DNA of 60,397 nt. Origin: Patescibacteria group bacterium. Its GTDB lineage: Bacteria; Patescibacteriota; Patescibacteriia; Patescibacteriales; UBA12465. Location of the stretch: assembly GCA_041650715.1 (NCBI GenBank), contig JBAZKQ010000003.1, forward strand, positions 1-60,397. Reading direction: 5' to 3'. The position numbers were made by a program, and so were the translations under genes. Below the pieces are notes generated by a model. The model was not told the DNA's origin. It saw nothing but the letters and a program-made list of their open reading frames with translations, and did not search any database. Positions 1 to 60,397 of this stretch are shown piece by piece. Within the stretch, counting starts at the first letter, position 1. Each line of letters begins with the position of its first letter.

Positions 1-339
<339 letters not shown>

Positions 340-568
340 TAAATTTGATTGACTCGATAGAAACTAATGTTTCTATTGATATGTGATTCCGTTTTTAAAA
401 CGGAGAAATTTTTTATTTACGAATTGATGCCAATTAGCACCAAAATTTTAACCATCACCATGATTGTTTGTTATGAAGTTTTTAACGTTCGAAATAGACA
501 GAAAAAAACAGAGATATAAACAATATCTTGTTTTCGTGTAATATTCTGTTTTAATTTTTGATAAGGTT

Positions 569-597
569 ATTTTATACTAATAAAAAATAGATGTCAA
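569..597 (-). promoter_or_regulatory. Candidate sigma70-type rRNA promoter
   Basis: Minus strand reads TTGACA (592-597), 17-nt spacer, TAAAAT (569-574), ~230 nt upstream of the mature 16S 5' end. Confidence 0.35.
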
Positions 598-646
598 GGG
601 CAGCTTATATATAGGGTTCATTGAATATTACTGAAGTAATATTTTG

Positions 647-675
647 TTGACTTTTAGCTATATTTAAGCTATAAA
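647..675 (+). promoter_or_regulatory. Candidate promoter for ORF 708
   Basis: TTGACT (647-652), 17-nt spacer, TATAAA (670-675). Confidence 0.35.
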
Positions 676-707
676 TATGTTATTATAATATATATTATAA
701 AAAATAT

Positions 708-1544
708 ATGAGTTCAAAATTTGCGGCCAATTTTGGGGAAACAAATTACCCGGGCAAGATTCAAGAGCTAAAAGCGGAGAAAGAGGAAAAGAAGAAGGAA
801 TTTGTCAGAAATGAGCAACCATTTGATGATAATGCAATAAATGCCGCCGAAAGACTAAATCCAATTGATCCTGAGAATAGATATAATAGTGCGGCGGCCG
901 AAGAGCAAATTATAGAATCCGCAAAAAAATTCAAAACGGCCGAAGATGTAGTTGACGAGGATCAGGATGAAAATTCGATTATTAATGCCGTTGATGAAAA
1001 GATTAGTCTGGAAAAGGCGAGCCTGGCTATAAGTGATCCTTATGACTATGCGGATGTAATTGAGAAATTGTTCCTGTCGGCCCAAGCCAAGGGTGATAAA
1101 AAGGAAATGGATGATATTCTTGATCGGACTTCCCTCTTTATAAAACAGTATCAAAAATTATTAGGGCGCAAGCTCGACAGTGAGGAAGAAAAAGATAGAG
1201 TTGAAGCCATGTTTAAAGAAATAGTTGGTGAGGTCGCCTATATAAAAGAAGGAGACGCGCAGAGGACGGAGCTTTTATCAGATTTTAGGGAGCCAAGAAA
1301 TGCGCGCCCCGGGCAAGATAAAGGCAGTAAAATCTACTACGCTGCCAATGATAAGGTGGGTAGAGGATTTTTAACACAGGCCGAGGCTGATCGTGATGCC
1401 GCCGCCCGGGCGGAAAAAAACAAAAATAAAGGCAATATCAATAATAAAAAAACATCAGTGATTTCAGGTTTGGCTCAGGAATTAAAGGCATTCAACCCTT
1501 TTACTGGCAAAAAAGAAAGCATTAATAATAGAAGGGTTAATTAA
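708..1544 (+). CDS. Hypothetical protein, charged (E/K/D-rich), no recognisable domain
   Basis: 278-aa ORF filling the gap between rrs and infC. No family motif recognised. Confidence 0.55.
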   Translation: MSSKFAANFGETNYPGKIQELKAEKEEKKKEFVRNEQPFDDNAINAAERLNPIDPENRYNSAAAEEQIIESAKKFKTAEDVVDEDQDENSIINAVDEKISLEKASLAISDPYDYADVIEKLFLSAQAKGDKKEMDDILDRTSLFIKQYQKLLGRKLDSEEEKDRVEAMFKEIVGEVAYIKEGDAQRTELLSDFREPRNARPGQDKGSKIYYAANDKVGRGFLTQAEADRDAAARAEKNKNKGNINNKKTSVISGLAQELKAFNPFTGKKESINNRRVN

Positions 1545-1555
1545 ACAAAAATCCA

Positions 1556-2110
1556 ATGCGTATAAAATTTCATCGTGTCGAAAGAAAAGAAGAACCTACT
1601 TTTCGGTCTAACCACCAGATTAAAGTGCCGGAGGTTTTTGTGATAGACGAAACTAATGAAGCACTGGGCGTCATGACGATCGAAGAGGCAATCGCGAAAG
1701 CGCAAGAAGCCGACCTGGACTTGGTCGAGGTAAATCCTAAGGCCAATCCGCCGGTCGTAAAAATTGTGAATCTTGGACAATTAAAATATGAAAGAGAAAA
1801 ATTGGCCCATAAGCAGAAAATGCAGCAGAAAAAAGTAGAGACTAAGAATATCCGCTTAACTTTCCGCATTAGTGACCATGACCAAGAAATGCGAGTTGTG
1901 CAGGCGGAAAAGTTCTTAGCGAAGGAAAACAAGATTAAGGTAGAGTTAATTTTACGCGGTCGCGAAAGACAATATCCGCAGAAGGCTGCCGAAATTGTGC
2001 GTAATTTTACAGCAAAATTGCAGGCCAAACCAGGTTTGGCGGTTGAGATTGAACAGCCCTTGACAAATCAAGGAGGAAGATTTACTATTATATTGATCAA
2101 TAAAAAATAA
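1556..2110 (+). CDS. infC: Translation initiation factor IF-3
   Basis: N-domain VIDETNEALGVMTIEEAIAKAQEADLDLVEV and C-domain KNIRLTFRISDHD...LILRGRE. Conserved infC-rpmI-rplT order. Confidence 0.95.
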   Translation: MRIKFHRVERKEEPTFRSNHQIKVPEVFVIDETNEALGVMTIEEAIAKAQEADLDLVEVNPKANPPVVKIVNLGQLKYEREKLAHKQKMQQKKVETKNIRLTFRISDHDQEMRVVQAEKFLAKENKIKVELILRGRERQYPQKAAEIVRNFTAKLQAKPGLAVEIEQPLTNQGGRFTIILINKK

Positions 2111-2158
2111 AAACCCGTTAAATTCAGGTGTTTGCCTGATTTTTTAATCTGGAAATAT

Positions 2159-2356
2159 ATGTCAAAAATAAAGACCCATAAAGCCACGGTCAAACGTTTC
2201 AAAAAAACGGCCACTAATAAACTGATGCAGCGTAAAGGCGGGCAGGATCATTTTAATTCTCGTGATACCGGTAACGCTACTCGTAAAAAACGCCTTGATA
2301 TCAAGACGAGTAAGACCATTACCAAAACTATTCACATGTTAACCCCATATAATTAA
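2159..2356 (+). CDS. rpmI: 50S ribosomal protein L35
   Basis: MSKIKTHKATVKRFKKTATNKLMQRKGGQDHFN; sits between infC and rplT. Start taken at the internal ATG at 2159. Confidence 0.9.
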   Translation: MSKIKTHKATVKRFKKTATNKLMQRKGGQDHFNSRDTGNATRKKRLDIKTSKTITKTIHMLTPYN

Positions 2357-2377
2357 TCATTATTTGAAATTGAACAT

Positions 2378-2725
2378 ATGCCAAGAGTAAAAAGAGGAAT
2401 GACCCATGTAAAAAAGAGACGGAAATTGCTTAAAGCCGTTAAAGGTTATAAATGGGGTCGTAAAAAATTAGTTAAACTTGCCAAGACTGCTCGGACTAAA
2501 GCCGGAGCGCATGCTTATGTTGATCGACGCAAAAAGAAAAGAACTATGCGTGGTTTATGGCAAATTAAGATTAATGCCTTCGTGCGCGAGTACGACTTGT
2601 CTTATTCTCGTTTTATAAATTTGCTAAAAATAAATAAAATTGAAGTTGATCGGAAGATTTTAGCCGACTTGGCCGTATCTAATAAGGAGACTTTGGCGGC
2701 CATCATCAACAAGATTAAGAAATAA
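2378..2725 (+). CDS. rplT: 50S ribosomal protein L20
   Basis: MPRVKRGMTHVKKRRKLLKAVKGYKWGRKK... is a typical L20 N-terminus. Confidence 0.95.
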   Translation: MPRVKRGMTHVKKRRKLLKAVKGYKWGRKKLVKLAKTARTKAGAHAYVDRRKKKRTMRGLWQIKINAFVREYDLSYSRFINLLKINKIEVDRKILADLAVSNKETLAAIINKIKK

Positions 2726-2726
2726 T

Positions 2727-2945
2727 ATGATGTTCTGGATTAAAATTATCCAAGTTATCGTCGCTATTCTCTTAATGGTGGCAATTTTAATGCAAAATAG
2801 GGGCACCGGTCTAGGCGGCGTTTTTGGCGGCTCGGGCGGTGTTTATCTTACTAAGCGTGGCTTAGAAAAGAAACTTTTTTTAGCTACTATTATTTTAGCG
2901 GCTATCTTCATTTTATTGTCTCTCGGCGTGTTTATCAAAGCTTAG
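2727..2945 (+). CDS. secG: Preprotein translocase subunit SecG
   Basis: 72 aa, two TM segments, LMQNRGTGLGGVFGGSGG glycine-rich loop. Confidence 0.8.
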   Translation: MMFWIKIIQVIVAILLMVAILMQNRGTGLGGVFGGSGGVYLTKRGLEKKLFLATIILAAIFILLSLGVFIKA

Positions 2946-2982
2946 AGCAACTCTCAGCACGTGAGTAATTTATAAAATTACT

Positions 2983-4758
2983 GTGATCTCACTAAAAAAG
3001 AAAACAAAGTTAAATGCAAAAAGGGCGAGTCAGGTCTTGTCTTTTTTTGGTTTAGCCAAAAAAAATAAATTAAATCAAGCTGAGATTGATCGTAAATTAG
3101 TCTATACCCTGTCGGCTCGGAAAATACCCAATGGTGGCCAAATCAGACATCTTAATAAATTTTTAAATCCGAAAGAAAACTTGATAATTAAAATTTGCGC
3201 TCTTTTTATTCTGGTTAATGCTGTTTATTTGGGAATTACTTTTTTTCAAAAACATTTACAGTATGCCCCGGTTGCCGGCGGTGAATATATAGAGGGTATA
3301 GTGGGGTACCCTAAAATTGTTAATCCGCTTTACGCGGTAAATCGTGATGTCGATAGCGACCTCAGCAGTCTTGTCTATTCCAGCCTTTTTAAATATGATC
3401 AAAGCGGTGCCTTGGTTAATGACTTGGCAGAGACAGTATCCATCAGTAATGATAAAGAGTATACGATTAAGATTAAGGACGGTGCGGTTTGGCAAAATGG
3501 CGATAAGTTAACGGTTGATGATATTATCTTTACCATTAGTGCGATTCAAAATGCGGACTACCATTCTCCGCTGCGCGCGTCTTTAAGCAGCGTTGAAACT
3601 GCCAAGATAGATGAGCAAACTTTAAAAATTACGCTGGGGGCTCCCTATGCACCTTTTCTTGAGGTCTTAACTTTCGGTATTCTTCCGAAAAATATTTGGG
3701 AAAATGTTAATCCCAGTTCAGTGGCTTCTTCCGATATGAATTTAAAGCCGATCGGGTCGGGACAGTATAAGTTTAAATCATTCCTCAAAAATAAAGACGG
3801 TGATATCAAAGAGTACAATTTGGTATTTAATAATTCTTATTACGGACGAAAACCATTTATCAGTGCCGTAAAATTTAAATTTTTTAACGATTACACAGAA
3901 GCGACCAAAGCCTTAAATGATAATCAAATTGATGGCTTGGGTTATTTGCCTTTTGATGAGCGCAAAGATTTGGTGGCGAAAAATGCATTAACGTTTAATG
4001 AATTATTGCGCCCACAAATCGTTGCCCTTTTCTTTAATAGTGGTAATGATAAGGCGCTCGCGGATAAAACAGTTCGTGTTTCCTTGGCGCAAGCGATAGA
4101 TAAAGATCAAATCATTAAAGATGTTTTTTCCGATGTCTATAAGAGAGCGGATGGACCGATTTTGTCTACCAGCTATGCCTACGACGATGCAATCGCCAAG
4201 TATGCTTATTCGCCACTTGAAGCCGAAACAAATATCAAAAATAAATTGGCCTCGACTACCCTCACGGTGATTGATTCGGGTACAAACGTGGCTGTGGCGG
4301 AAGCCGTTAAAGCGTATTGGGAAAAAATTGGCGTCGCCGTTGAAATTAAAGTAGTCCCTGGAGAACAGGCAGCCGATATTATTAAAAATCGCGCTTTCGA
4401 AATTCTTCTTTACGGCGAATCAGTCGGCGGCGATCCGGATGTTTATGCTTTTTGGCACTCCTCTCAGATCGGCGCTAAAGGCTTGAATCTCGCCAGCTAT
4501 AATAATCAGGAGGTTGATAAGTTACTCGCGGATGCGCGCGCCACAACCGATATTGCAACTCGCATTGAAAAATATAAAAAATTTCAGGAAGATGTCGTGA
4601 ACGACGTTCCCGCTATCTTTCTATATTCACCAACCTATACTTACGTGCAGAGCAAAAAACTCAAAGGCTTTAATGGTTCAATGGTAATTGAACCGGACAA
4701 TCGCTTCGCAAGTATTGCCGATTGGTATTTAAAGACCAGTAAAAAATTAGTGTGGTAA
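2983..4758 (+). CDS. ABC-type substrate-binding protein, family 5 (peptide/nickel type), N-terminally membrane-anchored
   Basis: 591 aa with an N-terminal TM segment. SBP_bac_5-like stretches (LFKYDQSGALVNDLAE, YTIKIKDGAVWQNGDKLTVDDIIFT). GTG start. Confidence 0.75.
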   Translation: MISLKKKTKLNAKRASQVLSFFGLAKKNKLNQAEIDRKLVYTLSARKIPNGGQIRHLNKFLNPKENLIIKICALFILVNAVYLGITFFQKHLQYAPVAGGEYIEGIVGYPKIVNPLYAVNRDVDSDLSSLVYSSLFKYDQSGALVNDLAETVSISNDKEYTIKIKDGAVWQNGDKLTVDDIIFTISAIQNADYHSPLRASLSSVETAKIDEQTLKITLGAPYAPFLEVLTFGILPKNIWENVNPSSVASSDMNLKPIGSGQYKFKSFLKNKDGDIKEYNLVFNNSYYGRKPFISAVKFKFFNDYTEATKALNDNQIDGLGYLPFDERKDLVAKNALTFNELLRPQIVALFFNSGNDKALADKTVRVSLAQAIDKDQIIKDVFSDVYKRADGPILSTSYAYDDAIAKYAYSPLEAETNIKNKLASTTLTVIDSGTNVAVAEAVKAYWEKIGVAVEIKVVPGEQAADIIKNRAFEILLYGESVGGDPDVYAFWHSSQIGAKGLNLASYNNQEVDKLLADARATTDIATRIEKYKKFQEDVVNDVPAIFLYSPTYTYVQSKKLKGFNGSMVIEPDNRFASIADWYLKTSKKLVW

Positions 4759-4828
4759 TTTAAAGTGTATTTTTAACACCCAGTTTAAACCACATTTATA
4801 TAACTCATAAAACTTAATAATTAATCAG

Positions 4829-6694
4829 ATGTTCGTAAAACAACAAAGTCTTTCGACGGCGACAACGCCTCGGAAAAATTTTCCATCTCGTTCTCCCCGG
4901 CCTAATGTCGGTGTGAGCAGCACGGAAACACCGGCAGCGACGAAAAATAGGCACGCAAATCGACCTAAAAATTTTCGTCCCCAGCCCATTAAAAAAGCAA
5001 CAAATAACCAAGCCGTTTCGGCCAGCGGTCCGGGTCTAAAAATCATTCCGCTCGGCGGGCAGGAAGAAGTCGGACGCAACTGCACCGTATTTGAATATGA
5101 TAATGACATCATTATTTTAGATATGGGTCTTCAATTTGCGGACGAAGACATGCCTGGAATCGACTATATTATTCCCAATGTCTCTTATTTGAAGGGTCGG
5201 GAAAAAAATATTCGAGGCGTGATATTTAGCCATGGTCATCTTGATCATATCGGCGCCGCTCCGATTCTTTTGGAACAATTGGGCAATCCGCCGATAATTG
5301 GTCGCAAATTGACCTTAGCGATGATTAAACACCGCCAGGAGGACTATAAGCGCGGCACGACGAAGAGCCTTAAGACAATTACCGTGAATACGCTTGACCA
5401 AAAAATCGCTTTGGGCAAATTTCAAATTAGCTTTTTTCAAGTTGAGCACTCCGTTATTGATGCGGTCGGCGTTATTATTCAAACACCGCATGGCACCGTA
5501 ATCCATCCGGGCGACTGGATGATGGAATCTGACCCGCTTGAAGGAGCGGTTGTTGGTTATGAGCACTTAGCTCTCCTCCCTTCACCGCGGATTTTGATGT
5601 TAGAAAGCTTAGGCGTTGCCTATTCTAAGGAAAGAGTTCCGGCGCGAACAACGCAAAATAATTTGGAAAAATTAATTAGCGAAGCCCCGGGCAGAGTGAT
5701 TATCGGTACCTTTGCTTCTCAGTTGGAACGTATTACCCATCTTTTGGAGTATGCGGCCAAAATCGGCAAGAAAGTAGCGCTTGATGGTTATGGCATGAAG
5801 TTAAATGTCAAAATCGCACAAGAACTTGGTTATATCCCGGCTCATAAAAATATTTTAATTCCGATTGAAGATATTCATAAATATCCGGAAAACAGAATTT
5901 TAATTATATGTACGGGAGCCCAAGGTGAGTCAAACGCCGTTTTTTCCCGCATTGTTAACGGTAATCACCGTTACGTAACGATAAAGAAGTCAGACGTCGT
6001 CGTCTTCTCTTCCTCGGTTATTCCCGGCAATGAGCGCTCGGTCCAAAAAGTTAAAGATCAGCTTTATCGTTTAAGCGATAACGTTATTCATAGCAGTATT
6101 ATGGATGTTCACTCCGGTGGCCATGCAAATGCCGAAGATATAAAAAATATTCTTCATCAGATTAAACCCGATTATTTTTTACCGGTTTACGCTAACCACT
6201 ATATGCTTGTCGAGGCTAAGAAATTGGCCTTGCGTGAAGGTTTCCGCGAAGACCAGATTAGTGTACTTGATAATGGACAAATTATAAAATTCCAGAGAGA
6301 CCACAAGGCGCTTGTTCTTAAAGAAAAAGCGAATACGGATTATGTGATGGTTGACGGACTTGGAATTGGCGATGTTTCCGAAATCGTCCTGCGTGATCGC
6401 CGCATGATGGCCGACGACGGTATGATTGTGGTAATTGCAACAATAGACGCGAAGACAGGCGACATCATCGGCAACCCCGATTTAATTTCGCGTGGCTTTA
6501 TCTACATGAAGGAAAATCGTGACTTGATCGAAAAAACGCGGATGAAAGTAAAAAAGATCGTTAAAGATAAAAACCCGATGTCCGCAGCGGATGATGACTA
6601 TATAAAGAACAAAATTCGAAACGAAATCGGACAATTCCTCTTTACGGCTACTCAGCGCCGCCCGATGGTTTTGCCTGTAGTTATTAAGGTTTAA
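4829..6694 (+). CDS. rnj: Ribonuclease J (metallo-beta-lactamase/beta-CASP) with ~70-aa basic N-terminal extension
   Basis: KIIPLGGQEEVGRNCTVFEY, HGHLDHIGA zinc motif, C-terminal RNase J domain. Confidence 0.9.
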   Translation: MFVKQQSLSTATTPRKNFPSRSPRPNVGVSSTETPAATKNRHANRPKNFRPQPIKKATNNQAVSASGPGLKIIPLGGQEEVGRNCTVFEYDNDIIILDMGLQFADEDMPGIDYIIPNVSYLKGREKNIRGVIFSHGHLDHIGAAPILLEQLGNPPIIGRKLTLAMIKHRQEDYKRGTTKSLKTITVNTLDQKIALGKFQISFFQVEHSVIDAVGVIIQTPHGTVIHPGDWMMESDPLEGAVVGYEHLALLPSPRILMLESLGVAYSKERVPARTTQNNLEKLISEAPGRVIIGTFASQLERITHLLEYAAKIGKKVALDGYGMKLNVKIAQELGYIPAHKNILIPIEDIHKYPENRILIICTGAQGESNAVFSRIVNGNHRYVTIKKSDVVVFSSSVIPGNERSVQKVKDQLYRLSDNVIHSSIMDVHSGGHANAEDIKNILHQIKPDYFLPVYANHYMLVEAKKLALREGFREDQISVLDNGQIIKFQRDHKALVLKEKANTDYVMVDGLGIGDVSEIVLRDRRMMADDGMIVVIATIDAKTGDIIGNPDLISRGFIYMKENRDLIEKTRMKVKKIVKDKNPMSAADDDYIKNKIRNEIGQFLFTATQRRPMVLPVVIKV

Positions 6695-6728
6695 GTAATA
6701 ATATTTAGTTCGGCCGTTTAATCCATAT

Positions 6729-6755
6729 AAAAAATCCCCAAATCGGGGATTTTTT
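6729..6755 (+). terminator. Rho-independent terminator after rnj
   Basis: AAAAATCCCC-AAATC-GGGGATTTTTT hairpin plus T-run. Confidence 0.8.
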
Positions 6756-6768
6756 GCTGTTCATAAGC

Positions 6769-6777
6769 TGTGGATAA
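6769..6777. promoter_or_regulatory. Perfect DnaA-box 9-mer (TGTGGATAA)
   Basis: Exact match to the TTATCCACA complement, 6 bp upstream of the -35 at 6783. A single box could be chance. Confidence 0.3.
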
Positions 6778-6782
6778 AACTA

Positions 6783-6811
6783 TTGACAAGTATATCTACT
6801 TGTGATATATT
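6783..6811 (+). promoter_or_regulatory. Near-consensus sigma70 promoter with no downstream plus-strand CDS
   Basis: TTGACA (6783-6788), 17-nt spacer, TATATT (6806-6811). Confidence 0.6.
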
Positions 6812-6817
6812 ACATAG

Positions 6818-6972
6818 TCAGTCAAGCAATAAGTTTTGTATTTAAAAAGACCGCTTTAAACGGGTCAGGCACGACAAGCATGGGGATTTTCTTGCTAGGG
6901 TTTTTCCGGCATTGCGCTCGAAAGTGCCTAGAAGAAATTTTCTTGCCTACCCGTTTAAGTCGGTCTTTTTTT
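6818..6972 (+). ncRNA. Candidate stand-alone structured sRNA (~155 nt), class unknown
   Basis: Lies between the promoter at 6783-6811 and a T7 run. 17-bp closing helix GACCGCTTTAAACGGGT (6849-6865) / ACCCGTTTAAGTCGGTC (6949-6965) with one mismatch, enclosing ~83 nt of further hairpins. No credible ORF. Confidence 0.45.
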
Positions 6973-7708
6973 ATTCGAAAGATCGGTCTTTGCCGACGAT
7001 AACATTTACTTTGTCGCGCATAATGCCAATCTCTACCGGTGTCTCTATTTCGAAAACTCCATCGACTATCAATTTTTCCACGGCGTTAGTAATTTTTAAT
7101 TTATTAACGGTAATGATCGATTCGTCGCGGCGGCGTGTTCTAATTAAAATATCAAGCTTGCCATCGTGCGGGTTTGATTTGATAGTTTCTCTTTGGTCAC
7201 TTAATAAATTAATTATGCGCACTTCCCCTTTGTCTTCGATTTCTAAACTGTAATCATCTATTTCTAAAGTCGTGCCAGCGCTTTGAATAGTTGCCTGATT
7301 AAGAAAATAGTATTTTCCGATCATGCCTAAATCAATTTTTTCCACGCGTCTGGCAAGTAATATATTGCAGGCTTCATCAATGTTTTTAATGCCAAAAGAA
7401 GAAGCGATAGAATTATCATCGCCGATTGGAATCAAGCCAAGGAGTGTCTTTTTTTGGAAATCGCCATATATTTCCGTATCGATAATGGAACCGATAATTT
7501 TATTTACTGTTTGATTATTGCCAACAGCAATAATGGTTTTTGCACCCAGTTTTATTTCATTTTGGATAGTTCCCTTTATATTCTTGATTCCGCCGAGTCG
7601 GATAATTTTACCATTGAGGCCGAGATCGGTTAAACGAATTTCAAGGCGATTGAGAGCACGATTGTGTTTGGCTTTATTTAAATATTCGTCGTATATATAG
7701 ACGTGCAT
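6971..7708 (-). CDS. Diacylglycerol-kinase/NAD-kinase-fold lipid kinase-like protein (divergent)
   Basis: DAGK_cat-like N-terminus. The canonical GGDGT position reads GNNQT (IIAVGNNQTVNKII), so activity is uncertain. Confidence 0.55.
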   Translation of the reverse strand: MHVYIYDEYLNKAKHNRALNRLEIRLTDLGLNGKIIRLGGIKNIKGTIQNEIKLGAKTIIAVGNNQTVNKIIGSIIDTEIYGDFQKKTLLGLIPIGDDNSIASSFGIKNIDEACNILLARRVEKIDLGMIGKYYFLNQATIQSAGTTLEIDDYSLEIEDKGEVRIINLLSDQRETIKSNPHDGKLDILIRTRRRDESIITVNKLKITNAVEKLIVDGVFEIETPVEIGIMRDKVNVIVGKDRSFE

Positions 7709-7726
7709 AGTTTTTCTGAAAACGCT

Positions 7727-8134
7727 TTACTGTTTTTCAACTTCCGCACTTTCGTCGTCAATTTTTTTTGTATGACGGTGATCATCAGTGACCATTAATA
7801 GTTGCCCATTAATAATCGCCCCTTTCTCAATTGAAAGTTCTCCGTACTGAACATCACCGTAAATTTTAGCGGTCCCGCCGAGTGCTAAGTAGCCGCGCGT
7901 CTTAATGCTGCCGCGAACTTCGCCGTTAATGGCGGCATCTTTCGACTCCACGTTAGCCGTTACCCTGGCGCTTTCGCCAATGTATAGGTTGGCATTGGTT
8001 TTTATTGAGCCTTCAAGCGCGCCTTCGATTATAATGTTTCCCTGCCCCTGAAAATTTCCCTTAACTTTGATAGAGGCACCGATAATGGTCTCGGCGTCTT
8101 TGATTTTTTCTAATTTGTTTTCCTTGGTAAACAT
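7727..8134 (-). CDS. Bactofilin-family cytoskeletal protein
   Basis: Repetitive beta-helical pattern IKVKGNFQGQGNIIIEGALEGSIKTNANLYIGESARVTANVES...ING. Confidence 0.8.
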   Translation of the reverse strand: MFTKENKLEKIKDAETIIGASIKVKGNFQGQGNIIIEGALEGSIKTNANLYIGESARVTANVESKDAAINGEVRGSIKTRGYLALGGTAKIYGDVQYGELSIEKGAIINGQLLMVTDDHRHTKKIDDESAEVEKQ

Positions 8135-8301
8135 AAAGATTTACAAATTTATTTAGAGGATTGATTATGATTTAATTTTAGGCCAATCAATCGTTAATGT
8201 CAAAGAATAATCATTGATAATATTTGCGCTGTAAGCTAAAATATGGGCAGTGGCAAAGAGTCGTTGGAGCTCTATTAAATGGCTCAAATAGGCGAAATTT
8301 G

Positions 8302-8373
8302 GTCTTCGTAGTTCAACGGATAGAACAAGAACCTCCTAAGTTCTAGATCCAGGTTCAATTCCTGGCGAGGACA
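8302..8373 (+). tRNA. tRNA-Arg (anticodon CCT)
   Basis: 72-nt cloverleaf by hand: acceptor GTCTTCG/CGAGGAC, anticodon loop CTCCTAA, T-arm CCAGG-TTCAATT-CCTGG. No encoded CCA. Confidence 0.85.
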
Positions 8374-8468
8374 CGTTGTTAGCTATTATTAGTAATTATT
8401 ATGCTAATATTAGTAATATATTGTTGTTATTTGACAAATCTGTATTATTCTGTTAGTATTGACTGCTA

Positions 8469-8496
8469 TTGACATACACGCTGATTTAGCTATAAT
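8469..8496 (+). promoter_or_regulatory. Consensus promoter upstream of tRNA-Ala
   Basis: TTGACA (8469-8474), 16-nt spacer, TATAAT (8491-8496). Confidence 0.6.
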
Positions 8497-8564
8497 CTTA
8501 GGGTAGTTTCAGTATGCTAATGTTTAAAGAGAGCCAATTGTTCCTTAAGGAACAATTTGTATAA

Positions 8565-8638
8565 GGGCCATTAGCTCAGTTGGCTAGAGCGCTTCCATGG
8601 CATGGAAGAGGTCAAGGGTTCAAGTCCCTTATGGTCCA
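8565..8638 (+). tRNA. tRNA-Ala (anticodon GGC)
   Basis: 74-nt cloverleaf: acceptor GGGCCAT/ATGGTCC with the G3:U70 alanine identity pair, anticodon loop ATGGCAT, T-arm AAGGG-TTCAAGT-CCCTT. Confidence 0.9.
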
Positions 8639-8677
8639 CAATATAAAAGCCCCACAAAGTGGGGCTTTTATATTGTG
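8637..8677. terminator. Long-stem hairpin terminator overlapping the tRNA-Ala 3' end
   Basis: Perfect 19-bp stem CACAATATAAAAGCCCCAC / GTGGGGCTTTTATATTGTG with an AAA loop. Confidence 0.75.
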
Positions 8678-8681
8678 CTTT

Positions 8682-8847
8682 GGGGACTTGAACTGGTTGG
8701 AAGCGAGATGCGAGTCGAGTCGGAAGACGAGACGAGCTATCGAGCGTCGGACAACCCGCCGGGGGCGGGTTGGACGCCAACCCTGGACGAGCGAAGCCGC
8801 CGCGCTTCTGGCGGCGGCAAGCGAGAGAGTCCCTTATGGTCCACAAT
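8682..8847 (+). repeat. tRNA-Ala-derived cassette A: inverted T-arm copy, GC-rich core, direct copy of tRNA 3' end
   Basis: GGGACTTGAAC (8683-8693) is the reverse complement of the tRNA T-loop/stem. 8828-8847 is an exact 20-nt copy of tRNA 8623-8642. The core between them is GC-rich with nested hairpins and GCGAG repeats. Confidence 0.7.
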
Positions 8848-8883
8848 TTAAAAGACCTCACCTGCGTGAGGTCTTTTAAATTG
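8844..8883. terminator. Second long-stem hairpin terminator (paralog of 8637-8677)
   Basis: Perfect 18-bp stem CAATTTAAAAGACCTCAC / GTGAGGTCTTTTAAATTG with a CTGC loop. Confidence 0.7.
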
Positions 8884-8894
8884 ATTGATTTGAA

Positions 8895-9015
8895 ATAAGG
8901 GACTTGAATGCCGGAGGCGATGCGCACTTGTGCGCCGCCGAGGCCGGGTCGGGGCGCTTAGTGAGCGCAGTTCGCGATTTTAGCGAACAAGCGAGACTTA
9001 GCGACCGTGACCAAG
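8895..9015 (+). repeat. tRNA-Ala-derived cassette B: inverted T-arm copy plus second GC-rich core
   Basis: ATAAGGGACTTGAA (8895-8908) is the reverse complement of tRNA 8619-8632. It is followed by GC-rich hairpins (TGCGCA-CTTG-TGCGC, GCGC-TTAGTGA-GCGC, GTTCGC-GATTTTA-GCGAAC) ending in CAAGCGAGA, as in core A. Confidence 0.65.
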
Positions 9016-9057
9016 TTACTCTATCTATTAAAAAAGCCCGATATTTTAAATCGAGCT

Positions 9058-9732
9058 TCAAAATGTGTCTTGGCTTTTAAATCGACGGTAATAGTAATAA
9101 AAAAACATACCACCGATAATAGTTGTCCCGCTTGAAATCGCAATTCCAAAATCGCCAATCTTCCATCCGTAAAATAGCCAAATGCTTGAACCGGCAATGA
9201 TTGAAAGAATAAACCTCGGCTCAATGTTACGTACTTTTTTAGTACGAAATAATTCGCGCACAAGATGGGTAAATACAAACAAAGCTAAGACGAGAACAAC
9301 CAGTAGAGACCACTCCTCTTTAATGAAGAGTATGCAGGGAATTACTAAAACAAAAAATGGCGAAAAAAGGAGCTCTTTTCTGAAGCTACCATTTTCCTTC
9401 AGCTTAAACTTGATTAACCCTGCAATAATTGGTAGGAAAAAGAATCCGACCAAATTATTTAGGATTATCGATCCGCTGCCAATTTTAATTCCGTAAATAA
9501 GATACGACATGAAGTAAAAAAATTGAAAGGCAAAGAAAGTTAATGGCAGTGTTTCGCCGGATTGATTTTGCCAAATCTTTTTACTCTGTTTAAGCATTCC
9601 CCAGGCTTGAATAATAGCCGTTAGTAAAGCAATTAAAACAACTATACTAACGGAAGTGAAGTGTCCGTGCTCAATAAAGTCACGGTATTCAATAAGCCCC
9701 TGAAAAAAATTTACTAAGTTTTTAAAGACCAT
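9058..9732 (-). CDS. 7-TM membrane protein, apparent tandem PQ-loop/MtN3 (SWEET-like 3+1+3) architecture
   Basis: 224 aa with two internal repeats, each having a basic loop after TM1 and W/Y-x-x-YG (KQSKKIWQNQSGETLPL...YLIYGIKIG; RTKKVRNIEPRFIL...WLFYGWKIG). Assignment by eye only. Confidence 0.45.
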   Translation of the reverse strand: MVFKNLVNFFQGLIEYRDFIEHGHFTSVSIVVLIALLTAIIQAWGMLKQSKKIWQNQSGETLPLTFFAFQFFYFMSYLIYGIKIGSGSIILNNLVGFFFLPIIAGLIKFKLKENGSFRKELLFSPFFVLVIPCILFIKEEWSLLVVLVLALFVFTHLVRELFRTKKVRNIEPRFILSIIAGSSIWLFYGWKIGDFGIAISSGTTIIGGMFFYYYYRRFKSQDTF

Positions 9733-10042
9733 TTTGCTAATTGTATATTAGTATATTCCGCCAAATTTTGGAGATTGTCAAATATAATTTGGGATCAAAT
9801 AAAGTAATCAACAGGGAAGCTATTTAAGTCTACAATTTTGTAGACCGAAGTTAATATATTAACTAATATTAGCATAATTACGGTTTCGGATAAAGTGTGC
9901 ATAAGCTGTTCGTATGTCGAATTTAATTACTAACATTTAAATAAAAAAATAAATACGCCGACCTTAAACAGCCTTAGACTCAGTTTGCTTTTAGGTCTAA
10001 ATCAATTTATAATTAAATGGTAATTTATTTAAATTATTATTT

Positions 10043-10981
10043 ATGTACGATTTAATTATAATCGGTTCAGGCCCGGCAGGAATGACAGCGGGCCTATACG
10101 CCGTCAGGCGTGAAATGAAGACTTTAATTATTGGTAAAGAGGTGGGTGGCCAAATGGTTTGGGCGAGCGATGTAGAAAATTATCCTGGATTTGAAAAAAT
10201 ACCGGCCTTCGAATTAATAACGAAGTTTAAAGATCAAACTTTACATTCCGGGGTAGAAATGAAAGATGATGAAGTTAAGAGGGTAGAACAAACAACAGAG
10301 GGGACTTTTTTGCTTCATACCAATAAAGAGACATTCGAGGCCAAAACGGTGATTGTGGCCATGGGCTTGTCGCCGCGTCGCTTGGCAGTCGATGGTGAAA
10401 TGGAATTTACCGGTCGCGGTGTTTCTTATTGCGCCAATTGCGATGGCCCCTTTTTTCGCCAGAAAACAGTGGCGGTGATAGGTGGAGGGAACTCGGCGCT
10501 TGACGCGGCAGAAGTATTATCAAAAATTGCGAGTCAGGTTTATCTTGTCCATCATGGACCCAGCTTTAAGGCATTTGATGCTTTGGTCGCGGAAGTTAAA
10601 TCGCATACTAACATCGAGATTTGCTTAAATAGTGAATTAAAACAAATAGCGGGGAAGGATAATGTCGAAAAAATAGTGGTCCGCGATGTGCTAACTAATA
10701 AGGAACGTGAAATCGCGCTGGATGGCGTCTTTATTGAGGTTGGGCGCATTGCCAGCACCGACCTCGTGGCGGAATTTGTGGATCGCAACGAAAAAAATCA
10801 GATTATAGCCAATAGCAAGACACAAACAAAAACTCCGGGCTTATTTGCGGCGGGAGATGTGACCGATTGCGAGTTCAAGCAAATCACCATTGCTATGGGG
10901 CAGGCAACGGTCGCCGCTTTAAGCGCCTATCAATATCTACAATTAAAATCCGGGCAATCTTTTGTCGCCAAGAACTATTAA
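10043..10981 (+). CDS. trxB: Thioredoxin-disulfide reductase
   Basis: GSGPAG FAD motif, redox-active CANCDG, GGGNSA NADPH motif, GLFAAGD. Confidence 0.9.
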   Translation: MYDLIIIGSGPAGMTAGLYAVRREMKTLIIGKEVGGQMVWASDVENYPGFEKIPAFELITKFKDQTLHSGVEMKDDEVKRVEQTTEGTFLLHTNKETFEAKTVIVAMGLSPRRLAVDGEMEFTGRGVSYCANCDGPFFRQKTVAVIGGGNSALDAAEVLSKIASQVYLVHHGPSFKAFDALVAEVKSHTNIEICLNSELKQIAGKDNVEKIVVRDVLTNKEREIALDGVFIEVGRIASTDLVAEFVDRNEKNQIIANSKTQTKTPGLFAAGDVTDCEFKQITIAMGQATVAALSAYQYLQLKSGQSFVAKNY

Positions 10982-11000
10982 TTATTGCTATAATGTAATT

Positions 11001-12284
11001 ATGACAACAAAGAGCATTAATTTAATTGCAGCCGACATGGGTTACGGCCATCAGCGGGCGGCTTACCCGCTCCTTGATTTGTCCGGCGGCGAGATTATTA
11101 CTATAAATAATTACCCCGGCATTCCCGAATGGGAAAAGAAATATTGGATTAATAGTTTGCGCTCGTACGAGAGAATATCGCGCTTTAAAAAAGTTCCTAT
11201 TTTAGGGCCGGCCGTTTTTAGAATAATGGATAACTTTCAAAAAATCGGAAACTTTTATCCGTTTCGAGATTTGTCCGCCCAGTCGACCCAACAAAAATTT
11301 TTTTTTCGGGCGATTCGAGCCGGCTTGGGGAAACATCTAATTAGCAAGCTAAATTCCAGTGGCTTACCATTCTTAACGACTTTTTTTGTAGCCGCCTATA
11401 TTGCGGAATACCATCAGTATAAAGGAGATATTTATTGCTTAGTCTGTGATACAGATGCTTCACGCGCCTGGGCGCCGCTCGACCCAAAAAATAGTCGTAC
11501 TAAATTCTTAGTGCCAAGTGAAAAAGTAAAAGAAAGATTCTTAATGTACGGAGTAAAATCGGAAAATATTATAATCAGCGGTTTCCCTTTGCCGAAAGAA
11601 AACGTGGGCGCAAATAAAGAAATTTTAGAAAATGATTTGGCACGGCGCGTTAAACTACTTGACCCATCGGGACGCTATCAGGATCTTTATCAGTCGCTCA
11701 TAGAAAATGTTTTGCCGGAATCTGATGAAAAGGCGGAAGCAGGGACGAGACCGCTTACTTTAAGTTTTGCTGTGGGCGGTGCCGGTGCGCAAAAAGAAAT
11801 TGGCGGTATAATTTTGAATAAATTATTACCTCAAATTAAAGCGGGACAATTGCGGCTTAACTTAATTGCCGGCAATCGTCCGGAGGTACGGCAATATTTT
11901 TTAGAACAGCTGCGGCTTAATAATTTGACTGAAGGGACTAAGGTGCGCATAATCTACGCGCCCGATAAAATTGAATATTTCAAAAAATTTAATTTGAGCT
12001 TACGGGAAACGGATATACTTTGGACAAAGCCCTCGGAGCTTTCTTTCTATTGTGCTTTAGGATTGCCAATTATTATGTCAGTGCCGGTCGGTTCGCAGGA
12101 AGACTATAACCGACAGTGGCTCCAAACAATCGGCGCTGGCGTTGATAGCCTTGATCCGAAATACGTTGACGAGTGGTTGCCTGATTTTTTGAAGTCGGGA
12201 AGACTGGCACGCGCGGCGATGGACGGATATTTGAATGCCGAGCAAATGGGTGCTTACAATATTGAGAAGATAATTAGCGATTAA
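11001..12284 (+). CDS. Putative GT-B-fold glycosyltransferase-like protein (MGDG-synthase/UgtP-like N-terminus)
   Basis: AADMGYGHQRAAYPL resembles the GxGH..AA N-terminal motif of the MGDG synthase/MurG-like family. Start set at ATG 11001 to avoid overlap with trxB. Confidence 0.4.
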   Translation: MTTKSINLIAADMGYGHQRAAYPLLDLSGGEIITINNYPGIPEWEKKYWINSLRSYERISRFKKVPILGPAVFRIMDNFQKIGNFYPFRDLSAQSTQQKFFFRAIRAGLGKHLISKLNSSGLPFLTTFFVAAYIAEYHQYKGDIYCLVCDTDASRAWAPLDPKNSRTKFLVPSEKVKERFLMYGVKSENIIISGFPLPKENVGANKEILENDLARRVKLLDPSGRYQDLYQSLIENVLPESDEKAEAGTRPLTLSFAVGGAGAQKEIGGIILNKLLPQIKAGQLRLNLIAGNRPEVRQYFLEQLRLNNLTEGTKVRIIYAPDKIEYFKKFNLSLRETDILWTKPSELSFYCALGLPIIMSVPVGSQEDYNRQWLQTIGAGVDSLDPKYVDEWLPDFLKSGRLARAAMDGYLNAEQMGAYNIEKIISD

Positions 12285-12301
12285 TTATTTATTTTTTATT
12301 T

Positions 12302-13237
12302 ATGTCTTGGATTCTGGTTGCCCTCTTAGCCTATTTTTTTCTGGCCTGCGCCAATTTATTCGATAAGTTTTTGGTGGATAACGTGGTTTCAAGCAGCCAG
12401 GCCTATGCTTTTATTGCCTGTCTGATGGGTGCCTCAGTCGTAGTCGCCGCTCCCTGGCTTTTACAGTGGCCGGGTTTTTATTGGTTAATTCTCGACTTGC
12501 TTAGTGGCGCTGTTTTTGCCGTTGCCCTATGGCTTTTATACGAGGCGCTAAGGCGCGGTGAAGCTTCTCAGACTCTCGTCTTTGTGGGCGCGCTCACACC
12601 AATTTTTTCCATTATATTCTCGATGGTGTTTTTTAAAGAACACTTTTCAACCTTGGAGTGGTTTGGTTTTGCCACTTTAATTTCCGGTTCACTTATAATT
12701 GCCTTACTCCCCAAAGATAAAAACTTGTTTGCCCGCCTCATGCTTAAGTTAAGGATAACGCAAAACATTAAATCGGGCTCCCTGCTTATTGCCCTGTTTG
12801 CCGCCTTGGCCTACTCAGTATATTTTATAGCTTCTAAATATACTTATAGCGCCCAACCTTTTGCGAGCGCCTTTATTTGGAATAGGTTGGGGGCGGCTAT
12901 TTTCGTTTTGTTATTTTTAATTCGCAAAAGAGATCGGGAAAAAATATTCGGTGCTTTCCAGAAACCGAAACATAATAAACATAAGGTGTTAGTTTTCTTT
13001 AACCAGATTATGGGCTCTTTGGGATTCGTCTTGCAGAACTACGCGATTTTTCTTGGTTCGGTTGCGCTGGTTAATGCTTTCCAGGGAGTGCAATATGCGT
13101 TTATTATTATTCTCAGTTCGATTTTGGCAGTTTTGTCTCCTAAATTACTTAAAGAAAAATTTTCCTGGCGTAGCTTTTTGCAAAAAGCCGCTGCGGTTGG
13201 CGTCATTGGTTTGGGAATATATTTTATAATGGTTTGA
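12302..13237 (+). CDS. EamA/DMT-family transporter
   Basis: 311 aa, ~10 TM segments in two EamA-like halves. Confidence 0.7.
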   Translation: MSWILVALLAYFFLACANLFDKFLVDNVVSSSQAYAFIACLMGASVVVAAPWLLQWPGFYWLILDLLSGAVFAVALWLLYEALRRGEASQTLVFVGALTPIFSIIFSMVFFKEHFSTLEWFGFATLISGSLIIALLPKDKNLFARLMLKLRITQNIKSGSLLIALFAALAYSVYFIASKYTYSAQPFASAFIWNRLGAAIFVLLFLIRKRDREKIFGAFQKPKHNKHKVLVFFNQIMGSLGFVLQNYAIFLGSVALVNAFQGVQYAFIIILSSILAVLSPKLLKEKFSWRSFLQKAAAVGVIGLGIYFIMV

Positions 13238-13238
13238 T

Positions 13239-14285
13239 ATGAAAAAAAAAGAGCACTATAAGCGCACAAAATTAAGTCAGCGTAAATTTAAAATTATGCT
13301 TTGGCTACTTATTCCAATTTTAATTGGTTTTTTATTTTTTTATTTTTTTAAATTAGCGACGAATTTCCCTTGGCGGCAGAACTTAGAGTATCGAACGGGA
13401 TACTTCGGAGTAACCTTCTCCACTAAATTTTCTTCGGAGCTGGGCCTCGATTGGCGTGAAGTTTATTTAGCGATTATTGATGACTTGGGCGTTAAGGAGA
13501 TAAGACTGCCGATTTATTGGGACCAAATCGAGACCGCGAGTGGAGTTTATGATTTTTCGGACTATGATTATATTATTTCCGAAGGCGCAAAAAGAAACGT
13601 AAAATTTATTGCTAATATTGGTTGGCGTTTACCACGTTGGCCGGAATGCCACGCGCCGGAATGGGCGGAAAAGAAAAGCCTGGCAGCAACCCAGGCGAAC
13701 GCACTTAGAATGTTAGATAAAGTTGTTAATCATTATAAAGATGAGCCAAGCATAGTCGCTTGGCAGCTTGAAAACGAGCCTTTCTTTAATGCCTTCGGCG
13801 TGTGCCCCCCGAGTGACGAAAATTTTTTTAAGGCCGAGCTCGCAACTGTAAAAAAATTAGACAATCGTCCGGTAATGGTTTCCGCAACAGGAGAACTGAG
13901 CTGGTGGGAAAAAGAGGCTAAATATGGCGACTGGTTCGGCAGCACGCTTTATCGGGTTGTCTGGGGCCCTTACACCGGTTATTTCCGCTATCCCATTCCT
14001 GCCTGGTTTTACAATTTAAAGGCTTATCTGGCCGGTATAAAGCCCCAAAATCGGTATATTATAGAACTTCAGGCCGAGCCCTGGGTGCCTGAGGGAAATA
14101 TGATATATTTATCGCCGGAAGAGGCGGCTAAATCATTTAATCTCGAACAGTTTAGAGCTAATCTGCAATTTGCCATAAATGTGAATTTTAATAAAGCATA
14201 TCTTTGGGGGGTAGAATGGTGGTACTATCAGTATAAGAACGGCGACAAGGCTTATTGGGAACTCGCGCGAACCCTATTTAAATAA
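13239..14285 (+). CDS. Membrane-anchored clan GH-A (TIM-barrel) glycoside hydrolase-like protein
   Basis: N-terminal TM segment. IRLPIYWDQIE and VAWQLENEPF (NEP acid/base motif typical of GH5/GH42-like enzymes). Confidence 0.55.
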   Translation: MKKKEHYKRTKLSQRKFKIMLWLLIPILIGFLFFYFFKLATNFPWRQNLEYRTGYFGVTFSTKFSSELGLDWREVYLAIIDDLGVKEIRLPIYWDQIETASGVYDFSDYDYIISEGAKRNVKFIANIGWRLPRWPECHAPEWAEKKSLAATQANALRMLDKVVNHYKDEPSIVAWQLENEPFFNAFGVCPPSDENFFKAELATVKKLDNRPVMVSATGELSWWEKEAKYGDWFGSTLYRVVWGPYTGYFRYPIPAWFYNLKAYLAGIKPQNRYIIELQAEPWVPEGNMIYLSPEEAAKSFNLEQFRANLQFAINVNFNKAYLWGVEWWYYQYKNGDKAYWELARTLFK

Positions 14286-14288
14286 TTT

Positions 14289-14993
14289 ATGATTTCAATT
14301 ATAATCCCAACTTTAAACGAGGAACATTATTTACCCTTGCTGTTAGAGGCAATCAAAAAACAAAAATTTTCCGACTATGAGATTATTGTTTCCGACGGCG
14401 GCTCAAAAGATAACACCCAAGCGATTGCGCGCGACTATGGTTGTCGTTTTGTTAGCGACACGGAACACCATCATCCCGCGTGGCAAAGAAATAATGGCGC
14501 GGCAGTCGCCCAGGGAGACGTGTTGGTTTTTTTGGATGCCGATACAATGTTACAAGCCGATTTCTTGGAAAAAGTGATCGCGGAATTTTATGAGCGAAAA
14601 TTGAGTGGCGCTGGTTTTTACATAAAATTTAATCCTAATCGTCCCGCTTATAATATTTACTCGTTTTTATATAATATTTTTTGCTACCCCCGACAATTTT
14701 TTGCGCCCGCCTCAATCGGAGCCGGTATTGTTGCGCGCCGTGAAGCGCACGAAGCAATCAAGGGCTTTGATACTGGGCTTTTCTTGGCGGAGGATTATGA
14801 TTACTGCTATCGCTTATCCCGCTTGGGAAAATTTCGGATGATAAAATCTTGCCGACTGCTATATTCATCGCGGCGGCTTCTAAAAGAGGGCGCGTTGAAA
14901 GTGGGTTTAAAATGGGGACTGATGGCCGTCTATACGTTATTTAATTTTCGTATTAAAAAAAGTATTGTAAAATATGATTTTGGAAAATTTTAA
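14289..14993 (+). CDS. Glycosyltransferase family 2
   Basis: ISIIIPTLNEE...VSDGGSKDNT...FLDADT (DxD). Confidence 0.85.
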   Translation: MISIIIPTLNEEHYLPLLLEAIKKQKFSDYEIIVSDGGSKDNTQAIARDYGCRFVSDTEHHHPAWQRNNGAAVAQGDVLVFLDADTMLQADFLEKVIAEFYERKLSGAGFYIKFNPNRPAYNIYSFLYNIFCYPRQFFAPASIGAGIVARREAHEAIKGFDTGLFLAEDYDYCYRLSRLGKFRMIKSCRLLYSSRRLLKEGALKVGLKWGLMAVYTLFNFRIKKSIVKYDFGKF

Positions 14994-15396
14994 AATAAAA
15001 AAGTTCCGCGCGGAACCGACGGAAATTTTACGCTTGTTTTTGGCCGTCGTTTTTTTGTCGGCTGGGATTTTTCGAATTTTTAATCCTGGTGCGGCGACGG
15101 AAGAATTCTCCGCTTTGCGTTTGCCCTTATTTTTAGCACCTTTAATGATTATATTTGAAATTATCGCCGGTTTATTACTGCTTTTTAATCGTTTCACGAA
15201 ACAAGTTTATTATGGCTTGATCATGTTTATGATTATCGTCCTGGGCTGGTCCTTTATACTTAGCGGCGGAACTTTAATCAGAGAGGCCGGCGAACTATTC
15301 GTTTTTAATTTAAATCCGACTGATTTCTTTTTGCATTTTGTATTTTTAATCATAGCTATAGTTTTATTAATTAGGATGAAACAAAGTAGAGGGTAA
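14974..15396 (+). CDS. DoxX-family membrane protein
   Basis: 140 aa, 4 TM segments, LRLFLAVVFLSAGIFRIFNP is a DoxX-like N-terminus. Confidence 0.55.
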   Translation: MILENFKIKKFRAEPTEILRLFLAVVFLSAGIFRIFNPGAATEEFSALRLPLFLAPLMIIFEIIAGLLLLFNRFTKQVYYGLIMFMIIVLGWSFILSGGTLIREAGELFVFNLNPTDFFLHFVFLIIAIVLLIRMKQSRG

Positions 15397-15493
15397 GGGG
15401 AATTCCGCCTCACTCGCTCGCCGTCTGTCCGATTCCCCTTCATAGTCTTGTCAAAATAAAAAGAACAAGCTTTCGCTTGCCCTTTTTATTTTG
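15391..15493 (-). repeat. tRNA-Gly-derived cassette: long-stem terminator, inverted T-arm copy, GC-rich core, direct copy of tRNA 3' end
   Basis: Hairpin 15452-15493 (19-bp stem, 2 G-U pairs) abuts the tRNA 3' end. 15427-15440 is an exact 14-nt inverted copy of tRNA 15501-15514. 15391-15403 is an exact 13-nt direct copy of 15497-15509. The GC-rich core has GCGAG repeats. Confidence 0.65.
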
Positions 15494-15565
15494 AGCGGGT
15501 AAGGGGAATCGGACCCCTCTCATAAGGTTGGAAACCTTAGGTAATAACCACTATACGATACCCGC
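15494..15565 (-). tRNA. tRNA-Gly (anticodon TCC)
   Basis: 72-nt cloverleaf: acceptor GCGGGTA/TACCCGC, anticodon loop TTTCCAA, T-arm AGGGG-TCCGATT-CCCCT. Confidence 0.85.
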
Positions 15566-15615
15566 AGGGAATAAGTTTACCGCTATATCTTATAAAATAA
15601 ACGTTCTAAAGTCAA

Positions 15616-16797
15616 TTATTTCGTATCTTTAATCGAGGCGACAAAAGCAAAACCGGATAAGCTAACTATAGCGATAATCAAAAATAAATAGTTTAAAGGC
15701 AGAAAGGTAAGGGTTAAAACGGCAATTGCCGGCCCGATAATATAGCCGAGGGGCGCGGTTGTGCGAAAAATATTAATATATCCCACGTCTTTGGCGTCTA
15801 CTATTTTAAAGAAATAAGTCTCTTTCATGGCTTCGATAAGTGCAGCCCCGATGCGGCTCATAAATAATACCAGGGCCCAAATCCAGAAAGTTGAAACCGA
15901 GATGTAAAAAAAGAGAAATAACGAGGCTACGAGAATAAAGAAACCTAAAAATAGGATTTCTTTTTCACCGATATATTTATCGGCCAATATGCCGGCCGGA
16001 ATTTCAAATAATAAGAAGGGAATAAGCATAATAGAAAAGATCAGGCTTAATGACTGCCAGCTCATGCCGAGATTTTGAAAAAGATATATGGGCACATAGA
16101 CGACGGCAGTGCTATAAAATAGCTGAAGCAGCAAAGAGACAAAGAAAATACCGCGTAAATTTCTATTTTTTAATGTCTTTTTAATAACGCTTGCTATTTT
16201 TTCGCGTGAATAAATAACCTTCTCCTTCAAGAGCCTGCCCTGGTAAAGAAAAATTAAAAAAACTGGTATCGTTAAAAAAGCAGCGATTAAAAAGGGTAAT
16301 TGGTAGTCGCCAAGTTTAATCAGGTAGCCGGCGAGCGAGGGCGAGATAATCCAGCCCAAATTAATAAAAGTAAAATATACCGTTCGGGTGCGCCCGGTTG
16401 ATTTGTTATTAGAAAAAGTTTCAATTAGGACATCCATATTTATCCAGAGCAAGTTGGTGGATATGGTAAAGAGAATGACGGCTAAAAATGCGGATAGCGG
16501 GCCGCTTGTCACTACCAACCCGAGCAGGGCAACGCCATGAATAACTAAAATAACCTTAGTCAGAAAAAAATTACTGAGAGACTTAATCAGTTTCGGAAAA
16601 CTAACAATACAAAAGACGGTAATAGTGTTGGCAAAAATAAAGAAAAAGCTCAAAGTTCGCAAACTGACGAATTCCGCTAAAAAATTCGATTGAATATAGG
16701 CGGGTAGTGCCGAAGAAATAGCCAAAACAAAGCCGAGGAAATACAAAATCAATAAACTTAAACGTTTTGTCGTGTTAGTTATTTTTCGTTTTGGCAT
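15616..16797 (-). CDS. MFS transporter
   Basis: 393 aa, ~12 TM segments, 6+6 arrangement with a central basic loop. Confidence 0.7.
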   Translation of the reverse strand: MPKRKITNTTKRLSLLILYFLGFVLAISSALPAYIQSNFLAEFVSLRTLSFFFIFANTITVFCIVSFPKLIKSLSNFFLTKVILVIHGVALLGLVVTSGPLSAFLAVILFTISTNLLWINMDVLIETFSNNKSTGRTRTVYFTFINLGWIISPSLAGYLIKLGDYQLPFLIAAFLTIPVFLIFLYQGRLLKEKVIYSREKIASVIKKTLKNRNLRGIFFVSLLLQLFYSTAVVYVPIYLFQNLGMSWQSLSLIFSIMLIPFLLFEIPAGILADKYIGEKEILFLGFFILVASLFLFFYISVSTFWIWALVLFMSRIGAALIEAMKETYFFKIVDAKDVGYINIFRTTAPLGYIIGPAIAVLTLTFLPLNYLFLIIAIVSLSGFAFVASIKDTK

Positions 16798-17596
16798 GAG
16801 GATTAAAAATTAATAGCAGGACCGAGGCTATGATAATTATCAAGCTCATTAGCTGCGGCCAACGCAGTCCCAAAAAACTTGGCGCCTCATCCAGGCGGAT
16901 GAATTCAAGTGAAAATCTTAGTATCGAATATGATACCATATAAAAGGCGATGAGCCAAACAGAATAAAAATCACTCAGCTTATTTTTTTTGATCAAATAG
17001 ATATTTGCGCCCAGAAGAATAAGAAAAATCAGAAAACATCCGAGACTCTCATATAAAAAAGTTGGTTGGAAATAAGTTGAACTTAAATAAGCGTAGGGGC
17101 GGTTGATTAGCGCGATCGGGATTCCCCAAGGTAGGGAGGTCGGTAAGCCAAATATTTCTTGATTAAAATAATTACCCCAGCGACCGATGGCTTGACCTAA
17201 GGCCAGACCAGGTAGCAAAACTGATATCAGGGCTAAGAGTGATAGTTTATGACGCCGCGCAAAAAAATAAATAGTAATTAGTCCGGCGATGATAGCGCCG
17301 TGAATAGCCAGCCCGCCCTGCCAAATTTTTATCGAATCGAGCGGATGAGCAAGATAATAAGGAAGCTGTAATAAATCATCATAAATCCGAGCGCCGATAA
17401 GACCAAAAATTATGAGCCAGAAAGCGAGATCAAACAGCTTGTCCGAATCTATGTGATAGTACTTGGCCAGCTTAAGACCAAGGAAGAGGGCGCACAAAAT
17501 AGCAATAACCATAAATAAACCATACCAATGAATTTGGAGGGGGCCAAAGGCAAATAATATCGCCCGGGGTTCAAAGTTGTGGAGCCAATTGATCAT
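16775..17596 (-). CDS. lgt: Prolipoprotein diacylglyceryl transferase
   Basis: IHWYGLFMV, GARIYD, GGLAIHGAIIAG, GRWGNYFNQEIFG signature. Confidence 0.9.
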   Translation of the reverse strand: MINWLHNFEPRAILFAFGPLQIHWYGLFMVIAILCALFLGLKLAKYYHIDSDKLFDLAFWLIIFGLIGARIYDDLLQLPYYLAHPLDSIKIWQGGLAIHGAIIAGLITIYFFARRHKLSLLALISVLLPGLALGQAIGRWGNYFNQEIFGLPTSLPWGIPIALINRPYAYLSSTYFQPTFLYESLGCFLIFLILLGANIYLIKKNKLSDFYSVWLIAFYMVSYSILRFSLEFIRLDEAPSFLGLRWPQLMSLIIIIASVLLLIFNPHAKTKNN

Positions 17597-17676
17597 GTTT
17601 AAATTTTAGCAAGTTTAGAGCCGGCGAGCAACTGGTTTTTATAACAAAAACAATGACTAAAAGCCATTGTTATTTG

Positions 17677-17758
17677 TGCGGGCGGAGAGACTCGAACTCT
17701 CAAGAGTTGCCCCGCTAGCTCCTAAGGCTAGTGCGTCTACCAGTTTCGCCACGCCCGC
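17677..17758 (-). tRNA. tRNA-Leu (anticodon TAG)
   Basis: 82-nt class II tRNA: acceptor GCGGGCG/CGCCCGC, anticodon loop CTTAGGA, 13-nt variable arm, T-arm GAGAG-TTCGAGT-CTCTC. Confidence 0.85.
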
Positions 17759-17869
17759 CGAATTTTTACTTTCTTTTCGTATTTCTATCTTAAACAATTA
17801 TTTTTATAATGTAAAGAATGTGTTATAATAAAAACATAAAAATAAAATAAAATAAGAATACATACGATT

Positions 17870-20281
17870 ATGTTAAAAAATAAATTTGTTCATTTTTTTT
17901 CGGAATTAGGCATCAAAGACGTACCCCAGGTCGGCGGTAAAAATGCCTCGCTCGGCGAAATGTATGGTCATTTAGTAAAAAAAGGTTTACGGATACCGAA
18001 CGGGTTTGCGACTACGGCTTCAGCCTACCATTATTTTTTGGATTCAACCGGCTTAAAGAAAAAGATTCAGGCTATTCTTAAAGGTTTGAACACTAAGGAT
18101 GTTAAAGACTTAATGAAACGCGGTGCAGAAATCAGAAAAATTATAATTGCCGCTGAATTACCGAAGGATTTTTCGCAAGCGATTGGTGAGGCCTACAAAA
18201 AATTGGCGGCGACCTATAAGGTTAAAAATATTGACGTGGCTGTCCGCTCCAGCGCAACGGCCGAAGACCTGCCGGACGCTTCATTTGCCGGCCAGCAAGA
18301 AACCTATCTTAACGTTACCGGGGAGAAAGATTTGCTTTTGGCGGTTAAAAAATGTATTGCTTCCTTATTTACTGACCGAGCAATCTCTTATCGGGTTGAT
18401 AAGAAATTTGACCATTTCTCGATCGGGCTTTCTGTTGGCGTGCAAAAAATGGTGCGTTCTGACCTTGGCTCTTCCGGCGTGATGTTTACGATTGATACGG
18501 AATCGGGATTCAAGAACGCGGTCGTCATTAATTCTATTTTCGGTTTAGGGGAAAATATTGTGCAGGGTCATGTTACTCCGGACGAGTTTTATGTTTTTAA
18601 ACCGACCGGCGCGATAATTTCCCGCAATTTGAGCAAGAAAAATATTAAGATGATTTATGATCTTAAGGGTAAGAATCCGGTAAAGAATGTTCCTCTTGCT
18701 CCCGCCGATCAGATTAAAGCATCGCTCAGCGATAAGCAAGTAAGGCAGTTGGCTAAATGGGGGATGATAATTGAGGAACATTACCATCGGCCTATGGATA
18801 TTGAATTCGCGGTGGACGGTCGAAATGATGAGCTTTTTATCACTCAGGCACGACCGGAAACGGTTCAGAGCCAAAAAAATCGGCAAGTAATTGAACACTA
18901 TATATTAGAAAAAAAAGGAAAGCTTATTACCAAGGGGCAAAGTGTCGGTGATAAAATTGGGGCCGGAATTGCCAATCGAATGATGAGCGTCAAAGATATT
19001 GATTCCTTTAAACCAGGCCAAGTATTAGTTACCGATATGACGGATCCGGATTGGGAACCGATTATGAAAATTGCGTCTGCTATTGTTACTGATAAAGGAG
19101 GGCGGACTTGCCATGCCGCGATTGTGTCGCGCGAACTGGGAATTCCCTGCGTTGTCGGCACCGAAAATGTTTCTCTTAAAGTTAAGAGCGGACGGGCGCT
19201 GACTATTGATTGTTCCTCGGGCGAAGATGGCTACGTCTATGAAGGCAAGCTGCCGTTTAGAGTTGAAAAAACCGATATTAAGAATTTAAAAAAACCAAAA
19301 ACAAAGATAATGATGAATATTGGCGAACCTGATTTGGCTTTTTCAACTTCTTTTATTCCTAATGACGGTGTCGGTTTAGCGCGCATGGAGTTCATTATTA
19401 ATAATTATATTAAAATACATCCCCTGGCTCTCATTAATTACGCCAAACTCAAGGACCAGACCGCCAAGAAAGAAATTGATAAATTGACAGTCGGCTACAA
19501 AAATAAATCTCAGTATTTTGTGGACCGCCTCGCCCAGGGCATGGCGCGAATCTCCGCCGCTTTTTATCCGAAAGACGTCATTTTCCGTTTAAGTGATTTT
19601 AAATCCAATGAATATGCGAATCTAATCGGCGGGAGTGCGTATGAACCGGTCGAGTCTAATCCGATGATCGGTTTCCGCGGTGCCAGTCGTTACTATTCCC
19701 CCGAGTTTTTACCGGCTTTTAAGCTTGAATGCCAAGCAATTAAAAAAGTTCGGGAAGATATGGGTTTAAAAAATCTCAAAGTAATGATCCCATTTTGTCG
19801 AACTATTGAAGAAGGTAAGAAGGTTCAGGAAATTATGGCGGAAAATGGTCTGAAGCGCGGAGTAAATGGTTTGGAAATATATGTGATGGCGGAGATTCCG
19901 TCGAATATAATTTTGGCGGAAAAGTTCTGCCATATATTTGATGGCTTCTCTATTGGTTCTAATGATTTAACCCAATTGACCCTTGGTATTGATCGCGACT
20001 CAGGTGGAACTTTAACGGTAGCTGGTGTTTCTAACGAAAAAAATGAGGCCGTTAAGGAATTAATTAAAAGCTTAATTAAGACCGCGAAAAAATATCGCCG
20101 TAAAGTCGGAATTTGCGGGCAAGGACCGAGCGATTTTCCTGATTTTGCCGAGTTCCTTGTCGAACAGGGAATAGACAGTATTTCTTTAAATCCCGACACG
20201 GTTATTGCAACCACTATCGCCATCGCGAATAAAGAAAAACAAATCAGAAGGAGCCGCGGTTTACTAAGTCTATTTTTCTAG
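17870..20281 (+). CDS. ppsA: Phosphoenolpyruvate synthase (pyruvate, water dikinase)
   Basis: 803 aa. ATP-grasp N-domain, phosphohistidine motif GGRTCHAAIVSRELGIPCVVG, C-terminal PEP-utilising TIM barrel (GSNDLTQ). Confidence 0.9.
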   Translation: MLKNKFVHFFSELGIKDVPQVGGKNASLGEMYGHLVKKGLRIPNGFATTASAYHYFLDSTGLKKKIQAILKGLNTKDVKDLMKRGAEIRKIIIAAELPKDFSQAIGEAYKKLAATYKVKNIDVAVRSSATAEDLPDASFAGQQETYLNVTGEKDLLLAVKKCIASLFTDRAISYRVDKKFDHFSIGLSVGVQKMVRSDLGSSGVMFTIDTESGFKNAVVINSIFGLGENIVQGHVTPDEFYVFKPTGAIISRNLSKKNIKMIYDLKGKNPVKNVPLAPADQIKASLSDKQVRQLAKWGMIIEEHYHRPMDIEFAVDGRNDELFITQARPETVQSQKNRQVIEHYILEKKGKLITKGQSVGDKIGAGIANRMMSVKDIDSFKPGQVLVTDMTDPDWEPIMKIASAIVTDKGGRTCHAAIVSRELGIPCVVGTENVSLKVKSGRALTIDCSSGEDGYVYEGKLPFRVEKTDIKNLKKPKTKIMMNIGEPDLAFSTSFIPNDGVGLARMEFIINNYIKIHPLALINYAKLKDQTAKKEIDKLTVGYKNKSQYFVDRLAQGMARISAAFYPKDVIFRLSDFKSNEYANLIGGSAYEPVESNPMIGFRGASRYYSPEFLPAFKLECQAIKKVREDMGLKNLKVMIPFCRTIEEGKKVQEIMAENGLKRGVNGLEIYVMAEIPSNIILAEKFCHIFDGFSIGSNDLTQLTLGIDRDSGGTLTVAGVSNEKNEAVKELIKSLIKTAKKYRRKVGICGQGPSDFPDFAEFLVEQGIDSISLNPDTVIATTIAIANKEKQIRRSRGLLSLFF

Positions 20282-20307
20282 AGCTCATCTTGCAAAGTAT
20301 AATATTA

Positions 20308-20341
20308 CAAAAACACCGCCTACGAAAGGTGGTGTTTTTTT
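20308..20341. terminator. Terminator between convergent ppsA and the 3D-domain gene
   Basis: AAAAACACCGCC-TACGAAA-GGTGGTGTTTTTTT. Confidence 0.75.
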
Positions 20342-20369
20342 ATGCTCATTTAAAAATTATTTTCTTCAC

Positions 20370-21029
20370 TTATTCGATAATCTGAATTTTTGCGACTTTA
20401 ACGCCAAATTTTAAGGCATCGCTCCGGTTCTTCATCCAGACATCAACTCGGTTGGGATGTTTTTGGTTCATACGGTCGCGGACAATAAAGATGCGATCAC
20501 CATATAATTCGGGAATTTTAACTTTAGTGCCCATCGGTAAAAAATTGGCGGCGATAGTATCTTCAATCCCGTGCTCACAGACATTAAAGCCATTGGCGGT
20601 TATACAGGGACTATTATCAGTTTGCCCAGCTTCTGAATTATAAGCGGTCATGGTATGGACGCTCTCTTTTAATACTTTATCGACTTTAACAGCGGTGGTA
20701 CCGGTAGCCGCACTCGTTTCACTTATAAGCTCAATATCGGCGACTGGTGCAATCACGGGGGAACTGCTTGCCAGGGCAACCGGAGCGTTGGTGCTTGCTA
20801 ATTTAGCTGCTTCCAAGTCCATGTGGGTATCCTTGGTCATGGAATCGTTAGAAACCATCATTTCCTGGTCAAGTCCTGCGGCCTGTGCTTCCTGAACGGC
20901 TTGGTTGGCCAGGGCGGGAGCGAAAAAAAGAGTAAATTGGAAAATACACGCGATAATAGTAGCTAAAACGATGTTTTGCTTTCTACTGAGGGGGACGATC
21001 TCCTCACGAATGATTTGCATTATTTTCAT
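20370..21029 (-). CDS. Secreted/anchored 3D-domain protein (MltA/RlpA-like DPBB fold, putative cell-wall lytic)
   Basis: N-terminal TM segment. C-terminal MTAYNSEAGQTDNSPCITANG...GTKVKIP...IFIVRDRMN...VDVWM is typical of the 3D domain. Confidence 0.7.
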   Translation of the reverse strand: MKIMQIIREEIVPLSRKQNIVLATIIACIFQFTLFFAPALANQAVQEAQAAGLDQEMMVSNDSMTKDTHMDLEAAKLASTNAPVALASSSPVIAPVADIELISETSAATGTTAVKVDKVLKESVHTMTAYNSEAGQTDNSPCITANGFNVCEHGIEDTIAANFLPMGTKVKIPELYGDRIFIVRDRMNQKHPNRVDVWMKNRSDALKFGVKVAKIQIIE

Positions 21030-21160
21030 AGTTGTTTAATATTAGCCAAATAAAAAATCCCGACTCTATCATATTAGATATTATTAAAGCAGGGATTTTA
21101 TTGACTGATTACTGTATCATATGGGCATTAAAAAGTCAAGGTTCGCATGGGGACAAGTCA

Positions 21161-21189
21161 TTGACATTATTTAGTATTTGTGATATAAT
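21161..21189 (+). promoter_or_regulatory. Consensus promoter upstream of ORF 21296
   Basis: TTGACA (21161-21166), 17-nt spacer ending in TG, TATAAT (21184-21189). Confidence 0.6.
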
Positions 21190-21295
21190 AATTTATTAGT
21201 CAAGGTGATTAATATGAAAAAATAGAGCAGATTTCGAAGCTCTTTAACAATGAAATAAAAACAAACAAAAAATAAAAACAAAAACGAAACCAATC

Positions 21296-22162
21296 ATGAG
21301 AAAAAATCTGTATCTGACTGGGATTATCATTAGTATGGTAATGCTCGGTAGCGCCGTGTTCGCTCAAAACACCATCAGCGATCAAAAAAAGATCGATGAT
21401 ATTAATGCCGCGATTCGCGAAAAACAGGCAACAATCGCCCGCATTGATTCGCGTCTAGTTAATCTCGTCGATTACTCGGCGGGGATAAAGAAAGCAACGC
21501 TGGAGATTGACTCAATTGAGTCTGAAAAACCGGAGACTGAAACCGGTAGAAAACTTCAGAAGATTGAAGTAAAACAAAAGATGACCGCGCTTAATGTATT
21601 ACTGAAAAAACAAAAAACTTTCAGTAAATACTCGGGGAAAAAAGTTGAGCGTGATGCTTTAGCTGCGCAAATCATAAAGCTTGAAGCCGAAAAAAACGCC
21701 ATATTTCAGGCGTACATTACGGATACTAAAGTTCCGACGGAATTGAGTCCGAAAGAACTACGCATGCGCGATCGCGGATTTGATGCCAGACATCAAGATT
21801 TAAACGCTAATCGTGAAGAAAGAATTGAGTATAATTCTGCAAAACGCGAAGACCTGACTTTCCGTAAACTGGAAAATAACCCTGTTTATGGAGACTCGTC
21901 AGGATTTATGGGAATTATATCCAATCAGTATTTTGTTCCCGTGATCTTTAGATTTAAATCATTGGATGGTGGCGAAAACAAGGAGCTTTTGATAGGTCCG
22001 GGAAAAATTATTGAAGAAAAATTAATCCCAGGAACTTACGAAGTAACATTTTGGAATGGTTCTCGCCAAATTGGCACGCCGTCAAAATTTACAGTTGATG
22101 CTGTTATCACAAAGTATGACGGCGCCCCCTGTCATTGGTGGGCCTACCAACCCAGGTTTTAG
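21296..22162 (+). CDS. Secreted hypothetical protein (signal peptide, coiled-coil, C-terminal beta-rich domain)
   Basis: MRKNLYLTGIIISMVMLGSAVFA/QN signal peptide. No family recognised. Confidence 0.6.
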   Translation: MRKNLYLTGIIISMVMLGSAVFAQNTISDQKKIDDINAAIREKQATIARIDSRLVNLVDYSAGIKKATLEIDSIESEKPETETGRKLQKIEVKQKMTALNVLLKKQKTFSKYSGKKVERDALAAQIIKLEAEKNAIFQAYITDTKVPTELSPKELRMRDRGFDARHQDLNANREERIEYNSAKREDLTFRKLENNPVYGDSSGFMGIISNQYFVPVIFRFKSLDGGENKELLIGPGKIIEEKLIPGTYEVTFWNGSRQIGTPSKFTVDAVITKYDGAPCHWWAYQPRF

Positions 22163-22184
22163 TTAAGTGAATAAAACACTTAAC

Positions 22185-22216
22185 AAAAGAGCAACTCACA
22201 CAGTTGCTCTTTTTTC
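22185..22216. terminator. Bidirectional terminator (ORF 21296 and the end of the pilin array)
   Basis: AAAAGAGCAAC-TCACACA-GTTGCTCTTTTTT. Confidence 0.75.
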
Positions 22217-22244
22217 ATATCTAAATTTAGATTTGCTCGTTTAT

Positions 22245-22670
22245 TTAATGCACGCCGCTTGAAGTTCCTTGCGGAGCGCCGGCCCCGCTAAAAGGAATAT
22301 ATTTAAAGACAAAATAAGTAATCGCATAAGCGGCCACGACGATAACCAAACCGATAATCGCGGTTTTAATCGTGTCTTGAGCTTTTTTTACTTGGGCTTC
22401 ATTGCCGCCTGCGGTCATCCACTGGAAACCGGCGGCAATCATTAAGACAACAAAAATCGCACCGAGCAGACCGAGCGCGGCTTGAATAATTGTTGATATC
22501 AAAGAGCCGAGTGAAGTTTGTCCCAAGCCGGCCGTCGTCGCGATTAAACTTGAATTAGTGTCTAATTTTTTTCCGGCCTCACTGTTTGGGTCAAGTAATT
22601 GGGCGGAAGTGGTTGAAGCAAGGATAAAGAGTAGCGATAGACCGGCAATAATATTAATCAATTTTTTCAT
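22245..22670 (-). CDS. VirB2/TrbC-like pilin paralog 1 (last gene of array)
   Basis: Signal peptide, variable segment, TM1, FQWMTAGGNEAQVKKAQ loop, TM2. Confidence 0.75.
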   Translation of the reverse strand: MKKLINIIAGLSLLFILASTTSAQLLDPNSEAGKKLDTNSSLIATTAGLGQTSLGSLISTIIQAALGLLGAIFVVLMIAAGFQWMTAGGNEAQVKKAQDTIKTAIIGLVIVVAAYAITYFVFKYIPFSGAGAPQGTSSGVH

Positions 22671-22681
22671 AGTGTGAAATA

Positions 22682-23095
22682 TTAAGCGCGCAAGATTAAT
22701 TTTTGAAAAATAAATGACCAGATAGCATAAGAGGAAAGGGTAATAACAAGTCCGATAATGGCGCGTTTAATCATGCTCTGGGCTTTCTCTACCCTCTGCT
22801 CGTTGCCAGAAGCGGTCATCCACTGATAGCCGGCGACGACCATAATAATTAGAAAAATAGCACCGAGCAATCCAATCGCCGCCTGGATAATTATGCCGAC
22901 GGTGGCCATTAGTCCGGCCTGTTCAACATTAATATTGTAGCCACCGCTACCGGCGACGGTATTCAATTTGCCCAGCATGGAAGTATCATCTCCAGTCGTT
23001 GTTGTGTTTGTGCTTTGAGCAAAAACGAAATAAGGCAGGATTAAAAGGGCCGTTAAAATTAAGAGGGGGGCGAGATGACTCAAATGTTTGCGCAT
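22682..23095 (-). CDS. VirB2/TrbC-like pilin paralog 2
   Basis: Signal peptide from MRKHL (internal ATG 23095), T-rich variable part, YQWMTASGNEQRVEKAQ loop between two TM segments. Confidence 0.75.
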   Translation of the reverse strand: MRKHLSHLAPLLILTALLILPYFVFAQSTNTTTTGDDTSMLGKLNTVAGSGGYNINVEQAGLMATVGIIIQAAIGLLGAIFLIIMVVAGYQWMTASGNEQRVEKAQSMIKRAIIGLVITLSSYAIWSFIFQKLILRA

Positions 23096-23099
23096 AGAA

Positions 23100-23480
23100 T
23101 TAAAAGTTAAGTTGCGGGCCCAGTATTTTAATAACAAAATAACTAATCGTATAGGCCCCGAGCACGACGATTAGTCCGATAATTGATTCTTTTAAAATTT
23201 CTTTAGCTTTATCTACTTTTTGCTCGTTGCCGGAAGCAGTCATCCAGAGGTAGCCGGCGTAAAAAATAAATATCATGAAAACGCCGCCGAGCAGGGAAAG
23301 AATAGCCGAAATTATATTGCCCAACATGGGCGTCAGTTCACGACTCGTATTGTAGCTTCCGCTATCGGTAGCGGTCGTATTTACAATATTCATCGCTTGT
23401 CCGATACCCGTTCCGTCCGCCAAAACTACCCCAGGCAATAAGAGGAAGAAGGAGATGATTTTGAAGACGAGCCTTTTCAT
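23100..23480 (-). CDS. VirB2/TrbC-like pilin paralog 3
   Basis: MKRLVF signal peptide (ATG 23480). YLWMTASGNEQKVDKAK loop between two TM segments. Confidence 0.75.
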   Translation of the reverse strand: MKRLVFKIISFFLLLPGVVLADGTGIGQAMNIVNTTATDSGSYNTSRELTPMLGNIISAILSLLGGVFMIFIFYAGYLWMTASGNEQKVDKAKEILKESIIGLIVVLGAYTISYFVIKILGPQLNF

Positions 23481-23503
23481 AAGATAGAAGTAGGTCAAAA
23501 AAA

Positions 23504-23905
23504 TTAATTAGAGCCGAAATAACTAATAACAAAATACGCGATTGCGTAGGCGGCGCTAACGATAATTAAGCCGACAATCGCTTCCGTAATCATTTGCTTT
23601 GCCTTGGCTACCTTTTGGTCGTTGCCTTGGGCAGTCATCCATTCTAAGCCAGCCCAAATCATAAAGGCAAGAAAGACTACACCGAGCAGACCAAGGACAA
23701 GTTTGATTACTTCGCCGATGATGAGTTCCGGGCTCGGTGCGTTGCTCGGGTTATAACCGGCATTTGCCCCTGTTGTGCTTAATCCCGTATCAGCCGCAAA
23801 GTTAAAGGCGGAACTGGCCGGCGCGAAAGAGAGAAGGGCTAATAACAAAAAACCCCATAAAAAGAAGGTTTTGTAGATATTATGATTGAAGCTTAATTTC
23901 TTCAT
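23504..23905 (-). CDS. VirB2/TrbC-like pilin paralog 4
   Basis: LEWMTAQGNDQKVAKAK loop between two TM segments. Its start overlaps the stop of paralog 5 by 4 nt. Confidence 0.75.
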   Translation of the reverse strand: MKKLSFNHNIYKTFFLWGFLLLALLSFAPASSAFNFAADTGLSTTGANAGYNPSNAPSPELIIGEVIKLVLGLLGVVFLAFMIWAGLEWMTAQGNDQKVAKAKQMITEAIVGLIIVSAAYAIAYFVISYFGSN

Positions 23906-24303
23906 TTAATAAATTGGTTCGTAACGAAGTTGCCTATAAAGGTCGTAATGGCATAAGCGGCAAAAACAATAACGATACCGATAATAGAATTAACCAATAA
24001 GTCTTTGGCTTTGGTGACGCGTTGATCATTGCCCTGCGCGGTCATCCACATAATACCAGCCATAATCATCATTAATAAAAACAAAACACCGACGAAAGAA
24101 AGAACGATACCAATAATATCGCCGGCCTTGGATTGAATAAAATTCTTTTCTGGAGTTTGACCTTGAAAGGCGGTAACGGCACCGGCGGTTTGATCTAAGC
24201 CGGTAAGCGGATCGCTGGTTGTTACTTGAGCTTGAGCGCCAAAAGCTAAAATAAGAGAAAAACAAAAAACAAAGAGAGAAGAGATAATTATTTTCTTGGT
24301 CAT
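23902..24303 (-). CDS. VirB2/TrbC-like pilin paralog 5
   Basis: IMWMTAQGNDQRVTKAK loop. Start could instead be ATG 24321. Confidence 0.75.
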   Translation of the reverse strand: MTKKIIISSLFVFCFSLILAFGAQAQVTTSDPLTGLDQTAGAVTAFQGQTPEKNFIQSKAGDIIGIVLSFVGVLFLLMMIMAGIMWMTAQGNDQRVTKAKDLLVNSIIGIVIVFAAYAITTFIGNFVTNQFIK

Positions 24304-24321
24304 AGAAGTAAGTTTAGGCAC

Positions 24322-24392
24322 TGCTCTAATCAGAAGCTATTCTTATGATCAGAGCAGCGGTTCCCATTTAAGATGAGAACCACTTAATATGG
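24322..24392 (-). promoter_or_regulatory. Two intercistronic hairpins between pilin paralogs 6 and 5 (possible attenuator/processing site)
   Basis: CTGCTCTAATCA...TGATCAGAGCAG (12-bp stem, 1 mismatch) followed by GGTTC...GAACC. Confidence 0.4.
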
Positions 24393-24803
24393 CTAATTGC
24401 CAGTTGTATTCATGGTTGCTCCGTAAATTTGGGTAATGATAAAGGTTGCGATTGCCCAAGCAGCAAGAATGATGATTAAACCGATAACGCCAGCACCTAA
24501 GAGTTGCTTAGCTTCGCTAACTTTATCTTCATTCCCGGCCGCAGTCATCCATTTAAAGCCACCAAATAAAATGAGGCCCACTGCAATCACGCCCAAGAAA
24601 CCAAGAGCGAAATTGATAATTCTGCCGATAATTTCTCTCGGGTCGCCTTGTGCAAGGCCAGTCCCGATTCCGTTATGAACAGCGTCGATGCCAAATAATG
24701 TGTTCTGTTCAGCTGTTTGCGCTAATGCCGGAACGGCAAAAACGGGCAAAACTAAAAAAGAAATAATGGCAAAGGCGATTAAATGTTTTGAGATTTTTTT
24801 CAT
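24393..24803 (-). CDS. VirB2/TrbC-like pilin paralog 6 (first gene of array)
   Basis: FKWMTAAGNEDKVSEAK loop between two TM segments. Strong SD (AAGGGGGGTGAAAT-ATG on the minus strand). Confidence 0.8.
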   Translation of the reverse strand: MKKISKHLIAFAIISFLVLPVFAVPALAQTAEQNTLFGIDAVHNGIGTGLAQGDPREIIGRIINFALGFLGVIAVGLILFGGFKWMTAAGNEDKVSEAKQLLGAGVIGLIIILAAWAIATFIITQIYGATMNTTGN

Positions 24804-24930
24804 ATTTCACCCCCCTTCTTTTTATTGTATTATTATTTCACATCTCTAATTTTAGCATATTATTTAAAACAAGACAAATAAATTCGTCCATGTTAAAATT
24901 AAGCATAGTTGGGGATAAGTAAATATTTTT

Positions 24931-26481
24931 ATGTTGATATTAGGTAAAAAAATTAATTTTAGGGCAGTTTTTTGGATAATTTTCTTTTTTTTCGTCTTCG
25001 GGCTGCTTTTGCGCAACTCTCTCAGTTATTTAGACCCTGATTTGGGTTGGCATTTGAAAGTTGGTCAGGAAATTTCTGCGAGTGCTCAAGTTCCGCACTT
25101 AAATATTTATAATTATACATTTACAGGCAACTGGGTTGATCACGAATGGTTGTCGAATTTAATATCATTCCAAATTTATAATTATTTTAATTATTTTTAT
25201 TTAAATATTTTCTTCGCTCTCGTTATTGTTGTTTCGTTACTGATAATTTTTTTAGTCGGCAGAAAAAAATATCCCGGTGCGCCTGATTGGCTTTGGGCGA
25301 CCCTAATTTTATTCGGCCTCATTGCCTCTCTGCCCCACTTCGGTGTGCGCATGCAGGAATTCGGTTTCTTATTTCTGGCTTTTGAGTTGTGGATTATTTC
25401 CGCTTACTCGCGAAAAAGAAAATGGCCTCTTTTATTTCTATTCCTGCCGCTTTTTTATTTGTGGGCCAATATGCACGCCAGTTTTTTAATTGGACTCGTT
25501 CTGCTATTTGCTTGGCCCTGGAGTCAATTACTTATTAAACGCTTAAATTGGAAAAATTTATTTGTTTATAGCGGGCTTGGAGTATTAGCTTTCGGCCTGA
25601 CTTTTTTAACGCCTTATCGAAGTGAACTCTATTCTTTTTTAAGCGGCTACCGCCACACTTTTTATATGGGCGTGATTCAAGAATGGGCGCCGCAATTTTA
25701 TTTCCCTCTAAATTATTGGCAGCTATTATTTTTATCATTAACCTTATTAGTTTTTGGTTTATATCTATATCAAATTTATCGCCAGCAAAAAGGTAAAATT
25801 AAACTTTGGGAATTTAGTCTTTTAGTTTTATTTATTATTTTAAGTTTTCGCTCACGCCGGCATTTTCCCTTGTTAGTCGTTGTCGCCTTGCCTTTCTTGG
25901 CGGATGCTCTGACAAGTTTATTGGACCTGGAGCAAGCTAAATTTATATTTAAGCAAAATATTTTAAAGTATTTAATTTGGCTGACTCTGATTTTAGCGAC
26001 CCTGGCGCAGTTCATTGCTATCCGCCCGGTGAACAATCCTTTTAGCCATTACTGTGAAAAATTTCCCTGCCGGGCCACTCTATTTTTAAAAAATAATGAG
26101 CAGTATAATAATTATAGGCTCTTTAATGACTATAATTGGGGAGGTTATTTAATCTGGCAAATACCCGAACGAAAGTTGTTTATTGACGGACGTTTACCGC
26201 AAGCCGATTTTTCCGGGAAAACATTAATCGAAGAGTATCTTAGTTTTTACGAGCCAAAAGCTGATCTATCGGCTAAGTTGAATCAGTATGATATTAAATT
26301 AGTACTTATTAAAACCCATGATGATCGATTGAAATTTAAAAAATGGGAACAAATTATTTTCCGCCTAAAAGAAAATCAAAACGAAACACCGAATTATCTC
26401 CGGACGTATTTAGAAAGTTCTCCGGAGTGGCAAAAAATATATAGGGATCCTTTTGCCAGTATATATTTGAAGAAGGATTAA
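24931..26481 (+). CDS. Polytopic membrane protein, possible GT-C-fold glycosyltransferase
   Basis: 516 aa, >10 TM segments, acidic first external loop (LDPDLGWHL...VDHEWL), soluble C-terminal domain. Family not firmly recognised. Confidence 0.4.
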   Translation: MLILGKKINFRAVFWIIFFFFVFGLLLRNSLSYLDPDLGWHLKVGQEISASAQVPHLNIYNYTFTGNWVDHEWLSNLISFQIYNYFNYFYLNIFFALVIVVSLLIIFLVGRKKYPGAPDWLWATLILFGLIASLPHFGVRMQEFGFLFLAFELWIISAYSRKRKWPLLFLFLPLFYLWANMHASFLIGLVLLFAWPWSQLLIKRLNWKNLFVYSGLGVLAFGLTFLTPYRSELYSFLSGYRHTFYMGVIQEWAPQFYFPLNYWQLLFLSLTLLVFGLYLYQIYRQQKGKIKLWEFSLLVLFIILSFRSRRHFPLLVVVALPFLADALTSLLDLEQAKFIFKQNILKYLIWLTLILATLAQFIAIRPVNNPFSHYCEKFPCRATLFLKNNEQYNNYRLFNDYNWGGYLIWQIPERKLFIDGRLPQADFSGKTLIEEYLSFYEPKADLSAKLNQYDIKLVLIKTHDDRLKFKKWEQIIFRLKENQNETPNYLRTYLESSPEWQKIYRDPFASIYLKKD

Positions 26482-26492
26482 TTAATATGTAG

Positions 26493-27239
26493 ATGGATAA
26501 TTGTATGTTGGTAGAAATTTGCTTGCCGATGAAAAATGAAGACGAAATAGTCCGAGAAAATTTACTAAAAATTCTTCGTTTTTGTAAGCTCGCTAATTTC
26601 CCGTTTAACTGGAAGATTATTGGTATTAGCAACGGCTCCAGCGACAAGACGGTGGAAATTTTACGCGACCTAAAAAAACTATACCCGGAATATGTGGATT
26701 ATATTGATAGCCCGCTTCCCGGAAGAGGTCGGGCTTTAAAAAGTTACTGGGCAACGAGTGCGGCTGATATTTGGGCCTATCTTGATATTGACTTGGCGGT
26801 CTTGCCTGAACAATTGCCGGATTTAATTATGCCCTTAGTTACAGGTGGGGCAGACATCGCCATCGGTTCACGTTTGATTTCTGGAGCCAAAATCGAAAGA
26901 TCCGAATTTCGCGAATTCATTTCCCGTGTTTTTAACTTAATGTCGCGTTTGGTGCTGGCGCATAAAGTAAGCGATTTGCAATGCGGGTTTAAAGCTATTA
27001 AAGCCGAGACCTATCGAAAAATCCTCCCCTATCTGCGGAATGATTTTTGGTATTTTGATTCGGAGCTAATTATTATCGGTCTCCATTTTTCTTATCGCCT
27101 GAAAGAAGTCCCGGTTAATTGGGTGGAGAATAGGTTTAAGCAGCGAGCCAGTAAGGTAAAAATCGTTAAAGATATTTTAAAATTTTTGCGCGATATGGTA
27201 AATCTGCGCTGGCGCCTATTCTTTATGCCGAAAAAGTAA
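26493..27239 (+). CDS. GT2 polyprenyl-phosphate glycosyltransferase-like (GtrB/ArnC/DPM1 type)
   Basis: NGSSDKT, LDIDL (DxD), DLQCGFKA motif. Confidence 0.75.
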   Translation: MDNCMLVEICLPMKNEDEIVRENLLKILRFCKLANFPFNWKIIGISNGSSDKTVEILRDLKKLYPEYVDYIDSPLPGRGRALKSYWATSAADIWAYLDIDLAVLPEQLPDLIMPLVTGGADIAIGSRLISGAKIERSEFREFISRVFNLMSRLVLAHKVSDLQCGFKAIKAETYRKILPYLRNDFWYFDSELIIIGLHFSYRLKEVPVNWVENRFKQRASKVKIVKDILKFLRDMVNLRWRLFFMPKK

Positions 27240-27258
27240 GTGTCGCCCTAAGACAAGA

Positions 27259-27618
27259 TTAAAGAATATCGGGGTAATGTTTAATATCGGCCAGCCGCTT
27301 GGTGCGGTCAACCAAAATAAAAATTAAGTCCAAACGAATACTGTCGAGGCTAATATGGTGACGCCGGCAATAGTCGATAATGGTGCGCTGCAAGTTCTTT
27401 GTTTGCCATTTTAATAAGGGGTTTTCGTACCTGCTTTCACTCGTTTTAATTCTGGTTTTAACTTCGACAAAAATATATTGTTTATTAAAACGAAATATTA
27501 GATCGATCTCCCCGCCGGGGCCGCGATAATTAGAGTCGCAAAAAATATAAGATTTTTGTTCGAGATAAACTTTGGCGAAGTTTTCGCCCCAAATACCAAG
27601 ATTTTTAGAATCGGTCAT
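27259..27618 (-). CDS. yraN: YraN-family (UPF0102) endonuclease-like protein
   Basis: GENFAKVYLEQKSYIF...GEIDLIF...IFVEVKTR. Confidence 0.8.
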   Translation of the reverse strand: MTDSKNLGIWGENFAKVYLEQKSYIFCDSNYRGPGGEIDLIFRFNKQYIFVEVKTRIKTSESRYENPLLKWQTKNLQRTIIDYCRRHHISLDSIRLDLIFILVDRTKRLADIKHYPDIL

Positions 27619-27680
27619 AAAATTAAAAAACTCTTCTTATTTAAGAAGAGTTTTTTAAATAAGAAAAATTTAAATATATT

Positions 27681-28064
27681 TTAGGGTAAATATTTCTTGA
27701 GTTCCGCGTCCTGTTCTTTTAATTTTTTTTGAGCCGGAATACGACCCAATTTTTTCAAAATTAGAATCAGCCAAACAAGCATGACAAGGCCCCAAAGGGC
27801 GAGCCAAAAGCGGGCGGAAAAGAAAGGCACTAATTCATAATCAAAAAATAAAAGGATTAAGCCGATGGCCGCGTTGGTCAGACAAAAAGTATAAAGGCGT
27901 TTAAAAAAACCGCGATAGAGGCCGCTTCGTCTTTTGGCCATAAATAAGAGAACGGCCAGAAAAACAAATAATATTAATAGACCGACAAAACTTTTTTGCG
28001 CGAAGGGAGTAAGCGAACCCGGGCTTAATGTGAACCAAAATTGCCAGGTCATTAAATTCGTCAT
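27681..28064 (-). CDS. Hypothetical membrane protein (3-4 TM segments)
   Basis: 127-aa hydrophobic ORF in an operon with upstream genes. Confidence 0.5.
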   Translation of the reverse strand: MTNLMTWQFWFTLSPGSLTPFAQKSFVGLLILFVFLAVLLFMAKRRSGLYRGFFKRLYTFCLTNAAIGLILLFFDYELVPFFSARFWLALWGLVMLVWLILILKKLGRIPAQKKLKEQDAELKKYLP

Positions 28065-28074
28065 AGCTTTATAA

Positions 28075-28626
28075 TTAAAGTTTAATAAGTGTTAATCCGT
28101 AGTGGTAGGGGCCGGCCGCAAATTCCTCGACTACCTCCAGCCCAATTTTAGGAGCGGCCGATTTTAGGGACTCAAGCTTAACCCTTTTTTCAATCGTCGG
28201 GCCGAGTGGCGAGTCTGTATTTTCCCATTCGACTATTAAAAGTTTGCCGCCTCTTTTTAGGAGTCTAATCGCTTCGCGCAGTATCTCCAGTCGTTTTTCC
28301 GACTGATGCAGGATATTGACGAGCAGAGCGCTATCAAGACTGCTGGTCTCAATCGCCGTGGCTTTGAATATTTCTAAATTACTCCAGACGGTTTTTATTT
28401 GTGGCAAGTTTTGTTTGAGGGCCTCGCGTTTAATTTCTTCCAAAGTATTCCTGAGAATATCAACGGCATAAATTTGCCCGCCGCGCCCAACCATCTTGGC
28501 GAGCGGCCAGACAAAGAAGCCAAAATTGCCGCAGCCGAGTTCGGCTGTCTTTTGGCCTGCCTCCACTGTTATTTTACGCAAAATATTATCAATGTCAAAT
28601 AGGACCGTTTTTTTGCTTTCAGACAT
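28075..28626 (-). CDS. Class I SAM-dependent methyltransferase
   Basis: Motif I ELGCGNFGF, IYAVDI, LKRGGKLLIVEW. Confidence 0.75.
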   Translation of the reverse strand: MSESKKTVLFDIDNILRKITVEAGQKTAELGCGNFGFFVWPLAKMVGRGGQIYAVDILRNTLEEIKREALKQNLPQIKTVWSNLEIFKATAIETSSLDSALLVNILHQSEKRLEILREAIRLLKRGGKLLIVEWENTDSPLGPTIEKRVKLESLKSAAPKIGLEVVEEFAAGPYHYGLTLIKL

Positions 28627-28636
28627 AAGCGTTAAT

Positions 28637-29296
28637 TTAGTTTACTAAGATTTGTCGGGTCACGACTTGCTCCCGGCTATATTTCTTTTTGGCCTTAATT
28701 ACGATGTTATTTAGGCCCTTTTTCAAATTAACGGTTTGGGAAAAGTAGCCGTCATGATTATTAAGCACGATTTCGCCGTTGATTTTTACTTCCGCCTCAA
28801 CTTCAGTTTGGCCGCTTATCTCGATGCTGGTACTTGTAACTGCCAAGTTGTTGGCCGGCTGGGTGATTGTTAAATCGGGAGGCAGAACGATATTTTTAAA
28901 ATAAAAGATAAGATATAGAAAGCAAATTATGATTGCACCGATAATCAGTAAGTTGCGGATTATTTTCGGAAAAATAAGAAATTTATGACGCGCGAGTATT
29001 TTTCGCGAAAAAGGGTCATCGGGCGATACCATCAGAATCTCGTCATCCCAGTCTTTCAATATTTCCTTAAGACTGATGCCCAGGTAGTTGGCGTATTCCT
29101 TAAGAAATTTTTTTCCGTAAAGGCCGGATGGTAAATTATCAAGGCGCTCATCTTCGAGAGCGCGCAGATATTCTGATTTAATATTAATTTTTTTGGCAAT
29201 GTCCTCTATTTTTAGATTTTTGAAAAGCCGACTCTGACGTAATTTTTCTCCCCAGGTTTCAGTGTGGCTGATTTTTTTAGGTATGAAGGCGGTCAT
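28637..29296 (-). CDS. RodZ-like HTH membrane protein
   Basis: N-terminal HTH (LKIEDIAKKINIKSEYLRALEDE), single TM segment, C-terminal beta domain. Confidence 0.65.
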   Translation of the reverse strand: MTAFIPKKISHTETWGEKLRQSRLFKNLKIEDIAKKINIKSEYLRALEDERLDNLPSGLYGKKFLKEYANYLGISLKEILKDWDDEILMVSPDDPFSRKILARHKFLIFPKIIRNLLIIGAIIICFLYLIFYFKNIVLPPDLTITQPANNLAVTSTSIEISGQTEVEAEVKINGEIVLNNHDGYFSQTVNLKKGLNNIVIKAKKKYSREQVVTRQILVN

Positions 29297-29754
29297 GAAT
29301 TTTTATTTTGGGAAGATGGAAAGACATAGGAAGTAAGTTCCATCTTGGTGGTGCTGCCTTGCCAATTAAGACCAAGCGAGGCCAAAACAAATTTAATAAT
29401 TAAATAACTTGAGAAAACAATTAAGAGACCGATAACCGCGGCGATAATAATTTTTCGAGCTTGGCCAACTTTTTCACTGCTGCCCCCGGAAATTAGAAAA
29501 GTGAAGCCGCCATAAATAAACATGATTAAAGCCAGCGAGCCAATAATGCCCAGTATCCAGCGCGATGCCCCAATAGCGATTGCCATAATATCGTTCAGCG
29601 AGTAATCCCCATTATCGTAGGGCCGACTGGTAGTTCCGACGCCAGTTGCGTTTGGATTAATAATCGAAGATTGCGCCCGTGCGACTAAGGGTAGAGAAAA
29701 AGATAAAGCGATAATGATCGAGAGCGCGGACCCTAAAATAATTTTTTTAAACAT
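29293..29754 (-). CDS. VirB2/TrbC-like pilin paralog 7 (divergent, orphan)
   Basis: Signal peptide and two TM segments flanking FTFLISGGSSEKVGQARK. Its stop overlaps the RodZ-like start (ATGA). Confidence 0.65.
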   Translation of the reverse strand: MFKKIILGSALSIIIALSFSLPLVARAQSSIINPNATGVGTTSRPYDNGDYSLNDIMAIAIGASRWILGIIGSLALIMFIYGGFTFLISGGSSEKVGQARKIIIAAVIGLLIVFSSYLIIKFVLASLGLNWQGSTTKMELTSYVFPSSQNKNS

Positions 29755-29763
29755 ATTTAATAG

Positions 29764-31143
29764 TTAATTGACTGTCTGTTGGACTTTAGCAGCGCCCGTA
29801 CTAATAATTTCTTGAATTTTATCACTGGAGTTTTTAATAACCGAATCTATCATCTCGGCAATCGCATCTTCCGCGGCCAAAACATTTTTGCCGTGATACC
29901 AGCTTTTGGCGGTTAAAACTTGATCAGCAAAAACGCCAACCTCGTCATCCGCTTTTTGCGTTTCTACGAGAGAGCGCAGAGCGGTTGGATGCTTGGTTTT
30001 ACTTAAATAAATTTTAGCTTGTTCTTCCTTGGTTATAAATTGAACAAAATCCCAAGCCTCATTCGCCACCGGACTTTTTTTAGAAACAACCTCGACCCAA
30101 TAATTTGCGAAATTAATATTGGTTGGCGGTGTGCCTTCGATTTGGGGCAATTTTGCGACGGAAAAATTTAATTTCGGGGCTTGAGCTTTAATTGTTTCCA
30201 GGTCGTAAGAATAACTAAACATAATCGCCAGATTGCCGCTAATAAACATATCAAGAGAGTTGGGCAAATCGCTGCTCCAGGAATAGGATTCCTTAACCGG
30301 ATCGGCAAAATCGGTATAGAAGCGTAAGGCGTCGGCGCCCGGGCTATAAGTATTACTACTCGAGCCGGCGGGAGCGGCTTGAAATAAGACTTGGCCACTG
30401 TCAGACATCATCGTGGCACCGCTCTGCATCATGAGCACTGATAGAATATCGCTGTAGCGGTTGATGTTTTTACTGCCGCCGAGAGCAACCCCGGATTGGA
30501 TTAAGCCCTTTTTCGAATCTTGTTTTGTGAGTTTCTTTACATCGGAAATAAATTCCTTGTTCCAATAAGCGGGAACTTGGCTGATACCGGCATTATTAAA
30601 TAAATCTTTATTGTAATACATCGCTAAGGTATCAACAGAAAGAGGCAAGCCATAGATTTTGCCGTCACTTAAAATTACATCCTGACTAACGACATCGACA
30701 AATTTATCCTTGATTTCTTTAGTGGTAATGCTTTTTACGGTTCGGGATTCGGGAATAGTTTCTTTTTTAATCGTGCCGCTGGTGACGGGGTAAACCATCG
30801 TAATCGATTCCGGAAGCGGCGCTAATTTTGATTGATATTTTTGCATCCAAGTATTTTGGATAGAAAAAACATCCGGGCCGCGGTCTTCAGCCATCGCATT
30901 AAGAAGCTCGGCCTCGTATTCACTATAACGTAATTTACGATAGTTAACGGTAACAAAGGGGTGCAGAGCTTTGTATTTGCTAATAATTTCATCAAACGCG
31001 TCTGGCCCGTCAAAAACACGCCAGTAATTTATGGTAATTGGCTTCATGGCGTCTTGCGTGGTTTGACTCGCCGTTTTACAACCGAAGCCGGAGTTAAGAA
31101 TAAAGATCATGAGCAAAAACAAAATCGTTATTTTTTTATACAT
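29764..31143 (-). CDS. Lipoprotein, ABC-type sugar substrate-binding protein (family 1)
   Basis: Lipobox LNSGFG-C. SBP_bac_1-like YGLPLSVDTLAMYYNKDLF. Confidence 0.75.
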   Translation of the reverse strand: MYKKITILFLLMIFILNSGFGCKTASQTTQDAMKPITINYWRVFDGPDAFDEIISKYKALHPFVTVNYRKLRYSEYEAELLNAMAEDRGPDVFSIQNTWMQKYQSKLAPLPESITMVYPVTSGTIKKETIPESRTVKSITTKEIKDKFVDVVSQDVILSDGKIYGLPLSVDTLAMYYNKDLFNNAGISQVPAYWNKEFISDVKKLTKQDSKKGLIQSGVALGGSKNINRYSDILSVLMMQSGATMMSDSGQVLFQAAPAGSSSNTYSPGADALRFYTDFADPVKESYSWSSDLPNSLDMFISGNLAIMFSYSYDLETIKAQAPKLNFSVAKLPQIEGTPPTNINFANYWVEVVSKKSPVANEAWDFVQFITKEEQAKIYLSKTKHPTALRSLVETQKADDEVGVFADQVLTAKSWYHGKNVLAAEDAIAEMIDSVIKNSSDKIQEIISTGAAKVQQTVN

Positions 31144-31201
31144 ATTATTGCTTATTGTTTATGTTTCTATTATAACAAAAACAGTCTTAATATTCCAATC
31201 C

Positions 31202-32746
31202 TTACTCAATTTTCGGACGGTATTGTAGGGACTCGGCTAAATGAGACGCCAAAATATCTTCCGAGGCGGCTAAATCGGCAATGGTGCGGGCTATTTTTAG
31301 GACCCGAAAATATGAGCGAGAGGAAAGATTGTAGTGCTCGCTTGCTATTTTTAATAAGGACTGAGCGTGAGCATCGAGACGGCAAAAAGAGCGGGTCAAA
31401 TGACTCGACATTTCCGAGTTGAGTAAACAGGGATGATTTTTAAAACGAAGTGCCTGGATGCGCCGCGCATTTTCGACCCGCGCTTTAACGGATGACGAGC
31501 TTTCTGATCGTGCTTCTGTATTTAGTTTTTCGAAATCGACACGCGGAACATGGAGATGAAGATCAATCCGGTCAAGAATGGGACCGGAAAGACGGCGACG
31601 GTAACTTAAAATTTGGGGTTCCCGACAGCGGCAGGGAGTTTTCTTATCACCCAGATACCCGCAAGGACAGGGATTCATGGCGGCAATTAAGATAAAACGG
31701 GAGGGAAATTTTAAAGAGCCGGCCGCACGGCTGATATTTATTTGGCCCTCCTCAAGTGGCTGGCGTAAATTTTCTAAAGCCAGGCGCGAGAATTCCGGAA
31801 ATTCATCAAGAAATAAAACACCGCGATGCGCCAAGGAAATTTCCCCGGGGCGGGGCCAAGTGCCCCCGCCGATTAAGGCGATTCCCGATGCGCTGTGATG
31901 GGGCGCGCGAAAGGGGCGCTCATAAATTAAAGCTAAGTTTCTTCTTAATTCGCCGGCAATGCTATAAATATTAGTTACTTCTAAAATTTCTTCGCTCGAG
32001 AGTGATGGTAATATCCCCGGAACGGCGCGGGCGAGTAGTGTTTTGCCCGATCCGGGCGGGCCGATTAAAAGTAAATTATGGCCACCGGCAGCCGCGATTT
32101 CAAGAGCCCGCTTAGCTTTCTCATGCCCCCTAATTAGAGCAAAATCAATTTCTTGCAGGGGCTGCTGGGTTTTGTGTTCCGCGTGAGTGAGCAGTGATAA
32201 ATCGTCTGGGCCAAATAAGTGTGGCTCAATTAAAGTTTTACTTTTAAAGTGGCCGATTAATTGGCCAAGCGATGTGATAGGATAAATTTTTAGGTCGGCA
32301 ATCAGGCGTGCTTCGGCCATATTTTCTTCGGGGATAAATAGATTAGCAATGCCCGCCAGTTTCGTTTTTTGGCCAATCGCTAAAATTCCTTTAACGGGAC
32401 GCACTTCGCCATTTAAAGATAATTCACCGACAATTAAACTATTTTTAAAATCATGGGAAAATTTATTTTTTAGGGCAAGGATACTTAAAGCGATCGGCAG
32501 ATCGTAAGCTGCTCCATGTTTTTTTACTTCAGCCGGCGCGAGGTTGACGGTAATTTTTCGTTTGGGAAATTCATGGCCGCAATTGCGCAAAGCGCTTTTT
32601 ACCCGTTCTTTGGCCTCAGAGGTTGAGGCATCGGGCAAGCCAACGATAGCAATTTGTCCGAAATCGCCGCCGCCCGAGTCTGCTTCGACGACGATTAGTT
32701 CCGCCTCGAGCCCAATCAGGGCGGCCGAGATGATTTTACTTGGCAT
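31202..32746 (-). CDS. comM: YifB/ComM-family Mg-chelatase-like AAA+ ATPase
   Basis: Lon-like N-domain, Walker A GPPGSGKT, Walker B VLFLDEF, C-terminal ChlI-like domain. Confidence 0.9.
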   Translation of the reverse strand: MPSKIISAALIGLEAELIVVEADSGGGDFGQIAIVGLPDASTSEAKERVKSALRNCGHEFPKRKITVNLAPAEVKKHGAAYDLPIALSILALKNKFSHDFKNSLIVGELSLNGEVRPVKGILAIGQKTKLAGIANLFIPEENMAEARLIADLKIYPITSLGQLIGHFKSKTLIEPHLFGPDDLSLLTHAEHKTQQPLQEIDFALIRGHEKAKRALEIAAAGGHNLLLIGPPGSGKTLLARAVPGILPSLSSEEILEVTNIYSIAGELRRNLALIYERPFRAPHHSASGIALIGGGTWPRPGEISLAHRGVLFLDEFPEFSRLALENLRQPLEEGQINISRAAGSLKFPSRFILIAAMNPCPCGYLGDKKTPCRCREPQILSYRRRLSGPILDRIDLHLHVPRVDFEKLNTEARSESSSSVKARVENARRIQALRFKNHPCLLNSEMSSHLTRSFCRLDAHAQSLLKIASEHYNLSSRSYFRVLKIARTIADLAASEDILASHLAESLQYRPKIE

Positions 32747-32858
32747 AGCGTAAGAGCTTTATTTAAATTAAATAGAAAACAAAAAACCGCTCTGGTGAGC
32801 GGTTTCTATTTTAGCAGATGACTAATAAAAATATTCTAAACTAAATCTAAAGGTTTTT

Positions 32859-35800
32859 TTATTTTTTTATTTCGTCCAGTTTGACGCTGAGCAATTTGCT
32901 GACGCCATTTTCTTCCATAGTAACGCCGTAGAGAATACTGGCGCGGCGCATGGACGCGCGATTATGGGTAATAACGATAAACTGGGTTTTATTCGATAAG
33001 TCATCAAGAATTTTCGCTAAGCGTTCCGAATTAGCCTCGTCAAGCGCGGCATCAGCTTCATCAAGGACCACGAAAGGAGAGGGGTTGGCACTGATAATGG
33101 CACTAATTAAAGCAATCGCGGTCAGAGCGCGCTCACCGCCCGAAAGCATAGAGACCGCCTGAATTTTTTTACCGGGAGGAATCGCCGATATTTCAATTCC
33201 GGCTAGACCAATGGCGTTATGCTTGCGGAGAAATTTAATCTTTTTCAGTCTTTCGTCACTTTCGTTTTTAATCGCTGCTTCTGACGGAGTCAGTCCGGCA
33301 GCCAGCGGATTATTAGCTTGGCCGCTGGCTTGGTTATTTTTAGCTTCTTCTTTCTCGATATCTTCGAGCATTACTTTAGAAATTTTGGCCGCACCGCCGT
33401 TGAAAAGAATTTTAAAATACTCATTGAATTTTTCGGAAATAACTTTGAATTCAGAATCAAATTTCCCCTTAATGTTCATGTCGAGCTCATAAATTATTTC
33501 TTCGAGCGATTTTATGGCTTGATGCAGATCATCAGTCTGCTTGCTTAAAAAATCATGACGTTCTTTTGTTTCGGCAAATTCTTTTTCGGTTTCCGGATCG
33601 ATACCGCCGATTTGTTCCAATTGTAATTTATTATTATTGATAGATTTTTGCCAGCGTTCAATTTCTATCTCGGCCGTTTCTATTTTATGATTTTTGATGT
33701 CAGAAATGTTTAACTCGTCGTTTCTAATATTCGCTTCAAGATCTTCTAATTTTGTTTCCTGGCGAGTCGCTTCTATTTTTAAATTATTCAAATCGGATAA
33801 AACAGAATTAAGTTCCAGCTGCAGCGCCTGAATCGCTTTTTGATATTCAAACATTTGACTCTTTTCTTTCTCTTGAGCAGCGTTAAAAGCACCGAGTTTA
33901 TTTTCTAAAGTTTTAATTTCTTCGTTTAAAACATCAAGTCTTTGGTTCAGCTCTTTTTTCTCGCTTTCAATCCCGCTTGCATCAAATTTAAGTTGGCTCT
34001 TAGCCAGCTTAATTTTAATATCAGAAACCTCTTTTTCCAGCTGGATTTTTTTAGTTTGCAGCAGGCGTCGCCGTTCGCGCAAAGAGGAAGCTTTAAGGCG
34101 GGCATCGTTAATTTTAATATCCAAGGCCTGGCGTTTGTCCAGCCACTCATTTAGAGATGAATTAAGTTTTAAATTATCCTGTTCTTTTTCCAGGAGATTT
34201 ATTTTTTTGTTTAATTCCTTTTTCTCCGCTTCAAGCTGGCTGGCGTCGAATTTAACTTGGGCTTTTTCTAATTTGCCGCGAATATCATTAAGCTCGCGCG
34301 CGAGCTGTAATTCTTTTTCCTCTAAAAGGCGGAGTCGTTCGTTAATCATTGAAAGCCGGAGTCGTTCGCTGCTGAGATTTTCCTGTGTATTCTGTTTAGA
34401 TTCAGTGAGAGAAATTATTTCAGATTGGATTTCTTGAATTTTATTTAATTTATCGTCGTCGCGACCGCTGATGAGTTTGGTAATTTTTTTCTGAAAATCG
34501 GATTTAGCTTCCCCGATCAGTTTTTTTATTTTAGACAAATCGGTTTCCGTTTCAATCATCTCTAATTGGCCGAGAAAAACGTCAATCAATTGGCTTATCT
34601 CCTCGTTCTGCCCCTCGCTCTGTCCGGATTTTTTTAAATCTCGATTGAGAGTTTCTAATTCCTTATTGAGACGATTGAGATCATCCTGAATCTTGCCGAG
34701 TTTTTGTTCACTGGCCTTTTCGTCAACGCGATTATTTTCCGATTTGAGTGCGTTTATTTCCGCCTTTAATTTTATGAGCTCAGCATTTAATTCCTCGTTT
34801 TTATTGTTTAGCCAGGAAACATCAAATTGCCCCTGGACTTCAAGATTGGCCTCTAAAACTGCTTCCAGTTTCGAAACCTGTTTAAAATATAAAGTTTTTT
34901 CCGTTTCTAATTTTTCAATTTGATAGCGCGTTTCATTAACTTTTTTAATCTCGTGGTTGACCTGGGTAAGTTCGACGTTCAGATTATCCTCGTCTTTTTG
35001 TCCGTTAGCACTGTCGAGTAAAATAATTTCTGCGCTGATTGATTCGAGCTCGGCGTTTAGTTCGCCCTGTTTATTATTTAACCAGGAAACATCGAATTGT
35101 CCCTGCGATTCTAATTGAATTTCGAGCTCTGCCTGAAGTTTCGCGAGCTGTTTTTGCAGTTGGTTGCGAGAATTTTCAAATTCCTTGAGACGGGGCTGAA
35201 GATCGCTCATTTCTTGAAAGTTGTTCGTATTCCGAATTTTGTTCAAATCATCATTAAGTTTGCCGAGCCGGCCTTCCATTTCAATTTTACTTTTTTCTAA
35301 ATCCAAAAAGCGGTTATTTGCACTATTTAATTTTTGATTAATATCCTGCCACAGAAAGCCGTAGTAGTTTAATTGAACAGCCTGTAAGTCCCCGGCAATT
35401 TCATCGCGGCGTTTCAGTTTTTCTACTTGGCGCGTTAAACTTTTTAGCCGCGGTCTGATTTCGGCGAGCAGCATCTCGACTTGCTGGAGGTTTTCGTAGC
35501 TTGATTCTAATTTGTTTAAGGCGGAGTCGCGTTTAATTTGAAATTGTTTAACGCCGGTCGCTTCGTCAAAAAAATCTTTGCGTTCGGCCGCCGAAGTATT
35601 CAAAAAATTTTCCACCATGCCCTGGCCGATGACGCTATAGGTTTTTTGTCCGAAGTTGGCTTTCGCGAGCAGCATCTGAATATCGGCGAGACGGACGCGA
35701 TGGCCATTGAGCAGGTATTCGCTTTCGCCGCTGCGATAAATGCGGCGCGTAATAACTATTTCCGCGCAGCTCAAAATCATCTGGTCGAGATCGCTTTCGC

Positions 35801-36125
35801 TTTCAATGGTTTCCGGTGCGGCCGCTTTGTTTTTGGCGGCCACGGAATTATTTAAACATAGAGAAACCTCCGCCATACCGAGCTGGCCCTTTTTATCGGA
35901 ACCAGAAAAAATCACATCCTCGCTTTTTTTACCGCGGATGGTTTTTAGACTTTGTTCACCGAGGGCCCAACGGATAGAATCGGCGACATTTGATTTTCCG
36001 GACCCGTTCGGGCCGACGATGGCGGTCAGGCCTCTTTTTTGGCCGTCGAGCAGTCCGGAGAAGATTAATTTATTTTTATTGGCGAAGGATTTAAAGCCTT
36101 GGATTTCTAGTCTTTCTAAATACAT
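32859..36125 (-). CDS. smc: SMC chromosome-condensation ATPase, hinge not recognisable
   Basis: N-head LEIQGFKSF...GPNGSGKSN...VIGQGMV. C-head LSGGERALTAIAL, VLDEADAALD. ~760 aa of continuous coiled coil between the heads. Confidence 0.85.
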   Translation of the reverse strand: MYLERLEIQGFKSFANKNKLIFSGLLDGQKRGLTAIVGPNGSGKSNVADSIRWALGEQSLKTIRGKKSEDVIFSGSDKKGQLGMAEVSLCLNNSVAAKNKAAAPETIESESDLDQMILSCAEIVITRRIYRSGESEYLLNGHRVRLADIQMLLAKANFGQKTYSVIGQGMVENFLNTSAAERKDFFDEATGVKQFQIKRDSALNKLESSYENLQQVEMLLAEIRPRLKSLTRQVEKLKRRDEIAGDLQAVQLNYYGFLWQDINQKLNSANNRFLDLEKSKIEMEGRLGKLNDDLNKIRNTNNFQEMSDLQPRLKEFENSRNQLQKQLAKLQAELEIQLESQGQFDVSWLNNKQGELNAELESISAEIILLDSANGQKDEDNLNVELTQVNHEIKKVNETRYQIEKLETEKTLYFKQVSKLEAVLEANLEVQGQFDVSWLNNKNEELNAELIKLKAEINALKSENNRVDEKASEQKLGKIQDDLNRLNKELETLNRDLKKSGQSEGQNEEISQLIDVFLGQLEMIETETDLSKIKKLIGEAKSDFQKKITKLISGRDDDKLNKIQEIQSEIISLTESKQNTQENLSSERLRLSMINERLRLLEEKELQLARELNDIRGKLEKAQVKFDASQLEAEKKELNKKINLLEKEQDNLKLNSSLNEWLDKRQALDIKINDARLKASSLRERRRLLQTKKIQLEKEVSDIKIKLAKSQLKFDASGIESEKKELNQRLDVLNEEIKTLENKLGAFNAAQEKEKSQMFEYQKAIQALQLELNSVLSDLNNLKIEATRQETKLEDLEANIRNDELNISDIKNHKIETAEIEIERWQKSINNNKLQLEQIGGIDPETEKEFAETKERHDFLSKQTDDLHQAIKSLEEIIYELDMNIKGKFDSEFKVISEKFNEYFKILFNGGAAKISKVMLEDIEKEEAKNNQASGQANNPLAAGLTPSEAAIKNESDERLKKIKFLRKHNAIGLAGIEISAIPPGKKIQAVSMLSGGERALTAIALISAIISANPSPFVVLDEADAALDEANSERLAKILDDLSNKTQFIVITHNRASMRRASILYGVTMEENGVSKLLSVKLDEIKK

Positions 36126-36216
36126 ATTTAGCCCGTTTTAAAGCTCCCTTTTTGATTTAAACTTTTTCCTATATAATACTATAATAAAGGATATAGACTA
36201 AAATGACAAATTGATT

Positions 36217-36786
36217 ATGATTATTTCATTGAGCGGGGCGCCGGGTTCGGGCAAGAGTACGATCGCACAAATGTTGGCTGAGAAATATGGCTGGCCGCGC
36301 TATTATATGGGCGGCTTGCGGCGTGAGGCAGCCAAAAAAAGAGGAATGACCTTAGCAGAGTACAATAAGTTGGGCGAAAGCGATCCGATGACAGACCAAG
36401 AGGTTGATTATTACCAGCGCGATTTAGGGCAGGCAGAGGATAATTTCATTATCGAAGGTCGGACCTCCTGGCACTTTATCCCTCAGTCTTTGAAGATTTA
36501 TCTCGACGTCAGCCCGGAGGCGGGGGCAAAGCGAATTTTTGGCAATTTACAGCGAAAAAATGATAGAAATGAGGATAAAGGCCTGAATACCTGGCAGGAT
36601 GTCCAAAAGAGTAATTCCGAGCGTCTGGAGAGCGACAGGACGCGCTACAAGCAGTATTATGGGATTGAGGTTTATGATCACGCTAATTATGATTATTATC
36701 TGGATACAACTGAAATGAGCCCGCAGGCCGTTTTCCAGGCAGTTTCTGAATATGTGGCCGCCAGCCTTGACAAGAGGAATAATTAA
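36217..36786 (+). CDS. Cytidylate-kinase-like (archaeal-type CMP kinase family) P-loop kinase
   Basis: ISLSGAPGSGKSTIAQMLAEKYGW...IIEGR. Confidence 0.65.
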   Translation: MIISLSGAPGSGKSTIAQMLAEKYGWPRYYMGGLRREAAKKRGMTLAEYNKLGESDPMTDQEVDYYQRDLGQAEDNFIIEGRTSWHFIPQSLKIYLDVSPEAGAKRIFGNLQRKNDRNEDKGLNTWQDVQKSNSERLESDRTRYKQYYGIEVYDHANYDYYLDTTEMSPQAVFQAVSEYVAASLDKRNN

Positions 36787-36871
36787 TTATAACATTAGAC
36801 AAGATTTGCCTTATTAAATAAGTATTTTCAAACGAGATTTAACCAGTCTCGTTTATATAATTTTAAACAAT

Positions 36872-37198
36872 ATGGTTGAGACAAAATTAGAATTAAAGCC
36901 AGGAATGACTATCCGGGTTTATCAGAAAATCAAGGAATTGAATTCTAAGGGTGAAGAAAAAGAGAGAGTTCAATATTTTGAAGGCATGATAATCGCGCGT
37001 AAGCATAATAAAGAAAAAGGATCGACTATTACTGTTCGTAAAGTCTCCGATGGCATTGGCGTGGAAAAGATTTTCCCGTTGAATTTACCGACGATCACCA
37101 AAATTGAAATTAAGAAGGTGGCCGAAGTAAGACGAGCTAAACTTTATTACCTGAGAGAAGGCTATAAGAAAAGATTAAAAGAAAAGGTCGTCAAATAG
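36872..37198 (+). CDS. rplS: 50S ribosomal protein L19
   Basis: PGMTIRVYQKIKE...ERVQYFEGMIIARK...ITVRKVSDGIGVEKIFPLN...RRAKLYYLR. Confidence 0.9.
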   Translation: MVETKLELKPGMTIRVYQKIKELNSKGEEKERVQYFEGMIIARKHNKEKGSTITVRKVSDGIGVEKIFPLNLPTITKIEIKKVAEVRRAKLYYLREGYKKRLKEKVVK

Positions 37199-37215
37199 AC
37201 GACTTTTTCTCGTTC

Positions 37216-37302
37216 GGGCGGATGGTGAAATTGGTAGACACGCAAGCTTGAGGGGCTTGTGGCCGCAAGGCCGTGGAGGTTCAAATCCTCTTTCGCCCAC
37301 CA
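37216..37302 (+). tRNA. tRNA-Leu (anticodon GAG), CCA encoded
   Basis: 87-nt class II cloverleaf: acceptor GGGCGGA/TTCGCCC, anticodon loop TTGAGGG, 15-nt variable arm, ends ACCA. Confidence 0.85.
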
Positions 37303-37328
37303 TCTATTAAGTTAGGAATAATGCATTG

Positions 37329-37402
37329 GGGCGCATAGCTCAGCTGGTTAGAGCACTTCGTTTACACCGAAGGGGTCCAGGGTTCGAATCCTTGTGCGCC
37401 CA
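37329..37402 (+). tRNA. tRNA-Val (anticodon TAC)
   Basis: 74-nt cloverleaf: acceptor GGGCGCA/TGCGCCC, anticodon loop TTTACAC, T-arm CAGGG-TTCGAAT-CCTTG. Confidence 0.9.
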
Positions 37403-37404
37403 CA

Positions 37405-37438
37405 AATAAAAAGAAGCCGACCGGCTTCTTTTTATTTA
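37405..37438. terminator. Long-stem terminator after tRNA-Val
   Basis: AAATAAAAAGAAGCCG-AC-CGGCTTCTTTTTATTT. Confidence 0.75.
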
Positions 37439-37474
37439 CTTTATCTTTTAAAAGAAATCAGATAAACTAAAAAT

Positions 37475-37903
37475 ATGTTAAAGATAGTAACAAACAATGA
37501 AAAAGAAACCTATGACCTGGGGTGCAAACTCGCAAGCCAGCTTAAAGGTGGCGAATTTTTAGCCCTCTGTGGCGACTTAGGCGCGGGCAAAACTAAATTT
37601 TTGCAGGGCTTGGCTTACGGTCTGGGCGTTAAGGGTCGAGTAAATAGTCCTACTTTTAATATTCTTAAACTCTATAGAACAAACTCCACTCAAGAAATAA
37701 AAAGATTTTGCCATATTGATACCTACCGTCTCCATTCGGAAAAAGATTTATTGTCTCTTGGTATTAATGAATTGATTGAAGACCCAGCAACCGTCATTGC
37801 CGTGGAATGGGCCGAAAAGATCAAAAAAATTTGGCCAAAAAAAACTATCGTTATCAGCATAAAACATTTAGCCGAAAATAAAAGGGAAATAAGCATTAGA
37901 TAA
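37475..37903 (+). CDS. tsaE: tRNA t6A biosynthesis ATPase TsaE
   Basis: LCGDLGAGKTKFLQGLAYGLGV...SPTFNIL. Confidence 0.85.
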   Translation: MLKIVTNNEKETYDLGCKLASQLKGGEFLALCGDLGAGKTKFLQGLAYGLGVKGRVNSPTFNILKLYRTNSTQEIKRFCHIDTYRLHSEKDLLSLGINELIEDPATVIAVEWAEKIKKIWPKKTIVISIKHLAENKREISIR

Positions 37904-37964
37904 ATTAGATATAAAAAGAGAGGGTAGAATTGATTCAAACCCTCTTTTTGCTTAGCCATTTTGG

Positions 37965-38288
37965 CTATGCGAGTTTTTTGATTTTGATAAAAACATCTTT
38001 TTCTGGCGTACAGAGACTGCAGTAATTGGTTTCAAAATACCAATCCTTGAAGTCTGTGGTCTTGGTGACGTTAATTTCCGGGGAGTTTCCGAGAATTTTC
38101 ATCGTGTTTAATAACCCGAGAACAATTTCTTCATTGATCTCAAAGATGTTTTGGCATTTTGCACAGACGCAGCGGGAAATGCTATCGGTAAGTGATAGCG
38201 GTTTGTGCAATTCGATGTTTTTAAACTGTTCTCCTTCCGGCCAGTTATTAGTTGTTCGGCCAATAAGTGATGCTTTCCAGTTTTTCAC
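37965..38288 (-). CDS. Hypothetical Cys-containing small protein (possible zinc ribbon)
   Basis: 107 aa with CVCAKC...CSLC cysteine pairs. No family recognised. Confidence 0.45.
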   Translation of the reverse strand: MKNWKASLIGRTTNNWPEGEQFKNIELHKPLSLTDSISRCVCAKCQNIFEINEEIVLGLLNTMKILGNSPEINVTKTTDFKDWYFETNYCSLCTPEKDVFIKIKKLA

Positions 38289-38353
38289 GGCTTAGAGTTT
38301 TTCGAGGGTTAAGAGATAAATTAATGTTTTAATATTGTTATTTTCCTTTATTT

Positions 38354-39049
38354 TTATTCTGCTTTAGTCTTGTAATTTTCAATCAAAGCTTGGATAATAT
38401 CTTCGCCAAATTCAGCTATTTTTTTTGTGAAGAACTCTTTATCAAAATTATTATTAATTTGGCTTGGATCATATTTGTCTTTTTCTTCTGGATCGATATT
38501 TAATAGAACGTTGGCTCTGGTTTTATCCTTAGAATTTCTGCCGGTAATATCAACCGTCGCATAGGTTTGTTCTTCGCCCGTTTCTTTGGCGTAAAGTTTA
38601 AAGTAAAAATCTATTTTATGGACCACGTCTAAGTGTGTCCCGCCGACAGCGGTGAAAAATTTTAAAGTATAATCGTCTTCAAAACGATTTTTTATGTAAT
38701 TATAAAGGGCCTTACTAAAAAAATGACTGGGATTTTCCGGATCACCCGGTTGGCACTGTTCGACCAAGTCCATGGATTTTTTAAAATTTATGTAGTTATC
38801 TTTGTTGGCTAAGGACAAAGTATCAGTAAATTCTTTTTGTGCCGCCTCTCTTAGTTTTAGCATATTAACGAACTCTTGCTCTGTGCTCAGTTTTTCAGTC
38901 GTCGCTTTTTCGTGCAAGGTTGCGTAGGCCAGTGTCTTATATTCATTCGCCTTGATTGTGCCTAAAAACTCTCTCTCCAGAGTAGCTCCCGTGTTTTCGT
39001 AGCCCTTACGACTATTTTCAATACGATTCAAGGTTGAAGAATTTATCAT
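38354..39049 (-). CDS. Hypothetical protein
   Basis: 231-aa soluble ORF directly downstream of lspA. No family recognised. Confidence 0.5.
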   Translation of the reverse strand: MINSSTLNRIENSRKGYENTGATLEREFLGTIKANEYKTLAYATLHEKATTEKLSTEQEFVNMLKLREAAQKEFTDTLSLANKDNYINFKKSMDLVEQCQPGDPENPSHFFSKALYNYIKNRFEDDYTLKFFTAVGGTHLDVVHKIDFYFKLYAKETGEEQTYATVDITGRNSKDKTRANVLLNIDPEEKDKYDPSQINNNFDKEFFTKKIAEFGEDIIQALIENYKTKAE

Positions 39050-39050
39050 A

Positions 39051-39518
39051 TTATTTTTTTAGACCCTTTAAGACTATTAATAAAGCGCCACCGCTTATCA
39101 TTATATCTGCTAAATTGAAAACCGTGAAATAACGGAGTTCTAAATAGTCGATAACATAGCCGTAAATAAGACGGTCTAGTATATTACTTATAGCACCAAA
39201 TAAAATAATTGTCAATAGCACAATACTCAGTTTTTCATTACTTTTCTTTAATATTAGATAAAAAATTACATAAATTAAGGCCGCTATCAAGGCTAAAATA
39301 AGGATATTCAAAAAGGAGCCGCTTAAAGGCAAAGAAAAGGCGATAAAATAATTAGGTGTGAAGCTGAATGAGAAAACGTGGTCGATTATACTAATCGGGC
39401 CCGACATGGCCAAGTTTAGGGCAAGCGATTTAAGATAGCGATCGGTTATAAAAAATATAGCTATCAAAATTATAATAGCTATATTCTTCAGGTATTTTTT
39501 AAAAATAGTTTTATTCAT
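39051..39518 (-). CDS. lspA: Lipoprotein signal peptidase II
   Basis: 4 TM segments, NILDRLIYGYVIDYL...FNLADIMISGG. Confidence 0.85.
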   Translation of the reverse strand: MNKTIFKKYLKNIAIIILIAIFFITDRYLKSLALNLAMSGPISIIDHVFSFSFTPNYFIAFSLPLSGSFLNILILALIAALIYVIFYLILKKSNEKLSIVLLTIILFGAISNILDRLIYGYVIDYLELRYFTVFNLADIMISGGALLIVLKGLKK

Positions 39519-39894
39519 TTTCTTGCAGCTCTGTCTTGCAACTTATACAAGAGCTGGCCGTCGGCCGAGCTAAGAGTCTTTTTTCTGCAATCGGGTTGCC
39601 ACAGTATTTACAGGTACCATAAGTACCCTTTTTAATTCTTTCTAGAGATTTTTCAATATCTTCCAGGCTTTTTTCCAAAACTTTTTCGGTAACAATATTG
39701 GTAGAATAATCAGTAATTTCCTGGGCGTTTTCATCTGGTTTATCGCCGTATTCCGGAAATTTAGTACCGGTATTATCAGCCTCATGACTATCGATACGAG
39801 AAAATTCCTTGAGTTCGTGAAGAACCTGGTCTTTTTGGGCTAAAAGATTTTTTTCTATTTCCGCCAGCGTGTTTGGGTTTAATTCATTGTCCAT
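39511..39894 (-). CDS. TraR/DksA-family C4 zinc-finger protein
   Basis: Coiled-coil N-terminal part. CKYCGNPI...RLLARPTASSCISC. Confidence 0.8.
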   Translation of the reverse strand: MDNELNPNTLAEIEKNLLAQKDQVLHELKEFSRIDSHEADNTGTKFPEYGDKPDENAQEITDYSTNIVTEKVLEKSLEDIEKSLERIKKGTYGTCKYCGNPIAEKRLLARPTASSCISCKTELQENE

Positions 39895-40075
39895 ATTTTC
39901 GTAATTATCGTAAAATAAAAAACCACTGTATAATTAGTTTTTATAGCTAAATTATAACTTATCGTCTTATATTTGGCAAGGTTTAGGCTTGTTTTAAGCC
40001 TTTGACAAGATAAATTGTTTCTGCTATGATTTTTTTGTGGCTCATAGTAAATAAGCCATTTTTTAAAGCAAATTT

Positions 40076-40149
40076 GGAGTGGTAGCTCAGTTGGTTAGAG
40101 CGTCTGCCTGTCACGCAGAAGGTCGCGGGTTCGACCCCCGTCCATTCCG
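40076..40149 (+). tRNA. tRNA-Asp (anticodon GTC)
   Basis: 74-nt cloverleaf: acceptor GGAGTGG/CCATTCC, anticodon loop CTGTCAC, T-arm GCGGG-TTCGACC-CCCGT. Confidence 0.9.
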
Positions 40150-40594
40150 CCGTCAAAAAACAACGCGATTATAATCGGGTTGTTTTTAAATAGAAAGCCC
40201 TAATCAGTAAATGATCAGGGCTAAAAAAGCTTACCACGACATGCGTCCACAGCTTCGGCCTAAATATTTCCCCCTGGATAACAAATTCAGCGATCGAAAA
40301 ATGATCAGTATTTAAGTTAGGGGCCTTAGCCGGTGGTCTGGAAAAAAGTCCATGCAATGAACAAATTTTTTTTCTTTTAGTTAGCAGAGGCCACAGTCGG
40401 TCAACGATTTATATTGAATACGACTTATATGGGCTGGGTGTGGCATTTCTAACTTTCAGCTTCTTTGGTGTTTTTATTATATCATTTGTTGTGTTTTCAG
40501 ACAAATAATAATTGAAAAATGCTTTAATAACAGCTATAATTTAATTTACGTATTAATAGTGGTAACAATACTTATTATATATTGTATTATATTT

Positions 40595-41884
40595 ATGAGA
40601 AAAAAATTGGGGTTAATGGTCATTATAGTGCTCGTCGCAATACCTTTATTGCGCTGGTTTTTTATTGAACCCTTAAATTTCCGTTTTTTTAACTTTATTG
40701 GCACGATGACCAGTCTTGGTCAAATCACCGGGATTGTCGGCCTAACCCTGTTTTCGCTCAATCTTATTTTAAGTGTGCGCATTAAAGCGGTCGAAAGATT
40801 TTTTTATGGTTTGGATAGAATTTATGATAATCATCATAAAATTGGAGCGATTTCTTTTTCTCTCCTGCTTTTCCATCCCCTGTTTTTGGTAGTTAGCTAT
40901 TTGTCAGTTTCGCTGCGTGCGGCGGTAGATTTTTTTATGCCTTTTACTGATATACCAATTACTTACGGCATAGTCGCCCTGTTCCTAATGATTATTTTAC
41001 TGGGTCTGACTTTTTATTCTAAACTACGTTATCACCGCTGGAAATTTACACATAAATTCATGGTTTTAGCTTTTGTTTTTGCTCTCTTGCACTCATTAAC
41101 AATCTCAAGCGATATTTCCCGAGATGCTTTTCTGCGTATTTATTTATTAACACTGGGTCTGCTTGGCTTGGGGGCGGGATTTTATCAGGCCGTCCTAAGC
41201 CGTCTATTCAATTCTCATGTGCGCTATAATTTGAAAGCCGTTAACATAATTAATGCTCGTACGGTCGAGTTGGAACTGGAGCCAAAGACCAAAGGAATTA
41301 AATTTTATCCCGGACAATTTGTTTTTATTCGCTTTTTGGCGGGCGATATAAAACCGGAATCCCATCCCTTTTCCATAACTACGGGCGAGGAGGGTGCTAA
41401 CCTACATTTGGTGATTAAATCATTAGGCGACTTTACCGGGCAAGTAAAAAAATTAGTCCCGGGCATACCGGTGGACGTTGAAGGACCTTATGGAAAGTTT
41501 TCACATTTAAATGTGGCCAATAAAAATCAGATATGGATTGCCGGTGGCGTCGGAATTACGCCCTTTATAAGTATGGCCAGAAGTTTAAATACGGATGATT
41601 ATAAAATTGATTTGTATTATGCGGTTAATAGCGCCGATGAAGTTGTTTTGTTAAATGAGTTAAAAGCAATTGAAACCAGAAAAAGCCTGCGTTTAATTCC
41701 TTGGTACACGAACGAAAAGGGATATTTGAACGCGCGCGCAATCTCAGGACTTAGTCCGAATTTGGAAAACAGCGATATTCTAATGTGCGGCCCGTCGGCA
41801 TTTATGTTTAGTTTGCGTCAGCAATTTGTCGACCTGGGCATTAAGAAAAAACATATTCATTTTGAAAATTTTAAACTCCTATGA
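40595..41884 (+). CDS. NOX/FRE-type transmembrane flavocytochrome (ferric-reductase TM domain plus FAD/NAD(P)H-binding domain)
   Basis: Two TM His pairs (HHKIGAISFSLLLFH, HKFMVLAFVFALLH), FAD motif HPFSIT, NAD(P)H motifs GGVGITP and CGP. An alternative GTG start lies at 40559. Confidence 0.8.
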   Translation: MRKKLGLMVIIVLVAIPLLRWFFIEPLNFRFFNFIGTMTSLGQITGIVGLTLFSLNLILSVRIKAVERFFYGLDRIYDNHHKIGAISFSLLLFHPLFLVVSYLSVSLRAAVDFFMPFTDIPITYGIVALFLMIILLGLTFYSKLRYHRWKFTHKFMVLAFVFALLHSLTISSDISRDAFLRIYLLTLGLLGLGAGFYQAVLSRLFNSHVRYNLKAVNIINARTVELELEPKTKGIKFYPGQFVFIRFLAGDIKPESHPFSITTGEEGANLHLVIKSLGDFTGQVKKLVPGIPVDVEGPYGKFSHLNVANKNQIWIAGGVGITPFISMARSLNTDDYKIDLYYAVNSADEVVLLNELKAIETRKSLRLIPWYTNEKGYLNARAISGLSPNLENSDILMCGPSAFMFSLRQQFVDLGIKKKHIHFENFKLL

Positions 41885-42882
41885 AAAAACTAGTCACAAT
41901 TTCTTTATTTATTTTTTGGGCGGTTGTGGTCGCGATTATTGTTGCCGGCTTGCTTTTTTATCATAATAATCGGACAGGGTTAAATAATGGCTTTAAATTA
42001 GCTTTTGTTAATAGTGGAAGCATTAATAATAATGATTTGGCTACATCAACCCAAGGCACTCTTACGGACGCAAAGGGGAATCCACTAACGCCTTTGGCCG
42101 CAAAAAGCGTTGGCGCAATTAGTACTCTTTCGCTCTCTGAAATTGCCAAGCATAATTCAAATGGTGATTGTTGGTTGCTCATAAATAATAATGTCTACAA
42201 CGTGACCAGTTTTCTGTCTGCGCATCCCGGCGGAGCCGGTACGATAATTCCGTATTGCGGACGAGAAGCCACTCAGGCTTTTAATACGAAGGATATTGGT
42301 AGTTCGCACTCAAATACAGCGATCAGCATGCTAAAGGATTATTATATTGGTTATTTAAATGAAGTTTTTACCGCAAAGACAATTCCAAGTACTCCGGCTG
42401 GTCAAGCCGGTGTCGGCGGGGCGACAAAAGCAATTTCTGGTTCGAGTAGTTCTGCTAACACAGCGACAAAGCCGGTAGCGGCAGTTTCTTCACCGGTAGC
42501 GGCAGTTTCTTCGGGCGGGGCGAGCAGCTCTTCACCGACAGCCGCCACCCTAACTTTAAGTATGGCGACAATTTCCACTCATAATAATGCCAAAGATTGT
42601 TGGCTGCTTATTAATAGTAAAGTATATAATGTTACCAGTTTTATATCTGCGCATCCCGGCGGAGCCGGTACGATAATTCCGTATTGTGGTCAGGAAGCAA
42701 CCCAAGCCTTTAATACCAAGGGGGGAAACACCCCGCACTCGAGTACTGCGGCCAGTATGCTCTCCTCATACTATATTGGAGATTTAAACCAGGCGACCAG
42801 CCAGCAGCAAGTGCAGCAAAGCGTGCAGACGACTAACGCGGTTGCGCCGACGACCAGAGACGGCGAGGATGATGATGACTAA
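41881..42882 (+). CDS. N-terminally anchored protein with two cytochrome b5-like heme-binding domains
   Basis: Two copies of ...CWLLIN..VYNVTSF.SAHPGGAGTIIPYCG.EATQAFNTK....HS.TA..ML..YYIG. Both axial His positions are present. ATGA overlap with the upstream gene. Confidence 0.75.
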   Translation: MKKLVTISLFIFWAVVVAIIVAGLLFYHNNRTGLNNGFKLAFVNSGSINNNDLATSTQGTLTDAKGNPLTPLAAKSVGAISTLSLSEIAKHNSNGDCWLLINNNVYNVTSFLSAHPGGAGTIIPYCGREATQAFNTKDIGSSHSNTAISMLKDYYIGYLNEVFTAKTIPSTPAGQAGVGGATKAISGSSSSANTATKPVAAVSSPVAAVSSGGASSSSPTAATLTLSMATISTHNNAKDCWLLINSKVYNVTSFISAHPGGAGTIIPYCGQEATQAFNTKGGNTPHSSTAASMLSSYYIGDLNQATSQQQVQQSVQTTNAVAPTTRDGEDDDD

Positions 42883-42973
42883 ATTTTTTTATCTTGACAG
42901 ATTAGCTTTAATGTTTTAAGCTAAAATTTAGTTCATTTTTATAAAATTAACATGTAAAAAAAGGAGGTAAAAA

Positions 42974-43999
42974 GTGAGTACATTAAAAAAAATCCAGATT
43001 GGCATTATTGCCAATAGCACTTCAGCCTCCAATCGGGAGGAGTTAATCGCCGAGCTTGGTCCACCTGAAAATGGTTTTTTTGGGCCCTTGGAAGCGACTT
43101 ATGGTGATTTAAATATCGCCATTATTCCACTTGATATACAGCCTAACGATCCTACTACAATCGAGGGAAACAAGAAGGGCCGGGCGGCGCTCCCCGGAGC
43201 GGTGGAATATTTAATCCATAGGGGCGCAGAAATAATTGATTTTGCCGCCTCGACTAAAAGATTGCCCGCTAACAACGGTCGAGAAATGAAGGAAAAATAT
43301 CCCGATACAGTTTTCACAATTGGTGACAACGCGACGTCGATTTCTCTCCTGAGCGTGATTGCAAACTCATATCAGAATTTGCGTTTCGACCCTAAGAGTG
43401 GCTCGGCTGCCTGTATGGGCGACGGGTTTATGGGCCGGACAGCCCTGAATTTCATGCTGGAAAAAAAATGCGAAAACTTGGTGTTGATTAGCCGCCACGG
43501 TAATAATCTTCCGTCGGCGGTGCGTAGAGTCGAAAAAGTCGACAATATTAACCCTGGAACCCAAATGTTTTTTAGCTGCGCTCATAACCATCTGGTGGAG
43601 CCTGAAGCATTTAGGCGGCTCCTTGATCCGGCGTCAATTATTATTGATGTCGCTGCCCCCTTTGGCATAAGCCAGGCTGTTTATTCTGAGCTGCCCAAAA
43701 CGGTCGAATTATTTCATGCCGGCAGTTTCTTTTTAGAAAAAATTAAGTACCAATTTCCGCCTAATATCCTTTCTTTTCCTTTGGTAGGATTCTGGTACGG
43801 TTGTTTTACCGAAGCGGTAATGTTGATGCTGGCGAAACAAGACGGTATTGATTTGCGGCCATATAATTTTTTCGGAGTTAATTCAGATAGCAGCCGCTTA
43901 CTTTATCGGTATTTGCAGCAGGAAGAAGTCATGGTACCGCTGATTAATTTTTATGCTCCAGAGAAGGGTATAAAATTTAGCCTTTTAAGTAGGGAATAG
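42974..43999 (+). CDS. Acyl-ACP-reductase/shikimate-dehydrogenase-like Rossmann protein (divergent), function unknown
   Basis: Strong SD AAGGAGG plus GTG start. By-eye similarity to cyanobacterial acyl-ACP reductase layout (IGIIANSTS vs GLIGHLTS; CFTEAVMLML vs CFAEAMLLEF). Glycine motif reads MGDGFMG. Confidence 0.35.
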   Translation: MSTLKKIQIGIIANSTSASNREELIAELGPPENGFFGPLEATYGDLNIAIIPLDIQPNDPTTIEGNKKGRAALPGAVEYLIHRGAEIIDFAASTKRLPANNGREMKEKYPDTVFTIGDNATSISLLSVIANSYQNLRFDPKSGSAACMGDGFMGRTALNFMLEKKCENLVLISRHGNNLPSAVRRVEKVDNINPGTQMFFSCAHNHLVEPEAFRRLLDPASIIIDVAAPFGISQAVYSELPKTVELFHAGSFFLEKIKYQFPPNILSFPLVGFWYGCFTEAVMLMLAKQDGIDLRPYNFFGVNSDSSRLLYRYLQQEEVMVPLINFYAPEKGIKFSLLSRE

Positions 44000-44097
44000 G
44001 GCCAGACTAACGATTTTATTTTAGGGGAGCATCCATAGCTCCCCTTTTTTATTTTTACTAATGATGGTAAAATTATATTAGTTTATCAAGAATAAAT

Positions 44098-46329
44098 ATG
44101 ATAATTCTCAATAATTTTTCGCGGATATTTTCGCTTCTCAGTCTGCTTTTTATAATAATTTTAAGCCTGGTTGTTCTGATTAATAGCCGTAAATTGCTTA
44201 ACAAGTTATTTTTTCTTTTAACTTTGATTTTGGACCTGTGGGTGTTTGGCAGCTTCATGATGCTGAGCAGTACGGCTGATGCTCAGGTTATTTTTTGGGA
44301 CCGCTTTATCTACGCCGCCGTCGTTTTTTGGCCGGCACTTCAATATCATTTTAGCTTGGCGGTCACATATATCAATAAAAAAAGACGCATCGCCCTGGCC
44401 GTTGCCTATTTATTGTCGCCGGTTTTTTTAGTTTTGAGCCAAACTGATTATTTTGTTAAAGATGTTTTTCGTTACGCTTGGGGGGCGCACACTCAGGCTC
44501 AGTTTTTACATCACTTCTTTGTGCTCTTCTTTGCTGTTTACGGCTTATTGTTTTTTTACAACATGATTAAGCAGTATCGCCGCGAACATTTTCGGGTAGA
44601 AAAAAAACGGCTTCTATATTATATCCTCGGCTTCTGCGTTTTGGATTTTATCGGCGGCACCGCTTTTTTTCCGGCCTATCTCATTCCGTTTTTTCCGGTT
44701 TTTTTAGCGACGCCTCTAATTTTTTCCTTAATTATTTCTTATGCGATAGTTTATTTCGGTCTCATGGATGTAAAACTGATTATGCGTCGTTATTTTGTCT
44801 ATTCCATGTCCCTGATTTCAGTTTTGGTGCCGACCTATCTTTGCCTATATGACATTAATGCCTTTTATCCACGCTATCTGTTCCCGGCTTCTTTAATAAT
44901 CTTCGCGATTTCATTAACTTTTTTTGCGCGAATAAAAAATTACTTTTACAAATTTTCCAATAAGCACTTCTTTTCTTCGTTATATGATTTTAACGAACTT
45001 ATTTATAATTTAAATAATCGTCTACGCGCCTCGCTCGATATTAAACAGATTTTTCAGTCGACCATTACGATCCTCAGTGAAGCGTTCCACTCGAAAGCAA
45101 TCGCCGTCATTAATTATGAAAAAAAGACTGAAACCTGGACGGTGGTTATTAACAATGGATTTGATTTCAAAAGAAAAAATATACCTTTAAAGTATCAGCT
45201 GGCAGCGGACGCTTTTTCGGGCAATACGCCTTTGGCTATTGCCAGCTTATTTGATATTTTTGGCAGCGCAAATCGAGGCACATCTGAATATTTGGAAAAA
45301 GTTGGTGTGCAATTAATGTTGCCGATAAAGATTAAACAAAGCAAGCTGGTAAGTTTTATGATTTTTGGGCAAAAGGAGTCGGGCGAGGTATATAACTCCA
45401 AAGATTTACGCGTTTTAGAATCCGTGGCGGCCGAAATCGGCATCTCTTTGGAGAATGCTTTATTATACCAAAGCGTTACGAAGTTTAATGTAAAATTGAA
45501 AGAAGAAATAAGTAAAGCGACCAAACAACTCCAGGCGCAGAATGAAGCGCTGACTATTTTAGATAAAGCCAAGACTGAATTCGTCGGTATCGCCTCGCAC
45601 CAGCTCCGGACCCCTCTGACCGGGATTCGCTGGTTTACGGAATTATTGATGCAGAATAAAGAAAAGAATTTGAATCGGGAACAATTGGATTTTTTAAACC
45701 AAGTCGATAAAAGTAATCATCGCATGATTAGTCTGGTTAATGATTTACTTGACGTCACTCATATTGAAACGGGGCGGAAGTTTGATATTATTAAAACGGA
45801 ATTTAAACTGGATGATGTTATCCAAGAAGTTATCAAAGAAAACGTCGCTTTACTCACAACAAAAAAATTAACCCTGCTTAATCAAATTGCGCCGAATCTA
45901 ATGATTTATGCCGATAGCGATAAAATTAAGCAGGTCTGGCAAAATTTAATTTCTAACGCCACTAAGTATACCCAGGAAAAGAAGGCAATTAATTTGTCGG
46001 TAGCAGAAAATAGTGCCGGCGAATTAGTATTTTGTGTACAAGATGAGGGCATCGGCATACCGAAAGATCAGCAGAGCCAAATTTTTGCCAAATTTTTTCG
46101 AGCGAATAATGCGACGCTTCAAGAAAGCGACGGCACCGGTCTGGGCCTTTATATCGCCAGGGAAATAATTCGAGCGCATGGCGGCGAAATGTGGTTTGAG
46201 TCGGAAGAAAACAAGGGAACTAAATTTTATTTTTCTCTGCCTATGGCCACAAAAAAGAAGATGGCTGTCACTATTAAAAAAGAAACAAACGTAATTAATA
46301 TTAATAATAAAATTAAAAAATATGCCTAA
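44098..46329 (+). CDS. Sensor histidine kinase (multi-TM sensor, GAF-like, HisKA, HATPase_c)
   Basis: H-box FVGIASHQLRTPLT, N-box WQNLISNATKY, G-boxes DEGIGI and GTGLGL. Confidence 0.9.
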   Translation: MIILNNFSRIFSLLSLLFIIILSLVVLINSRKLLNKLFFLLTLILDLWVFGSFMMLSSTADAQVIFWDRFIYAAVVFWPALQYHFSLAVTYINKKRRIALAVAYLLSPVFLVLSQTDYFVKDVFRYAWGAHTQAQFLHHFFVLFFAVYGLLFFYNMIKQYRREHFRVEKKRLLYYILGFCVLDFIGGTAFFPAYLIPFFPVFLATPLIFSLIISYAIVYFGLMDVKLIMRRYFVYSMSLISVLVPTYLCLYDINAFYPRYLFPASLIIFAISLTFFARIKNYFYKFSNKHFFSSLYDFNELIYNLNNRLRASLDIKQIFQSTITILSEAFHSKAIAVINYEKKTETWTVVINNGFDFKRKNIPLKYQLAADAFSGNTPLAIASLFDIFGSANRGTSEYLEKVGVQLMLPIKIKQSKLVSFMIFGQKESGEVYNSKDLRVLESVAAEIGISLENALLYQSVTKFNVKLKEEISKATKQLQAQNEALTILDKAKTEFVGIASHQLRTPLTGIRWFTELLMQNKEKNLNREQLDFLNQVDKSNHRMISLVNDLLDVTHIETGRKFDIIKTEFKLDDVIQEVIKENVALLTTKKLTLLNQIAPNLMIYADSDKIKQVWQNLISNATKYTQEKKAINLSVAENSAGELVFCVQDEGIGIPKDQQSQIFAKFFRANNATLQESDGTGLGLYIAREIIRAHGGEMWFESEENKGTKFYFSLPMATKKKMAVTIKKETNVININNKIKKYA

Positions 46330-46690
46330 GAAAATTTTAATTGTCGAAGATGACCTAAGTTTAGCTAAGGCGCTTCGGGTAAGTTTAGAGGGAGAGAAAT
46401 TTGAAGTGATAGAAGCGCACGACGGCCTTGAGGGTTTGGCCGCTGCTGAAAAAAATCTACCGAATTTAATTCTCTGTGATATTAATATGCCGAAGATGGA
46501 CGGTCTTAGCATGCTTTCGGCCATGCGTCAGACGGATTGGGGCAAAGATCTCTCGGTAATTATGTTGACTAATTTTAGCGATGGCGACAAAATTTCCGAA
46601 GCTTTGAAGAATTCTGTTTTTCGCTATTTAGTGAAAAGTGATTGGGACCTCGCGCACATCATTGAAGAAGTAAAGAAGGAAATGAAATAA
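46322..46690 (+). CDS. Stand-alone response-regulator receiver (CheY-like)
   Basis: ILIVEDD...ILCDINMPKMDG...; 122 aa with no output domain. Overlaps the HK stop. Confidence 0.9.
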   Translation: MPKKILIVEDDLSLAKALRVSLEGEKFEVIEAHDGLEGLAAAEKNLPNLILCDINMPKMDGLSMLSAMRQTDWGKDLSVIMLTNFSDGDKISEALKNSVFRYLVKSDWDLAHIIEEVKKEMK

Positions 46691-46758
46691 TTAAGAATGA
46701 AATAATATAAATTGCGCCAATTAAAAACAGCCTTACGGCTGTTTTTTTGGTTTTTTTG

Positions 46759-46830
46759 TGCCCCCAGAGGGAATCGAACCCCCACCTTAAGCTCCGGAAG
46801 CTCACGTTCTATCCATTGAACTATGAGGGC
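46759..46830 (-). tRNA. tRNA-Arg (anticodon CCG)
   Basis: 72-nt cloverleaf: acceptor GCCCTCA/TGGGGGC, anticodon loop TTCCGGA, T-arm GGGGG-TTCGATT-CCCTC. Confidence 0.85.
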
Positions 46831-46836
46831 TCTATG

Positions 46837-46923
46837 CGGAGAGGGAGGGATTCGAACCCTCGAAGGGCTTTCACCCTTGCCGCTTTTCGAGAGCGGTACT
46901 TTCAACCACTCAGTCACCTCTCC
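46837..46923 (-). tRNA. tRNA-Ser (anticodon CGA)
   Basis: 87-nt class II tRNA: acceptor GGAGAGG/CCTCTCC, anticodon loop CTCGAAA, long variable arm, T-arm GAGGG-TTCGAAT-CCCTC. Confidence 0.85.
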
Positions 46924-46929
46924 TTTTAC

Positions 46930-47247
46930 TTACTTGATTAAGATTAATATGACAATACTGATAAGCAGAAAAACAAATAAACTTGCACCGGTATAAAATA
47001 ATAATTTTACCGCCCCTTTCTTCGCGCCTTCGAGATAGAGCATAATCGGCTTAGCCAGTATCAGGGAACCTGTCACCAGAGCGGAGAAAACAAATAATAG
47101 CAGCATGACAATCGGAATCAGAAATTTATTGTCTTCTTGGCCGAAGAGCCAACTTGCGTTATTGATAAATAAGGAAATTAAGAAAACATAAATTGAGACG
47201 CCGAAAGCGCTTAAAATACCGCGCCCGATTAATTTTGTGTCTTTCAT
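46930..47247 (-). CDS. Small hypothetical membrane protein (3 TM segments)
   Basis: 105-aa hydrophobic ORF, 4-nt overlap with the upstream pseudouridine synthase gene. Confidence 0.5.
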   Translation of the reverse strand: MKDTKLIGRGILSAFGVSIYVFLISLFINNASWLFGQEDNKFLIPIVMLLLFVFSALVTGSLILAKPIMLYLEGAKKGAVKLLFYTGASLFVFLLISIVILILIK

Positions 47248-47948
47248 ATTTTTAAATTATTAATTTCTTCTTCATTTAAATAATCCCATTTACCTTCAGG
47301 GAGAGAACCTAAAGTCAGGCTGCCGAGACTAATTCTTTTTAGGTCCACGACGCGTGTTCCCAAAACATCGAACATGCGCCGAATCTGTCTTTTTTTGCCC
47401 TCGTTTAAGGTTATTACAAATAAATCATTTTGTAAATATTTTGCGCGAACTGCCTTAACAATGCCGTCACCATCAGCAATATCAACGCCGGCGAGTAATT
47501 TTTTTATAACCAACTCGGGGTTGATAACTTCGTCTCTAATTTTAACTTCATACTCCTTATCATGCTCAAACTTAGGATGAGATAATTTCTGGGTTAAATC
47601 GCCATCGTTTGTTAAAAGAATTAAACCGTGACTATCTTTATCTAAGCGGCCGACCGCAAACAGGCGCGTTGGTAAGTCAACCAGGTCAAAGATATTCTTT
47701 TCTCCGGGGAAGGTTCGATTCGTACAGGTATAGCCGAGCGGCTTATTTAAGATAACATAAACTTTTTCTTCTGGGCGCGGCAAAAGGCGTCCGTTAACGG
47801 TAATTTTATCTTCGTTCGGATCGGCCTCTTCGCCGATAAGAGCTAAATGGCCATTAACCCTGACCTGTTCATTTCTGATTAGCTCTTCGCCGTGGCGGCG
47901 AGAGCAATAGCCACTTGAGGCAATCGCCTTTTGTAAAATCATTTTCAT
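47244..47948 (-). CDS. RsuA/RluB-family pseudouridine synthase
   Basis: S4 domain N-terminus. Catalytic VGRLDKDSHGLILLTNDG. Confidence 0.85.
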   Translation of the reverse strand: MKMILQKAIASSGYCSRRHGEELIRNEQVRVNGHLALIGEEADPNEDKITVNGRLLPRPEEKVYVILNKPLGYTCTNRTFPGEKNIFDLVDLPTRLFAVGRLDKDSHGLILLTNDGDLTQKLSHPKFEHDKEYEVKIRDEVINPELVIKKLLAGVDIADGDGIVKAVRAKYLQNDLFVITLNEGKKRQIRRMFDVLGTRVVDLKRISLGSLTLGSLPEGKWDYLNEEEINNLKI

Positions 47949-47967
47949 ATTTGTCTCAGCTAATTGA

Positions 47968-49371
47968 TTAATTACGGATGTTTTTCGTACCGAAGCTTTG
48001 ATTATAATTCAATAGTCCGATAAAAGCCAGCAGCACCCAGAACATTACGGAGAGGTCATTCTTAAAGTAAGGCACGTCGACTAAGCCGTGGACAATTATC
48101 GCGATTAAAGCACTTAGTAGTCCCAAGGCTAAATATTTTTCCGGATGCCCCTCGCGATGATAGGTAAGTGTCAGCTTAAGAGAAATATAAAGAGCGCGCA
48201 CGAGCAGCCACATAAAAGTTAAGGCGCCGAGCAGGCCAATTTCGCTCCAGAAGTTCAGGAATATATTGTGGGGATACATATAAATTTCCACTGGCTGCCA
48301 ATATTTAGTACGCAAAGTTGAGCTGGCCCGTAGTTGCGCATCAAAATTAGGCAGATTATCGCTGTTGAAAAAAATGCCTTCTTGATGATATGGAGCGACA
48401 GCTGCCTGGTAGTTATCGAGGCCCGCGCCGGTAATGAATTTGGTACCGGTTAAGGCCAGTAGGGTTTCTTTCCATTGGCGCTGGCGGATTTGGCCGGATA
48501 AATCGTTAAGAGTTAACTTGGTCATCACGAAGTTTTTTGTCGGTGCGAAGTAGAAGACGCCCGCAATTACTACGGCCGTTAAAATTAAGGTCGCAATTCT
48601 TTGGCGTCTGCCGGCGAATAGGCCAAAAATTAGTAATCCCGCGACCACGCCGATTAAAGCTCCTTCGGAGCGGGCGAAGTAGATAGATAAAAGCGCGCCG
48701 GCGATAACCAGCATGATAAGAATTTTCTTAAAAGTTTTGCTGAGCGTCGTTGTGTGAGGTAAAGAAAAAAACCAGCCGAGGAAAACTAAAACAAGTGGGG
48801 CCAGATATAGGCCGACGGCGTTTGGATAGCCGAAGAATGATACGACGCGCCGGGTTGCCTCGTTCGCCCAAAAGGGATTAGCGATTAAATTACCGGTAAT
48901 TTTTTGGTAGATTGCTAAAATTGAAACAGAGGCGGTCGAAAGTAGTAAGGCCCAGAGAATTTTTTGCCAGTCTTTTTTTTCGCGGAAAATATTTATGACG
49001 AGAATAAAGACAAGAATCGGTTCGAAAAAATAAGCTTTCCAGATTCCGAGAGCGCCCAAATTAAAATTAGCCACGCCGACGGCAACGAATGAAAAGATTA
49101 TTAGTAAAATAATTTCCAGGGCGAAAGGATAGGGAACGCGCGCCGAACGATTTTTTAATTTATGTTTCGCTTGCGGGAGCCAGGATTTGAAGAACCAAAC
49201 GGCGAAAGTTAAAAGGATCATAACTTCCAGTACGGTTGAGGGTATGCCGAGGACAGAAAAGCGGATTAAATAGCTCGGCAGGGCGGCAATCAGCAAAAAC
49301 AAAGCGTAGTCCAGGCGCCAGAGGGCCAGAGCGAAAAAACAAACAGAAAAAATTATTATTCCTATCATCAT
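47968..49371 (-). CDS. O-antigen ligase/Wzy-like polytopic membrane protein
   Basis: 467 aa, ~12 TM segments, external loop with conserved Arg/His region (HNIFLNFWSEIGLLG). Confidence 0.6.
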   Translation of the reverse strand: MMIGIIIFSVCFFALALWRLDYALFLLIAALPSYLIRFSVLGIPSTVLEVMILLTFAVWFFKSWLPQAKHKLKNRSARVPYPFALEIILLIIFSFVAVGVANFNLGALGIWKAYFFEPILVFILVINIFREKKDWQKILWALLLSTASVSILAIYQKITGNLIANPFWANEATRRVVSFFGYPNAVGLYLAPLVLVFLGWFFSLPHTTTLSKTFKKILIMLVIAGALLSIYFARSEGALIGVVAGLLIFGLFAGRRQRIATLILTAVVIAGVFYFAPTKNFVMTKLTLNDLSGQIRQRQWKETLLALTGTKFITGAGLDNYQAAVAPYHQEGIFFNSDNLPNFDAQLRASSTLRTKYWQPVEIYMYPHNIFLNFWSEIGLLGALTFMWLLVRALYISLKLTLTYHREGHPEKYLALGLLSALIAIIVHGLVDVPYFKNDLSVMFWVLLAFIGLLNYNQSFGTKNIRN

Positions 49372-49445
49372 ATGTTTATTTGTCCTTCTATTATATCACC
49401 CGCTTCGCAAAGAAACAAAAACCGCCCCAACGGGGCGATTTTAAT

Positions 49446-50006
49446 TTAATTGGCTCTTTCTTGATATTCGCCCGTATCGGTATTGATGCGGATAATGTCG
49501 CCTTCATTAATAAACATCGGGACATTAATTTTCGCACCCGTTTCAATTTCTACCTGTTTATTAACATTACCGGCGGAATTGCCCTTTACTCCGGGCGGTG
49601 CGCTCACGACTTTAAATTCCATTTTTATCGGCAAGCTGATTGATACCGGTTTGTTTTCAAAATATAAAACATCAACGTCGGTCCCATCTTTAAGAAAGAG
49701 AGAGGATTCGCCGATTTCTTCCACCGGTAAATTGAATTGTTCGTAGCTCGCATTATCCATGAAGTAAGCCTGGTCTTTATCTTTATACATGAAATTGGCT
49801 TTCTTCGTTTCCGTTTCCGCTTCTTCCGCTTTTTCCGCTCCTTGGTAAGTGCGTTCCTGAATACTACCGTTAATTAAATTACGGCATTTCACTTTTAAGA
49901 CGGCGCCGCCGCGGCCCATTTTATGGTGATCGGTTTTAATAATGATATAAGGCTCGGCGTTAAGCTTAATAACGCGGCCAGTTTTTATTTCGTTAAAGTT
50001 CAACAT
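49446..50006 (-). CDS. efp: Elongation factor P
   Basis: NEIKTGRVIKLNAEPYIIIKTDHHKMGRGGAVLKVKCRNL. Confidence 0.9.
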   Translation of the reverse strand: MLNFNEIKTGRVIKLNAEPYIIIKTDHHKMGRGGAVLKVKCRNLINGSIQERTYQGAEKAEEAETETKKANFMYKDKDQAYFMDNASYEQFNLPVEEIGESSLFLKDGTDVDVLYFENKPVSISLPIKMEFKVVSAPPGVKGNSAGNVNKQVEIETGAKINVPMFINEGDIIRINTDTGEYQERAN

Positions 50007-50027
50007 AAGGTTTTGAGGCTTATTGAA

Positions 50028-50237
50028 TTATTTATGAGTCGGAGACAAGAGGGCCATAACGCGGGAGCGTTTGATGGCCATCGCTAATTTTCTTTGGTGC
50101 CATGAGCAGACGCCAGTACGATCGCCCGGTAAAATTTTCATGTAAAAGTTTATGAAACGTTTTAGAGTTCGGGTGTCTTTGTAGTCGACGTCAAGATTAT
50201 TAACACAGAAATAACATTCTTTAATTTTTTTAGTCAT
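50028..50237 (-). CDS. rpsR: 30S ribosomal protein S18
   Basis: CYFC...DYKD...LKRFI...ILPGDRTGVC..HQRKLAMAIKRSR. Confidence 0.9.
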   Translation of the reverse strand: MTKKIKECYFCVNNLDVDYKDTRTLKRFINFYMKILPGDRTGVCSWHQRKLAMAIKRSRVMALLSPTHK

Positions 50238-50252
50238 AGTTTTAATTATTTA

Positions 50253-50702
50253 TTAGAAGGGAATATTTTCCACGCGAATTTCTTCGTCGTCGATAGCTTC
50301 ATCAGGGATTTCGATAGTCGCTTCCGGTGAATTATTGCTGCTGCCCATCGGGCTGCCGCCAAACGGAGTCGAGCCCTTGGTGTCGAGCATGATCATATTT
50401 TCCGCGACGATTTCCGTGCGATAGCGCTTAACGCCGTCTTGTCCGGTCCAGTCAGTCGTTTGTAATCGGCCTTCAAGGAAAACTTTCGAGCCTTTATGTA
50501 AATATTTCGCACAGATGTCGGCTAATTTCCGCCAAGCGATAATATTATGGAATTCGGTTTTCTTTTGCTGTTGACCGCTTTGGTCCGTCCAAACAAGATT
50601 AGTGGCGACGGAGAAGGAAGCGACATTTTGGCCGGATGGCGTGTTGCGCATTTCCGGGTCGCGCGTCAGGTTGCCGATAATCATGGCTTTATTTAAGTTC
50701 AT
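50253..50702 (-). CDS. ssb: Single-stranded DNA-binding protein
   Basis: MNLNKAMIIGNLTRDPEMR OB-fold. Acidic tail ending in IPF. Confidence 0.9.
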   Translation of the reverse strand: MNLNKAMIIGNLTRDPEMRNTPSGQNVASFSVATNLVWTDQSGQQQKKTEFHNIIAWRKLADICAKYLHKGSKVFLEGRLQTTDWTGQDGVKRYRTEIVAENMIMLDTKGSTPFGGSPMGSSNNSPEATIEIPDEAIDDEEIRVENIPF

Positions 50703-50740
50703 ATTTTTGGACTAATTCTTTTTTTGAAGAATTAAATTAA

Positions 50741-51262
50741 TTAAATTAAATCTTTGGCACTGAGAATGCCTTCTAATTTTTCGTCCAAATCTTTGAGGTC
50801 CACGCGCTTGTCATTAGCCTTCGGGGCCGCTGACGGAGTTACCGGGCTGGACATTTTTTTCTCTTTTGATTCCTGCTGTTTCGCAGTCGCTGCCTTTTTA
50901 GAGTCAATCTTGGCGCGGATCACTTGTTCGCGTGCGATTTCTTCATCAGTCTTAGCTTTTTTAACCACAATCTGGTGGCGCAAAACATCGGCCGATAATC
51001 TTAAATTTTGATCGACTTTGGCTAAAAATTCCCCTTCTAGATCAAATTCAAACAAACCGTAATACCCGTAGGCATTATGCTTGATTTCATAGGCCAACTT
51101 TTTCTTACCCCAATACTCAGTGTGGGTAATCTGGCCTCCATTCTCGGTTATTACTTGACCGACCTTAGCCGCTACGGTTTTCGCTTCATCATCCGTAAAC
51201 TTGTTCGGGGTGATGAAAAGAATCTCGTAATGGGTCGCTCCGGCTGCTTTGGTTTTTGACAT
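50741..51262 (-). CDS. rpsF: 30S ribosomal protein S6 with ~70-aa charged C-terminal extension
   Basis: HYEILFITPN...YWGKKKLAYEI...YGYYGLFEF. Conserved rpsF-ssb-rpsR order. Confidence 0.85.
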   Translation of the reverse strand: MSKTKAAGATHYEILFITPNKFTDDEAKTVAAKVGQVITENGGQITHTEYWGKKKLAYEIKHNAYGYYGLFEFDLEGEFLAKVDQNLRLSADVLRHQIVVKKAKTDEEIAREQVIRAKIDSKKAATAKQQESKEKKMSSPVTPSAAPKANDKRVDLKDLDEKLEGILSAKDLI

Positions 51263-51540
51263 AGTTATTATAGATTAAGGGCAATAAAGATTATTTAAAG
51301 TATTTTTAAATAATTTCTAAAGACCCCTGATTAAATAAAATCCCCAAGTATTCTAAATCCTGAGGGTTTAAGAATACCTTTAATTCTGCTCTAATATTGG
51401 CAGAATTATCTTGAAATTAATTCAAGATATGGGAAAGATATTGTGTTTATTTATTTGTAAACTCAGATTATCATGAATATTATTAAATTGCAAGAGTGCT
51501 TTAATTGCCAGCCGGGCAAGTTTAAGATAGAATAAATTGT

Positions 51541-52725
51541 ATGAAATACTATTTTATATTAGGAACAAACGCAGCCCTGTCGGTCGCCGAATTAGCGGCG
51601 GCAGTTGATCTAAAAAAGGCTAAACTCCTGGCGACTGATTTTTTGCTTTGGGAGACAAGTACAGAAATTAATGCCGAAGCGCTGATCAAAAGATTGGGCG
51701 GAATAATTAAAATTGGGGAGATTAAAGATGAAATTGCCGGTGGTGATGGAGCTAAATTATTAGCCGCTATTATAAATTTGGGGAAAATAAAAAAATATCA
51801 ATCAAAGGAAGGTAAGTTTAATTTCGGTTTTTCCAATTACGGCAAATATCAATTCAATAAGCAAGATCTCGGTCTTAAATTAAAAAAATATTTTAGTGAT
51901 GAGAAAGTAAGTTCACGTTTTGTGGTTAGTCGGGAAAAAACCTTATCGAGTGTTGTCATCACGCAGAATAAATTAATCGCCCGGGGTATTGAATTCTGTT
52001 TAATTAAAGATGGCGAAACTATTTTGCTCGGTGAAACATTGGCCGTACAGGATTTTAAAGATTTGTCGCGTCGTGATTTCGGTCGGCCAGCGCGCGACGA
52101 TCAATCTGGCATGTTGCCGCCGAAATTGGCGCAGATAATGATTAATTTGGCACAAGTAAGAAACTTTGACGATGTGATTGTTGATCCTTTTTGCGGTTCG
52201 GGCACGATTTTAAGCGAGGCGATACTTATGGGTTATAAACATCTCTTCGGTTCTGACGTTTCGCCACGGGCGATAGATGATACTTATAAAAATATCAGTT
52301 GGACTAAGGAATTGTACAAGGTTAGTGATGCCAAAACAAAAATCATGGTTAAGAACGTCGTTAATCTTTCTAAATTTATTAAGGCCGGTTTGGCCGAGGC
52401 GGTAATTACCGAACCCTTTTTGGGCCCGCAGCGCGGCTTGATAGATTTTAAATTAGTCGCTAAAAATCTAGAGGAATTATATGGTCTGGCCCTGAATGAA
52501 TTTCAGACGATTTTAAAAAAAGGTGGCCGTGTGGTCATGATCTGGCCCCTATTTTACGGACAAAGACCGATTACGCCGAGCTACGACGGTTTTAAAATGC
52601 TGAATATGATTCCGGAGGAAATGCGCCTGAGCGAATTTATCAAAAAAAATAATCGTGAGACGATTATTTATGGTCGTCCCGGCCAAAAAGTCTATCGGGA
52701 GATTGTGGTTCTGGAGAAAATATAA
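51541..52725 (+). CDS. UPF0020/Trm11-like SAM-dependent RNA methyltransferase
   Basis: Motif I VDPFCGSGTIL, later ITEPFLG (DPPY-like position). Confidence 0.65.
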   Translation: MKYYFILGTNAALSVAELAAAVDLKKAKLLATDFLLWETSTEINAEALIKRLGGIIKIGEIKDEIAGGDGAKLLAAIINLGKIKKYQSKEGKFNFGFSNYGKYQFNKQDLGLKLKKYFSDEKVSSRFVVSREKTLSSVVITQNKLIARGIEFCLIKDGETILLGETLAVQDFKDLSRRDFGRPARDDQSGMLPPKLAQIMINLAQVRNFDDVIVDPFCGSGTILSEAILMGYKHLFGSDVSPRAIDDTYKNISWTKELYKVSDAKTKIMVKNVVNLSKFIKAGLAEAVITEPFLGPQRGLIDFKLVAKNLEELYGLALNEFQTILKKGGRVVMIWPLFYGQRPITPSYDGFKMLNMIPEEMRLSEFIKKNNRETIIYGRPGQKVYREIVVLEKI

Positions 52726-52810
52726 GTTAATATTTTGGAAAATGAAAAACGCGTCCTTTTGGGGCGCGTTTTGTATTGTGCATGGAATCTAAAGTTTCTC
52801 TGAAATTTTT

Positions 52811-53671
52811 TTACATGTTCAGAGCTTTTTTCTTTAGATTATTCATTTGTCGTTTTTCCTTTATCGTTTGATGTATAAAGGCGAACGCGATAATGATAAA
52901 AATATAAACAAGAAACAAGAGATTAAAATGAAGAGTAAGGATAAATGCTCCAATAAAGCCCGCAACGATGGCAACGAGTCCAATTAACGCTATTAGGCGG
53001 GACACAAACCACCATATGGCTAATAATCCTGATAATAGAAAAAGCCAAATTTTCTTCTTCACTCTTGCCTTTAAGTAATCCGGTATTTTTTCTTCATCAT
53101 ACTTCTCTAATTTAACTGCCCCCCACAATAATAAGGGTAGAAAAAGGACAAATATTAACCAGGTTATAATATCATCGTGAGCCTCTGTCTCCGCTTTTTT
53201 TACTAATTTCGTTTTTAAGATGATGAATTTTAAATGTGAGTCGAAGAAAATAGTCCCAACAGCCGAAAGTTGTTCCTTATGACAATAGGTTCCAGTCCAA
53301 TGTTCTTGTCTCTCAGCTTCGCTCATCCAACGATTCCAGGTTACGGGCTTACCCGCGTTAAGATAGGCATTGATAATCTCCTCGGAATAGAGAAGTGTCT
53401 TAACTCCGCCAGTAATGAATATTGTGTCGAGAATTGAGTCTACTTTAAAATTTGCGGCATCAGTATACGTAATCGTTCTCTGCGCGGGATTAAGTTTGCT
53501 ACTTTTTTCTTGCTGGCCGTCACTAATGGTGACGAACAAAACCAGTTTGATGAGCTCGCCCTTTTTTTCGGCGATTCTATAACTGACCCTGCTAGGGTCG
53601 ATTTTTACTGCAGCCTTTATGTAAGGCGTAAAAATACAGGCAAATACAAAAATTACAAAGATTTTTTTCAT
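52811..53671 (-). CDS. Hypothetical protein: signal peptide, extracytoplasmic domain, C-terminal multi-TM block
   Basis: 286-aa ORF. No family recognised. Confidence 0.5.
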   Translation of the reverse strand: MKKIFVIFVFACIFTPYIKAAVKIDPSRVSYRIAEKKGELIKLVLFVTISDGQQEKSSKLNPAQRTITYTDAANFKVDSILDTIFITGGVKTLLYSEEIINAYLNAGKPVTWNRWMSEAERQEHWTGTYCHKEQLSAVGTIFFDSHLKFIILKTKLVKKAETEAHDDIITWLIFVLFLPLLLWGAVKLEKYDEEKIPDYLKARVKKKIWLFLLSGLLAIWWFVSRLIALIGLVAIVAGFIGAFILTLHFNLLFLVYIFIIIAFAFIHQTIKEKRQMNNLKKKALNM

Positions 53672-53769
53672 GATTTCTCGTTTTTTGGTTGTTTTTAATT
53701 GTAAAAGATCTTAAAAAATACACTATTCTAACTGAATAGTGTATCATATTTATTAAATTTAGTCAATAT

Positions 53770-54834
53770 CTATCTATTTATCAGGAAATTGCACACATCT
53801 CCATCTTGAACTATGTATTCCTTGCCCTCAGTGCGGATTAAGCCCAATTCTTTAGCTTTAGCTTCGTTTCCACATTCGACGAACTTTTCCCAGTTAATGA
53901 CCTCGGCCCGAATAAATCCCTTTATGAAGTCGGTATGGATTTCTCCAGCGGCCTGGGGCGCTTTGGAGCCATGCTTTATGGTCCAGGCGCGAGTTTCGTC
54001 CGCTCCGGTCGTAAAGAAGGTGTCGAGTCCGAGCAATTTATATGAGCTTTGGATTAAACGATCTAAACCACTTTGCTCAAGCCCTAATTCTTTAATGTAT
54101 TCCGCTTGGTCTTCCTCGGGCAAATTAACGATTTCTTCCTCTAATTTTACATTTATCTTAATAATTAAATCATTTGTTCCGGGCAGAACATCGCCGGTAT
54201 GAGTTTCGTCGATGTTTAATAAATAAAGAATTGGCTTAATCGTTAAGAGATTGAGCGTTTTGACGAAAGGCAAATCTTCTTCGCTAAACTCGAGCGTCCG
54301 CGCGGCTAAACCGGCGGCGAGGTGCTGAAATATTTTATCTAATATTCGTGCGCTATTTATTAATTCCTTATCTCCACTTTTTGCTTCGCGCTTGGTTTTA
54401 TCCAGGCGTTTTTCTATTGAGGTGAGGTCGGCTAATATTAACTCGGTATTGATTGTTTCGCGGTCGCTAACCGGGTCAATCCGTCCATCAACATGGATTA
54501 TATTTTTATCTTTAAAATCACGAATAACCTCGCAAATCGCATCGCATTCGCGAATATGAGCTAAAAATTTATTGCCAAGACCTTCGCCTTTACTTGCCCC
54601 CGCAACTAGACCGGCAATATCAACGAATTCAATAGTCGTTGGGATTACTTTGAGCGGTTTAGAAACGGCCGCGAGTTTATCTAAGCGAAAATCGGGTACC
54701 TTAACAACGCCGACGTTAGGGTCGATAGTACAAAAAGGATAATTCGCCGCCTCGACGCCTTTTTTAGTTAATAGATTGAATAAGGTTGATTTGCCGACGT
54801 TCGGCAGGCCAACGATTCCGATTGATAATGACAT
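53770..54834 (-). CDS. ychF: Ribosome-binding ATPase YchF
   Basis: GIVGLPNVGKSTLFN, DIAGLV, C-terminal TGS-like IRAEV...YIVQDGD. Confidence 0.9.
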   Translation of the reverse strand: MSLSIGIVGLPNVGKSTLFNLLTKKGVEAANYPFCTIDPNVGVVKVPDFRLDKLAAVSKPLKVIPTTIEFVDIAGLVAGASKGEGLGNKFLAHIRECDAICEVIRDFKDKNIIHVDGRIDPVSDRETINTELILADLTSIEKRLDKTKREAKSGDKELINSARILDKIFQHLAAGLAARTLEFSEEDLPFVKTLNLLTIKPILYLLNIDETHTGDVLPGTNDLIIKINVKLEEEIVNLPEEDQAEYIKELGLEQSGLDRLIQSSYKLLGLDTFFTTGADETRAWTIKHGSKAPQAAGEIHTDFIKGFIRAEVINWEKFVECGNEAKAKELGLIRTEGKEYIVQDGDVCNFLINR

Positions 54835-55350
54835 ATGGGCTTAATATAGCATACTTTGAGAATAAAAAAAGAGGCCCACGTCGGGCAGTTTTTATATAAA
54901 AAGATAAGAATATAATAGTATGCCTAGAGTGAGCCTCATTCCTTGATTTAGATGACCAAGGAAAAATGAAGACTCTTGCTGACTTTAGAGCTTATCCGAA
55001 CCAGCTCTTAGTAAATTAAATATTATTTATTATTTTAGGTTACAAGATGAGAACTAGTAAAAATTCTTTTTGTTTTTTATTAGTTTTTATCCTTTTTATT
55101 AACCTGTGATAATCTACTTAACAATTGGCACGTCAGCGTTGCCAAGAAAAGCTAGTTAAAGATCTACTCTTAGTATAGCACTTATAAATAATGTGGTCAA
55201 ATATCGTGGACTTAAGTCAATATAATTGAATAAGTTGTGGTAAATTAAACTAAAATTAGTTAAATTTTGACACGCAAAGAACTCAGGCTGTTGATTTAAG
55301 TCCAGGCTAACTTAGACTTAAATTAGGGTTTTATACACCGATAACACAAG

Positions 55351-55359
55351 TTATCCACA
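55351..55359. promoter_or_regulatory. Perfect DnaA-box 9-mer (TTATCCACA) with degenerate neighbours
   Basis: Exact consensus. TTATACACC lies 20 bp upstream (55331-55339, 2 mismatches). Confidence 0.3.
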
Positions 55360-55432
55360 GATTAGGCAAATTGTGTTGTTTATTTCTGACTAAAGGCTAA
55401 AACAAAAGCCCCGATTGGGGCTTTGTTAATTG

Positions 55433-55506
55433 AGGCTTGGGTGGGATTTGAACCCACGAATGGCAGTTTTGCAAACTGCAGCGTTAGACCACTTCGCCAC
55501 CAAGCC
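55433..55506 (-). tRNA. tRNA-Cys (anticodon GCA)
   Basis: 74-nt cloverleaf: acceptor GGCTTGG/CCAAGCC, anticodon loop TTGCAAA, T-arm GTGGG-TTCAAAT-CCCAC. Terminator hairpin at 55401-55428. Confidence 0.85.
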
Positions 55507-55543
55507 GATTATTCCTTTAAGTTCACTTGAATTTTAGCCTATC

Positions 55544-56596
55544 TTATTTAAGTTGTAAACTGGGATCGACCCGTAATTTGCTAAAGGTAGTCGTTTTTTG
55601 GTGTTTGAGCTTGAATACTGCGGCCGCCGCAATCATGGCGGCGTTATCGGTAGTATATTCCTGGGCAGGGACCAGAAAATTGACCCCTGACAGTTTAGCC
55701 TTAACCGCTAAGGCCAGACTTTCCCGTAATTCACGGTTCGCGCTTACCCCGCCCGAAAGCATCACTGTCTTAGCCTCCAATCTTTTTGCGGCCTTGATAG
55801 TTTTAGCCGTTAGTATATCAATAATTGCCTGTTGATAGGCAAAACAATATTCTGGAATACGGGTTTTCCATTTGGGATCCTTTTTTAATTGGTAGAGTAG
55901 GGCGGTTTTTAAGCCGGAGAAAGAAAAGTCTGAATTATTTGAGTTCAGCATGGGGCGCGGAAAATTGAGATTGCTCGCGGGAGTTAAACTATCCGGAAAA
56001 GATTTTTTATAATCATTAGCGTATTGAGAAACAATCGGCCCTCCCGGATAACCGAGGTTCATCATCTTCGCACCTTTGTCAAAGGCCTCGCCGGCCGCGT
56101 CATCCAGGGTTTCGCCAATTATTTTTATTTTATAGTCTTTAGTCATGGAAACTAAATTTGTATGGCCGCCCGAGACAGTTAGAATTAAAGCCGGAAATTT
56201 AATTTTTGTTTCCGGTTTAATAAAATTAGAATAAATATGGCCTTCGACATGATTTATCTCGATAATCGGAATATTCCAGGCAAAGGAGAGGGTGCGTACG
56301 GTCTCAATCCCGGTCATAAGCGAGGTTATGAGGCCTGGCCCTTTAGTAATTGCGAACACGTTAATTTTATTGTGGTCAATTTTCGCTTTAATTAGCGCCT
56401 CGTTTATAACTGGCAAAACATTAAGGACATGTTCACGAGCGGCTATCTCTGGTACGACGCCCCCATACTTTTTATGAATTTCGATTTGGGAAGAAATTAT
56501 GTTTGATAAAACTAAAATATGGCCGCTTTTTAGGTCGGCCTTAATTACGGAAGCGGCAGTTTCGTCGCAGCTGGTTTCAATACCAAGAATATACAT
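55544..56596 (-). CDS. tsaD: tRNA N6-adenosine threonylcarbamoyltransferase TsaD
   Basis: ILGIETSCDETAASV, HVEGHI, GGVSAN motifs. Confidence 0.9.
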   Translation of the reverse strand: MYILGIETSCDETAASVIKADLKSGHILVLSNIISSQIEIHKKYGGVVPEIAAREHVLNVLPVINEALIKAKIDHNKINVFAITKGPGLITSLMTGIETVRTLSFAWNIPIIEINHVEGHIYSNFIKPETKIKFPALILTVSGGHTNLVSMTKDYKIKIIGETLDDAAGEAFDKGAKMMNLGYPGGPIVSQYANDYKKSFPDSLTPASNLNFPRPMLNSNNSDFSFSGLKTALLYQLKKDPKWKTRIPEYCFAYQQAIIDILTAKTIKAAKRLEAKTVMLSGGVSANRELRESLALAVKAKLSGVNFLVPAQEYTTDNAAMIAAAAVFKLKHQKTTTFSKLRVDPSLQLK

Positions 56597-56649
56597 AAAG
56601 CTAATTGTAAAGCATTTTCGGAAAAAGACAAATTTGTAGCTTAATGGTA

Positions 56650-59600
56650 TTAATACTCAAAGGCCCCTATGTCCGGAGCGGAGCCGTTATAGGGCAGGCC
56701 GACGTTTATTCCTGCGTTTATAGCGGGAGATGTTGCTTGGAGATGAAAATCGGAAGAGATGAATAATGGATCAACCTTCAGATTGTTTTGCGTTGTATAA
56801 TTTAATGGATTGCCCACAGTGAATAATGGATTATTATTATTACCATTTCCAAACATAATATTATTGGATATATTTAATCCATTAATATTGGCGGCATTAC
56901 TTGCAGTGATTGCGGCTGATTCAAAGTTTTCTATTATATTATTAATTATATGAATATTTTTAGCAGAAGAACACACAGGTAATCCTATTCCCCAATAAGT
57001 ATTCGAAGTTAAGTTGTCTATAAATACATTATTATAAATAAACACGCCATCAACCGTATAATTTGTTATTCCTGAAGCACCTGAAAATAGAATTGCGTAT
57101 CCAAATTGATTATTAGACATTCCAATATTACTTCCTATATTATTATTAATAGTAATATTTTTTAATAAATTTCCGCTTCGTGGGATGAAACTTATGGGAA
57201 CGGCGAGATTCCTTAATGTATTATTAGAAATAATAACCGTGTCAGCATAATATTCAATATATATTCCTCTTTCTTCTTGAGATTGTACTGAATTGGGGCC
57301 GATTATGTTATCGTGTATGTTTGTGCCATAAGAATATGCTCCTTTCGTAATGTTATTTATATCAATAGACCCGACAATAGTATTATTGAAGATTTCAAGA
57401 CCAGATTCATTCCATAGTTCTACTGCAAAATCGAAAGTCATATTGTCGTAAGGTGCTTTTGTTAGATTATTAGAATAAATCTTTAATCCTTTATTGTATC
57501 CACTATTATAGAATTTTATATCATATCCATTATTACCCACCGTCCGACTATTTTGAATTAATTTATTATTATAAATTAACATTCCTTCTTGGCCCCCTAT
57601 CTGTAAATTTCCTCCACCCCCAATAAACGCCGCGGAGTTGCTTATTGTAGAATTATAAACCTGATTTCCAGTGGCATAAACAGTCGGAGCGGCATCAGCG
57701 TAATCTACTCTGCCACCAAAAGTAACACCTTGCAATAAAAAGTCTTTAACAATAATGTCATGAAATATGACCTTACTTCTTCCTCTAACGGCAATAGCAT
57801 ATTTAGCATTCATCCCACCATCAAGGGTTATTTCACTAATAGACTGATTTCCACTGGTGCCTTCCGACGGTGAAGCTAATTGAATAACCCCAATTCCTTC
57901 GCCGGCTGCTTGGTAGCTAGAAGAGATTAGCGCTGTATCCTTAGATGATCCCTTAATACTAACGCCAACGGCAAGGTTGCACTGCTTGGTTTCTGCATAT
58001 GTTCCCGCGTTAACATAGATAGTGGAACCAGCAGTTGTAACAGAACTGCATGCTTTGTAAAGAGTCTTCCAAGGGCTATTTATGGTTCCTTGGTTGGTGT
58101 CGTTTCCAGTGGGCGAGATGTAGTAAGTGTTCAGAGGGGAAGGAGCCAGGGTTATGGTTATCATTCGGCTCATAGGTGTCGAGATATTTCCAGCCGCATC
58201 TTTGGCCCAGGCGTAAAGAGTCTTTATGCCCTCAGTCGCGAAAGTATATACAGAAGGGGCAATAGTAGACCAAGAACTATTGTTCGCCAAAGGCACGGTG
58301 GCGCTTTCGGTAAGAAGAAAACCCGTCACCCCTAAATTATCGGTGGCAGTAAGGGCAGAGATAAGTACAGAAAGCATGGAAGAGGTGTTTGGAATATTGA
58401 AATTTAAAATTGAGGGCTTGGAAGTGTCAGCGGCATAATTACTTTCAAACGCCCCCATGTCAGGAGCTGACCCGCTATAGGGCAGGCCGACGTTCACGCC
58501 TTTATTTATTGCGGGCGACGTTGCTTGGAGCTGAAAGTTGCTTGCTGAGACAAAGAGGGGGTTTTGCTGAGTCGTATTGCTGGTCGGGATATTATTTGAA
58601 TAGCTGTAATTTATCATGGTGCCAATATTAGCCGGTAAGAAAAATGGCAGCACGTTGGCGTTACTTAGATTATAAGCGAGGTTATTTTCAATATGTAATC
58701 CGTCGATAGCGCCGTTATTAGCTATACGGATTGGACCCTGATTGGTAAAATAGGTGAGTATATTATTTTTAATGTTAATATTTTTTAAGTTGCCGCCGGC
58801 AATTTGGGTACTGCCCGAGTAGGTACCGGTAGTTAAATCAATCCCCGCCATGTGCACAATATTGTCAGTAACGAAAGTATTATTATAGATATTGAGATCG
58901 GATATTATCGAGGTTTCCCGGGCACTGATTCTTAACCCGCCATAATAAAAGCTCGAGCCATACATAAACGTCATGAGATTTCTATAAAATGAAATTGTCG
59001 TCAGATTTGAATATACATTGGTGGTGCTGTGGACGTTTAGAGGATAGAGCGCGTGGCTGAATACATTATCGTAAATTGAAACATTTTTAGAATATAGAGG
59101 GTATATTGAAACTCCATAATACCCATATTCAAATGTATTATTATAGACTAAAATATCGGACAATTCCACCACCGACTCAAGTACAATGGCATTTTTACCA
59201 CGATAGCTTGTTCGGACAGAACTTGAAATTGGGGTAAATAAATTACCGTGAATTGAGACAGAATAAGGATAAGAACCTTTATAGCTATGGCTTCCCCCAA
59301 TATCAATCGGAATATCGCCACCATGAAATTCGTTATTATATATTTCTAGTCCGCCTTCGATATCCCAAAACTCTAAGTGAAAATTCCAACCGGTCGGCAG
59401 TGAAATAGCAGTTGCGCCACTTGGGTTTAAATCTGCCCCTTCATCATCTGGCTTATAAGATTTATTGTTGTAATATTTTACATTTTTAAAATGTCGTCCG
59501 CCCGCATTCATAATGTTTCCGTTGTGGCCTTGTGCGCGACTGTTTTCCGTTAAAAGATTATCATGAATTAGCATGTCGCTTTGGGCGGTTATATAAATTA

Positions 59601-60397
59601 AGCCGCCACCGGACCAAGTGACATTATCTCCGGGGTAATCGCCGCAATTAGTGATGGTGGTGTTATATAATTCGTTACCCGTGTCGTAAGTGTAGGGTGG
59701 ATTAATTTGATAAATGCTCGGTCCCGAAAATGCGATGCCATTTTTATAAAAATTAGCAATTGTCAGATCGTGAACTTTTACATTACTTCTTTTTCTGATC
59801 AAGATACCGCCGGAACCTTGTAAATTATCTCCGTCTAATTTGAAGTTGCTTAAAGTTTGATTACCGTTAGTGGTTCCGGTGGCCGTGCTTACCAATGAAA
59901 TTGAAGCCGAAGTGAAGCCGCCTACGTTTGATGTTTTGTAGTGGCTTTTGATTATCGATGTAAGTCCCTCTCCTTCGATACTAACCCCAGCGGCAAGATT
60001 ACAGGGTAACGTCTCCGTATAGGTCCCGGCGTTAATGTGAATAGTATGGCCAGAAGTAGTGACACTGCTGCATGCTTTAGCCAATGATTTCCAGGGTTTA
60101 CTAAGGCTGCCGTCGCCAGTAGCATCATCCCCCGTAGCTGAAATATAGTGAGTATTGGCGGTATTGGTACTTGTCGTCACCACCACTTGCCGGCTCATGG
60201 CAGAAGAAATGTTGTCTGCTTCGTCAATGGCCCAAGCATATAAAGTTTTAGAGCCGGCGGAGGCAAAGGTATAGCTGGTCGGCGCAATTATTTTCCAGGC
60301 ACTGGAATTAACGGCCGGAGCCAGGGCTGTCTCGGTTAGGGCGTAACCGATAACCGCGGTGTTGTCAGAAGCGGTGAAAGCAAGAATCGGTATTGTC
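56650..60397 (-). CDS. Giant modular surface protein: repeated [Ig-like domain, right-handed parallel beta-helix, GLPY..SAPD.GAFE tail] modules; N-terminus lies outside the window
   Basis: The frame stays open from the first ATG (60198) to the window end, and that upstream translation repeats the Ig-like module. Many N-x-I/beta-helix rungs. Module period is 675 aa. Confidence 0.8.
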   Translation of the reverse strand, partial: TIPILAFTASDNTAVIGYALTETALAPAVNSSAWKIIAPTSYTFASAGSKTLYAWAIDEADNISSAMSRQVVVTTSTNTANTHYISATGDDATGDGSLSKPWKSLAKACSSVTTSGHTIHINAGTYTETLPCNLAAGVSIEGEGLTSIIKSHYKTSNVGGFTSASISLVSTATGTTNGNQTLSNFKLDGDNLQGSGGILIRKRSNVKVHDLTIANFYKNGIAFSGPSIYQINPPYTYDTGNELYNTTITNCGDYPGDNVTWSGGGLIYITAQSDMLIHDNLLTENSRAQGHNGNIMNAGGRHFKNVKYYNNKSYKPDDEGADLNPSGATAISLPTGWNFHLEFWDIEGGLEIYNNEFHGGDIPIDIGGSHSYKGSYPYSVSIHGNLFTPISSSVRTSYRGKNAIVLESVVELSDILVYNNTFEYGYYGVSIYPLYSKNVSIYDNVFSHALYPLNVHSTTNVYSNLTTISFYRNLMTFMYGSSFYYGGLRISARETSIISDLNIYNNTFVTDNIVHMAGIDLTTGTYSGSTQIAGGNLKNINIKNNILTYFTNQGPIRIANNGAIDGLHIENNLAYNLSNANVLPFFLPANIGTMINYSYSNNIPTSNTTQQNPLFVSASNFQLQATSPAINKGVNVGLPYSGSAPDMGAFESNYAADTSKPSILNFNIPNTSSMLSVLISALTATDNLGVTGFLLTESATVPLANNSSWSTIAPSVYTFATEGIKTLYAWAKDAAGNISTPMSRMITITLAPSPLNTYYISPTGNDTNQGTINSPWKTLYKACSSVTTAGSTIYVNAGTYAETKQCNLAVGVSIKGSSKDTALISSSYQAAGEGIGVIQLASPSEGTSGNQSISEITLDGGMNAKYAIAVRGRSKVIFHDIIVKDFLLQGVTFGGRVDYADAAPTVYATGNQVYNSTISNSAAFIGGGGNLQIGGQEGMLIYNNKLIQNSRTVGNNGYDIKFYNSGYNKGLKIYSNNLTKAPYDNMTFDFAVELWNESGLEIFNNTIVGSIDINNITKGAYSYGTNIHDNIIGPNSVQSQEERGIYIEYYADTVIISNNTLRNLAVPISFIPRSGNLLKNITINNNIGSNIGMSNNQFGYAILFSGASGITNYTVDGVFIYNNVFIDNLTSNTYWGIGLPVCSSAKNIHIINNIIENFESAAITASNAANINGLNISNNIMFGNGNNNNPLFTVGNPLNYTTQNNLKVDPLFISSDFHLQATSPAINAGINVGLPYNGSAPDIGAFEY

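Follow-up and report, generated by a model that had tools for sequence, protein, structure and literature searches.

Protein-less, strongly folded cassettes anchored in the T-loop of tRNA genes in Patescibacteria: a possible family of non-autonomous mobile elements

The window analysed here, a stretch of 60,397 nt from a Patescibacteria group bacterium (contig JBAZKQ010000003.1), contains on its plus strand a tRNA-Ala(GGC) gene (8565..8639) that is recognized by ARAGORN and by the tRNA model of Rfam (64.8 bits) and has no encoded CCA. The promoter of this gene, TTGACA-16-TATAAT (8469..8496, plus strand), agrees with the consensus at 12 of 12 positions and is the sole promoter-like site found by a promoter scan upstream of the structures described below; the scan detects none on the plus strand between 8640 and 9020. 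Downstream of the gene, whose T-loop and 3′ end serve as the anchor, the same order of elements occurs twice over: tRNA 3′ end, hairpin, inverted T-arm, GC-rich core, and direct copy of the tRNA 3′ end.

The proximal copy of the tRNA 3′ end (X; AGTCCCTTATGGTCCACAAT; 8623..8642, on the plus strand like every feature of this locus) extends from A58 of the tRNA through the 3′ end into four trailer bases. Unit A opens with hairpin 1 (8637..8677), which is terminator-like and consists of a perfect 19-bp stem (8637-8655 paired with 8659-8677; GCCCCAC/GTGGGGC, then TTTTATATT), an AAA loop and a U-rich tail. This is followed by X′ (8683..8693, 11 nt; GGGACTTGAAC), the reverse complement of tRNA positions 53-63 and the 5′ strand of a closing helix (P1), and by core A (8694..8827), a GC-rich, multi-helix segment of 134 nt with seven homologues. 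The second copy of X (8828..8847), which repeats exactly the 20 nt of the tRNA 3′ end, is both the 3′ strand of P1 in unit A and the start of unit B; measured over 30 nt, up to 8652 and 8857, the direct repeat is still 93% identical. Unit B comprises the terminator-like hairpin 2 (8844..8883; also reported by a terminator scan), with a perfect 18-bp stem (8844-8861 paired with 8866-8883) and a CTGC loop of the type characteristic of B units, then X′ (8895..8908, 14 nt; ATAAGGGACTTGAA), the reverse complement of tRNA positions 54-67 (8619-8632), and core B (8909..9011), a conserved domain of 103 nt delimited by a covariance model and an alignment of homologues. A third copy of X is truncated to CAAGT (9012..9016) where homologues carry the full tRNA 3′ end. 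The 20-nt repeat, the 19- and 18-bp hairpins, the inverted T-arms and the GC-rich cores all lie where the original prediction had placed them, except that core B, which had been ended at CAAGCGAGA, continues through CTTAGCGACCGTGAC to 9011. The prediction had also described one four-part unit present twice; the layout does recur, but it is not one unit that was copied, since cores A and B belong to different families (see below).

The GC content of the cores is 0.63-0.67, compared with 0.40 in the whole window. By simple arithmetic, about 2e-7 exact 20-nt direct repeats and about 8e-4 14-nt inverted repeats are expected per 650-nt region, which excludes chance as the origin of the repeats. Because X holds trailer bases that are not part of the tRNA and does not hold CCA, its duplication arose at the DNA level. 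Two other candidates were rejected: a primer-binding site for mature tRNA (the copies match the trailer of the gene and contain no complement of CCA) and a minus-strand tRNA, either hidden or left as a convergent remnant (no 5′ T-stem strand can be read there, and ARAGORN finds no such gene). Both hairpins qualify as intrinsic (rho-independent) terminators, which leaves the arms and cores unaccounted for.

Rfam 15, searched at the gathering threshold and at permissive E-values, matches the tRNA alone in this region of the window and assigns the cores to no known RNA family, the best score inside them being that of P9, whose 26 bits fall short of the gathering score of 43. One unit of an extended subtype (described below) returns nothing at E<=1, and around 12 further units Rfam matches two tRNA genes alone, neither of which adjoins a unit. 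None of the four ORFs over the cassette region has a Pfam match, and three of them overlap the tRNA. No recombinase, transposase, integrase or reverse transcriptase is found among the scanned window ORFs (all but three large and two small ones), and no reverse transcriptase, as a retron would have, among recurrent neighbours. All-against-all clustering of 433 ORFs from about 67 loci yields no recurrent neighbour protein family, the clusters reflecting synteny around particular tRNAs, and no TnpB/IscB, Cas or recombinase gene was found adjoining any locus. The units have no match in viral contigs (pattern scans) or in phage and plasmid collections (BLAST).

Both cores have relatives elsewhere, and the layout recurs at many tRNA genes. 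Judged by sequence, core A and core B belong to different families, each with its own homologues. Core A has seven homologues and occurs at tRNA-Ala, tRNA-Gly and tRNA-Asp; at the latter two the X′ position is occupied by the complement of their own T-arm. Core B is present in 63 metagenome contigs and three reference genomes (L010, L022, and L089), and all named hosts are Patescibacteria. A covariance model built from 52 unique aligned homologues, with the window copy in the seed alignment, scores 126.5 bits (E 6e-30) at 8893-9028, an interval bracketed, like other units of type B, by the T-arm of the tRNA copied in inverted and in direct orientation; independently of the model, BLAST aligns core B to L010 with 87% identity over 122 nt. 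In 99 other sources searched, the model finds just three more copies, which are the tRNA-Ala loci of the reference genomes. Core B follows at least 14 tRNA species (Ala-GGC, Ala-TGC, Ser-GGA/TGA/CGA, Val, Pro-GGG/TGG, Arg, Leu-CAA/TAG, Asn, Gln, and Asp), and at each of these tRNAs X′ and X agree with the local sequence. A third family, E, is represented in the window at tRNA-Gly(TCC) (15493-15565, minus strand), a locus that had been named as a related site and that proves to be one: a remnant at 15390..15440 (minus strand) consists of X′ (15427-15440), a shortened core (15404-15426) and a copy of X from A58 (15390-15403), and its 5′ and 3′ ends agree with the full-length E cores of L141 and L163; it is an internally deleted member of this family. 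Full-text searches of the literature returned no description of elements of this kind, and these small, protein-less, strongly folded DNA/RNA modules of Patescibacteria (CPR) apparently form an undescribed family.

In each unit, X′ and the following X pair as P1 and close the core into a multi-helix fold that is specific to the tRNA-sense strand. The predicted fold of core A is a GGTTGG/CCAACC helix around two hairpins, with an additional 3′ hairpin; compensatory changes affect 21 of the 48 predicted pairs across its seven homologues, and the RNA minimum free energy is -72.2 kcal/mol on the plus strand (z -4.4) and -60.2 kcal/mol on the minus strand (z -2.4). Core B is composed of P2 (CCGG/CCGG plus a variable hairpin), P3 (the two CTTAG(Y)GA motifs paired as a long helix, with tandem G.A) and P4 (a variable hairpin). 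Outside the arms its helices are 96.6% paired, with double changes in 11 pairs, a level of covariation reached by none of 500 shuffles; the plus strand is the more stable in 52/52 copies, by about 10 kcal/mol. The RNA z-scores in the window are -4.4 and -3.7. The strand asymmetry is large under RNA energy parameters and small under DNA parameters, and one-sided changes are chiefly G.U wobbles. The GCGAG/CGAG repeats noted earlier in the cores are strands of helices broken by tandem G.A mismatches.

X begins at a fixed position of the T-loop, C56 in type B and A58 in types A and E, and includes trailer bases and excludes CCA; the occupancy of tRNA loci by the units is patchy and variable. The hairpin before X′ has a CTGC loop in 31 of 48 B units; hairpins beyond the distal X are diverse. 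Dozens of genomes share the gene order RNase J - DAGK - bactofilin - tRNA-Arg - tRNA-Ala - TrxB, and most of them have no unit. The stacking order, tRNA-A-B in the window, is tRNA-B-A in L139, L161, and L179, and arrays consist of one full and one truncated unit. At least 12 units lie without an intact tRNA in unrelated contexts, and in those groups that allow the left end of the homology to be placed, it coincides with the start of the T-loop or precedes it by a short distance. Truncation or decay has affected many copies, among them the B unit of the window and the tRNA-Gly remnant. The window core B is 97% identical to a core at tRNA-Val (L129), the cores at tRNA-Pro in L167 and tRNA-Ala in L169 are 99% identical, and for 19 of 52 cores the nearest-neighbour core carries clearly different arms.

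Since the same modules occur at many different tRNAs, they look like mobile cassettes. We put at roughly 50% the probability that they are non-autonomous cassettes that target the T-loop of tRNA genes, supply a replacement 3′ end together with a hairpin, and spread by way of a folded single strand. Each unit, of about 130-210 nt, comprises four parts: X, which repeats the tRNA sequence starting in the T-loop and ending a few bases beyond the 3′ end; a hairpin, mostly terminator-like and with the conserved CTGC loop in B units; X′, which reverse-complements a stretch made up of T-loop, 3′ T-stem strand and two to three acceptor bases; and the conserved, GC-rich core. Insertion at the T-loop would rebuild an intact tRNA equipped with the unit's own hairpin, and the native 3′ end and terminator, displaced downstream, would become the distal X. 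The form relevant to propagation may be the folded single strand, either RNA (made from the tRNA promoter through read-through or as a co-transcript) or single-stranded DNA, which a trans-acting factor would move or copy, leading to build-up at the tRNA, stacking, arrays, and decay. Mobility itself is suggested by the comparative patterns, and of the three readings offered in the original prediction, whose interpretation is supported in part, a miniature hairpin element targeting the T-arm comes closest to them, given the arm-matched cores at many tRNAs, the patchy loci, the differing stack orders, and the tRNA-less units.

Several observations count against the cassette model. B units at orthologous tRNA-Ala loci have related hairpins with compensatory changes and are no more than moderately better conserved than the flanking genes (80-90% compared with 68-74%), a pattern that a useful RNA, long inherited vertically and sometimes lost, could also produce; the truncated units can come from ordinary deletion. 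The small strand asymmetry under DNA parameters argues against a clear preference for single-stranded DNA, and the strong terminator-like hairpin that precedes the core at most loci, together with the lack of a promoter of its own, argues against an abundant RNA. The model also leaves unaccounted for the match of X′ to the new tRNA. Taken further, and tentatively, the units may represent a new class, a protein-less mobile element or mobile tRNA-like RNA gene in which a constant core is re-addressed by arms copied from the target T-loop and 3′ end, self-templated or target-templated; it would use the universally conserved T-loop as its entry, rebuild the invaded tRNA, and spread among Patescibacteria through a folded RNA or DNA single strand handled by a host or other enzyme.

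The main rival to mobile cassettes, which we consider unlikely, is a host-useful family of tRNA-like, structured non-coding RNA genes. Read-through from the tRNA, or a shared tRNA operon, would provide for their transcription; the arms would pair as the T-stem and acceptor helix of a tRNA-like molecule that tRNA-processing enzymes trim and stabilize, the core, taking the position of the T-loop, would be the binding site of a protein or ligand, and copies at other tRNAs would result from duplication and concerted evolution with the neighbouring tRNA. An extended subtype accords with such a gene: it begins with an acceptor-like 5′ strand, continues with a single CUGC-loop hairpin and the 5′ T-stem strand, ends with core and X, and folds as a three-way junction that joins an acceptor stem and a T-stem. 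The G.U wobbles and tandem G.A motifs and the strand asymmetry, large for RNA and small for DNA, point the same way, as does the consensus promoter directly upstream of tRNA-Ala. No T-run separates tRNA and unit in L022, L149, and L167, and the L167 unit sits inside a tRNA operon, with tRNA-Pro on one side and tRNA-Ala(CGC) 11 nt away on the other, and so must be co-transcribed; on the evidence of these three loci and of the operon, the functional structured 3′ trailer proposed in the original prediction is possible. Against an RNA gene, most units lie behind a strong terminator-like hairpin and lack their own promoter, most orthologous loci have no unit, units are rare in reference genomes, many copies are truncated or decayed, and tRNA-less units lie in unrelated contexts. 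Cores that are 97-99% identical and carry different arms, moreover, are hard to reach by slow co-evolution.

It is improbable that the units are scars of integrase-mediated insertion, that is, attL/attR remnants (CIME-like) of islands or prophages that have lost their interior. Direct repeats that span the T-loop to the tRNA 3′ end are reportedly the mark of integrases with crossover in the T-loop, and such repeats are present in the window (8623-8642 = 8828-8847) and likewise in homologues, and they stack in tandem. The serial att insertion suggested earlier fits part of the evidence, namely the extension of these repeats into the trailer and an element-borne, tRNA-proximal hairpin accompanied by diverse distal ones. 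The interior, however, is not that of decayed island ends: the cores are conserved, covarying, strand-specific structured families that stay constant over at least 14 tRNA species. No integrase gene, remnant of one or cargo was found among the scanned window ORFs or beside any unit, the ORFs over the cassettes have no Pfam match, about 67 loci share no recurrent neighbour family, the phage, plasmid and viral collections show no similarity, and the inverted arm X′ is foreign to a classical att scar. Separately, integron attC sites, IS91 targets (GAAC/CAAG), the 2-bp stagger of serine recombinases and hairpin telomeres were compared with the junction positions and set aside, each fitting some junctions and none both core types.

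A guide-type RNA of an RNA-guided DNA system (comparable to IS110 bridge RNAs, TnpB/IscB omega RNAs, or the tRNA-homing crRNAs of type V-K CRISPR-associated transposons), with the core as scaffold and the tRNA-matched arms as guides against both strands, would agree with a constant structured scaffold bearing target-following segments of about 12-20 nt, one sense and the other antisense, but is very improbable because the arms pair with each other as P1 and so are not free to serve as guides, no recombinase, TnpB/IscB or Cas gene adjoins a locus, and known scaffolds have no Rfam match here.

To our knowledge, few mobile elements or non-coding RNAs are known from Patescibacteria, whose genomes are tiny; they gain here a conserved, structured, non-coding family that occurs at many tRNA genes with arms that follow the tRNA. 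If mobile, the units would target the T-loop without disabling the tRNA and would point to a novel recombination or copying activity; if expressed as RNAs, they would constitute a new tRNA-like scaffold with a conserved domain in place of the T-loop. For annotation, the cassettes account for GC-rich 'orphan' stretches and spurious ORFs beside tRNAs, and for contig breaks at such sites in metagenome assemblies.

Among known systems, integrative elements that use the T-loop, and their integrase-less derivatives (CIMEs, tandem accretion), are alike in targeting the T-loop and 3′ end, in regenerating the tRNA, in the direct repeat from T-loop to 3′ end, and in the stacking of several elements per tRNA. 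The cassettes differ in their size of 130-210 nt, in having neither integrase nor cargo, in an interior that is a conserved covarying fold, in the additional inverted T-arm, and in the use of a single core at 14 or more tRNA species, its arms changing with the tRNA. The attP(+) hairpin of CTX-phi and the attC sites of integrons also have two inverted target-like segments about 100 nt apart that pair on one strand in a stem reproducing the target duplex; the fold is strand-specific in both, and integron cassettes likewise form arrays beside a fixed primary site. In contrast to attC, the units have no RYYYAAC/GTTRRRY core sites, no IntI was found, and their arms are T-arm sequences that vary with the tRNA, so that what they have in common with attC is the broad principle of an imperfect hairpin in a single strand; in contrast to both, nothing ties them to Xer, the loop is a conserved multi-helix domain rather than a variable spacer, no genes are carried, and use of a single strand is inferred.

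MITEs, REPINs with their RAYT, and the palindrome-associated elements derived from IS200/IS605 resemble the units in being small, non-coding, hairpin-rich, intergenic near terminators, and, for the units presumably, dependent on a trans factor. The units keep to tRNA 3′ ends and are not dispersed, with no RAYT or TnpA identified, and their copy number per genome appears low. Inverted arms are present, but these terminal repeats are target-derived, tRNA-specific, and variable between loci, and the direct repeat of about 20 nt is the tRNA 3′ end. In relation to tRNA-like RNAs (the tRNA-like domain of tmRNA, YrlA, and viral tRNA-like structures), the units differ in that the core takes the place of the T-loop, which is the hallmark of tRNA mimicry, in that most copies have no 5′ acceptor strand, and in the lack of an Rfam match; the extended subtype shares with these RNAs an acceptor-like stem stacked on the T-stem and could be open to handling by tRNA-processing enzymes.

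In the window, the tRNA-Ala(GGC) gene (8565–8639, + strand), which has a perfect σ70-type promoter upstream (8469–8496), is followed by two cassettes, each composed of a direct copy of the tRNA segment from the T-loop past the 3′ end, a hairpin, an inverted T-arm copy and a GC-rich core. The 3′ segment (8623–8642) recurs exactly over 20 nt at 8828–8847, and the copy extends beyond this match, with 93% identity over 30 nt; the hairpins at 8637–8677 (19 bp) and 8844–8883 (18 bp) are perfect, the inverted T-arm copies lie at 8683–8693 and 8895–8908, and the two stretches after the tRNA have a GC content of 0.63–0.67, compared with 0.40 window-wide. The repeat, both hairpins, the inverted T-arms and the GC-rich stretches had all been named in the original prediction, and all are found in the sequence. 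The direct copy starts at tRNA position A58 and ends four bases beyond the mature 3′ end (CAAT); because it includes trailer bases and lacks CCA, its template was the gene rather than the mature tRNA. The 3′ CCA is not encoded in nine of the ten tRNA genes of the window (the exception is tRNA-Leu(GAG), 37216–37302), so the host must use a CCA-adding enzyme and endonucleolytic 3′ trimming, which is relevant to the processing of any tRNA-like unit RNA. Between the promoter and the tRNA 5′ end lies a perfect palindrome, AATTGTTCCTTAAGGAACAATT (8536–8557; core 8539–8554), a candidate operator or leader hairpin; the motif TGTTCCTTNAGGAACA occurs once in the 60-kb window and is shared by 28 of the Patescibacteria loci retrieved, where inspected cases lie immediately upstream of tRNA-Ala, sometimes twice.

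A reduced form of this layout follows tRNA-Gly(TCC) (15390–15440, minus strand). The 3′ flanks of all 10 window tRNAs were checked, a test proposed originally, and the remaining eight have nothing comparable. The stop codon of a DoxX-family ORF (14974–15396, + strand) falls within the direct tRNA-Gly 3′-end copy, which has decayed (15390–15403), so a cassette remnant now forms the end of a protein-coding gene.

The two cassettes after tRNA-Ala are not one unit present twice, as had been proposed; cores A and B are distinct families, each with its own homologues elsewhere. Among the comparison loci (reference-genome or metagenome contigs, designated by L-numbers), core A (8694–8827) is 85% identical to the core at the equivalent place in L045 and has further relatives at tRNA-Ala (L139, L161, L179), tRNA-Gly (L154) and tRNA-Asp (L174). 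Core B (8909–9011) is 87% identical to the core in L010 (Falkowbacteria GW2011_GWF2_43_32); L089 carries it too, as does L022 at tRNA-Arg, and a B-specific pattern is present in 63 contigs from one metagenome scan. A covariance model of 52 unique B copies scores the window core at 126.5 bits and finds only three more copies in the other 99 sources searched (reference-genome tRNA-Ala loci); thus, the family is real but rare. The tRNA-Gly remnant retains ~16 bases from the start and ~10 from the end of a third family, E (~150 nt), whose full-length cores occur at tRNA-Ala(TGC) in L141 and L163. Neither an Rfam search of the cassette region, suggested at the outset, nor comparison with viral contigs, phages and plasmids returned a match, and ORFs overlapping the region have no Pfam match. 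Partial tRNA-Ala 3′ copies of other kinds lie 90–160 nt past the tRNA in further Patescibacteria (L042, L066, L007 and L033, L060, L100); one type has a short GC-rich piece ending in GGCGTGGGGCTTCCGCCCCTTCA and then the 3′ end, a second has GGTGTGAGGCTCGCCTCTTCA before the 3′ end, and neither contains an A, B or E core. These may be extra cassette types or pseudo-tRNAs.

B units follow many different tRNAs (Ala-GGC, Ala-TGC, Ser-GGA, Ser-TGA, Ser-CGA, Val-TAC, Pro-GGG, Pro-TGG, Arg-CCT, Leu-CAA, Leu-TAG, Asn, Gln, and Asp), and their arms match the local one. Left of every B core is the reverse complement of local tRNA positions ~54–67, ending in TCGAA or TTGAA, and right of it is the local tRNA's sequence from C56 to 1–2 bases beyond the 3′ end; in A and E, the junctions are at G53′ (left) and A58 (right). 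The arms diverge much faster than the cores: the nearest relative of the window core B (97% identity) is at tRNA-Val with Val arms, the cores of L167 (tRNA-Pro) and L169 (tRNA-Ala-TGC) are 99% identical, and for 19 of 52 B cores the nearest-neighbor core has clearly different arms.

The consensus fold of B (RNAalifold) comprises a closing helix P1 formed by the two arms, P2 (CCGG/CCGG) bearing a variable hairpin, a long P3 formed by two conserved motifs, CTTAG(Y)GA and (R)CTTAGCGA, with tandem G·A, and a variable hairpin, P4. The CGAG/GCGAG repeats remarked on originally are present, and are now read as helix strands broken by tandem G·A mismatches. With arms excluded, 96.6% of cells in the B helices are paired (90.5% in shuffles) and 11 pairs have changed on both sides (e.g., Y98:R136, U-A in 32 copies and C-G in 17), a level of covariation approached by none of 500 shuffles and by no slid register; in core A, compensatory changes affect 21 of 48 predicted pairs, based on only seven copies. 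The predicted fold is specific to the tRNA-sense strand, on which all 52 B copies are more stable (mean 10 kcal/mol). RNA z-scores in the window are −4.4 (A) and −3.7 (B) on this strand and −2.4 and −2.6 on the complement; under DNA parameters, the strand difference is small.

In the window and at most loci, a strong terminator-like hairpin stands ahead of each core, and no promoter belonging to the cores themselves was seen there. L022, L149 and L167 have no T-run separating tRNA and unit; in L167, tRNA-Pro precedes the unit and a tRNA-Ala(CGC) gene lies 11 nt after it, so the unit must be co-transcribed. A minority of units, the extended subtype, start with a separate terminator or none; then come, in order, a 5′ strand that complements the 3′ strand of the acceptor, a CUGC-loop GC hairpin, the T-stem 5′ strand together with the T-loop complement, the core and the direct copy. 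These units fold into an acceptor stem and T-stem junction with the core in place of the T-loop.

Unit boundaries and order show signs of insertion, stacking and decay. In 31 of 48 B units, the hairpin between tRNA and inverted T-arm copy carries a CTGC loop, and hairpins past the distal direct copy are diverse, save where another unit comes next; thus, the tRNA-proximal copy and hairpin look element-borne, and the distal copy and terminator look native. Unit order is tRNA-A-B in the window versus tRNA-B-A in L139, L161 and L179. Some arrays contain a complete unit and then a second one cut at differing points in the core (L128, L156, L175, L149) or right after the inverted copy (L010, L130); elsewhere, the window included, the distal direct copy is shortened to 5–10 nt, and in L173 and L178 E-type sequence lies within the distal copy of B units. 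At least 12 units lack an intact upstream tRNA and have decayed remains of a tRNA 3′ end as their first part; in groups with a readable boundary, homology begins at or shortly before the T-loop start, and the sequences upstream are mutually unrelated. In L184, a B unit (about 3730–3900) that has no adjacent tRNA adjoins two ORFs (1714–3475): one of 278 aa contains DPPY, a motif typical of N4/N6 DNA methyltransferases, the other is 306 aa, and the two look like a restriction-modification pair; a 415-aa ORF that could not be annotated lies between a tRNA-Asn and this unit.

The cassette region is flanked by genes for RNase J, a diacylglycerol kinase-like protein (DAGK), bactofilin, a SemiSWEET-like membrane protein, thioredoxin reductase (TrxB) and DUF6938. 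A scan of reference genomes with the tRNA-Ala 3′ end assigned the window to Patescibacteria (CPR) and placed the closest syntenic loci in 'Candidatus Falkowbacteria' and relatives, dozens of which keep the order RNase J–DAGK–bactofilin–tRNA-Arg–tRNA-Ala–TrxB at ~70% nucleotide identity; in most, only a terminator follows tRNA-Ala. The same organism has also been assembled independently (Logan SRR8542065; L001, L002); there, one contig stops at 8353 and another begins at 8941, so the break falls between tRNA-Arg and core B, in the tRNA-Ala and cassette region, presumably owing to the repeated direct copy and hairpin segments. The window ORFs scanned are housekeeping genes and arrayed paralogues resembling type IV secretion pilins; a series of small paralogues with the pilin domain PF18895, all on the minus strand, occupies 22245–24803 and 29293–29754. 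A bacterial 16S rRNA gene (1–345, minus strand) extends beyond the window start, leaving only its 5′ end inside.

These observations support a DNA-level history of T-loop insertion, tRNA regeneration, stacking and decay, and selection for the fold on the tRNA-sense strand. The reading we prefer, at a probability of about 0.5, is that the cassettes form a non-autonomous family with its anchor in the T-loop of tRNAs, in which the form relevant to propagation would be a folded single strand (RNA or ssDNA) handled by a putative trans-acting factor. Its main rival, possible if somewhat doubtful, is a family of useful tRNA-like RNA genes passed on vertically and frequently lost; it draws on B units at orthologous tRNA-Ala loci, whose hairpins are related and show compensatory changes and whose conservation is only moderately above that of their flanks. 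Both accounts could hold at once. It is improbable that the cassettes are classical att scars of larger islands; no recombinase, transposase or reverse transcriptase was seen among the window ORFs scanned, and no protein family recurs beside the units beyond the synteny around each tRNA. Guide-RNA-like readings are very unlikely.

Full-text literature searches turned up no account of such elements, and Rfam holds no model for them. The known systems that come nearest are elements integrating at the tRNA T-loop, together with their integrase-less derivatives, recombination sites that fold as single strands (integron attC, CTX-phi attP), non-autonomous repeats of the REPIN or MITE type, and tRNA-like RNAs. 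The cassettes have single features in common with each of these four groups, but they differ from the first in showing no integrase among the window ORFs scanned, from integron attC in their core sites and from tRNA-like RNAs in having no Rfam match; inverted arms like those of MITEs are present, derived from the target and specific to each tRNA. They are conservatively placed among small non-coding elements targeted at tRNA genes, with a substantial chance that their mechanism is new.

Follow-up and report, generated by a model that had tools for sequence, protein, structure and literature searches.

A unit behind tRNA-Gly in a Patescibacteria group bacterium is very probably an internally deleted copy of a structured, probably mobile RNA element family

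What kind of unit lies behind the tRNA-Gly(TCC) gene of a Patescibacteria group bacterium, where parts of the tRNA gene recur downstream in both orientations? The question arises in a window of 60,397 nt (the whole stretch of DNA that was analyzed; GenBank assembly GCA_041650715.1, contig JBAZKQ010000003.1). A sequence-only reading of this window had described a hairpin, an exact 14-nt inverted copy of the tRNA-Gly T-arm, a short core, and an exact 13-nt direct copy, and all four parts were found where it had placed them. The features of the locus are as follows.

15493–15565, minus strand: intact tRNA-Gly(TCC) gene, the host gene of the element (ARAGORN; Rfam tRNA model, 56.5 bits)
15451–15494, minus strand: A/T-flanked hairpin directly 3′ of tRNA-Gly (inverted repeat search)
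15441–15450, minus strand: spacer CAAGACTATG, leading from the hairpin to the inverted repeat (read from the sequence)
15427–15440, minus strand: inverted repeat AAGGGGAATCGGAC, an exact 14-nt inverted match to 15501–15514
15404–15426, minus strand: residual core AGACGGCGAGCGAGTGAGGCGGA (tRNA sense), 23 nt between the repeats
15388–15403, minus strand: direct repeat ATTCCCCTTACCCTCT, a copy of tRNA-Gly positions 58 to 73
14974–15396, plus strand: DoxX-family ORF (ORF list; Pfam DoxX recorded on an identical product)

The unit spans ~110 bp. The tRNA-Gly gene carries an unusual T-loop, TCCGATT, and is abutted by a hairpin whose arms (15451–15470 and 15475–15494) are 20 nt long and 90% complementary, with a 4-nt loop; this hairpin looks like a bidirectional terminator. 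The inverted repeat begins 52 nt past the tRNA end and is the reverse complement of tRNA-Gly positions 53 to 66, that is, of G53, the T-loop, the 3′ strand of the T-stem, and U66. Its 3′ end, CGGAC, corresponds to T-loop bases not covered by the direct repeat. The direct repeat is exact over 13 nt (15391–15403 versus 15497–15509) and can be extended to 16 nt at 94% identity (15/16, with G71 changed to T; 15388–15403 versus 15494–15509). It overlaps the DoxX stop codon, as had been claimed: the ORF ends inside the repeat, which contributes the final two codons and the stop codon of the ORF (AGA GGG TAA).

A permutation test had been proposed as a check on these matches, and the Gly repeats exceed everything that such controls produced. 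Neither a 13-nt direct match nor a 14-nt inverted match occurred in any of 5000 shuffles of the 150 nt downstream of tRNA-Gly (maximum, 12 nt) or in any of ~4000 random genomic windows (maximum, 11 nt). The shuffles rule out chance or a terminator artefact as the source of the Gly repeats. The longest matches of the other tRNAs of the window to their own 500-nt flanks are 5 to 9 nt. These other tRNAs do lack a cassette, as the sequence-only reading had it, although they number eight and not nine; its statement that they carry only a long hairpin terminator applies to some of them, but behind Arg-CCT, Leu-GAG, and Ser-CGA comes either a promoter region or another tRNA.

The claim that the Gly unit shares its architecture with cassettes behind tRNA-Ala at an unrelated locus was borne out. 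With a covariance model, R1, that was built from relatives, the following units were delimited or compared at that locus.

8678–8846, plus strand: Ala1, a full-length type-A member of the family behind tRNA-Ala(GGC) (R1, 151 bits, E = 9e-39)
8683–8693, plus strand: inverted repeat of Ala1
8694–8827, plus strand: core of Ala1
8828–8847, plus strand: direct repeat of Ala1
8895–9015, plus strand: Ala2, a distal second tRNA-Ala unit, with inverted repeat ATAAGGGACTTGAA at 8895–8908

An alignment of the three GC-rich cores had been suggested earlier; Ala1 and Gly fit R1, while the distal Ala2 core gave no match to the model. Past ATAAGGGACTTGAA, the GC-rich core of Ala2 is different or decayed and no direct repeat is clear; its segment 8913–8993 is multicopy in metagenomes. 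The sequence-only reading had concluded that the shared feature was “not one dispersed repeat sequence.” This part has to be revised, since the cores are, according to R1, homologous members of one structured family. Its observation that the flanking repeats are specific to the neighboring tRNA proved general: in relatives it applies to 18 or more tRNA species.

The family comprises about 90 copies in Falkowbacteria and related Patescibacteria, located behind those tRNA species. Read in tRNA sense, a complete unit consists of the tRNA, a terminator-like hairpin, a spacer, an inverted repeat, a GC-rich core of ~150 nt, and a direct repeat. Taken as the reverse complement, tRNA positions 53 to 63/67 give the inverted repeat (typically 11 nt), and positions 58 to 73 give the direct repeat; the full element measures ~190 bp from inverted to direct repeat, or ~250 bp with the hairpin and the spacer. 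Units are co-oriented with the tRNA and lie 37 to 64 nt downstream of it, with spacers of 9 to 16 nt in relatives. In nearly all copies of relatives, the direct repeat begins at A58. Inverted repeats track unusual T-loops, TCCG occurring with CGGA (4/4) and TTCA with TGAA (4/4), and an A57-type inverted repeat follows one core lineage (Ala1 of the window, L172, L186, and L189). The bases of the inverted repeat that are complementary to positions 53 to 57 have no partner inside the element.

The ends of the units vary in several ways. The hairpin is common to copies with differing left flanks (L124/L179/L193 and L085/L089/L194) and travels with the element in several lineages; left hairpins that differ in sequence and are unrelated are also found between close copies. 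The direct repeat is absent from L083/L025 and from the second unit of L084, as well as from Ala2 in any clear form. Direct repeats often run on into a genomic trailer and terminator and not into CCA (L081, L084, L105, and L087). One duplicate at L165 has no hairpin, starting just past the stem and stopping at the end of the direct repeat. Deletion derivatives retain both flanks.

For 12 units, RNAalifold gave 40 base pairs, 31 of which show compensatory changes. In the 71 copies found with R1, 91.9% of cells pair, compared with 34 to 39% when the partner is slid, 37 of the 40 pairs change on both sides, and none of 500 shuffles reaches the observed values, with alignments that were fitted to R1 and are hence biased towards its structure. 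The fold has five helices. The inverted repeat pairs with the direct repeat in P1, P3 and P4 are nested within P2, and P5 comes after them. Type-A members have GGTTGG/CCAACC as P2 and type-B members GACGG/CCGTC. Conservation extends to the internal loops of the core, which are G-A-rich. The GCGAG repeats, which had been noticed before, are produced by helices that alternate two Watson-Crick pairs with tandem G-A. The ratio of G-U to A-C pairs (129:41) and one conserved U-G point to the tRNA-sense strand as the folded RNA, with a length of ~170 nt, its expression, strand, and ends being read from covariation only. Coding ORFs across the cores were rejected, as RNA-type covariation explains the conservation.

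Rfam 15 scans of the window, L006, and L205, at gathering thresholds and at E-values up to E = 10, gave no family match to the element; the matches obtained were limited to tRNA, 16S rRNA, and chance microRNA-like hairpins. No description of this RNA or element was found in the full-text literature searched, and a small tRNA-trailing RNA element of Falkowbacteria, in the candidate phyla radiation, is apparently undescribed. Two candidate features were set aside. The hammerhead-like arrangement CUGAGG...GGAA...CGAAGG, present in some cores, is, on inspection by eye, not conserved across members. Some Glu-type copies are preceded by a 75-nt block that is no tRNA and matches no Rfam family, and the small antisense ORF in it is unconvincing.

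The Gly unit had been taken to be built from tRNA-Gly sequence; instead, we are confident that window positions 15388 to 15494 represent a dead, internally deleted copy of this dispersed, structured, tRNA-trailing family. A metagenome locus syntenic with the window, L203, has the same tRNA-Leu(TAG)...tRNA-Gly(TCC) neighborhood and holds a full-length type-B unit (80.5 bits with R1) behind a tRNA-Gly of identical sequence. The window unit aligns to both ends of the L203 unit over a gap of ~127 nt. An alignment with the full-length copies L203 (tRNA-Gly) and L206 (tRNA-Glu) reveals that the Gly core retains 14 nt from the 5′ end and 8 nt from the 3′ end of the type-B core, arranged as AGACGGCGAGCGAG (5′ end, containing the 5′ strand of P2), T, and GAGGCGGA (3′ end); AGACGGCGAGCGAG and GAGGCGGA are identical in L203 and L208. 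With filters off, R1 matches the whole length of the Gly unit at 19.2 bits (161 nt searched; E = 1.8e-6), 17 nt standing in for 130 of the 171 model positions.

The Gly copy still has its hairpin and spacer, its inverted repeat, which constitutes the 5′ strand of the closing helix P1, and its direct repeat, which supplies the 3′ strand of P1 and a tail from the 3′ strand of the acceptor. Missing are ~127 nt of the core and the distal terminator; at L203, a second terminator and ~55 nt lie between the direct repeat and the DoxX gene. Because only 23 nt of core are retained, the copy cannot form helices P2 to P5, and it was therefore classified as a deleted relic and not as a functional member. 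The folding of the residual core is no more stable than that of shuffles (z = −0.11).

Comparison across genomes suggests that elements of the family are probably mobile. Orthologous MFS-tRNA-Gly loci were compared for empty and occupied sites, a check that had been put forward with the original observation, and only 7 of the 42 carry a unit or a remnant. Cores that are 94 to 100% identical occur at different tRNAs or sites (L124/L179, L148/L155, L085/L089, and L180/L191), and near-identical cores are also located at non-tRNA sites, within and between genomes. Copy number differs among genomes, decayed copies are frequent, and in tandem arrays the intact unit usually adjoins the tRNA, with decayed units distal to it. 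L148 has a tRNA-His T-stem allele of foreign origin in its direct repeat, L092 has a direct repeat that is a Ser/Glu hybrid, and mismatches in inverted repeats are inherited across copies (type B at tRNA-Glu); these cases favor flanks that are carried by the element over flanks copied from the target. Separately, several of the left flanks counted as non-tRNA resemble decayed 3′ parts of tRNAs, which makes them weaker as secondary insertion sites.

Genes and intermediates that could accompany movement were searched for as well. An all-against-all BLAST of 355 ORFs located within 3.5 kb of about 70 copies detected no recurrent ORF, only syntenic housekeeping genes, and Pfam detected no integrase, recombinase, transposase, or reverse transcriptase domain in the 27 large ORFs of the window. 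Neither an excised circle nor a read from an empty site nor polymorphism between strains was observed; comparison of contigs gave no excision form and pointed only to part of Ala2 being multicopy. An exact-protein look-up of DoxX returned the source sample only. In RNA runs word matches cover only 18% of words, probably from the tRNA part, and a search for RNA runs belonging to L203 gave none. A phage origin was rejected, as four IMG/VR matches to the conserved pattern included no true member. A k-mer test of own versus other cores showed no enrichment of the kind expected from a core guide for the acceptor end.

The reading that we prefer combines a deleted relic at tRNA-Gly, a mobile selfish element, and a mechanism of insertion; we consider this package likely as a whole, and hold its mechanistic steps with less confidence. 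On this view, a selfish, non-autonomous integrative element would recombine with the tRNA gene inside the 58-to-73 identity segment by means of an enzyme acting in trans. Given the hybrid direct repeats, the exchange may take place in or beside the 3′ strand of the acceptor. Insertion would occur directly behind the tRNA, which would acquire a further terminator hairpin; the former tRNA end would move downstream along with any older units. Sigma-70-type promoters precede tRNA-Ala and tRNA-Gly, but no such consensus was found ahead of the cassettes of the window; transcription of the RNA gene may then depend on read-through from the strong promoter of the tRNA. The inverted repeat complements one T-arm strand of the tRNA gene, the direct repeat is identical to that strand and could pair with the other, and the two repeats together are the best candidates for a target-recognition module. 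Exchange in the acceptor strand does not account for the invariant start at A58, or for an inverted repeat that is also complementary to positions 53 to 57.

A sub-mechanism of this preferred reading, which we regard as unlikely but worth stating in full, is integration guided or catalyzed by RNA, in which the folded RNA selects the target. Base pairing would join the 5′ inverted repeat of this RNA to the sense strand at positions 53 to 63/67 and its 3′ direct repeat to the antisense strand at positions 58 to 73; upon opening of P1, two RNA-DNA hybrids would straddle the junction 57|58, and a host or trans-encoded recombinase, or the RNA itself as a ribozyme, would transfer strands, by analogy with the bridge RNAs of IS110 or the homing of group II introns. 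Such a role would fit with the complement of positions 53 to 57 following unusual T-loops (TCCG/CGGA and TTCA/TGAA) even though it lacks a partner, with the start at A58, which makes the flanks straddle one fixed junction, with the A57-type inverted repeat tracking one core lineage, with the retention of both flanks in deletion derivatives, and with the lack of a protein encoded in cis. There is also a documented precedent for a selfish module made of an sRNA alone, ssr9, which is moved by the transposase of ISPpu9, a member of the IS110 family (PMC12288879). However, the element has no linked recombinase of the DEDD, tyrosine, or serine type, Rfam gives no match to intron or other ribozyme families, the flanks pair with each other whereas the guides of bridge RNAs sit in an internal loop, and no core segment covaries with the acceptor sequence. 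A related and equally tentative idea is an RNA-only mobile gene, a ~170-nt transcript whose ends would pair with both strands of the tRNA gene in its T-arm and acceptor region and bring the DNA copy of the transcript, or the transcript itself by way of a cDNA, to integrate behind the tRNA, with the help of a host enzyme or through catalysis of its own; if true, this would be a protein-gene-less, RNA-programmed integrative element in minimal-genome bacteria.

The bounds of the units would also suit a retro-element, whose RNA intermediate would be a 3′ trailer cut by tRNA-type 3′ processing, from after the tRNA discriminator to past the discriminator-like end of the direct repeat, and then reverse transcribed and reinserted at tRNA genes as its tRNA-like ends anneal. 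The left end directly after the tRNA and the right end 0 to 2 nt past the direct repeat are tRNA 3′-processing positions, the second L165 copy is bounded like a processed transcript, and cotranscription with the tRNA is likely. We nevertheless find this origin improbable: the surroundings of the copies contain no reverse transcriptase, direct repeats frequently lead into a trailer or terminator and not CCA, poly(A)-like tails and a 5′ truncation series are absent, and a strong hairpin with a T-run within the unit should stop transcription. Immobility is about as doubtful. In this case, an RNA that serves the host, perhaps by acting in the processing, quality control, or regulation of tRNAs, would be linked to them in cis, inherited vertically, duplicated locally in tandem, and lost by deletion, with its flanks kept matched by selection for RNA-RNA pairing. 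The strongly conserved RNA structure, the invariably co-oriented position directly behind the tRNA, and an inverted repeat complementary to the neighboring tRNA's T-arm all agree with this view, but the patchy occupancy of orthologous loci (7/42), near-identical cores at different tRNAs and at non-tRNA sites, the direct-repeat alleles of L148 and L092 that mismatch the resident tRNA, the frequent decayed copies such as the Gly unit of the window, and the genome-to-genome variation in copy number do not. Least probable is a conventional scar, an attL/attR remnant of an integrase island or prophage that once resided in tRNA-Gly and has since been deleted. Such islands are classically marked by a direct repeat of 16 to 17 nt from a tRNA 3′ end, yet about 90 copies share the same ~190-bp content without an integrase, a conserved folded RNA and not arm-type binding sites lies between the repeats, and the family was not found in the viral contigs of IMG/VR.

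The strong covariation and strict tRNA linkage of the folded RNA make it a ready candidate for a new RNA family. If the element is mobile, as the comparative data suggest, it would be among the smallest integrative elements known, and its use of many tRNAs with host-matching flanks would raise the prospect that nucleic acid pairing, and not a protein, sets site specificity, a possibility of relevance to bridge-RNA and omega-RNA-type systems and to genome-writing tools. For annotation, GC-rich islands behind tRNAs in these AT-rich genomes should be read as copies or relics of the element and not as coding sequence. Relics can be recruited by neighboring genes, the Gly relic providing the stop codon of DoxX.

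A direct repeat of the tRNA 3′ end is classical for islands that integrate into tRNA genes, as with P4-like integrases and the Yersinia HPI at asn tRNA. The element resembles such islands, among them the P4-like ones with a 16- to 20-bp repeat, and their non-autonomous, cis-mobilizable derivatives of the CIME type, in its insertion at the tRNA 3′ end with the tRNA left intact, in a direct repeat that equals the tRNA 3′ segment from T-loop to discriminator, in tandem accretion at one tRNA, and in small derivatives that lack a recombinase. It differs from them in being only ~250 bp long, with a conserved folded RNA as its sole content, and in its additional inverted copy of the T-arm; no tyrosine or serine integrase gene is present inside it (Gly, ~110 bp; full length, ~250 bp), and an autonomous parent element was not found. 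One family at at least 18 tRNA species is, moreover, unexpected from protein-determined att specificity.

With the homing of group I and II introns by an internal guide sequence or EBS-IBS pairing, the element would share an inverted repeat that pairs contiguously across the junction 57|58, the match to the 3′ side coming first and that to the 5′ side second, as in the internal guide sequence of group I introns. Unlike in these introns, the upstream host tRNA is uninterrupted, there is no omega-G, GUGYG, domain V, or Rfam intron match, and the ~150-nt core is smaller than known self-splicing introns. Like IS110 bridge RNAs, seekRNAs, and ssr9, the element places a structured RNA of ~150 to 200 nt, with sequences complementary to both target strands, on a mobile unit, and RNA-only modules of the IS110/ssr9 kind can spread via a transposase supplied in trans. 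In contrast to IS110, no DEDD (RuvC-like) recombinase gene occurs near copies of the element or in the window ORFs searched, the guide-like segments lie at the RNA ends and pair with each other, unlike bridge-RNA guides in their internal loops, the target and the element have 16 to 17 nt in common and not a 2-nt core, and no sequence or Rfam similarity was found.

The IS200/IS605 PATE have, at either end, conserved subterminal hairpins that are recognized by TnpA, unlike the left hairpins of the element, which are unrelated between close copies. MITEs and the Correia, ERIC, and REP/BIME repeats are comparable in being small, protein-less, and multicopy with hairpin-forming termini, in giving rise to internal-deletion derivatives, and in residing at the 3′ ends of genes. 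Compared with MITEs, the termini of the element vary with the host tRNA and are not a fixed terminal inverted repeat, and the shared repeat is a 16- to 17-nt tRNA end and not a short fixed target-site duplication. What sets the element apart from MITEs and from the Correia, ERIC, and REP repeats alike is its interior, with RNA-type covariation over five helices.

The GC-rich unit behind tRNA-Gly(TCC) is laid out as the sequence-only reading had described it, with a hairpin, an inverted copy and a direct copy of tRNA sequence found in that order, the last overlapping the end of the DoxX ORF.

15565-15493, minus strand: tRNA-Gly(TCC)
15494-15451, minus strand: hairpin after tRNA-Gly, with 20-nt arms that are 90% complementary
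10 nt, minus strand: spacer between the hairpin and the inverted repeat
15440-15427, minus strand: inverted repeat AAGGGGAATCGGAC, exact reverse complement of tRNA-Gly positions 53-66
23 nt, minus strand: GC-rich core between the inverted and direct repeats
15403-15388, minus strand: direct repeat ATTCCCCTTACCCTCT, copy of tRNA positions 58-73 with one change
14974-15396, strand opposite tRNA-Gly: DoxX ORF, terminating within the direct repeat

The direct repeat (15388-15396) encodes the final two DoxX codons and the stop (AGA GGG TAA); at L203, a related locus from elsewhere, a terminator and ~55 nt lie between the direct repeat and the DoxX gene. The inverted and direct matches are not due to chance, a possibility that the earlier reading had raised for permutation: matches of at least 13 nt (direct) or at least 14 nt (inverted) arose in 0 of 5,000 shuffles and 0 of ~4,000 random windows, and the longest flank match of the eight cassette-less window tRNAs is 5 to 9 nt. 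The T-loop of this tRNA-Gly (T-arm at 15501-15514), like that of the tRNA-His at locus L086, is TCCGATT, in which C replaces the nearly universal U (pseudouridine) of position 55; that of tRNA-Ala(GGC) is TTCAAGT.

Relatives of the window, which comes from a landfill metagenome, were found via the neighboring MFS gene and are “Candidatus Falkowbacteria” and other Patescibacteria metagenome-assembled genomes. Both empty and occupied sites, which the same reading had proposed to compare, are present among them. The hairpin stands alone at 35 of 42 orthologous loci (tRNA-Gly(TCC) behind the MFS gene), while 7 differ. Loci L005, L006, and L026 contain GC-rich units of 150 to 170 nt, each with a T-arm copy (inverted) on one side and a tRNA-end copy (direct) on the other; L076 has the same frame around a shorter, 56-nt core, L025 a full-length unit that lacks a direct repeat, and L052 and L070 remnants only. 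We count this patchy occupancy as evidence of mobility.

The cores of these Gly-locus units align with the core of the window's first tRNA-Ala cassette. The view that the cassettes are not one dispersed repeat sequence is thus not upheld, as the cores are alignable, share a five-helix fold and constitute a family described by a covariance model (R1, built from relatives). RNAalifold predicted the following helices, with compensatory changes at 31 of 40 pairs.

P1: helix formed by the inverted repeat and the direct repeat
P2: long-range helix, GGTTGG/CCAACC
P3: long helix, two Watson-Crick pairs alternating with tandem G-A; a CGGAAG loop forms the cap
P4: variable hairpin
P5: second hairpin, punctuated by G-A

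The “GCGAG repeats” noticed earlier result from this alternation of Watson-Crick and G-A pairs. Pattern scans of a genome collection and R1 together yielded ~70 copies. In alignments fitted to R1, and biased towards its structure, 91.9% of cells are paired, versus 34 to 39% with a slid partner, and both sides change at 37 of 40 pairs; the slid controls and a first, model-free alignment agree, and no shuffle reached the observed pairing values. G-U exceeds A-C (129 versus 41) and one U-G is conserved; therefore, it is the tRNA-sense strand that folds. No family in Rfam 15 matches the element RNA, nor was a description found in the literature searched.

A second core subfamily, type B, emerged when metagenomes were scanned for the 5′-terminal sequence of the Gly core; it is located mostly behind tRNA-Glu(TTC), and its P2 (GACGG/CCGTC) is compensatory relative to the type-A helix. 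Locus L203 has an identical tRNA-Gly and the same tRNA-Leu(TAG)…tRNA-Gly(TCC) neighborhood as the window; its type-B unit is full-length, has a perfect direct repeat of 17 nt, and comes with a second terminator. In alignment with this unit, the window sequence matches through the inverted repeat and for 14 nt into the core; the match resumes after a gap of ~127 nt, covering the final 8 core nucleotides plus the direct repeat, and the distal terminator is missing. With filters off, R1 spans the Gly unit end to end (19.2 bits), 17 nt replacing 130 model positions, and the remnant folds no better than shuffles. The Gly unit of the window is a deleted type-B copy and a non-functional relic. Because parts of the same relic are present at L002 and L070, the insertion may be older than the split of these two lineages and that of the window.

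Across the family, ~45 copies sit 37 to 64 nt downstream of a tRNA, co-oriented in every case, and the host tRNAs include Glu, Gly, His, Trp, Gln, Ser, Ala, Val, Arg, Asn, and Cys isoacceptors. Reverse-complementary to tRNA positions 53-63, the inverted repeat usually measures 11 nt (maximum 15). Nearly all direct repeats begin with A58 and continue to the discriminator, so the 57|58 junction that marks this start lies within the stretch covered by the inverted repeat. The part complementary to 53-57 has no partner within the unit and tracks odd T-loops (TCCG with CGGA, TTCA with TGAA). An additional small hairpin directly precedes the inverted repeat on its 5′ side in many units of the Glu and His types, whose functional RNA may start upstream of that repeat. 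This hairpin has a 5-bp GC stem and a GNRA-like loop (e.g., CCGAC GCTA GTCGG) in the spacers of L086, L125, L105, L147, L137, L090, L143, and L155.

The tRNA-Ala units and other features of the window are as follows.

8678-8846, plus strand: Ala1, full-length type A behind tRNA-Ala(GGC), R1 score 151 bits
8895-9015, plus strand: Ala2, second, distal unit with a 14-nt inverted T-arm copy
8469-8496, plus strand: sigma-70 consensus promoter upstream of tRNA-Ala (perfect TTGACA, 16 nt, TATAAT)
15615-15587, minus strand: sigma-70 match upstream of tRNA-Gly (9 of 12)
1-345, minus strand: 5′ part of a 16S rRNA gene, running off the window start

No sigma-70-type consensus match precedes the window cassettes, while both tRNAs have one; cotranscription of a cassette with its tRNA is therefore likely on these matches. 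The 20-nt direct repeat of Ala1 runs on into a diverged copy of the tRNA-Ala terminator. The GC-rich core of Ala2 is unmatched by R1, and no clear direct repeat was found. In three metagenomes, contig depth over its segment 8913-8993 is 5 to 25 times the local value. Other copies extend into a tRNA-Ser-type direct repeat, and Ala2 may represent a separate short subfamily. One contig of run X3, another landfill metagenome, joins 8639 (the tRNA-Ala end) to 8992, skipping 352 nt; the sequence after the junction resembles the 3′ part of the Ala2 core, and the contig probably belongs to another genome, whose unit is shorter.

Copies at different tRNAs or sites also point to movement. L124 (Ser-GCT) and L179 (Ser-TGA) of one genome are 94% identical over hairpin, spacer, inverted repeat, and core; L148 and L155 are 98% and L085 and L089 89 to 94% identical. 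In L180 (Gly-GCC) and L191 (Ser-GGA), which belong to different genomes, the cores are 94% identical but the hairpins and direct repeats are unrelated. Direct repeat, hairpin, spacer, and inverted repeat seem to form one exchangeable module and the core another. At L148, the T-stem in the direct repeat is from another tRNA-His allele, and a Ser/Glu hybrid forms the direct repeat of L092. These two cases suggest that the left part of this repeat (58-65) comes with the element; exchange with the target would then take place in or beside the acceptor 3′ strand. In arrays, the tRNA-adjacent unit is usually the intact one (Ala1/Ala2, L026, L081, L117, and L079; L184 is an exception). Several copies at apparent non-tRNA sites have a left flank resembling a decayed tRNA 3′ part, so secondary insertion sites are not cleanly defined. 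No recurrent protein gene was found near element copies and no true family member in IMG/VR; the 27 large window ORFs scanned lack recombinase, reverse-transcriptase, and transposase domains, and assembler contigs displayed neither excision products nor strain polymorphism.

Several Glu-type units without a tRNA have a conserved block of ~75 nt (CCTAAAATTTCCGCCCATTTC…TTTAGGACTAC) directly upstream of the hairpin (L120, 4603-4680 and 2189-2265; L117, ~4603-4680; L143, L205, L208, and L215). Its final 6 to 7 nt are those of tRNA-Glu. The block itself is no tRNA, Rfam has nothing matching it, and it seems to vary as an antisense reading frame under synonymous change would.

We propose that a unit would integrate behind tRNA genes via recombination in the 58-73 identity segment, like classical tRNA-targeting islands, supplying the tRNA with a replacement terminator and bringing its own RNA gene under read-through from the tRNA promoter, while an enzyme acting in trans would perform the chemistry. 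Since one family serves at least 18 tRNAs with differing acceptor stems, we regard pairing between nucleic acids, through the inverted and direct repeats, as the most likely basis of specificity. Retro-transposition would account for unit ends that coincide with tRNA 3′-processing sites and for L165, where two 100% identical copies (226-400 versus 1056-1230, minus strand) lie ~670 nt apart and the second, behind an ORF of ~128 amino acids, lacks the hairpin and runs from the T-run after it to the end of the direct repeat; its ends are those that a processed transcript would have. However, some direct repeats extend into genomic trailer rather than CCA, and we consider this route improbable compared with recombination in the identity segment.

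In behavior, the element is closest to non-autonomous tRNA-integrating elements and to ssr9, a selfish sRNA module spread by the IS110 transposase of ISPpu9 (PMC12288879). By defining features, it does not class as an integrase island, an IS110 element, an IS200/IS605 derivative, a MITE, or a self-splicing intron. We therefore file the family among tRNA-targeting non-autonomous elements, carrying a new structured RNA, and the Gly unit as a relic thereof.

Follow-up and report, generated by a model that had tools for sequence, protein, structure and literature searches.

What is a bacterium doing with six divergent copies of a small pilin-like gene side by side, and no secretion machinery next to them? 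The question is raised by the 60,397-nucleotide stretch of patescibacterial DNA analyzed here (the window), for which the initial annotation had described a tandem array of six VirB2/TrbC-like pilin paralogs and offered 2 roles for it, a multi-subunit surface fibre or antigenic and host-range diversification. The array pilins have 1966 matches, and the named homologs are Candidatus Falkowbacteria; homologs and synteny together place the array in Falkowbacteria/ABY1, so the source is a Falkowbacteria-like ultrasmall bacterium of the class ABY1.

Organization of the pilin locus

The array itself is as first described: the open reading frame (ORF) listing confirms six consecutive minus-strand genes of 126-141 aa at 22245-24803, here called A to F (Table 1). 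All begin with ATG, and the starts are those of the gene calls in relatives. From A to F the intergenic gaps are 89, -4, 23, 4, and 11 nt, the negative value being a 4-nt overlap of the stop of gene B with the start of gene C, and these spacings between co-oriented genes are consistent with a single operon. The count of six holds for the tandem; the total in the window is seven, since a solo paralog 4.5 kb from the array had been overlooked. This is the more divergent member of the set, with 23-30% identity to the six and a loop reading F-L-I-S-G-G-S where the array genes have W-M-T-A-x-G-N, and its position (SBP - pilin - HTH_25) is kept in related loci. The surroundings of the array consist of housekeeping genes plus a pair of glycosyltransferase genes, GT-C and GT2.

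Table 1. Pilin genes, upstream signals, and glycosyltransferase genes of the window. Scores are for PF18895; the last column counts positional orthologs among 52 other six-gene arrays.
Feature	Coordinates	Strand	Description	PF18895 (bits)	Orthologs (of 52)
Pilin paralog F	22245-22670	minus	141 aa, operon's last gene	40.2	48
Pilin paralog E	22682-23095	minus	137 aa	31.9	45
Pilin paralog D	23100-23480	minus	126 aa	51.6	26
Pilin paralog C	23504-23905	minus	133 aa	41.0	43
Pilin paralog B	23902-24303	minus	133 aa	37.7	48
Pilin paralog A	24393-24803	minus	136 aa, operon's first gene	39.9	49
Extended Shine-Dalgarno sequence	24807-24818	minus	GAAGGGGGGTGA, 3 nt 5' of gene A ATG
Divergent intergenic region, pilin operon/GT-C gene	24804-24930		candidate promoter
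GT-C-fold membrane glycosyltransferase	24931-26481	plus	516 aa, no Pfam family; divergent from array
GT2 polyprenyl-phosphate sugar synthase-like enzyme	26493-27239	plus	248 aa, directly 3' of GT-C; Pfam Glycos_transf_2
Seventh, solo pilin paralog	29293-29754	minus	153 aa	33.3

Family membership and predicted structure

Alignments of the six bear out the shared architecture that had been proposed, with a K/R-rich N-terminus, a hydrophobic stretch that closes with (A/S/V/T)-x-A, a variable segment, TM1, a loop, and TM2. Gln directly follows the (A/S/V/T)-x-A in 5 of the 7 copies, and signal-peptide cleavage is predicted. Two details need correction. The variable segment between the signal peptide and TM1, which aligns poorly, runs to about 26-36 aa and not 30-50 aa; and the loop, given as invariant, has a constant W-M-T-A-x-G-N core but Glu in place of Lys in gene A, so that its consensus is W-M-T-A-x-G-N-[ED]-x-x-V-x-[KE]-A. 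Gene F ends in a Gly/Ser-rich C-terminal tail. Pairwise identity among the six array genes is 30-46%.

The Pfam check that the initial annotation had recommended bears out family membership. All seven genes pass the gathering cut-off of 26.6 bits for PF18895 (T4SS_pilin), the array genes at 31.9-51.6 bits and the solo paralog at 33.3 bits, and six of six above the cut-off rules out a chance pattern. The array pilins have the layout of this family: they are small, with a signal peptide, two hydrophobic helices, and a short conserved loop. Assignment to the CPR-enriched family thus stands, but the likeness to VirB2/TrbC does not reach threshold in the corresponding profile, TrbC PF04956 (cut-off, 27.9 bits), where gene B scores 24.0 and gene A 16.9, both below, and the other array genes have no match. 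More sensitive comparison was obtained with hhalign, in which a 118-sequence alignment of the family matched eight annotated VirB2/TrbC proteins at P = 4e-5 (E = 4.1e-5; probability, 70%) over 56 columns, in register over TM1-loop-TM2 and with a G-x-x-W-M motif common to both. This is suggestive of a homology to true VirB2/TrbC that is detectable but weak.

Structure comparison adds little. The AF2 model of paralog C has helices at residues 8-26, 59-91, and 96-132, of which the last two form a hairpin with a pLDDT of 86-95. Against the PDB, Foldseek gave no match at E <0.5 for this model, and its top 50 targets are generic helical hairpins, ATP synthase subunit c and ING4 among them, with no pilin; since only generic hairpins were returned, the comparison with solved conjugative pilins (T-pilus VirB2, F-pilus TraA) is uninformative. 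The family profile likewise had only chance matches among PDB sequences.

Signals upstream of gene A

Gene A differs from the other five in how it appears to be translated. Its Shine-Dalgarno sequence (Table 1) has a conserved counterpart upstream of gene A in related arrays, with the consensus GAAAGGnGGTGA, and of 53 six-gene arrays 89% have an anti-SD match of 5 nt or more before gene A, as against only 8-9% before genes B-F; among the other genes of the window, 4% (2/52) have one. Gene A is also the best conserved of the six, with identities of 95.5, 79.4, 74.0, and 52.1% to the four closest loci and a core dS of 0.14 versus 0.9-2.4 for B-F. Because a strong Shine-Dalgarno sequence stands before gene A alone, in a genome that hardly uses such sites, gene A likely encodes the major subunit, as judged from this translation signal and from conservation. 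Further upstream, a consensus scan of the divergent intergenic region picks out TTGTCT-17-TAAAAT (minus strand, 24877-24849) as a candidate promoter; sites of this type are no commoner than chance, and close relatives share the TAAAAT box in the same place.

The search for secretion machinery

The initial annotation had noted that no VirB4, VirB6, VirD4, or relaxase gene lies near the array. A Pfam scan of essentially all ORFs of at least 100 aa extends this absence to the whole 60 kb, with no VirB4 (PF19044, PF03135, and similar), VirD4, VirB6, or relaxase found. The picture is similar in about 90 related loci: the large or Walker-A ORFs examined there within 10 kb of the arrays include no T4SS machinery and are housekeeping genes (PNPase, FtsK, H+-PPase, NusA, PBP1, FtsH, DnaA, IF-2, RecA, and UvrA). 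A PrgI (VirB3-like) match to a 286-aa membrane protein at 52811-53671 was treated as noise (E = 0.022; 15.8 bits versus a cut-off of 27). For a 219-aa neighbor, the idea of a VirB1-like wall hydrolase is kept as no more than a lead: NCBIfam gives a weak match to the C-terminal part of Bacillus EntA/EntD, and Pfam and the PDB give none. A match labelled 'Saccharimonadales', tried as a patescibacterial VirB4 control, proved to be the same Falkowbacteria-type locus. Hence, by the usual definition of a canonical T4SS pilin gene, one located inside a T4SS cluster by virB3/virB4, the array does not qualify.

The machinery is nevertheless encoded in such organisms. Falkowbacteria genomes carry VirB4, TrsD, PrgI-like, and T4CP genes away from the arrays; in the assemblies tabulated, VirB4 occurs with TrsD 43-404 genes from VirB2 arrays that are flagged 'VirB4 proximity: No' (PMC12102498 Table S3). 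It is from this co-occurrence and from family homology that we infer the link between the array and a T4SS.

A proposed assembly

With a probability of roughly 60% for the reading as a whole, we take the locus to be an operon on the chromosome, made up of six Patescibacteria VirB2-like T4SS_pilin paralogs that are ancient and non-redundant and whose products are subunits of a filament or conduit built by a T4SS encoded elsewhere, A being the major subunit and the others specialised. Each pilin would be exported by Sec, cut by signal peptidase I, and held in the membrane as a helical hairpin with both ends outside and the Lys-rich loop facing the cytoplasm. A T4SS of the VirB4/TrsD type, with its genes at other sites on the chromosome, would then extract and polymerise the subunits into a pilus-like filament or conduit in which, by analogy with the F-/T-pilus, the conserved loop may line the lumen and the Ser/Thr/Gly/Asn-rich N-terminal segment may be exposed. 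Genes B-F and the solo copy would supply lower-abundance specialised subunits of one assembly. Co-assembly is also what natural fusion proteins point to: polypeptides of 2-17 hairpins are found elsewhere, including one that joins two adjacent array members.

Against a filament, no patescibacterium has been observed to carry a pilus built from these proteins, and pili are normally absent from monoderm T4SSs (PMC12857230). The hairpins could instead stay in the cytoplasmic membrane and form a ring, channel, or scaffold like proteolipid c-subunits, within or apart from the T4SS translocon, a notion that we consider unlikely but credible. Fused hairpins in single polypeptides are typical of membrane-ring proteins, which duplicate and fuse; however, the termini of the hairpin are on the same side, and the fusions are therefore equally compatible with a filament. 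Similarly, ATP synthase subunit c is among the best-fitting small targets of Foldseek and the Lys-rich loop fits the positive-inside rule, but the homology is to pilins, which rest as the same membrane hairpin. The lack of adjacent T4SS genes also speaks for this alternative; an exposed polymer, however, accounts better than a membrane ring for the long, variable, low-complexity segments, predicted to be extracellular, and for the very strong expression signal of a single paralog.

Conservation and selection across related arrays

If the products do form a polymer, the question becomes whether the paralogs are parts of one structure or alternatives to one another. As interchangeable pilins with differing exposed segments, they could serve in evading recognition or in binding different host strains, a role put forward for virB2 paralogs in Bartonella and Anaplasma and raised tentatively for Patescibacteria (PMC12102498). 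Divergence among the paralogs is indeed concentrated in the presumably exposed N-terminal segment, and array size varies among lineages from 4 to 12 genes. Nevertheless, the same six-plus-one layout recurs in many relatives, and when genes A-F were compared with the 52 other six-gene arrays, positional orthology held for 259 of 312 genes, gene D occupying the least stable position (Table 1). These one-to-one positional orthologs hold down to about 50% identity.

Selection on the variable and core segments, which had been suggested as a measurement, gives the same answer. Versus the closest relative, omega is about 0.02-0.03 in both, i.e., purifying. At greater distance the variable part evolves about 4 times faster than the core (dN 0.56 versus 0.13), as an antigenic repertoire would have it, but pN is still below pS. 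Moreover, the genes form one tight operon that lacks invertible elements and any long stretch of shared DNA for gene conversion, a search of the array DNA for repeats or inverted repeats that could serve switching or conversion having found none beyond the conserved core, and the fused di- and poly-hairpin proteins again suggest co-assembly. Old positional orthologs under strong purifying selection argue against antigenic variation, which we regard as improbable; the paralogs do not look like interchangeable antigenic variants, and of the 2 roles first offered, the multi-subunit surface fibre is the one favored.

Neighboring glycosyltransferases

The gene divergent from the pilin operon has no Pfam family, and its assignment comes from structure prediction. 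The AF2 model (pLDDT, 90.6; pTM, 0.90) matches STT3/OST in the PDB by Foldseek at E 1e-7 and TM 0.61-0.66, and also AglB, DPY19, PglB, and ArnT, all with probability 1.00. All of 52 homologs keep D35, D37, and H41 in the first extracytoplasmic loop, and the modelled fold together with this acidic first-loop motif places the protein in the GT-C class. It is not classed as an oligosaccharyltransferase of the STT3/AglB/PglB kind because the WWDYG motif after the last TM helix, with its acidic residue, is absent; the equivalent place reads N-W-G-G-Y, in which Y401, W403, and G404 are invariant. For the GT2 enzyme, a sequence comparison with the PDB puts the dolichol-monophosphate mannose synthase 5mlz first (E 7e-14) and ArnC next, while its NCBIfam matches (AglJ, Dol-P hexose transferase, ArnC, and PgfS) all fall far below their cut-offs.

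The GT-C gene is divergent from and less than 400 bp from the array in 42 of 75 arrays, and the GT-C/GT2 pair accompanies the array in two different genomic contexts; arrays of a third context are without GT-C. A possible partner of the pilins is thereby indicated. Sequon-directed N-glycosylation by an OST-like neighbor was considered and rejected, since N-x-S/T sequons in 624 variable segments are at the shuffle expectation (224 versus 223; z = 0.06), in arrays with and without GT-C alike. A bolder version of the preferred reading has all six paralogs as obligate partners in a single heteromeric VirB2-type assembly: one, with its rare and very strong ribosome-binding site, would be the bulk subunit and five would be minor, the natural fusions would mark them as neighbors within the structure, and the co-inherited GT-C/GT2 pair would glycosylate the exposed Ser/Thr-rich segments. 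We hold this conjunction to be improbable, but if true, no glycosylated multi-subunit T4SS-type pilus would have been known before it, and this one would belong to a monoderm.

Finally, the facts that the array never adjoins VirB4 in class ABY1 and keeps GT-C/GT2 in two contexts could be read as a fibre independent of any T4SS, put together by another machine or by self-assembly after Sec export and served by GT-C/GT2 as a dedicated modification system, but this is highly improbable given the T4SS genes that Falkowbacteria encode elsewhere, the homologous Saccharimonadia arrays that lie inside a T4SS cluster and are co-essential with it, the lack of another evident assembly machine in the window, and the arrays of the third context that do without GT-C.

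Comparison with known systems

The locus has catalogued relatives. Patescibacterial VirB2-like arrays are defined by at least two pilin genes in tandem or one gene apart with low mutual identity, which is the arrangement found here, and 441 such 'VirB2 arrays' of 2-11 genes have been catalogued in Patescibacteria (PMC12102498; also PMC10633639, PMC12857230). Within-array identity, 30-46% here, compares with a mean of 25% and a maximum of 54% in the catalogued arrays. The statement of the initial annotation that no function had been shown for such arrays is outdated: in Candidatus Southlakia epibionticum ML1 (Saccharimonadia), a six-gene pilin array in the T4SS locus is essential by Tn-seq (PMC10633639; PMC12857230). 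The 2 arrays share the Pfam family, the phylum, and tandem divergent hairpin pilins, the number six being a coincidence; in contrast to the S. epibionticum array, which is inside the T4SS locus, the one here is away from a T4SS, beside GT-C/GT2, and has a solo seventh copy. Detached arrays like this one in class ABY1 are tabulated in the literature but not discussed there. These relatives matter beyond the locus itself. A large part of bacterial diversity belongs to Patescibacteria, whose way of life appears to be attachment to other microbes, and in the one genetically manipulable species the T4SS and pilin array are essential for the attached lifestyle.

Outside the phylum, the array pilins resemble the Agrobacterium-type VirB2/TrbC (MPF-T) in a signal peptide ending in Ala and followed by Gln, two hydrophobic helices, and a loop starting with G-x-x-W-M, and CONJScan T_virB2 also matches Falkowbacteria pilins (PMC12102498 Table S3). 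They differ in falling below the PF04956 cut-off, in a Lys-rich loop about 7 residues longer, and in the extra 26-36 aa variable segment at the mature N-terminus. Moreover, there are seven paralogs here versus a single virB2 in the MPF-T clusters examined, no virB1, virB3, or virB4 is adjacent, and the host is monoderm. The virB2 clusters of Bartonella and Anaplasma phagocytophilum also hold several tandem divergent copies with variation in the exposed part (as summarized in PMC12102498), but those copies are read as antigenic or host-interaction variants in animal pathogens, whereas stable orthologs under purifying selection are found here. A two-helix pilin-like protein in a T4SS of wall-less monoderms is provided by the mycoplasma ICE Mbov_0395 family (NCBIfam NF045849), whose match spans the hairpin but scores 25.3 versus a cut-off of 40 bits; Mbov_0395 is a single gene in the ICE conjugation module.

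A glycosyltransferase beside pilin genes has its own precedent. For the type IV pili of Pseudomonas aeruginosa, either the GT-C arabinosyltransferase TfpW or the oligosaccharyltransferase PilO/TfpO is encoded beside pilA. The likeness lies in a membrane glycosyltransferase gene next to pilins with Ser/Thr-rich exposed parts; the P. aeruginosa proteins, however, belong to a different pilin superfamily, and the array pilins have no N-x-S/T excess. In any case, the array is a clear, ordinary example of a known Patescibacteria kind and not a new kind of system. What is new here is that the paralogs are a fixed, conserved set and not a variable repertoire, that one of them bears a mark of high expression, that a pair of glycosylation genes accompanies the array, and that fused multi-hairpin versions exist. 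For class ABY1, these comparative results put concrete, testable constraints on structure models.

The pilin array

Six co-oriented minus-strand ORFs span 22245-24803 and, with gaps of 89, -4, 23, 4 and 11 nt in transcription order (genes A to F), look like one operon. Their start codons are ATGs also picked by independent gene calls in close relatives, and the product lengths in the table follow from these starts. The alignments give a common plan: a basic stretch, a hydrophobic stretch closing in (A/S/V/T)-x-Ala (followed directly by Gln in 5 of 7 copies), a segment of about 26-36 residues that aligns poorly (shorter than the 30-50 aa of the initial annotation), and two hydrophobic helices joined by a loop of consensus W-M-T-A-x-G-N-[ED]-x-x-V-x-[KE]-A. 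This loop, described at first as invariant, is indeed common to the six, but its supposedly invariant Lys is Glu in gene A. Pairwise identity among the six is 30-46%. ORFs and alignments thus agree on a real, well-defined tandem array of shared architecture, correctly named from the start and a member of a published class. The count of six paralogs holds for the array, but the window contains a seventh, flanked, as in relatives, by genes for a solute-binding protein and an HTH_25 (RodZ-like) protein; an HMM built from all seven found no further copies in the six-frame translation of the window.

Features discussed in the text; positions preceded by an L-number lie in related loci from other genomes
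Feature	Position	Strand	Product	Remark
Pilin gene A	24393-24803	-	136 aa	
Pilin gene B	23902-24303	-	133 aa	
Pilin gene C	23504-23905	-	133 aa	
Pilin gene D	23100-23480	-	126 aa	
Pilin gene E	22682-23095	-	137 aa	
Pilin gene F	22245-22670	-	141 aa	
Extended Shine-Dalgarno of gene A	24807-24818	-		12 nt, ends 3 nt 5' of ATG
Seventh pilin paralog (T4SS_pilin)	29293-29754	-	153 aa	divergent loop; 23-30% identity to the six
GT-C glycosyltransferase	24931-26481	+	516 aa	no Pfam family; divergent from array
GT2	26493-27239	+		directly after GT-C
Conserved gene downstream of array	20370-21029	-	219 aa	membrane-anchored
Conserved gene downstream of array	21296-22162	+	288 aa	
Gene with Shine-Dalgarno match	42974-43999	+		
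Gene with Shine-Dalgarno match	47968-49371	-		Wzy_C O-antigen-ligase-like protein
16S rRNA gene	1-345	-		window starts inside gene; only 5' 357 model positions included
Ferric-reductase-like gene and cytochrome b5 gene	40559-42882	+	441 aa (first)	
Membrane protein	52811-53671	-	286 aa	signal peptide, four C-terminal transmembrane segments
Pectate-lyase-like repeat protein	56650-60198	-	1182 aa	choice-of-anchor Q domain; no Pfam match
Counterpart of gene A in the closest relative	L004 5897-6304			
M23 peptidase with LysM domains	L037 7185-8513; L074 7044-8366			377-462 bp from array
Polypilins	L103 10001-10780; L102 76-1743			

The proposed assignment to VirB2/TrbC-like pilins of the CPR-enriched T4SS_pilin family is borne out. 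All six exceed the curated cut-off of PF18895 (T4SS_pilin; 31.9-51.6 bits, the solo copy 33.3, against 26.6), whereas PF04956 (TrbC/VirB2), which had also been put forward, gives sub-threshold matches alone (24.0 and 16.9 bits against 27.9), and NCBIfam yields nothing but NF045849, a pilin-like family of Mycoplasma ICEs, likewise sub-threshold. Compared profile to profile with eight annotated VirB2/TrbC genes from conjugative plasmids, the family gives a suggestive hhalign match over 56 columns (probability 70%, E = 4.1e-5), in register across both helices, with G-x-x-W-M at the loop start common to both profiles. AlphaFold2, given 118 family members, predicts a helical hairpin for the gene C product (pLDDT 86-95; the variable segment is of low confidence), a fold too simple to discriminate, for which Foldseek returned only generic hairpins from the PDB; a PDB search with the family's sequence profile gave no match. 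The family is very large: a library clustered at 50% identity contains 79,508 of its representative clusters at E <= 0.001.

A probable fixed set of subunits

Named homologs come from Candidatus Falkowbacteria (class ABY1, Patescibacteria), and the same stretch of genes is found in many metagenome-assembled genomes, in the order SMC, ComM, solute-binding protein, solo pilin, HTH_25 protein, methyltransferase, 127-aa membrane protein, UPF0102, GT2, a membrane protein of about 520 aa, six pilins, two unknown proteins, PPDK, Lgt and MFS. From 592 matching stretches in a scan of species-representative genomes, 80 loci were kept; their arrays hold 3-12 pilin genes, the shortest being clipped by contig ends. 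In the full set of loci, the window counted, 53 have exactly six. Many GenBank MAG records (L012, L014, L016, L022, L024 and many other loci) are titled 'uncultured Gammaproteobacteria bacterium' yet carry a Falkowbacteria-type locus, and one protein of such a locus is named Saccharimonadales; these labels look like mislabelled taxonomy in public records.

Against the closest locus, identities are 89-97% on the diagonal of the A-F matrix and 28-42% off it, and across the 52 other six-gene arrays the best match lies at the same position in 49 (A), 48 (B), 43 (C), 26 (D), 45 (E) and 48 (F), a pattern that marks A-F as positional orthologs. Comparing variable with core segments, as the initial annotation had proposed, gives dN of 0.051 and 0.025 against the closest relative, with dS near or beyond 1 and omega of about 0.02-0.03; at greater distance the variable segments evolve about 4 times faster (dN 0.56 vs 0.13), with pN still below pS. 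Purifying selection holds throughout, and the segments are "hypervariable" among paralogs, not among orthologs. The initial annotation had offered either a multi-subunit fibre or antigenic/host-range diversification; three findings (positional orthology, purifying selection even in the variable segments, and the lack of repeats or inverted repeats through which genes could be switched or converted) speak against an antigenic-variation repertoire and in favour of non-redundant subunits that form a fixed set.

Within this set, the gene A product would be the abundant, major subunit, in view of its strong ribosome-binding site, best conservation and low synonymous divergence. Gene A is preceded by an extended Shine-Dalgarno, GAAGGGGGGTGA (consensus across arrays, GAAAGGnGGTGA), and 89% of 53 arrays have a match of at least 5 nt ahead of gene A, compared with 8-9% ahead of B-F. 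The genome almost never uses such sequences: only 2 of the 52 other window genes have a match of this length, and the genes of ribosomal proteins S6 and L19 and of EF-P do not. Gene A is the best conserved of the six against the four closest loci, and its core has a dS of 0.14 from the closest relative, against 0.9-2.4 for the other five genes, possibly because high expression puts its codons under selection, or through recent inter-lineage exchange.

Detachment from secretion genes

Pfam scans of essentially all window ORFs of at least 100 aa returned housekeeping and envelope genes (PPDK, Lgt, LspA, SMC, ComM, RNase J, EF-P, SSB, ribosomal proteins, TsaD/E, YchF, solute-binding proteins, glycosyltransferases). 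VirB4, VirD4, VirB6 and relaxase families, reported missing near the array, are absent from the whole 60 kb at this ORF size, though components both small and divergent could be missed; a VirB4 would have shown up, since published patescibacterial VirB4 proteins match PF19044 (PMC12102498 Table S3). The only T4SS-flavoured match besides the pilins, of the 286-aa membrane protein to PrgI (VirB3-like), is very weak, below cut-off (E = 0.022) and probably noise.

In the related loci, ORFs of at least 350 aa within 10 kb of the arrays and without a window counterpart were clustered, and ten of the largest or closest plus every cluster with a Walker A motif were checked. None is a T4SS ATPase; each one that could be given an identity is a housekeeping gene (PNPase, FtsK, H+-PPase, NusA, class A PBPs, FtsH, DnaA, IF-2, RecA, UvrA, M23/LysM peptidase), so ABY1 arrays are regularly detached from T4SS ATPases. 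The M23 peptidase lies close to the array in some lineages; M23/LysM-type proteins have been counted as VirB1 substitutes (PMC12102498).

Neighbouring genes

The 516-aa protein can confidently be called a GT-C glycosyltransferase on its predicted structure (pLDDT 90.6), whose closest folds are STT3, AglB and PglB, with likeness also to DPY19 and ArnT. Asp35, Asp37 and His41 are invariant residues of its first loop, the oligosaccharyltransferase motif WWDYG is absent, and its more than 540 homologs are all annotated hypothetical. With the GT2 that follows, whose nearest matches are dolichol-phosphate mannose synthase and ArnC, it makes up the classical pairing of a donor synthase and a GT-C. 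Of the 75 arrays whose flanks are long enough to tell, 42 have GT-C no more than 400 bp away. It occupies this place in two distinct chromosomal settings and is missing from a third. The variable segments are 37% Ser, Thr, Gly and Asn, against a background of 22%. Glycosylation of the pilins by this pair is offered only as a hypothesis, since N-x-S/T sequons are not in excess there; the pair could equally serve wall polymers.

Among other genes, the 219-aa protein has a C-terminus weakly like the C-terminal wall-binding region of Bacillus EntA/EntD (E = 5e-6) and could be a wall-remodelling enzyme; its 288-aa neighbour is a predicted secreted protein with a coiled-coil region. The 1182-aa protein is probably a large surface protein or adhesin. 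The ferric-reductase-like gene encodes a membrane flavoprotein, and the gene after it a protein carrying two cytochrome b5 domains; the lineage is said to have no respiratory chain, and such redox proteins may be unexpected there.

Proposed assembly and comparison with known systems

Natural fusions include two-hairpin proteins (one within a six-hairpin array), a fusion of six hairpins with three single pilin genes after it, and single polypeptides of 4-17 hairpins lacking internal signal peptides; in such 'polypilins' linkers join the hairpins (proteins P0001, P0002, P0004, P0241, P0244, P0247; see also table). Such fusion implies hairpin units that act next to one another, both ends on the same face.

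The analysis shows that the genes belong to the family, encode hairpins, form an operon, follow the conservation pattern described above and have no T4SS genes nearby. By analogy with VirB2 and TraA pilins, the products would be exported by Sec, cut by signal peptidase I and held in the membrane, the two termini on its outer side and the Lys-rich loop on its inner side, until a VirB4-type ATPase complex encoded elsewhere pulls them out and polymerises them. The conserved loop would then line the lumen and the variable N-terminal segment be exposed, which would explain the conserved-inside, variable-outside pattern. The product might be a long pilus, a short conduit or a membrane ring; the last, favoured by the multi-hairpin fusions and by monoderm T4SSs normally lacking pili (PMC12857230), we consider unlikely. 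The fixed six-plus-one set, a first gene marked by a Shine-Dalgarno, the accompanying GT-C/GT2 pair and the multi-hairpin fusions may be useful for patescibacterial T4SS work.

Earlier publications already cover arrays of this kind, their detachment from virB4 and an experimental phenotype. In 383 patescibacterial assemblies, 441 VirB2 arrays of 2-11 genes have been described, with a mean identity of 25% (maximum 54%) within arrays, and pilin genes lie away from virB4 in 813 of 1,948 VirB4-positive assemblies (PMC12102498). In the Falkowbacteria assemblies tabulated there, VirB2 genes occupy consecutive positions and carry the flag "VirB4 proximity: No"; VirB4 with TrsD is 43-404 genes from the arrays, and T4CP and PrgI-like genes are scattered (PMC12102498 Table S3). 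The initial annotation's statement that no function had been shown experimentally for such arrays is outdated: in Southlakia epibionticum, six VirB2-like pilins clustered in the T4SS locus are essential by Tn-seq (PMC10633639, PMC12857230).

Follow-up and report, generated by a model that had tools for sequence, protein, structure and literature searches.

We observed that the chromosome-organising Smc of a tiny Patescibacteria (Falkowbacteria-like) bacterium has no detectable hinge, a small, predicted helical cap taking its place, and that both strands of its long arm carry one extra, matching block of about 90 residues. The gene was found in a 60,397-nt window (the whole stretch of DNA that was analysed; contig JBAZKQ010000003.1 of assembly GCA_041650715.1), and the coordinates below refer to this window. 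The first-pass annotation had proposed an SMC without a recognisable hinge and with a compensated extension of both arms. The observation was confirmed and its interpretation was supported, although the pairing of the duplicated blocks is inferred from indirect evidence. The annotation, made from the sequence alone, could not show that hinge loss is nearly phylum-wide and not a peculiarity of this gene, or that the duplications are a family-level trait that has also been lost again in a matched way.

Identity of the protein and its partners

The open reading frame at 32859..36125 (-) encodes a protein of 1088 aa plus a stop codon. It scored 582.4 bits against the Smc equivalog profile TIGR02168 (SMC_prok_B), above the curated cut-off of 567.35, in three stretches, the first of which covers query 2-500 against profile 1-496. 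The Pfam family SMC_N spanned aa 2-1077 (3e-45). The N-terminal half of the ATPase head (aa 1 to about 175; 35601..36125 (-)) contains FKSF at aa 11, the Walker A motif GPNGSGKSN at aa 38 and the Q-loop GQG at aa 167-169. The C-terminal half (aa about 909-1088; 32862..33401 (-)) contains the signature LSGGE at aa 994, Walker B at aa 1018-1023 and DEADAALD at aa 1022. The Walker A, Q-loop, signature and Walker B residues are invariant in 60 orthologues.

A phmmer search of PDB sequences identified the B. subtilis Smc head constructs 5xg3 (5xg3_A, 2e-93, query 1-234) and 3zgx (3.5e-92), and the best solved relatives are B. subtilis and Geobacillus Smc heads. The head and joint of the AlphaFold2 (AF2) model matched 5xg3_B with a TMt of 0.87, and 5xei was also among the fold matches. 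There is only one match to this protein in its own genome. Genes for ScpA (2.1e-21; 503098-503751 (-)) and ScpB (5.5e-41; 502573-503040 (-)), both over their cut-offs, lie adjacent on contig 1 of the genome, and ParB is also present. We concluded that this is the single Smc of the organism's Smc-ScpAB condensin. Upstream of smc we noted a promoter-like site at 36181..36209 (-) with 10 of 12 consensus matches, although the count of such sites in the region is not above that of shuffled sequences, and just after the stop codon a terminator-like hairpin at 32782..32807 (-) with an 11-pair stem followed by a T run. Both are consensus matches only.

The apex in place of the hinge

Next, we searched for the hinge. 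No match to SMC_hinge (PF06470) was found in the protein at E<=10, and none was found at E<=1 in the 98.4%-complete genome. We also built a hinge HMM from six hinge-bearing Smcs of the same class; it scored those six at 4e-79 to 1.8e-92, but none of 81 hinge-less Patescibacteria Smcs scored better than E 0.64. AF2 predicted only helices between aa 193 and 908 in a full-length model of moderate quality (pLDDT 74, pTM 0.43). The first-pass annotation had described this arm as uninterrupted coiled coil, which is not correct, as the model shows discrete helix breaks at aa 340-343, 431-434, 500-506, 526-529, 552-558, 622-628 and 710-716, among others.

The predicted cap (aa 500-558; 34452..34628 (-)) consists of a loop (500-506), a helix (507-525), a turn (526-529), a second helix (530-551) and a loop (552-558), so that about 50 residues, two short conserved helices, join the arm ends. 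Its hydrophobic positions and helix lengths are conserved, and it aligns opposite the about 150-aa hinge of hinge-bearing relatives. In a more confident model of the isolated fragment (pLDDT 84, pTM 0.69), the apex and the arm ends are folded as an up-down four-helix bundle. A Foldseek search of the apex model against the PDB gave no match at E<=0.001. VIA-align wide returned only generic up-down four-helix bundles (TTYH3, Z 12.6; McpS 2yfa_A, Z 12.4, rmsd 1.9 over 122) and designed bundles, within the range regarded as common for helical bundles. No SMC hinge, Rad50 hook or MukB hinge chain was among these matches, which does not exclude them. A profile of the apex alignment found only coiled coils and designed bundles among PDB sequences (best E 1.7e-4). 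A complex prediction using two copies of aa 450-610 with our own alignment gave no answer (score 0.00, mark 0.42), which says nothing for or against cap-mediated dimerisation.

We then asked how widespread the loss of the hinge is. Hinge matches over the cut-off were found in 0/101 genomes of the order, 11/201 of the class and 6/301 of the phylum, whereas 118 of the same 301 phylum genomes carry Smc at E<=1e-20. The hinge replacement is thus shared by nearly all Smc-bearing Patescibacteria sampled. The hinge-bearing Smcs of the same class (871 and about 1009-1026 aa) keep a roughly 150-aa Pfam hinge (E 1e-33 to 1e-23) on single-module arms, and their heads and arms are colinear with those of the present protein, including the N-arm D/N-x-S/T-W-L/M break motif and a C-arm break.

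Matched duplications in the two strands of the arm

As a BLASTP self-comparison reported only the identity hit, we tested the repeats by Smith-Waterman alignment against shuffled sequences. The N-arm units (aa 300-395 versus 390-485) scored 179 (z 21.6) and the C-arm units (aa 570-665 versus 658-755) scored 174 (z 15.9), with 0 of 300 shuffles as high in either case, while cross-arm controls gave z of 1.7-6.3. A repeat of this test gave z of 21.1 and 19.5. Two N-arm 20-mers lie at aa 341 and 431 (offset 90) and two C-arm 15-mers at aa 625 and 713 (offset 88). Ungapped identity is 37/90 aa and 34/88 aa, but only 52% and 50% at the DNA level, with longest exact runs of 12 and 8 nt. The copies are therefore old and cannot be an assembly artefact, and the core motif has been kept through synonymous differences.

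N-arm unit 1 (aa 300-389; 34959..35228 (-); the phase of the boundaries is arbitrary) contains the helix break at aa 340-343 and the motif QGQFDVSWLNNK, and N-arm unit 2 (aa 390-479; 34689..34958 (-)) contains the break at aa 431-434 and the second QGQFDVSWLNNK. C-arm unit 1 (aa 575-662; 34140..34403 (-)) contains the break at aa 622-628 (KFDAS) and C-arm unit 2 (aa 663-750; 33876..34139 (-)) the break at aa 710-716 (KFDAS). The breaks are mirrored, as 341.5+713, 432.5+625 and 503+555 all give about 1055-1058. By this register, N-arm unit 2 is predicted to lie opposite C-arm unit 1, and N-arm unit 1 opposite C-arm unit 2. This pairing is inferred from the mirrored breaks and from the concerted indels described below.

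Short orthologues lack exactly one block of about 88-92 aa in the N arm and one 88-aa block in the C arm, at about positions 380-476 and 605-692 of the query. Among 61 species genomes, which were chosen by us and are not a random sample, 41 were long, 20 were short and none was mixed; one genome (981 aa) had a different 87-aa gap next to the apex. We built trees with FastTree and with the quick mode of treekit with SH-aLRT. The ML tree on 685 non-repeat columns needs at least four state changes, also when only starred branches are used, and an AU test rejected a single split (p 0.0001). Copy-specific similarity showed that the duplication predates the clade holding the ten short forms of this genus, so these lost one unit from both arms. 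For example, at locus L004 the N1~N1 similarity is 0.63 against 0.38 for N1~N2, and locus L049 of another genus gives 0.60 against 0.43. For the deepest long-form clades the orthology of the copies is unresolved, so gains and losses cannot all be told apart.

Three metagenome proteins carry only one of the two duplications: P0083 lacks that of the N arm, and P0089 and P0095 lack that of the C arm. P0083 and P0089 are 906/906 identical elsewhere, and their C-arm copies share 27 identical residues. As these proteins sit inside the long-form clade next to the query, we did not regard them as evolutionary intermediates; they may represent assembly collapse or transient deletion variants.

The step is also not always about 90 aa. 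Other Patescibacteria families show N-arm repeats of 77 and 82 aa (z 11-12) with weak C-arm partners of 73 and 81 aa (z about 5-6, at the cross-arm background level), and there are weak 110/104-aa repeats as well. Matching on both strands is therefore better supported than a step of exactly one period.

Taken with good confidence, the data are best explained by two changes to a canonical bacterial Smc. First, the globular alpha/beta hinge was deleted, leaving about 50 residues. Second, within the Falkowbacteria-like family, the arm was lengthened by tandem duplication of one about 90-aa module on the ascending strand and one about 88-aa module on the descending strand, each carrying one helix break. 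If the two strands pair antiparallel, as predicted, the matched insertions keep the register. They would add about 13 nm, roughly one coiled-coil superhelical period, so that the head-to-tip phase is kept, and would move the arm from the short natural length class (about 240-250 aa) to the canonical one (about 330-340 aa, compared with 344 in B. subtilis Smc). That this period is what is selected is an inference. As for dimerisation, we slightly favour cap-to-cap and/or arm-arm association giving the usual closed ring; the absence of distal dimerisation is less likely but possible, and some other arrangement is less likely still.

Alternative explanations and significance

Of the alternatives, all of which we consider very unlikely, independent and neutral duplication in the two arms survives best. 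Much of the co-occurrence is inherited, since related genomes are not independent, and the three metagenome proteins show one duplication without the other. However, at least four independent long/short transitions changed both arms together, one of them a secondary loss of one unit from each arm, no mixed state occurred in the 61 species genomes, the block sizes are 88-92 and 88 aa, and the breaks are mirrored.

It is also improbable that the protein is another SMC-like ATPase with a non-hinge apex, of the Rad50/SbcC, RecN or MksB/JetC type. Like Rad50 (PMC5344682), and probably RecN, it combines an ABC-type head with a coiled coil that ends without an SMC hinge; it gave weak matches to Rad50 NCBIfam models (E 9e-09 and weaker), and Foldseek listed Rad50, MukB and JetC chains among many SMC hits. 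But the Rad50 models scored only 26-34 bits against cut-offs of 700-1087, no cysteine occurs in aa 120-1088 and hence there is no CxxC hook, and the partner genes are ScpA and ScpB, not a nuclease. The MukB and JetC chains appeared only as low-TM general SMC fold matches (TMq 0.19), although no dedicated MksB or JetC profile was run. The Smc score above the cut-off, the matched Smc head and joint and the colinear hinge-bearing orthologues of the same class also argue against this possibility.

A hinge too divergent for profile HMMs, at about aa 480-600, is similarly doubtful. A MAFFT alignment placed a G-rich loop (SG.SGG) and a 'K.IKGEFRR'-like stretch of some hinge-less relatives opposite the N- and C-terminal borders of the hinge in hinge-bearing relatives, and these could be remnants. 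However, only about 50 residues lie between the arm ends, the profile searches found nothing, and both models are purely helical there. An assembly or gene-calling artefact is extremely unlikely, even though tandem repeats can be mis-assembled and P0083 and P0089 look like such cases, as the copies are only about 50% identical in DNA, the reading frame is open throughout, and the same architecture recurs in over 100 database proteins at 60-91% identity and in dozens of independent genomes, including single-contig ones.

The closest experimental counterparts are the engineered B. subtilis Smc variants of Bürmann et al. 2017 (Mini-Smc, extended BsSp Smc and Smc(Zh); PMC5344682). In that study, Smc worked only at arm lengths with a 91-aa period, natural arm lengths had modes at 238, 341 and 515 aa, and the hinge fold could be swapped for a Rad50 zinc hook, so that it is dispensable if another dimerisation element is present. 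The proteins described here are natural, their long and short forms differ by 88-92 aa per strand, and their apex has no known dimerisation element. The survey of natural sequences in that study was seeded with hinge alignments, so hinge-less Smcs could not appear in it. We found no paper describing a hinge-less Smc in Patescibacteria/CPR, or natural arm duplications, in searches of open-access papers and bioRxiv preprints.

A more speculative possibility, which we consider unlikely, is that most Patescibacteria run Smc-ScpAB without any distal dimerisation domain, the two Smc rods being held together only by head engagement, the ScpA bridge and perhaps side-by-side arm contacts. A closed Smc 'S compartment' and the hinge would then not be needed for bacterial condensin function, while the superhelical phase of the arm would still be under selection.

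The hinge is treated as a hallmark of SMC proteins and is assigned roles in dimerisation, DNA binding and gate function. A large bacterial radiation whose only Smc lacks it, while keeping ScpA, ScpB and ParB, is a natural test of which hinge functions are essential. The matched duplication of about 90 aa, lost again in both strands at once, is an evolutionary counterpart of the engineered finding on arm length, and it gives natural pairs of long and short forms at up to about 70% identity in the head regions.

The smc gene, its partner genes and the arm duplications

The gene is one long ORF at 32859..36125 on the minus strand, which encodes a protein of 1088 aa. Pfam searches gave a single SMC_N match spanning aa 2–1077 (3e-45), and no SMC_hinge match was obtained even at E<=10. 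The NCBIfam Smc equivalog TIGR02168 scored 582.4 bits, just above its cut-off of 567.35, whereas the Rad50 models scored 26–34 bits against cut-offs of 700–1087. The closest solved sequences are the B. subtilis Smc head constructs, 5xg3 (2e-93) and 3zgx (3.5e-92), and the head-plus-joint part of the AF2 model superposed on 5xg3_B with a TMt of 0.87.

The genome (957,592 bp in 3 contigs, 98.4% complete) has one match to this protein. It also has adjacent ScpA and ScpB genes on contig 1 and a ParB, and the database names of close relatives read Falkowbacteria or Patescibacteria. The smc gene is flanked downstream by a ComM/YifB-type Mg-chelatase-like ATPase (31202–32746, minus strand), while a cytidylate-kinase-like gene, ribosomal protein L19 and TsaE lie divergently upstream (36211–37903, plus strand). 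This is an ordinary housekeeping context.

Next, we tested whether the duplications are real. The first-pass annotation had claimed an SMC without a recognisable hinge and with matched tandem duplications of about 90 aa in both coiled-coil arms, and every motif position that it gave was exact. The N-arm copies aligned with an SW score of 179 (z 21.6) and the C-arm copies with a score of 174 (z 15.9), and in neither case did any of 300 shuffles score as high, whereas the cross-arm controls gave z values of only 1.7–6.3. A repeat of this test yielded z values of 21.1 and 19.5. Ungapped identity between the copies is 37/90 and 34/88 residues, but at the DNA level it is only 52% and 50%, with longest exact runs of 12 and 8 nt. 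We also observed that the conserved cores (QGQFDVSWLNNK..ELNAEL and KFDAS..E.EKKELN) differ at synonymous sites. Therefore, we concluded that the duplications are old, that the motif is kept by selection rather than by recent gene conversion, and that an assembly artefact is excluded.

The helix-break motif of the N arm, D/N-[LIV]-[SAT]-[WY]-[LM], is present once per arm module, and hence twice in this protein, at 35082–35096 and 34812–34826 (aa 344–348 and 434–438). It is conserved from hinge-bearing to hinge-less Smcs of the class (Smc loci L019, L021–L024, L025, L028, L042 and L045).

Absence of a detectable hinge and its spread

Three lines of evidence beyond Pfam bear on the absence of the hinge. 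First, we built a hinge HMM from six hinge-bearing Smcs of the same class. This profile scored those six at 4e-79 to 1.8e-92 but, with all filters off, scored none of 81 hinge-less Smcs (61 from this order and 20 from across the phylum) better than E 0.64. Second, the hinge-bearing relatives align colinearly with the hinge-less ones, including the N-arm break motif, and their hinge of about 150 aa lies opposite about 50 residues in the hinge-less forms. Third, AF2 predicted helices only. The full-length model, made from a 60-row alignment (pLDDT 74.4, pTM 0.43), has only helices between aa 193 and 908, and its predicted apex consists of a loop at 500–506, a helix at 507–525, a turn at 526–529, a helix at 530–551 and a loop at 552–558. 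When the apex was modelled alone (aa 478–600, 54-row alignment), four helices were predicted (pLDDT 84.1, pTM 0.69), and the best structural neighbours of this model were generic up-down four-helix bundles. The two short helices have conserved lengths (21–24 and 20–23 aa) and conserved hydrophobic positions, and the cap is therefore a maintained module and not a linker.

We then monitored how widely the hinge is missing. PF06470 matches over the cut-off were found in 0 of 101 genomes of the order, 11 of 201 of the class and 6 of 301 of the phylum, while the control genomes gave hinge hits in 10–11 of 14. The eight weak hits in the order (E 0.02–0.19) are unconvincing, and the one among them that could be compared, in genome G110, lies on a different contig from the Smc of that genome. 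Likewise, a seventh hit in the phylum sample (E 6e-4) lies on a different contig from that genome's Smc. In the same phylum sample, 118 of 301 genomes have a TIGR02168 match at E<=1e-20, and all six hinge-positive genomes are among these 118. Hence, about 112 of the 118 Smc-bearing genomes sampled show no hinge. The remaining 183 of 301 genomes gave no TIGR02168 match at this threshold, and whole families were without one (e.g. 0/15, 0/14, 0/7). Many lineages may lack Smc altogether. Smc open frames elsewhere range from about 670 to about 1105 aa, and the Smc frame of one phylum member (G591:C8:8475-9539) has two in-frame TGA codons in a 1062-aa open frame, consistent with a lineage that reads TGA as a residue. 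Among the minority of class genomes that keep a normal Pfam hinge (loci L019–L024), one Smc (L020) is only 871 aa long, which implies very short arms.

Long and short forms among relatives

Orthologues fall into two forms, a long form of about 1056–1110 aa and a short form of about 882–925 aa. The short forms lack one block of 88–92 aa at about q380–476 (query numbering) and one block of 88 aa at q605–692. They differ by nothing else of that size in the arms, although smaller gaps lie in the head-side regions. We fetched 61 Smc genes of species-representative genomes, which were picked to cover genera and both forms and are therefore not a random sample. Of these, 41 have both blocks, 20 have neither, and none is mixed. 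One long form (L066, G608:C10:2400-6000; 981 aa) has a separate 87-aa gap next to the apex, at query aa 521–607, covering the second cap helix and the start of the C arm. That genome is 84% complete in 120 contigs, and this gap may be real or an artefact.

An ML tree on 685 columns outside the repeats needs at least four long/short changes, also when only branches with SH-aLRT >=95 are used, and the AU test rejected a tree with a single split (delta lnL 182.5, p 0.0001). The groups in this test were defined by the indels, but we had already seen a FastTree of the same rows. For the deepest long clades copy orthology is unresolved, so that we cannot say how many of the changes other than the loss within this genus described below are gains. 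Copy-specific similarity shows that the duplication is shared by descent across genera. In the Smc locus L004 the similarity of N1 to N1 is 0.63 against 0.38 for N1 to N2, and in L049, from another genus, these values are 0.60 against 0.43. The C copies behave likewise in L004, L006 and L008, whereas in L049 only the C2 copy is copy-specific (C1 to C1 0.45 against C1 to C2 0.44). The duplication therefore predates the clade that contains ten short forms of this genus (97* support), and those ten lost one unit from each arm.

Some results do not agree with a strict reading of matched, 90-aa steps. Three metagenome proteins that are close relatives of the query carry one duplication only: P0083 (994 aa) lacks the N-arm unit, and P0089 and P0095 (996 aa) lack the C-arm unit. 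P0083 and P0089 are identical at 906 of 906 shared positions, and their lineage has 27 identical residues between the C copies. Without read data, we take them as probably collapsed assemblies or transient deletion variants. In other Patescibacteria families, the long Smcs carry their own N-arm repeats of 77 aa (L083, genome G564; z 11.4) and 82 aa (L081, genome G401; z 12.3), but their C-arm partners of 73 and 81 aa reach z values of only 5.8 and 4.9, at the cross-arm background level. L075 and L076 (genomes G350 and G507) show weak 110/104-aa repeats. These observations suggest independent arm extensions with other step sizes; matched extension may be recurrent, but the step is not always 90 aa.

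Arm register, arm length and predicted mode of action

The helix breaks in the AF2 model pair up with a constant sum. The N break at 340–343 pairs with the C break at 710–716 (341.5+713), the N break at 431–434 with the C break at 622–628 (432.5+625), and the loop at 500–506 with the loop at 552–558 (503+555). For an antiparallel hairpin, this would place N unit 1 opposite C unit 2 and N unit 2 opposite C unit 1, which is an inference from the break positions and not from model coordinates.

It has been shown that B. subtilis Smc has a 344-aa arm and works only in length windows spaced by a 91-aa period, close to the superhelical period of about 99 aa, that natural prokaryotic arm lengths have modes at 238, 341 and 515 aa, and that the hinge could be replaced by a Rad50 zinc hook (Bürmann et al. 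2017, PMC5344682). The sequence survey in that study was seeded with hinge alignments. Measured from the end of the N head (about aa 175–193) to the cap loops and back to the C head (aa 908), the arm described here is roughly 310–350 aa per strand, and the short forms are about 89 aa less. These values, which are our estimates from DSSP boundaries, lie near the 341 and 238 modes. In the open-access literature searched, judging from listings and abstracts, we found no description of a hinge-less Smc in this phylum and none of natural matched arm duplications.

The above results show a canonical Smc head and joint, an arm homologous to that of Smc, the partner genes, no hinge, and matched arm modules. 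From these we infer that the complex still works as a condensin loaded at ParB sites, and that the matched modules keep the strand register and the head-to-tip phase. Distal closure, if any, would be by the cap or by arm–arm contacts.
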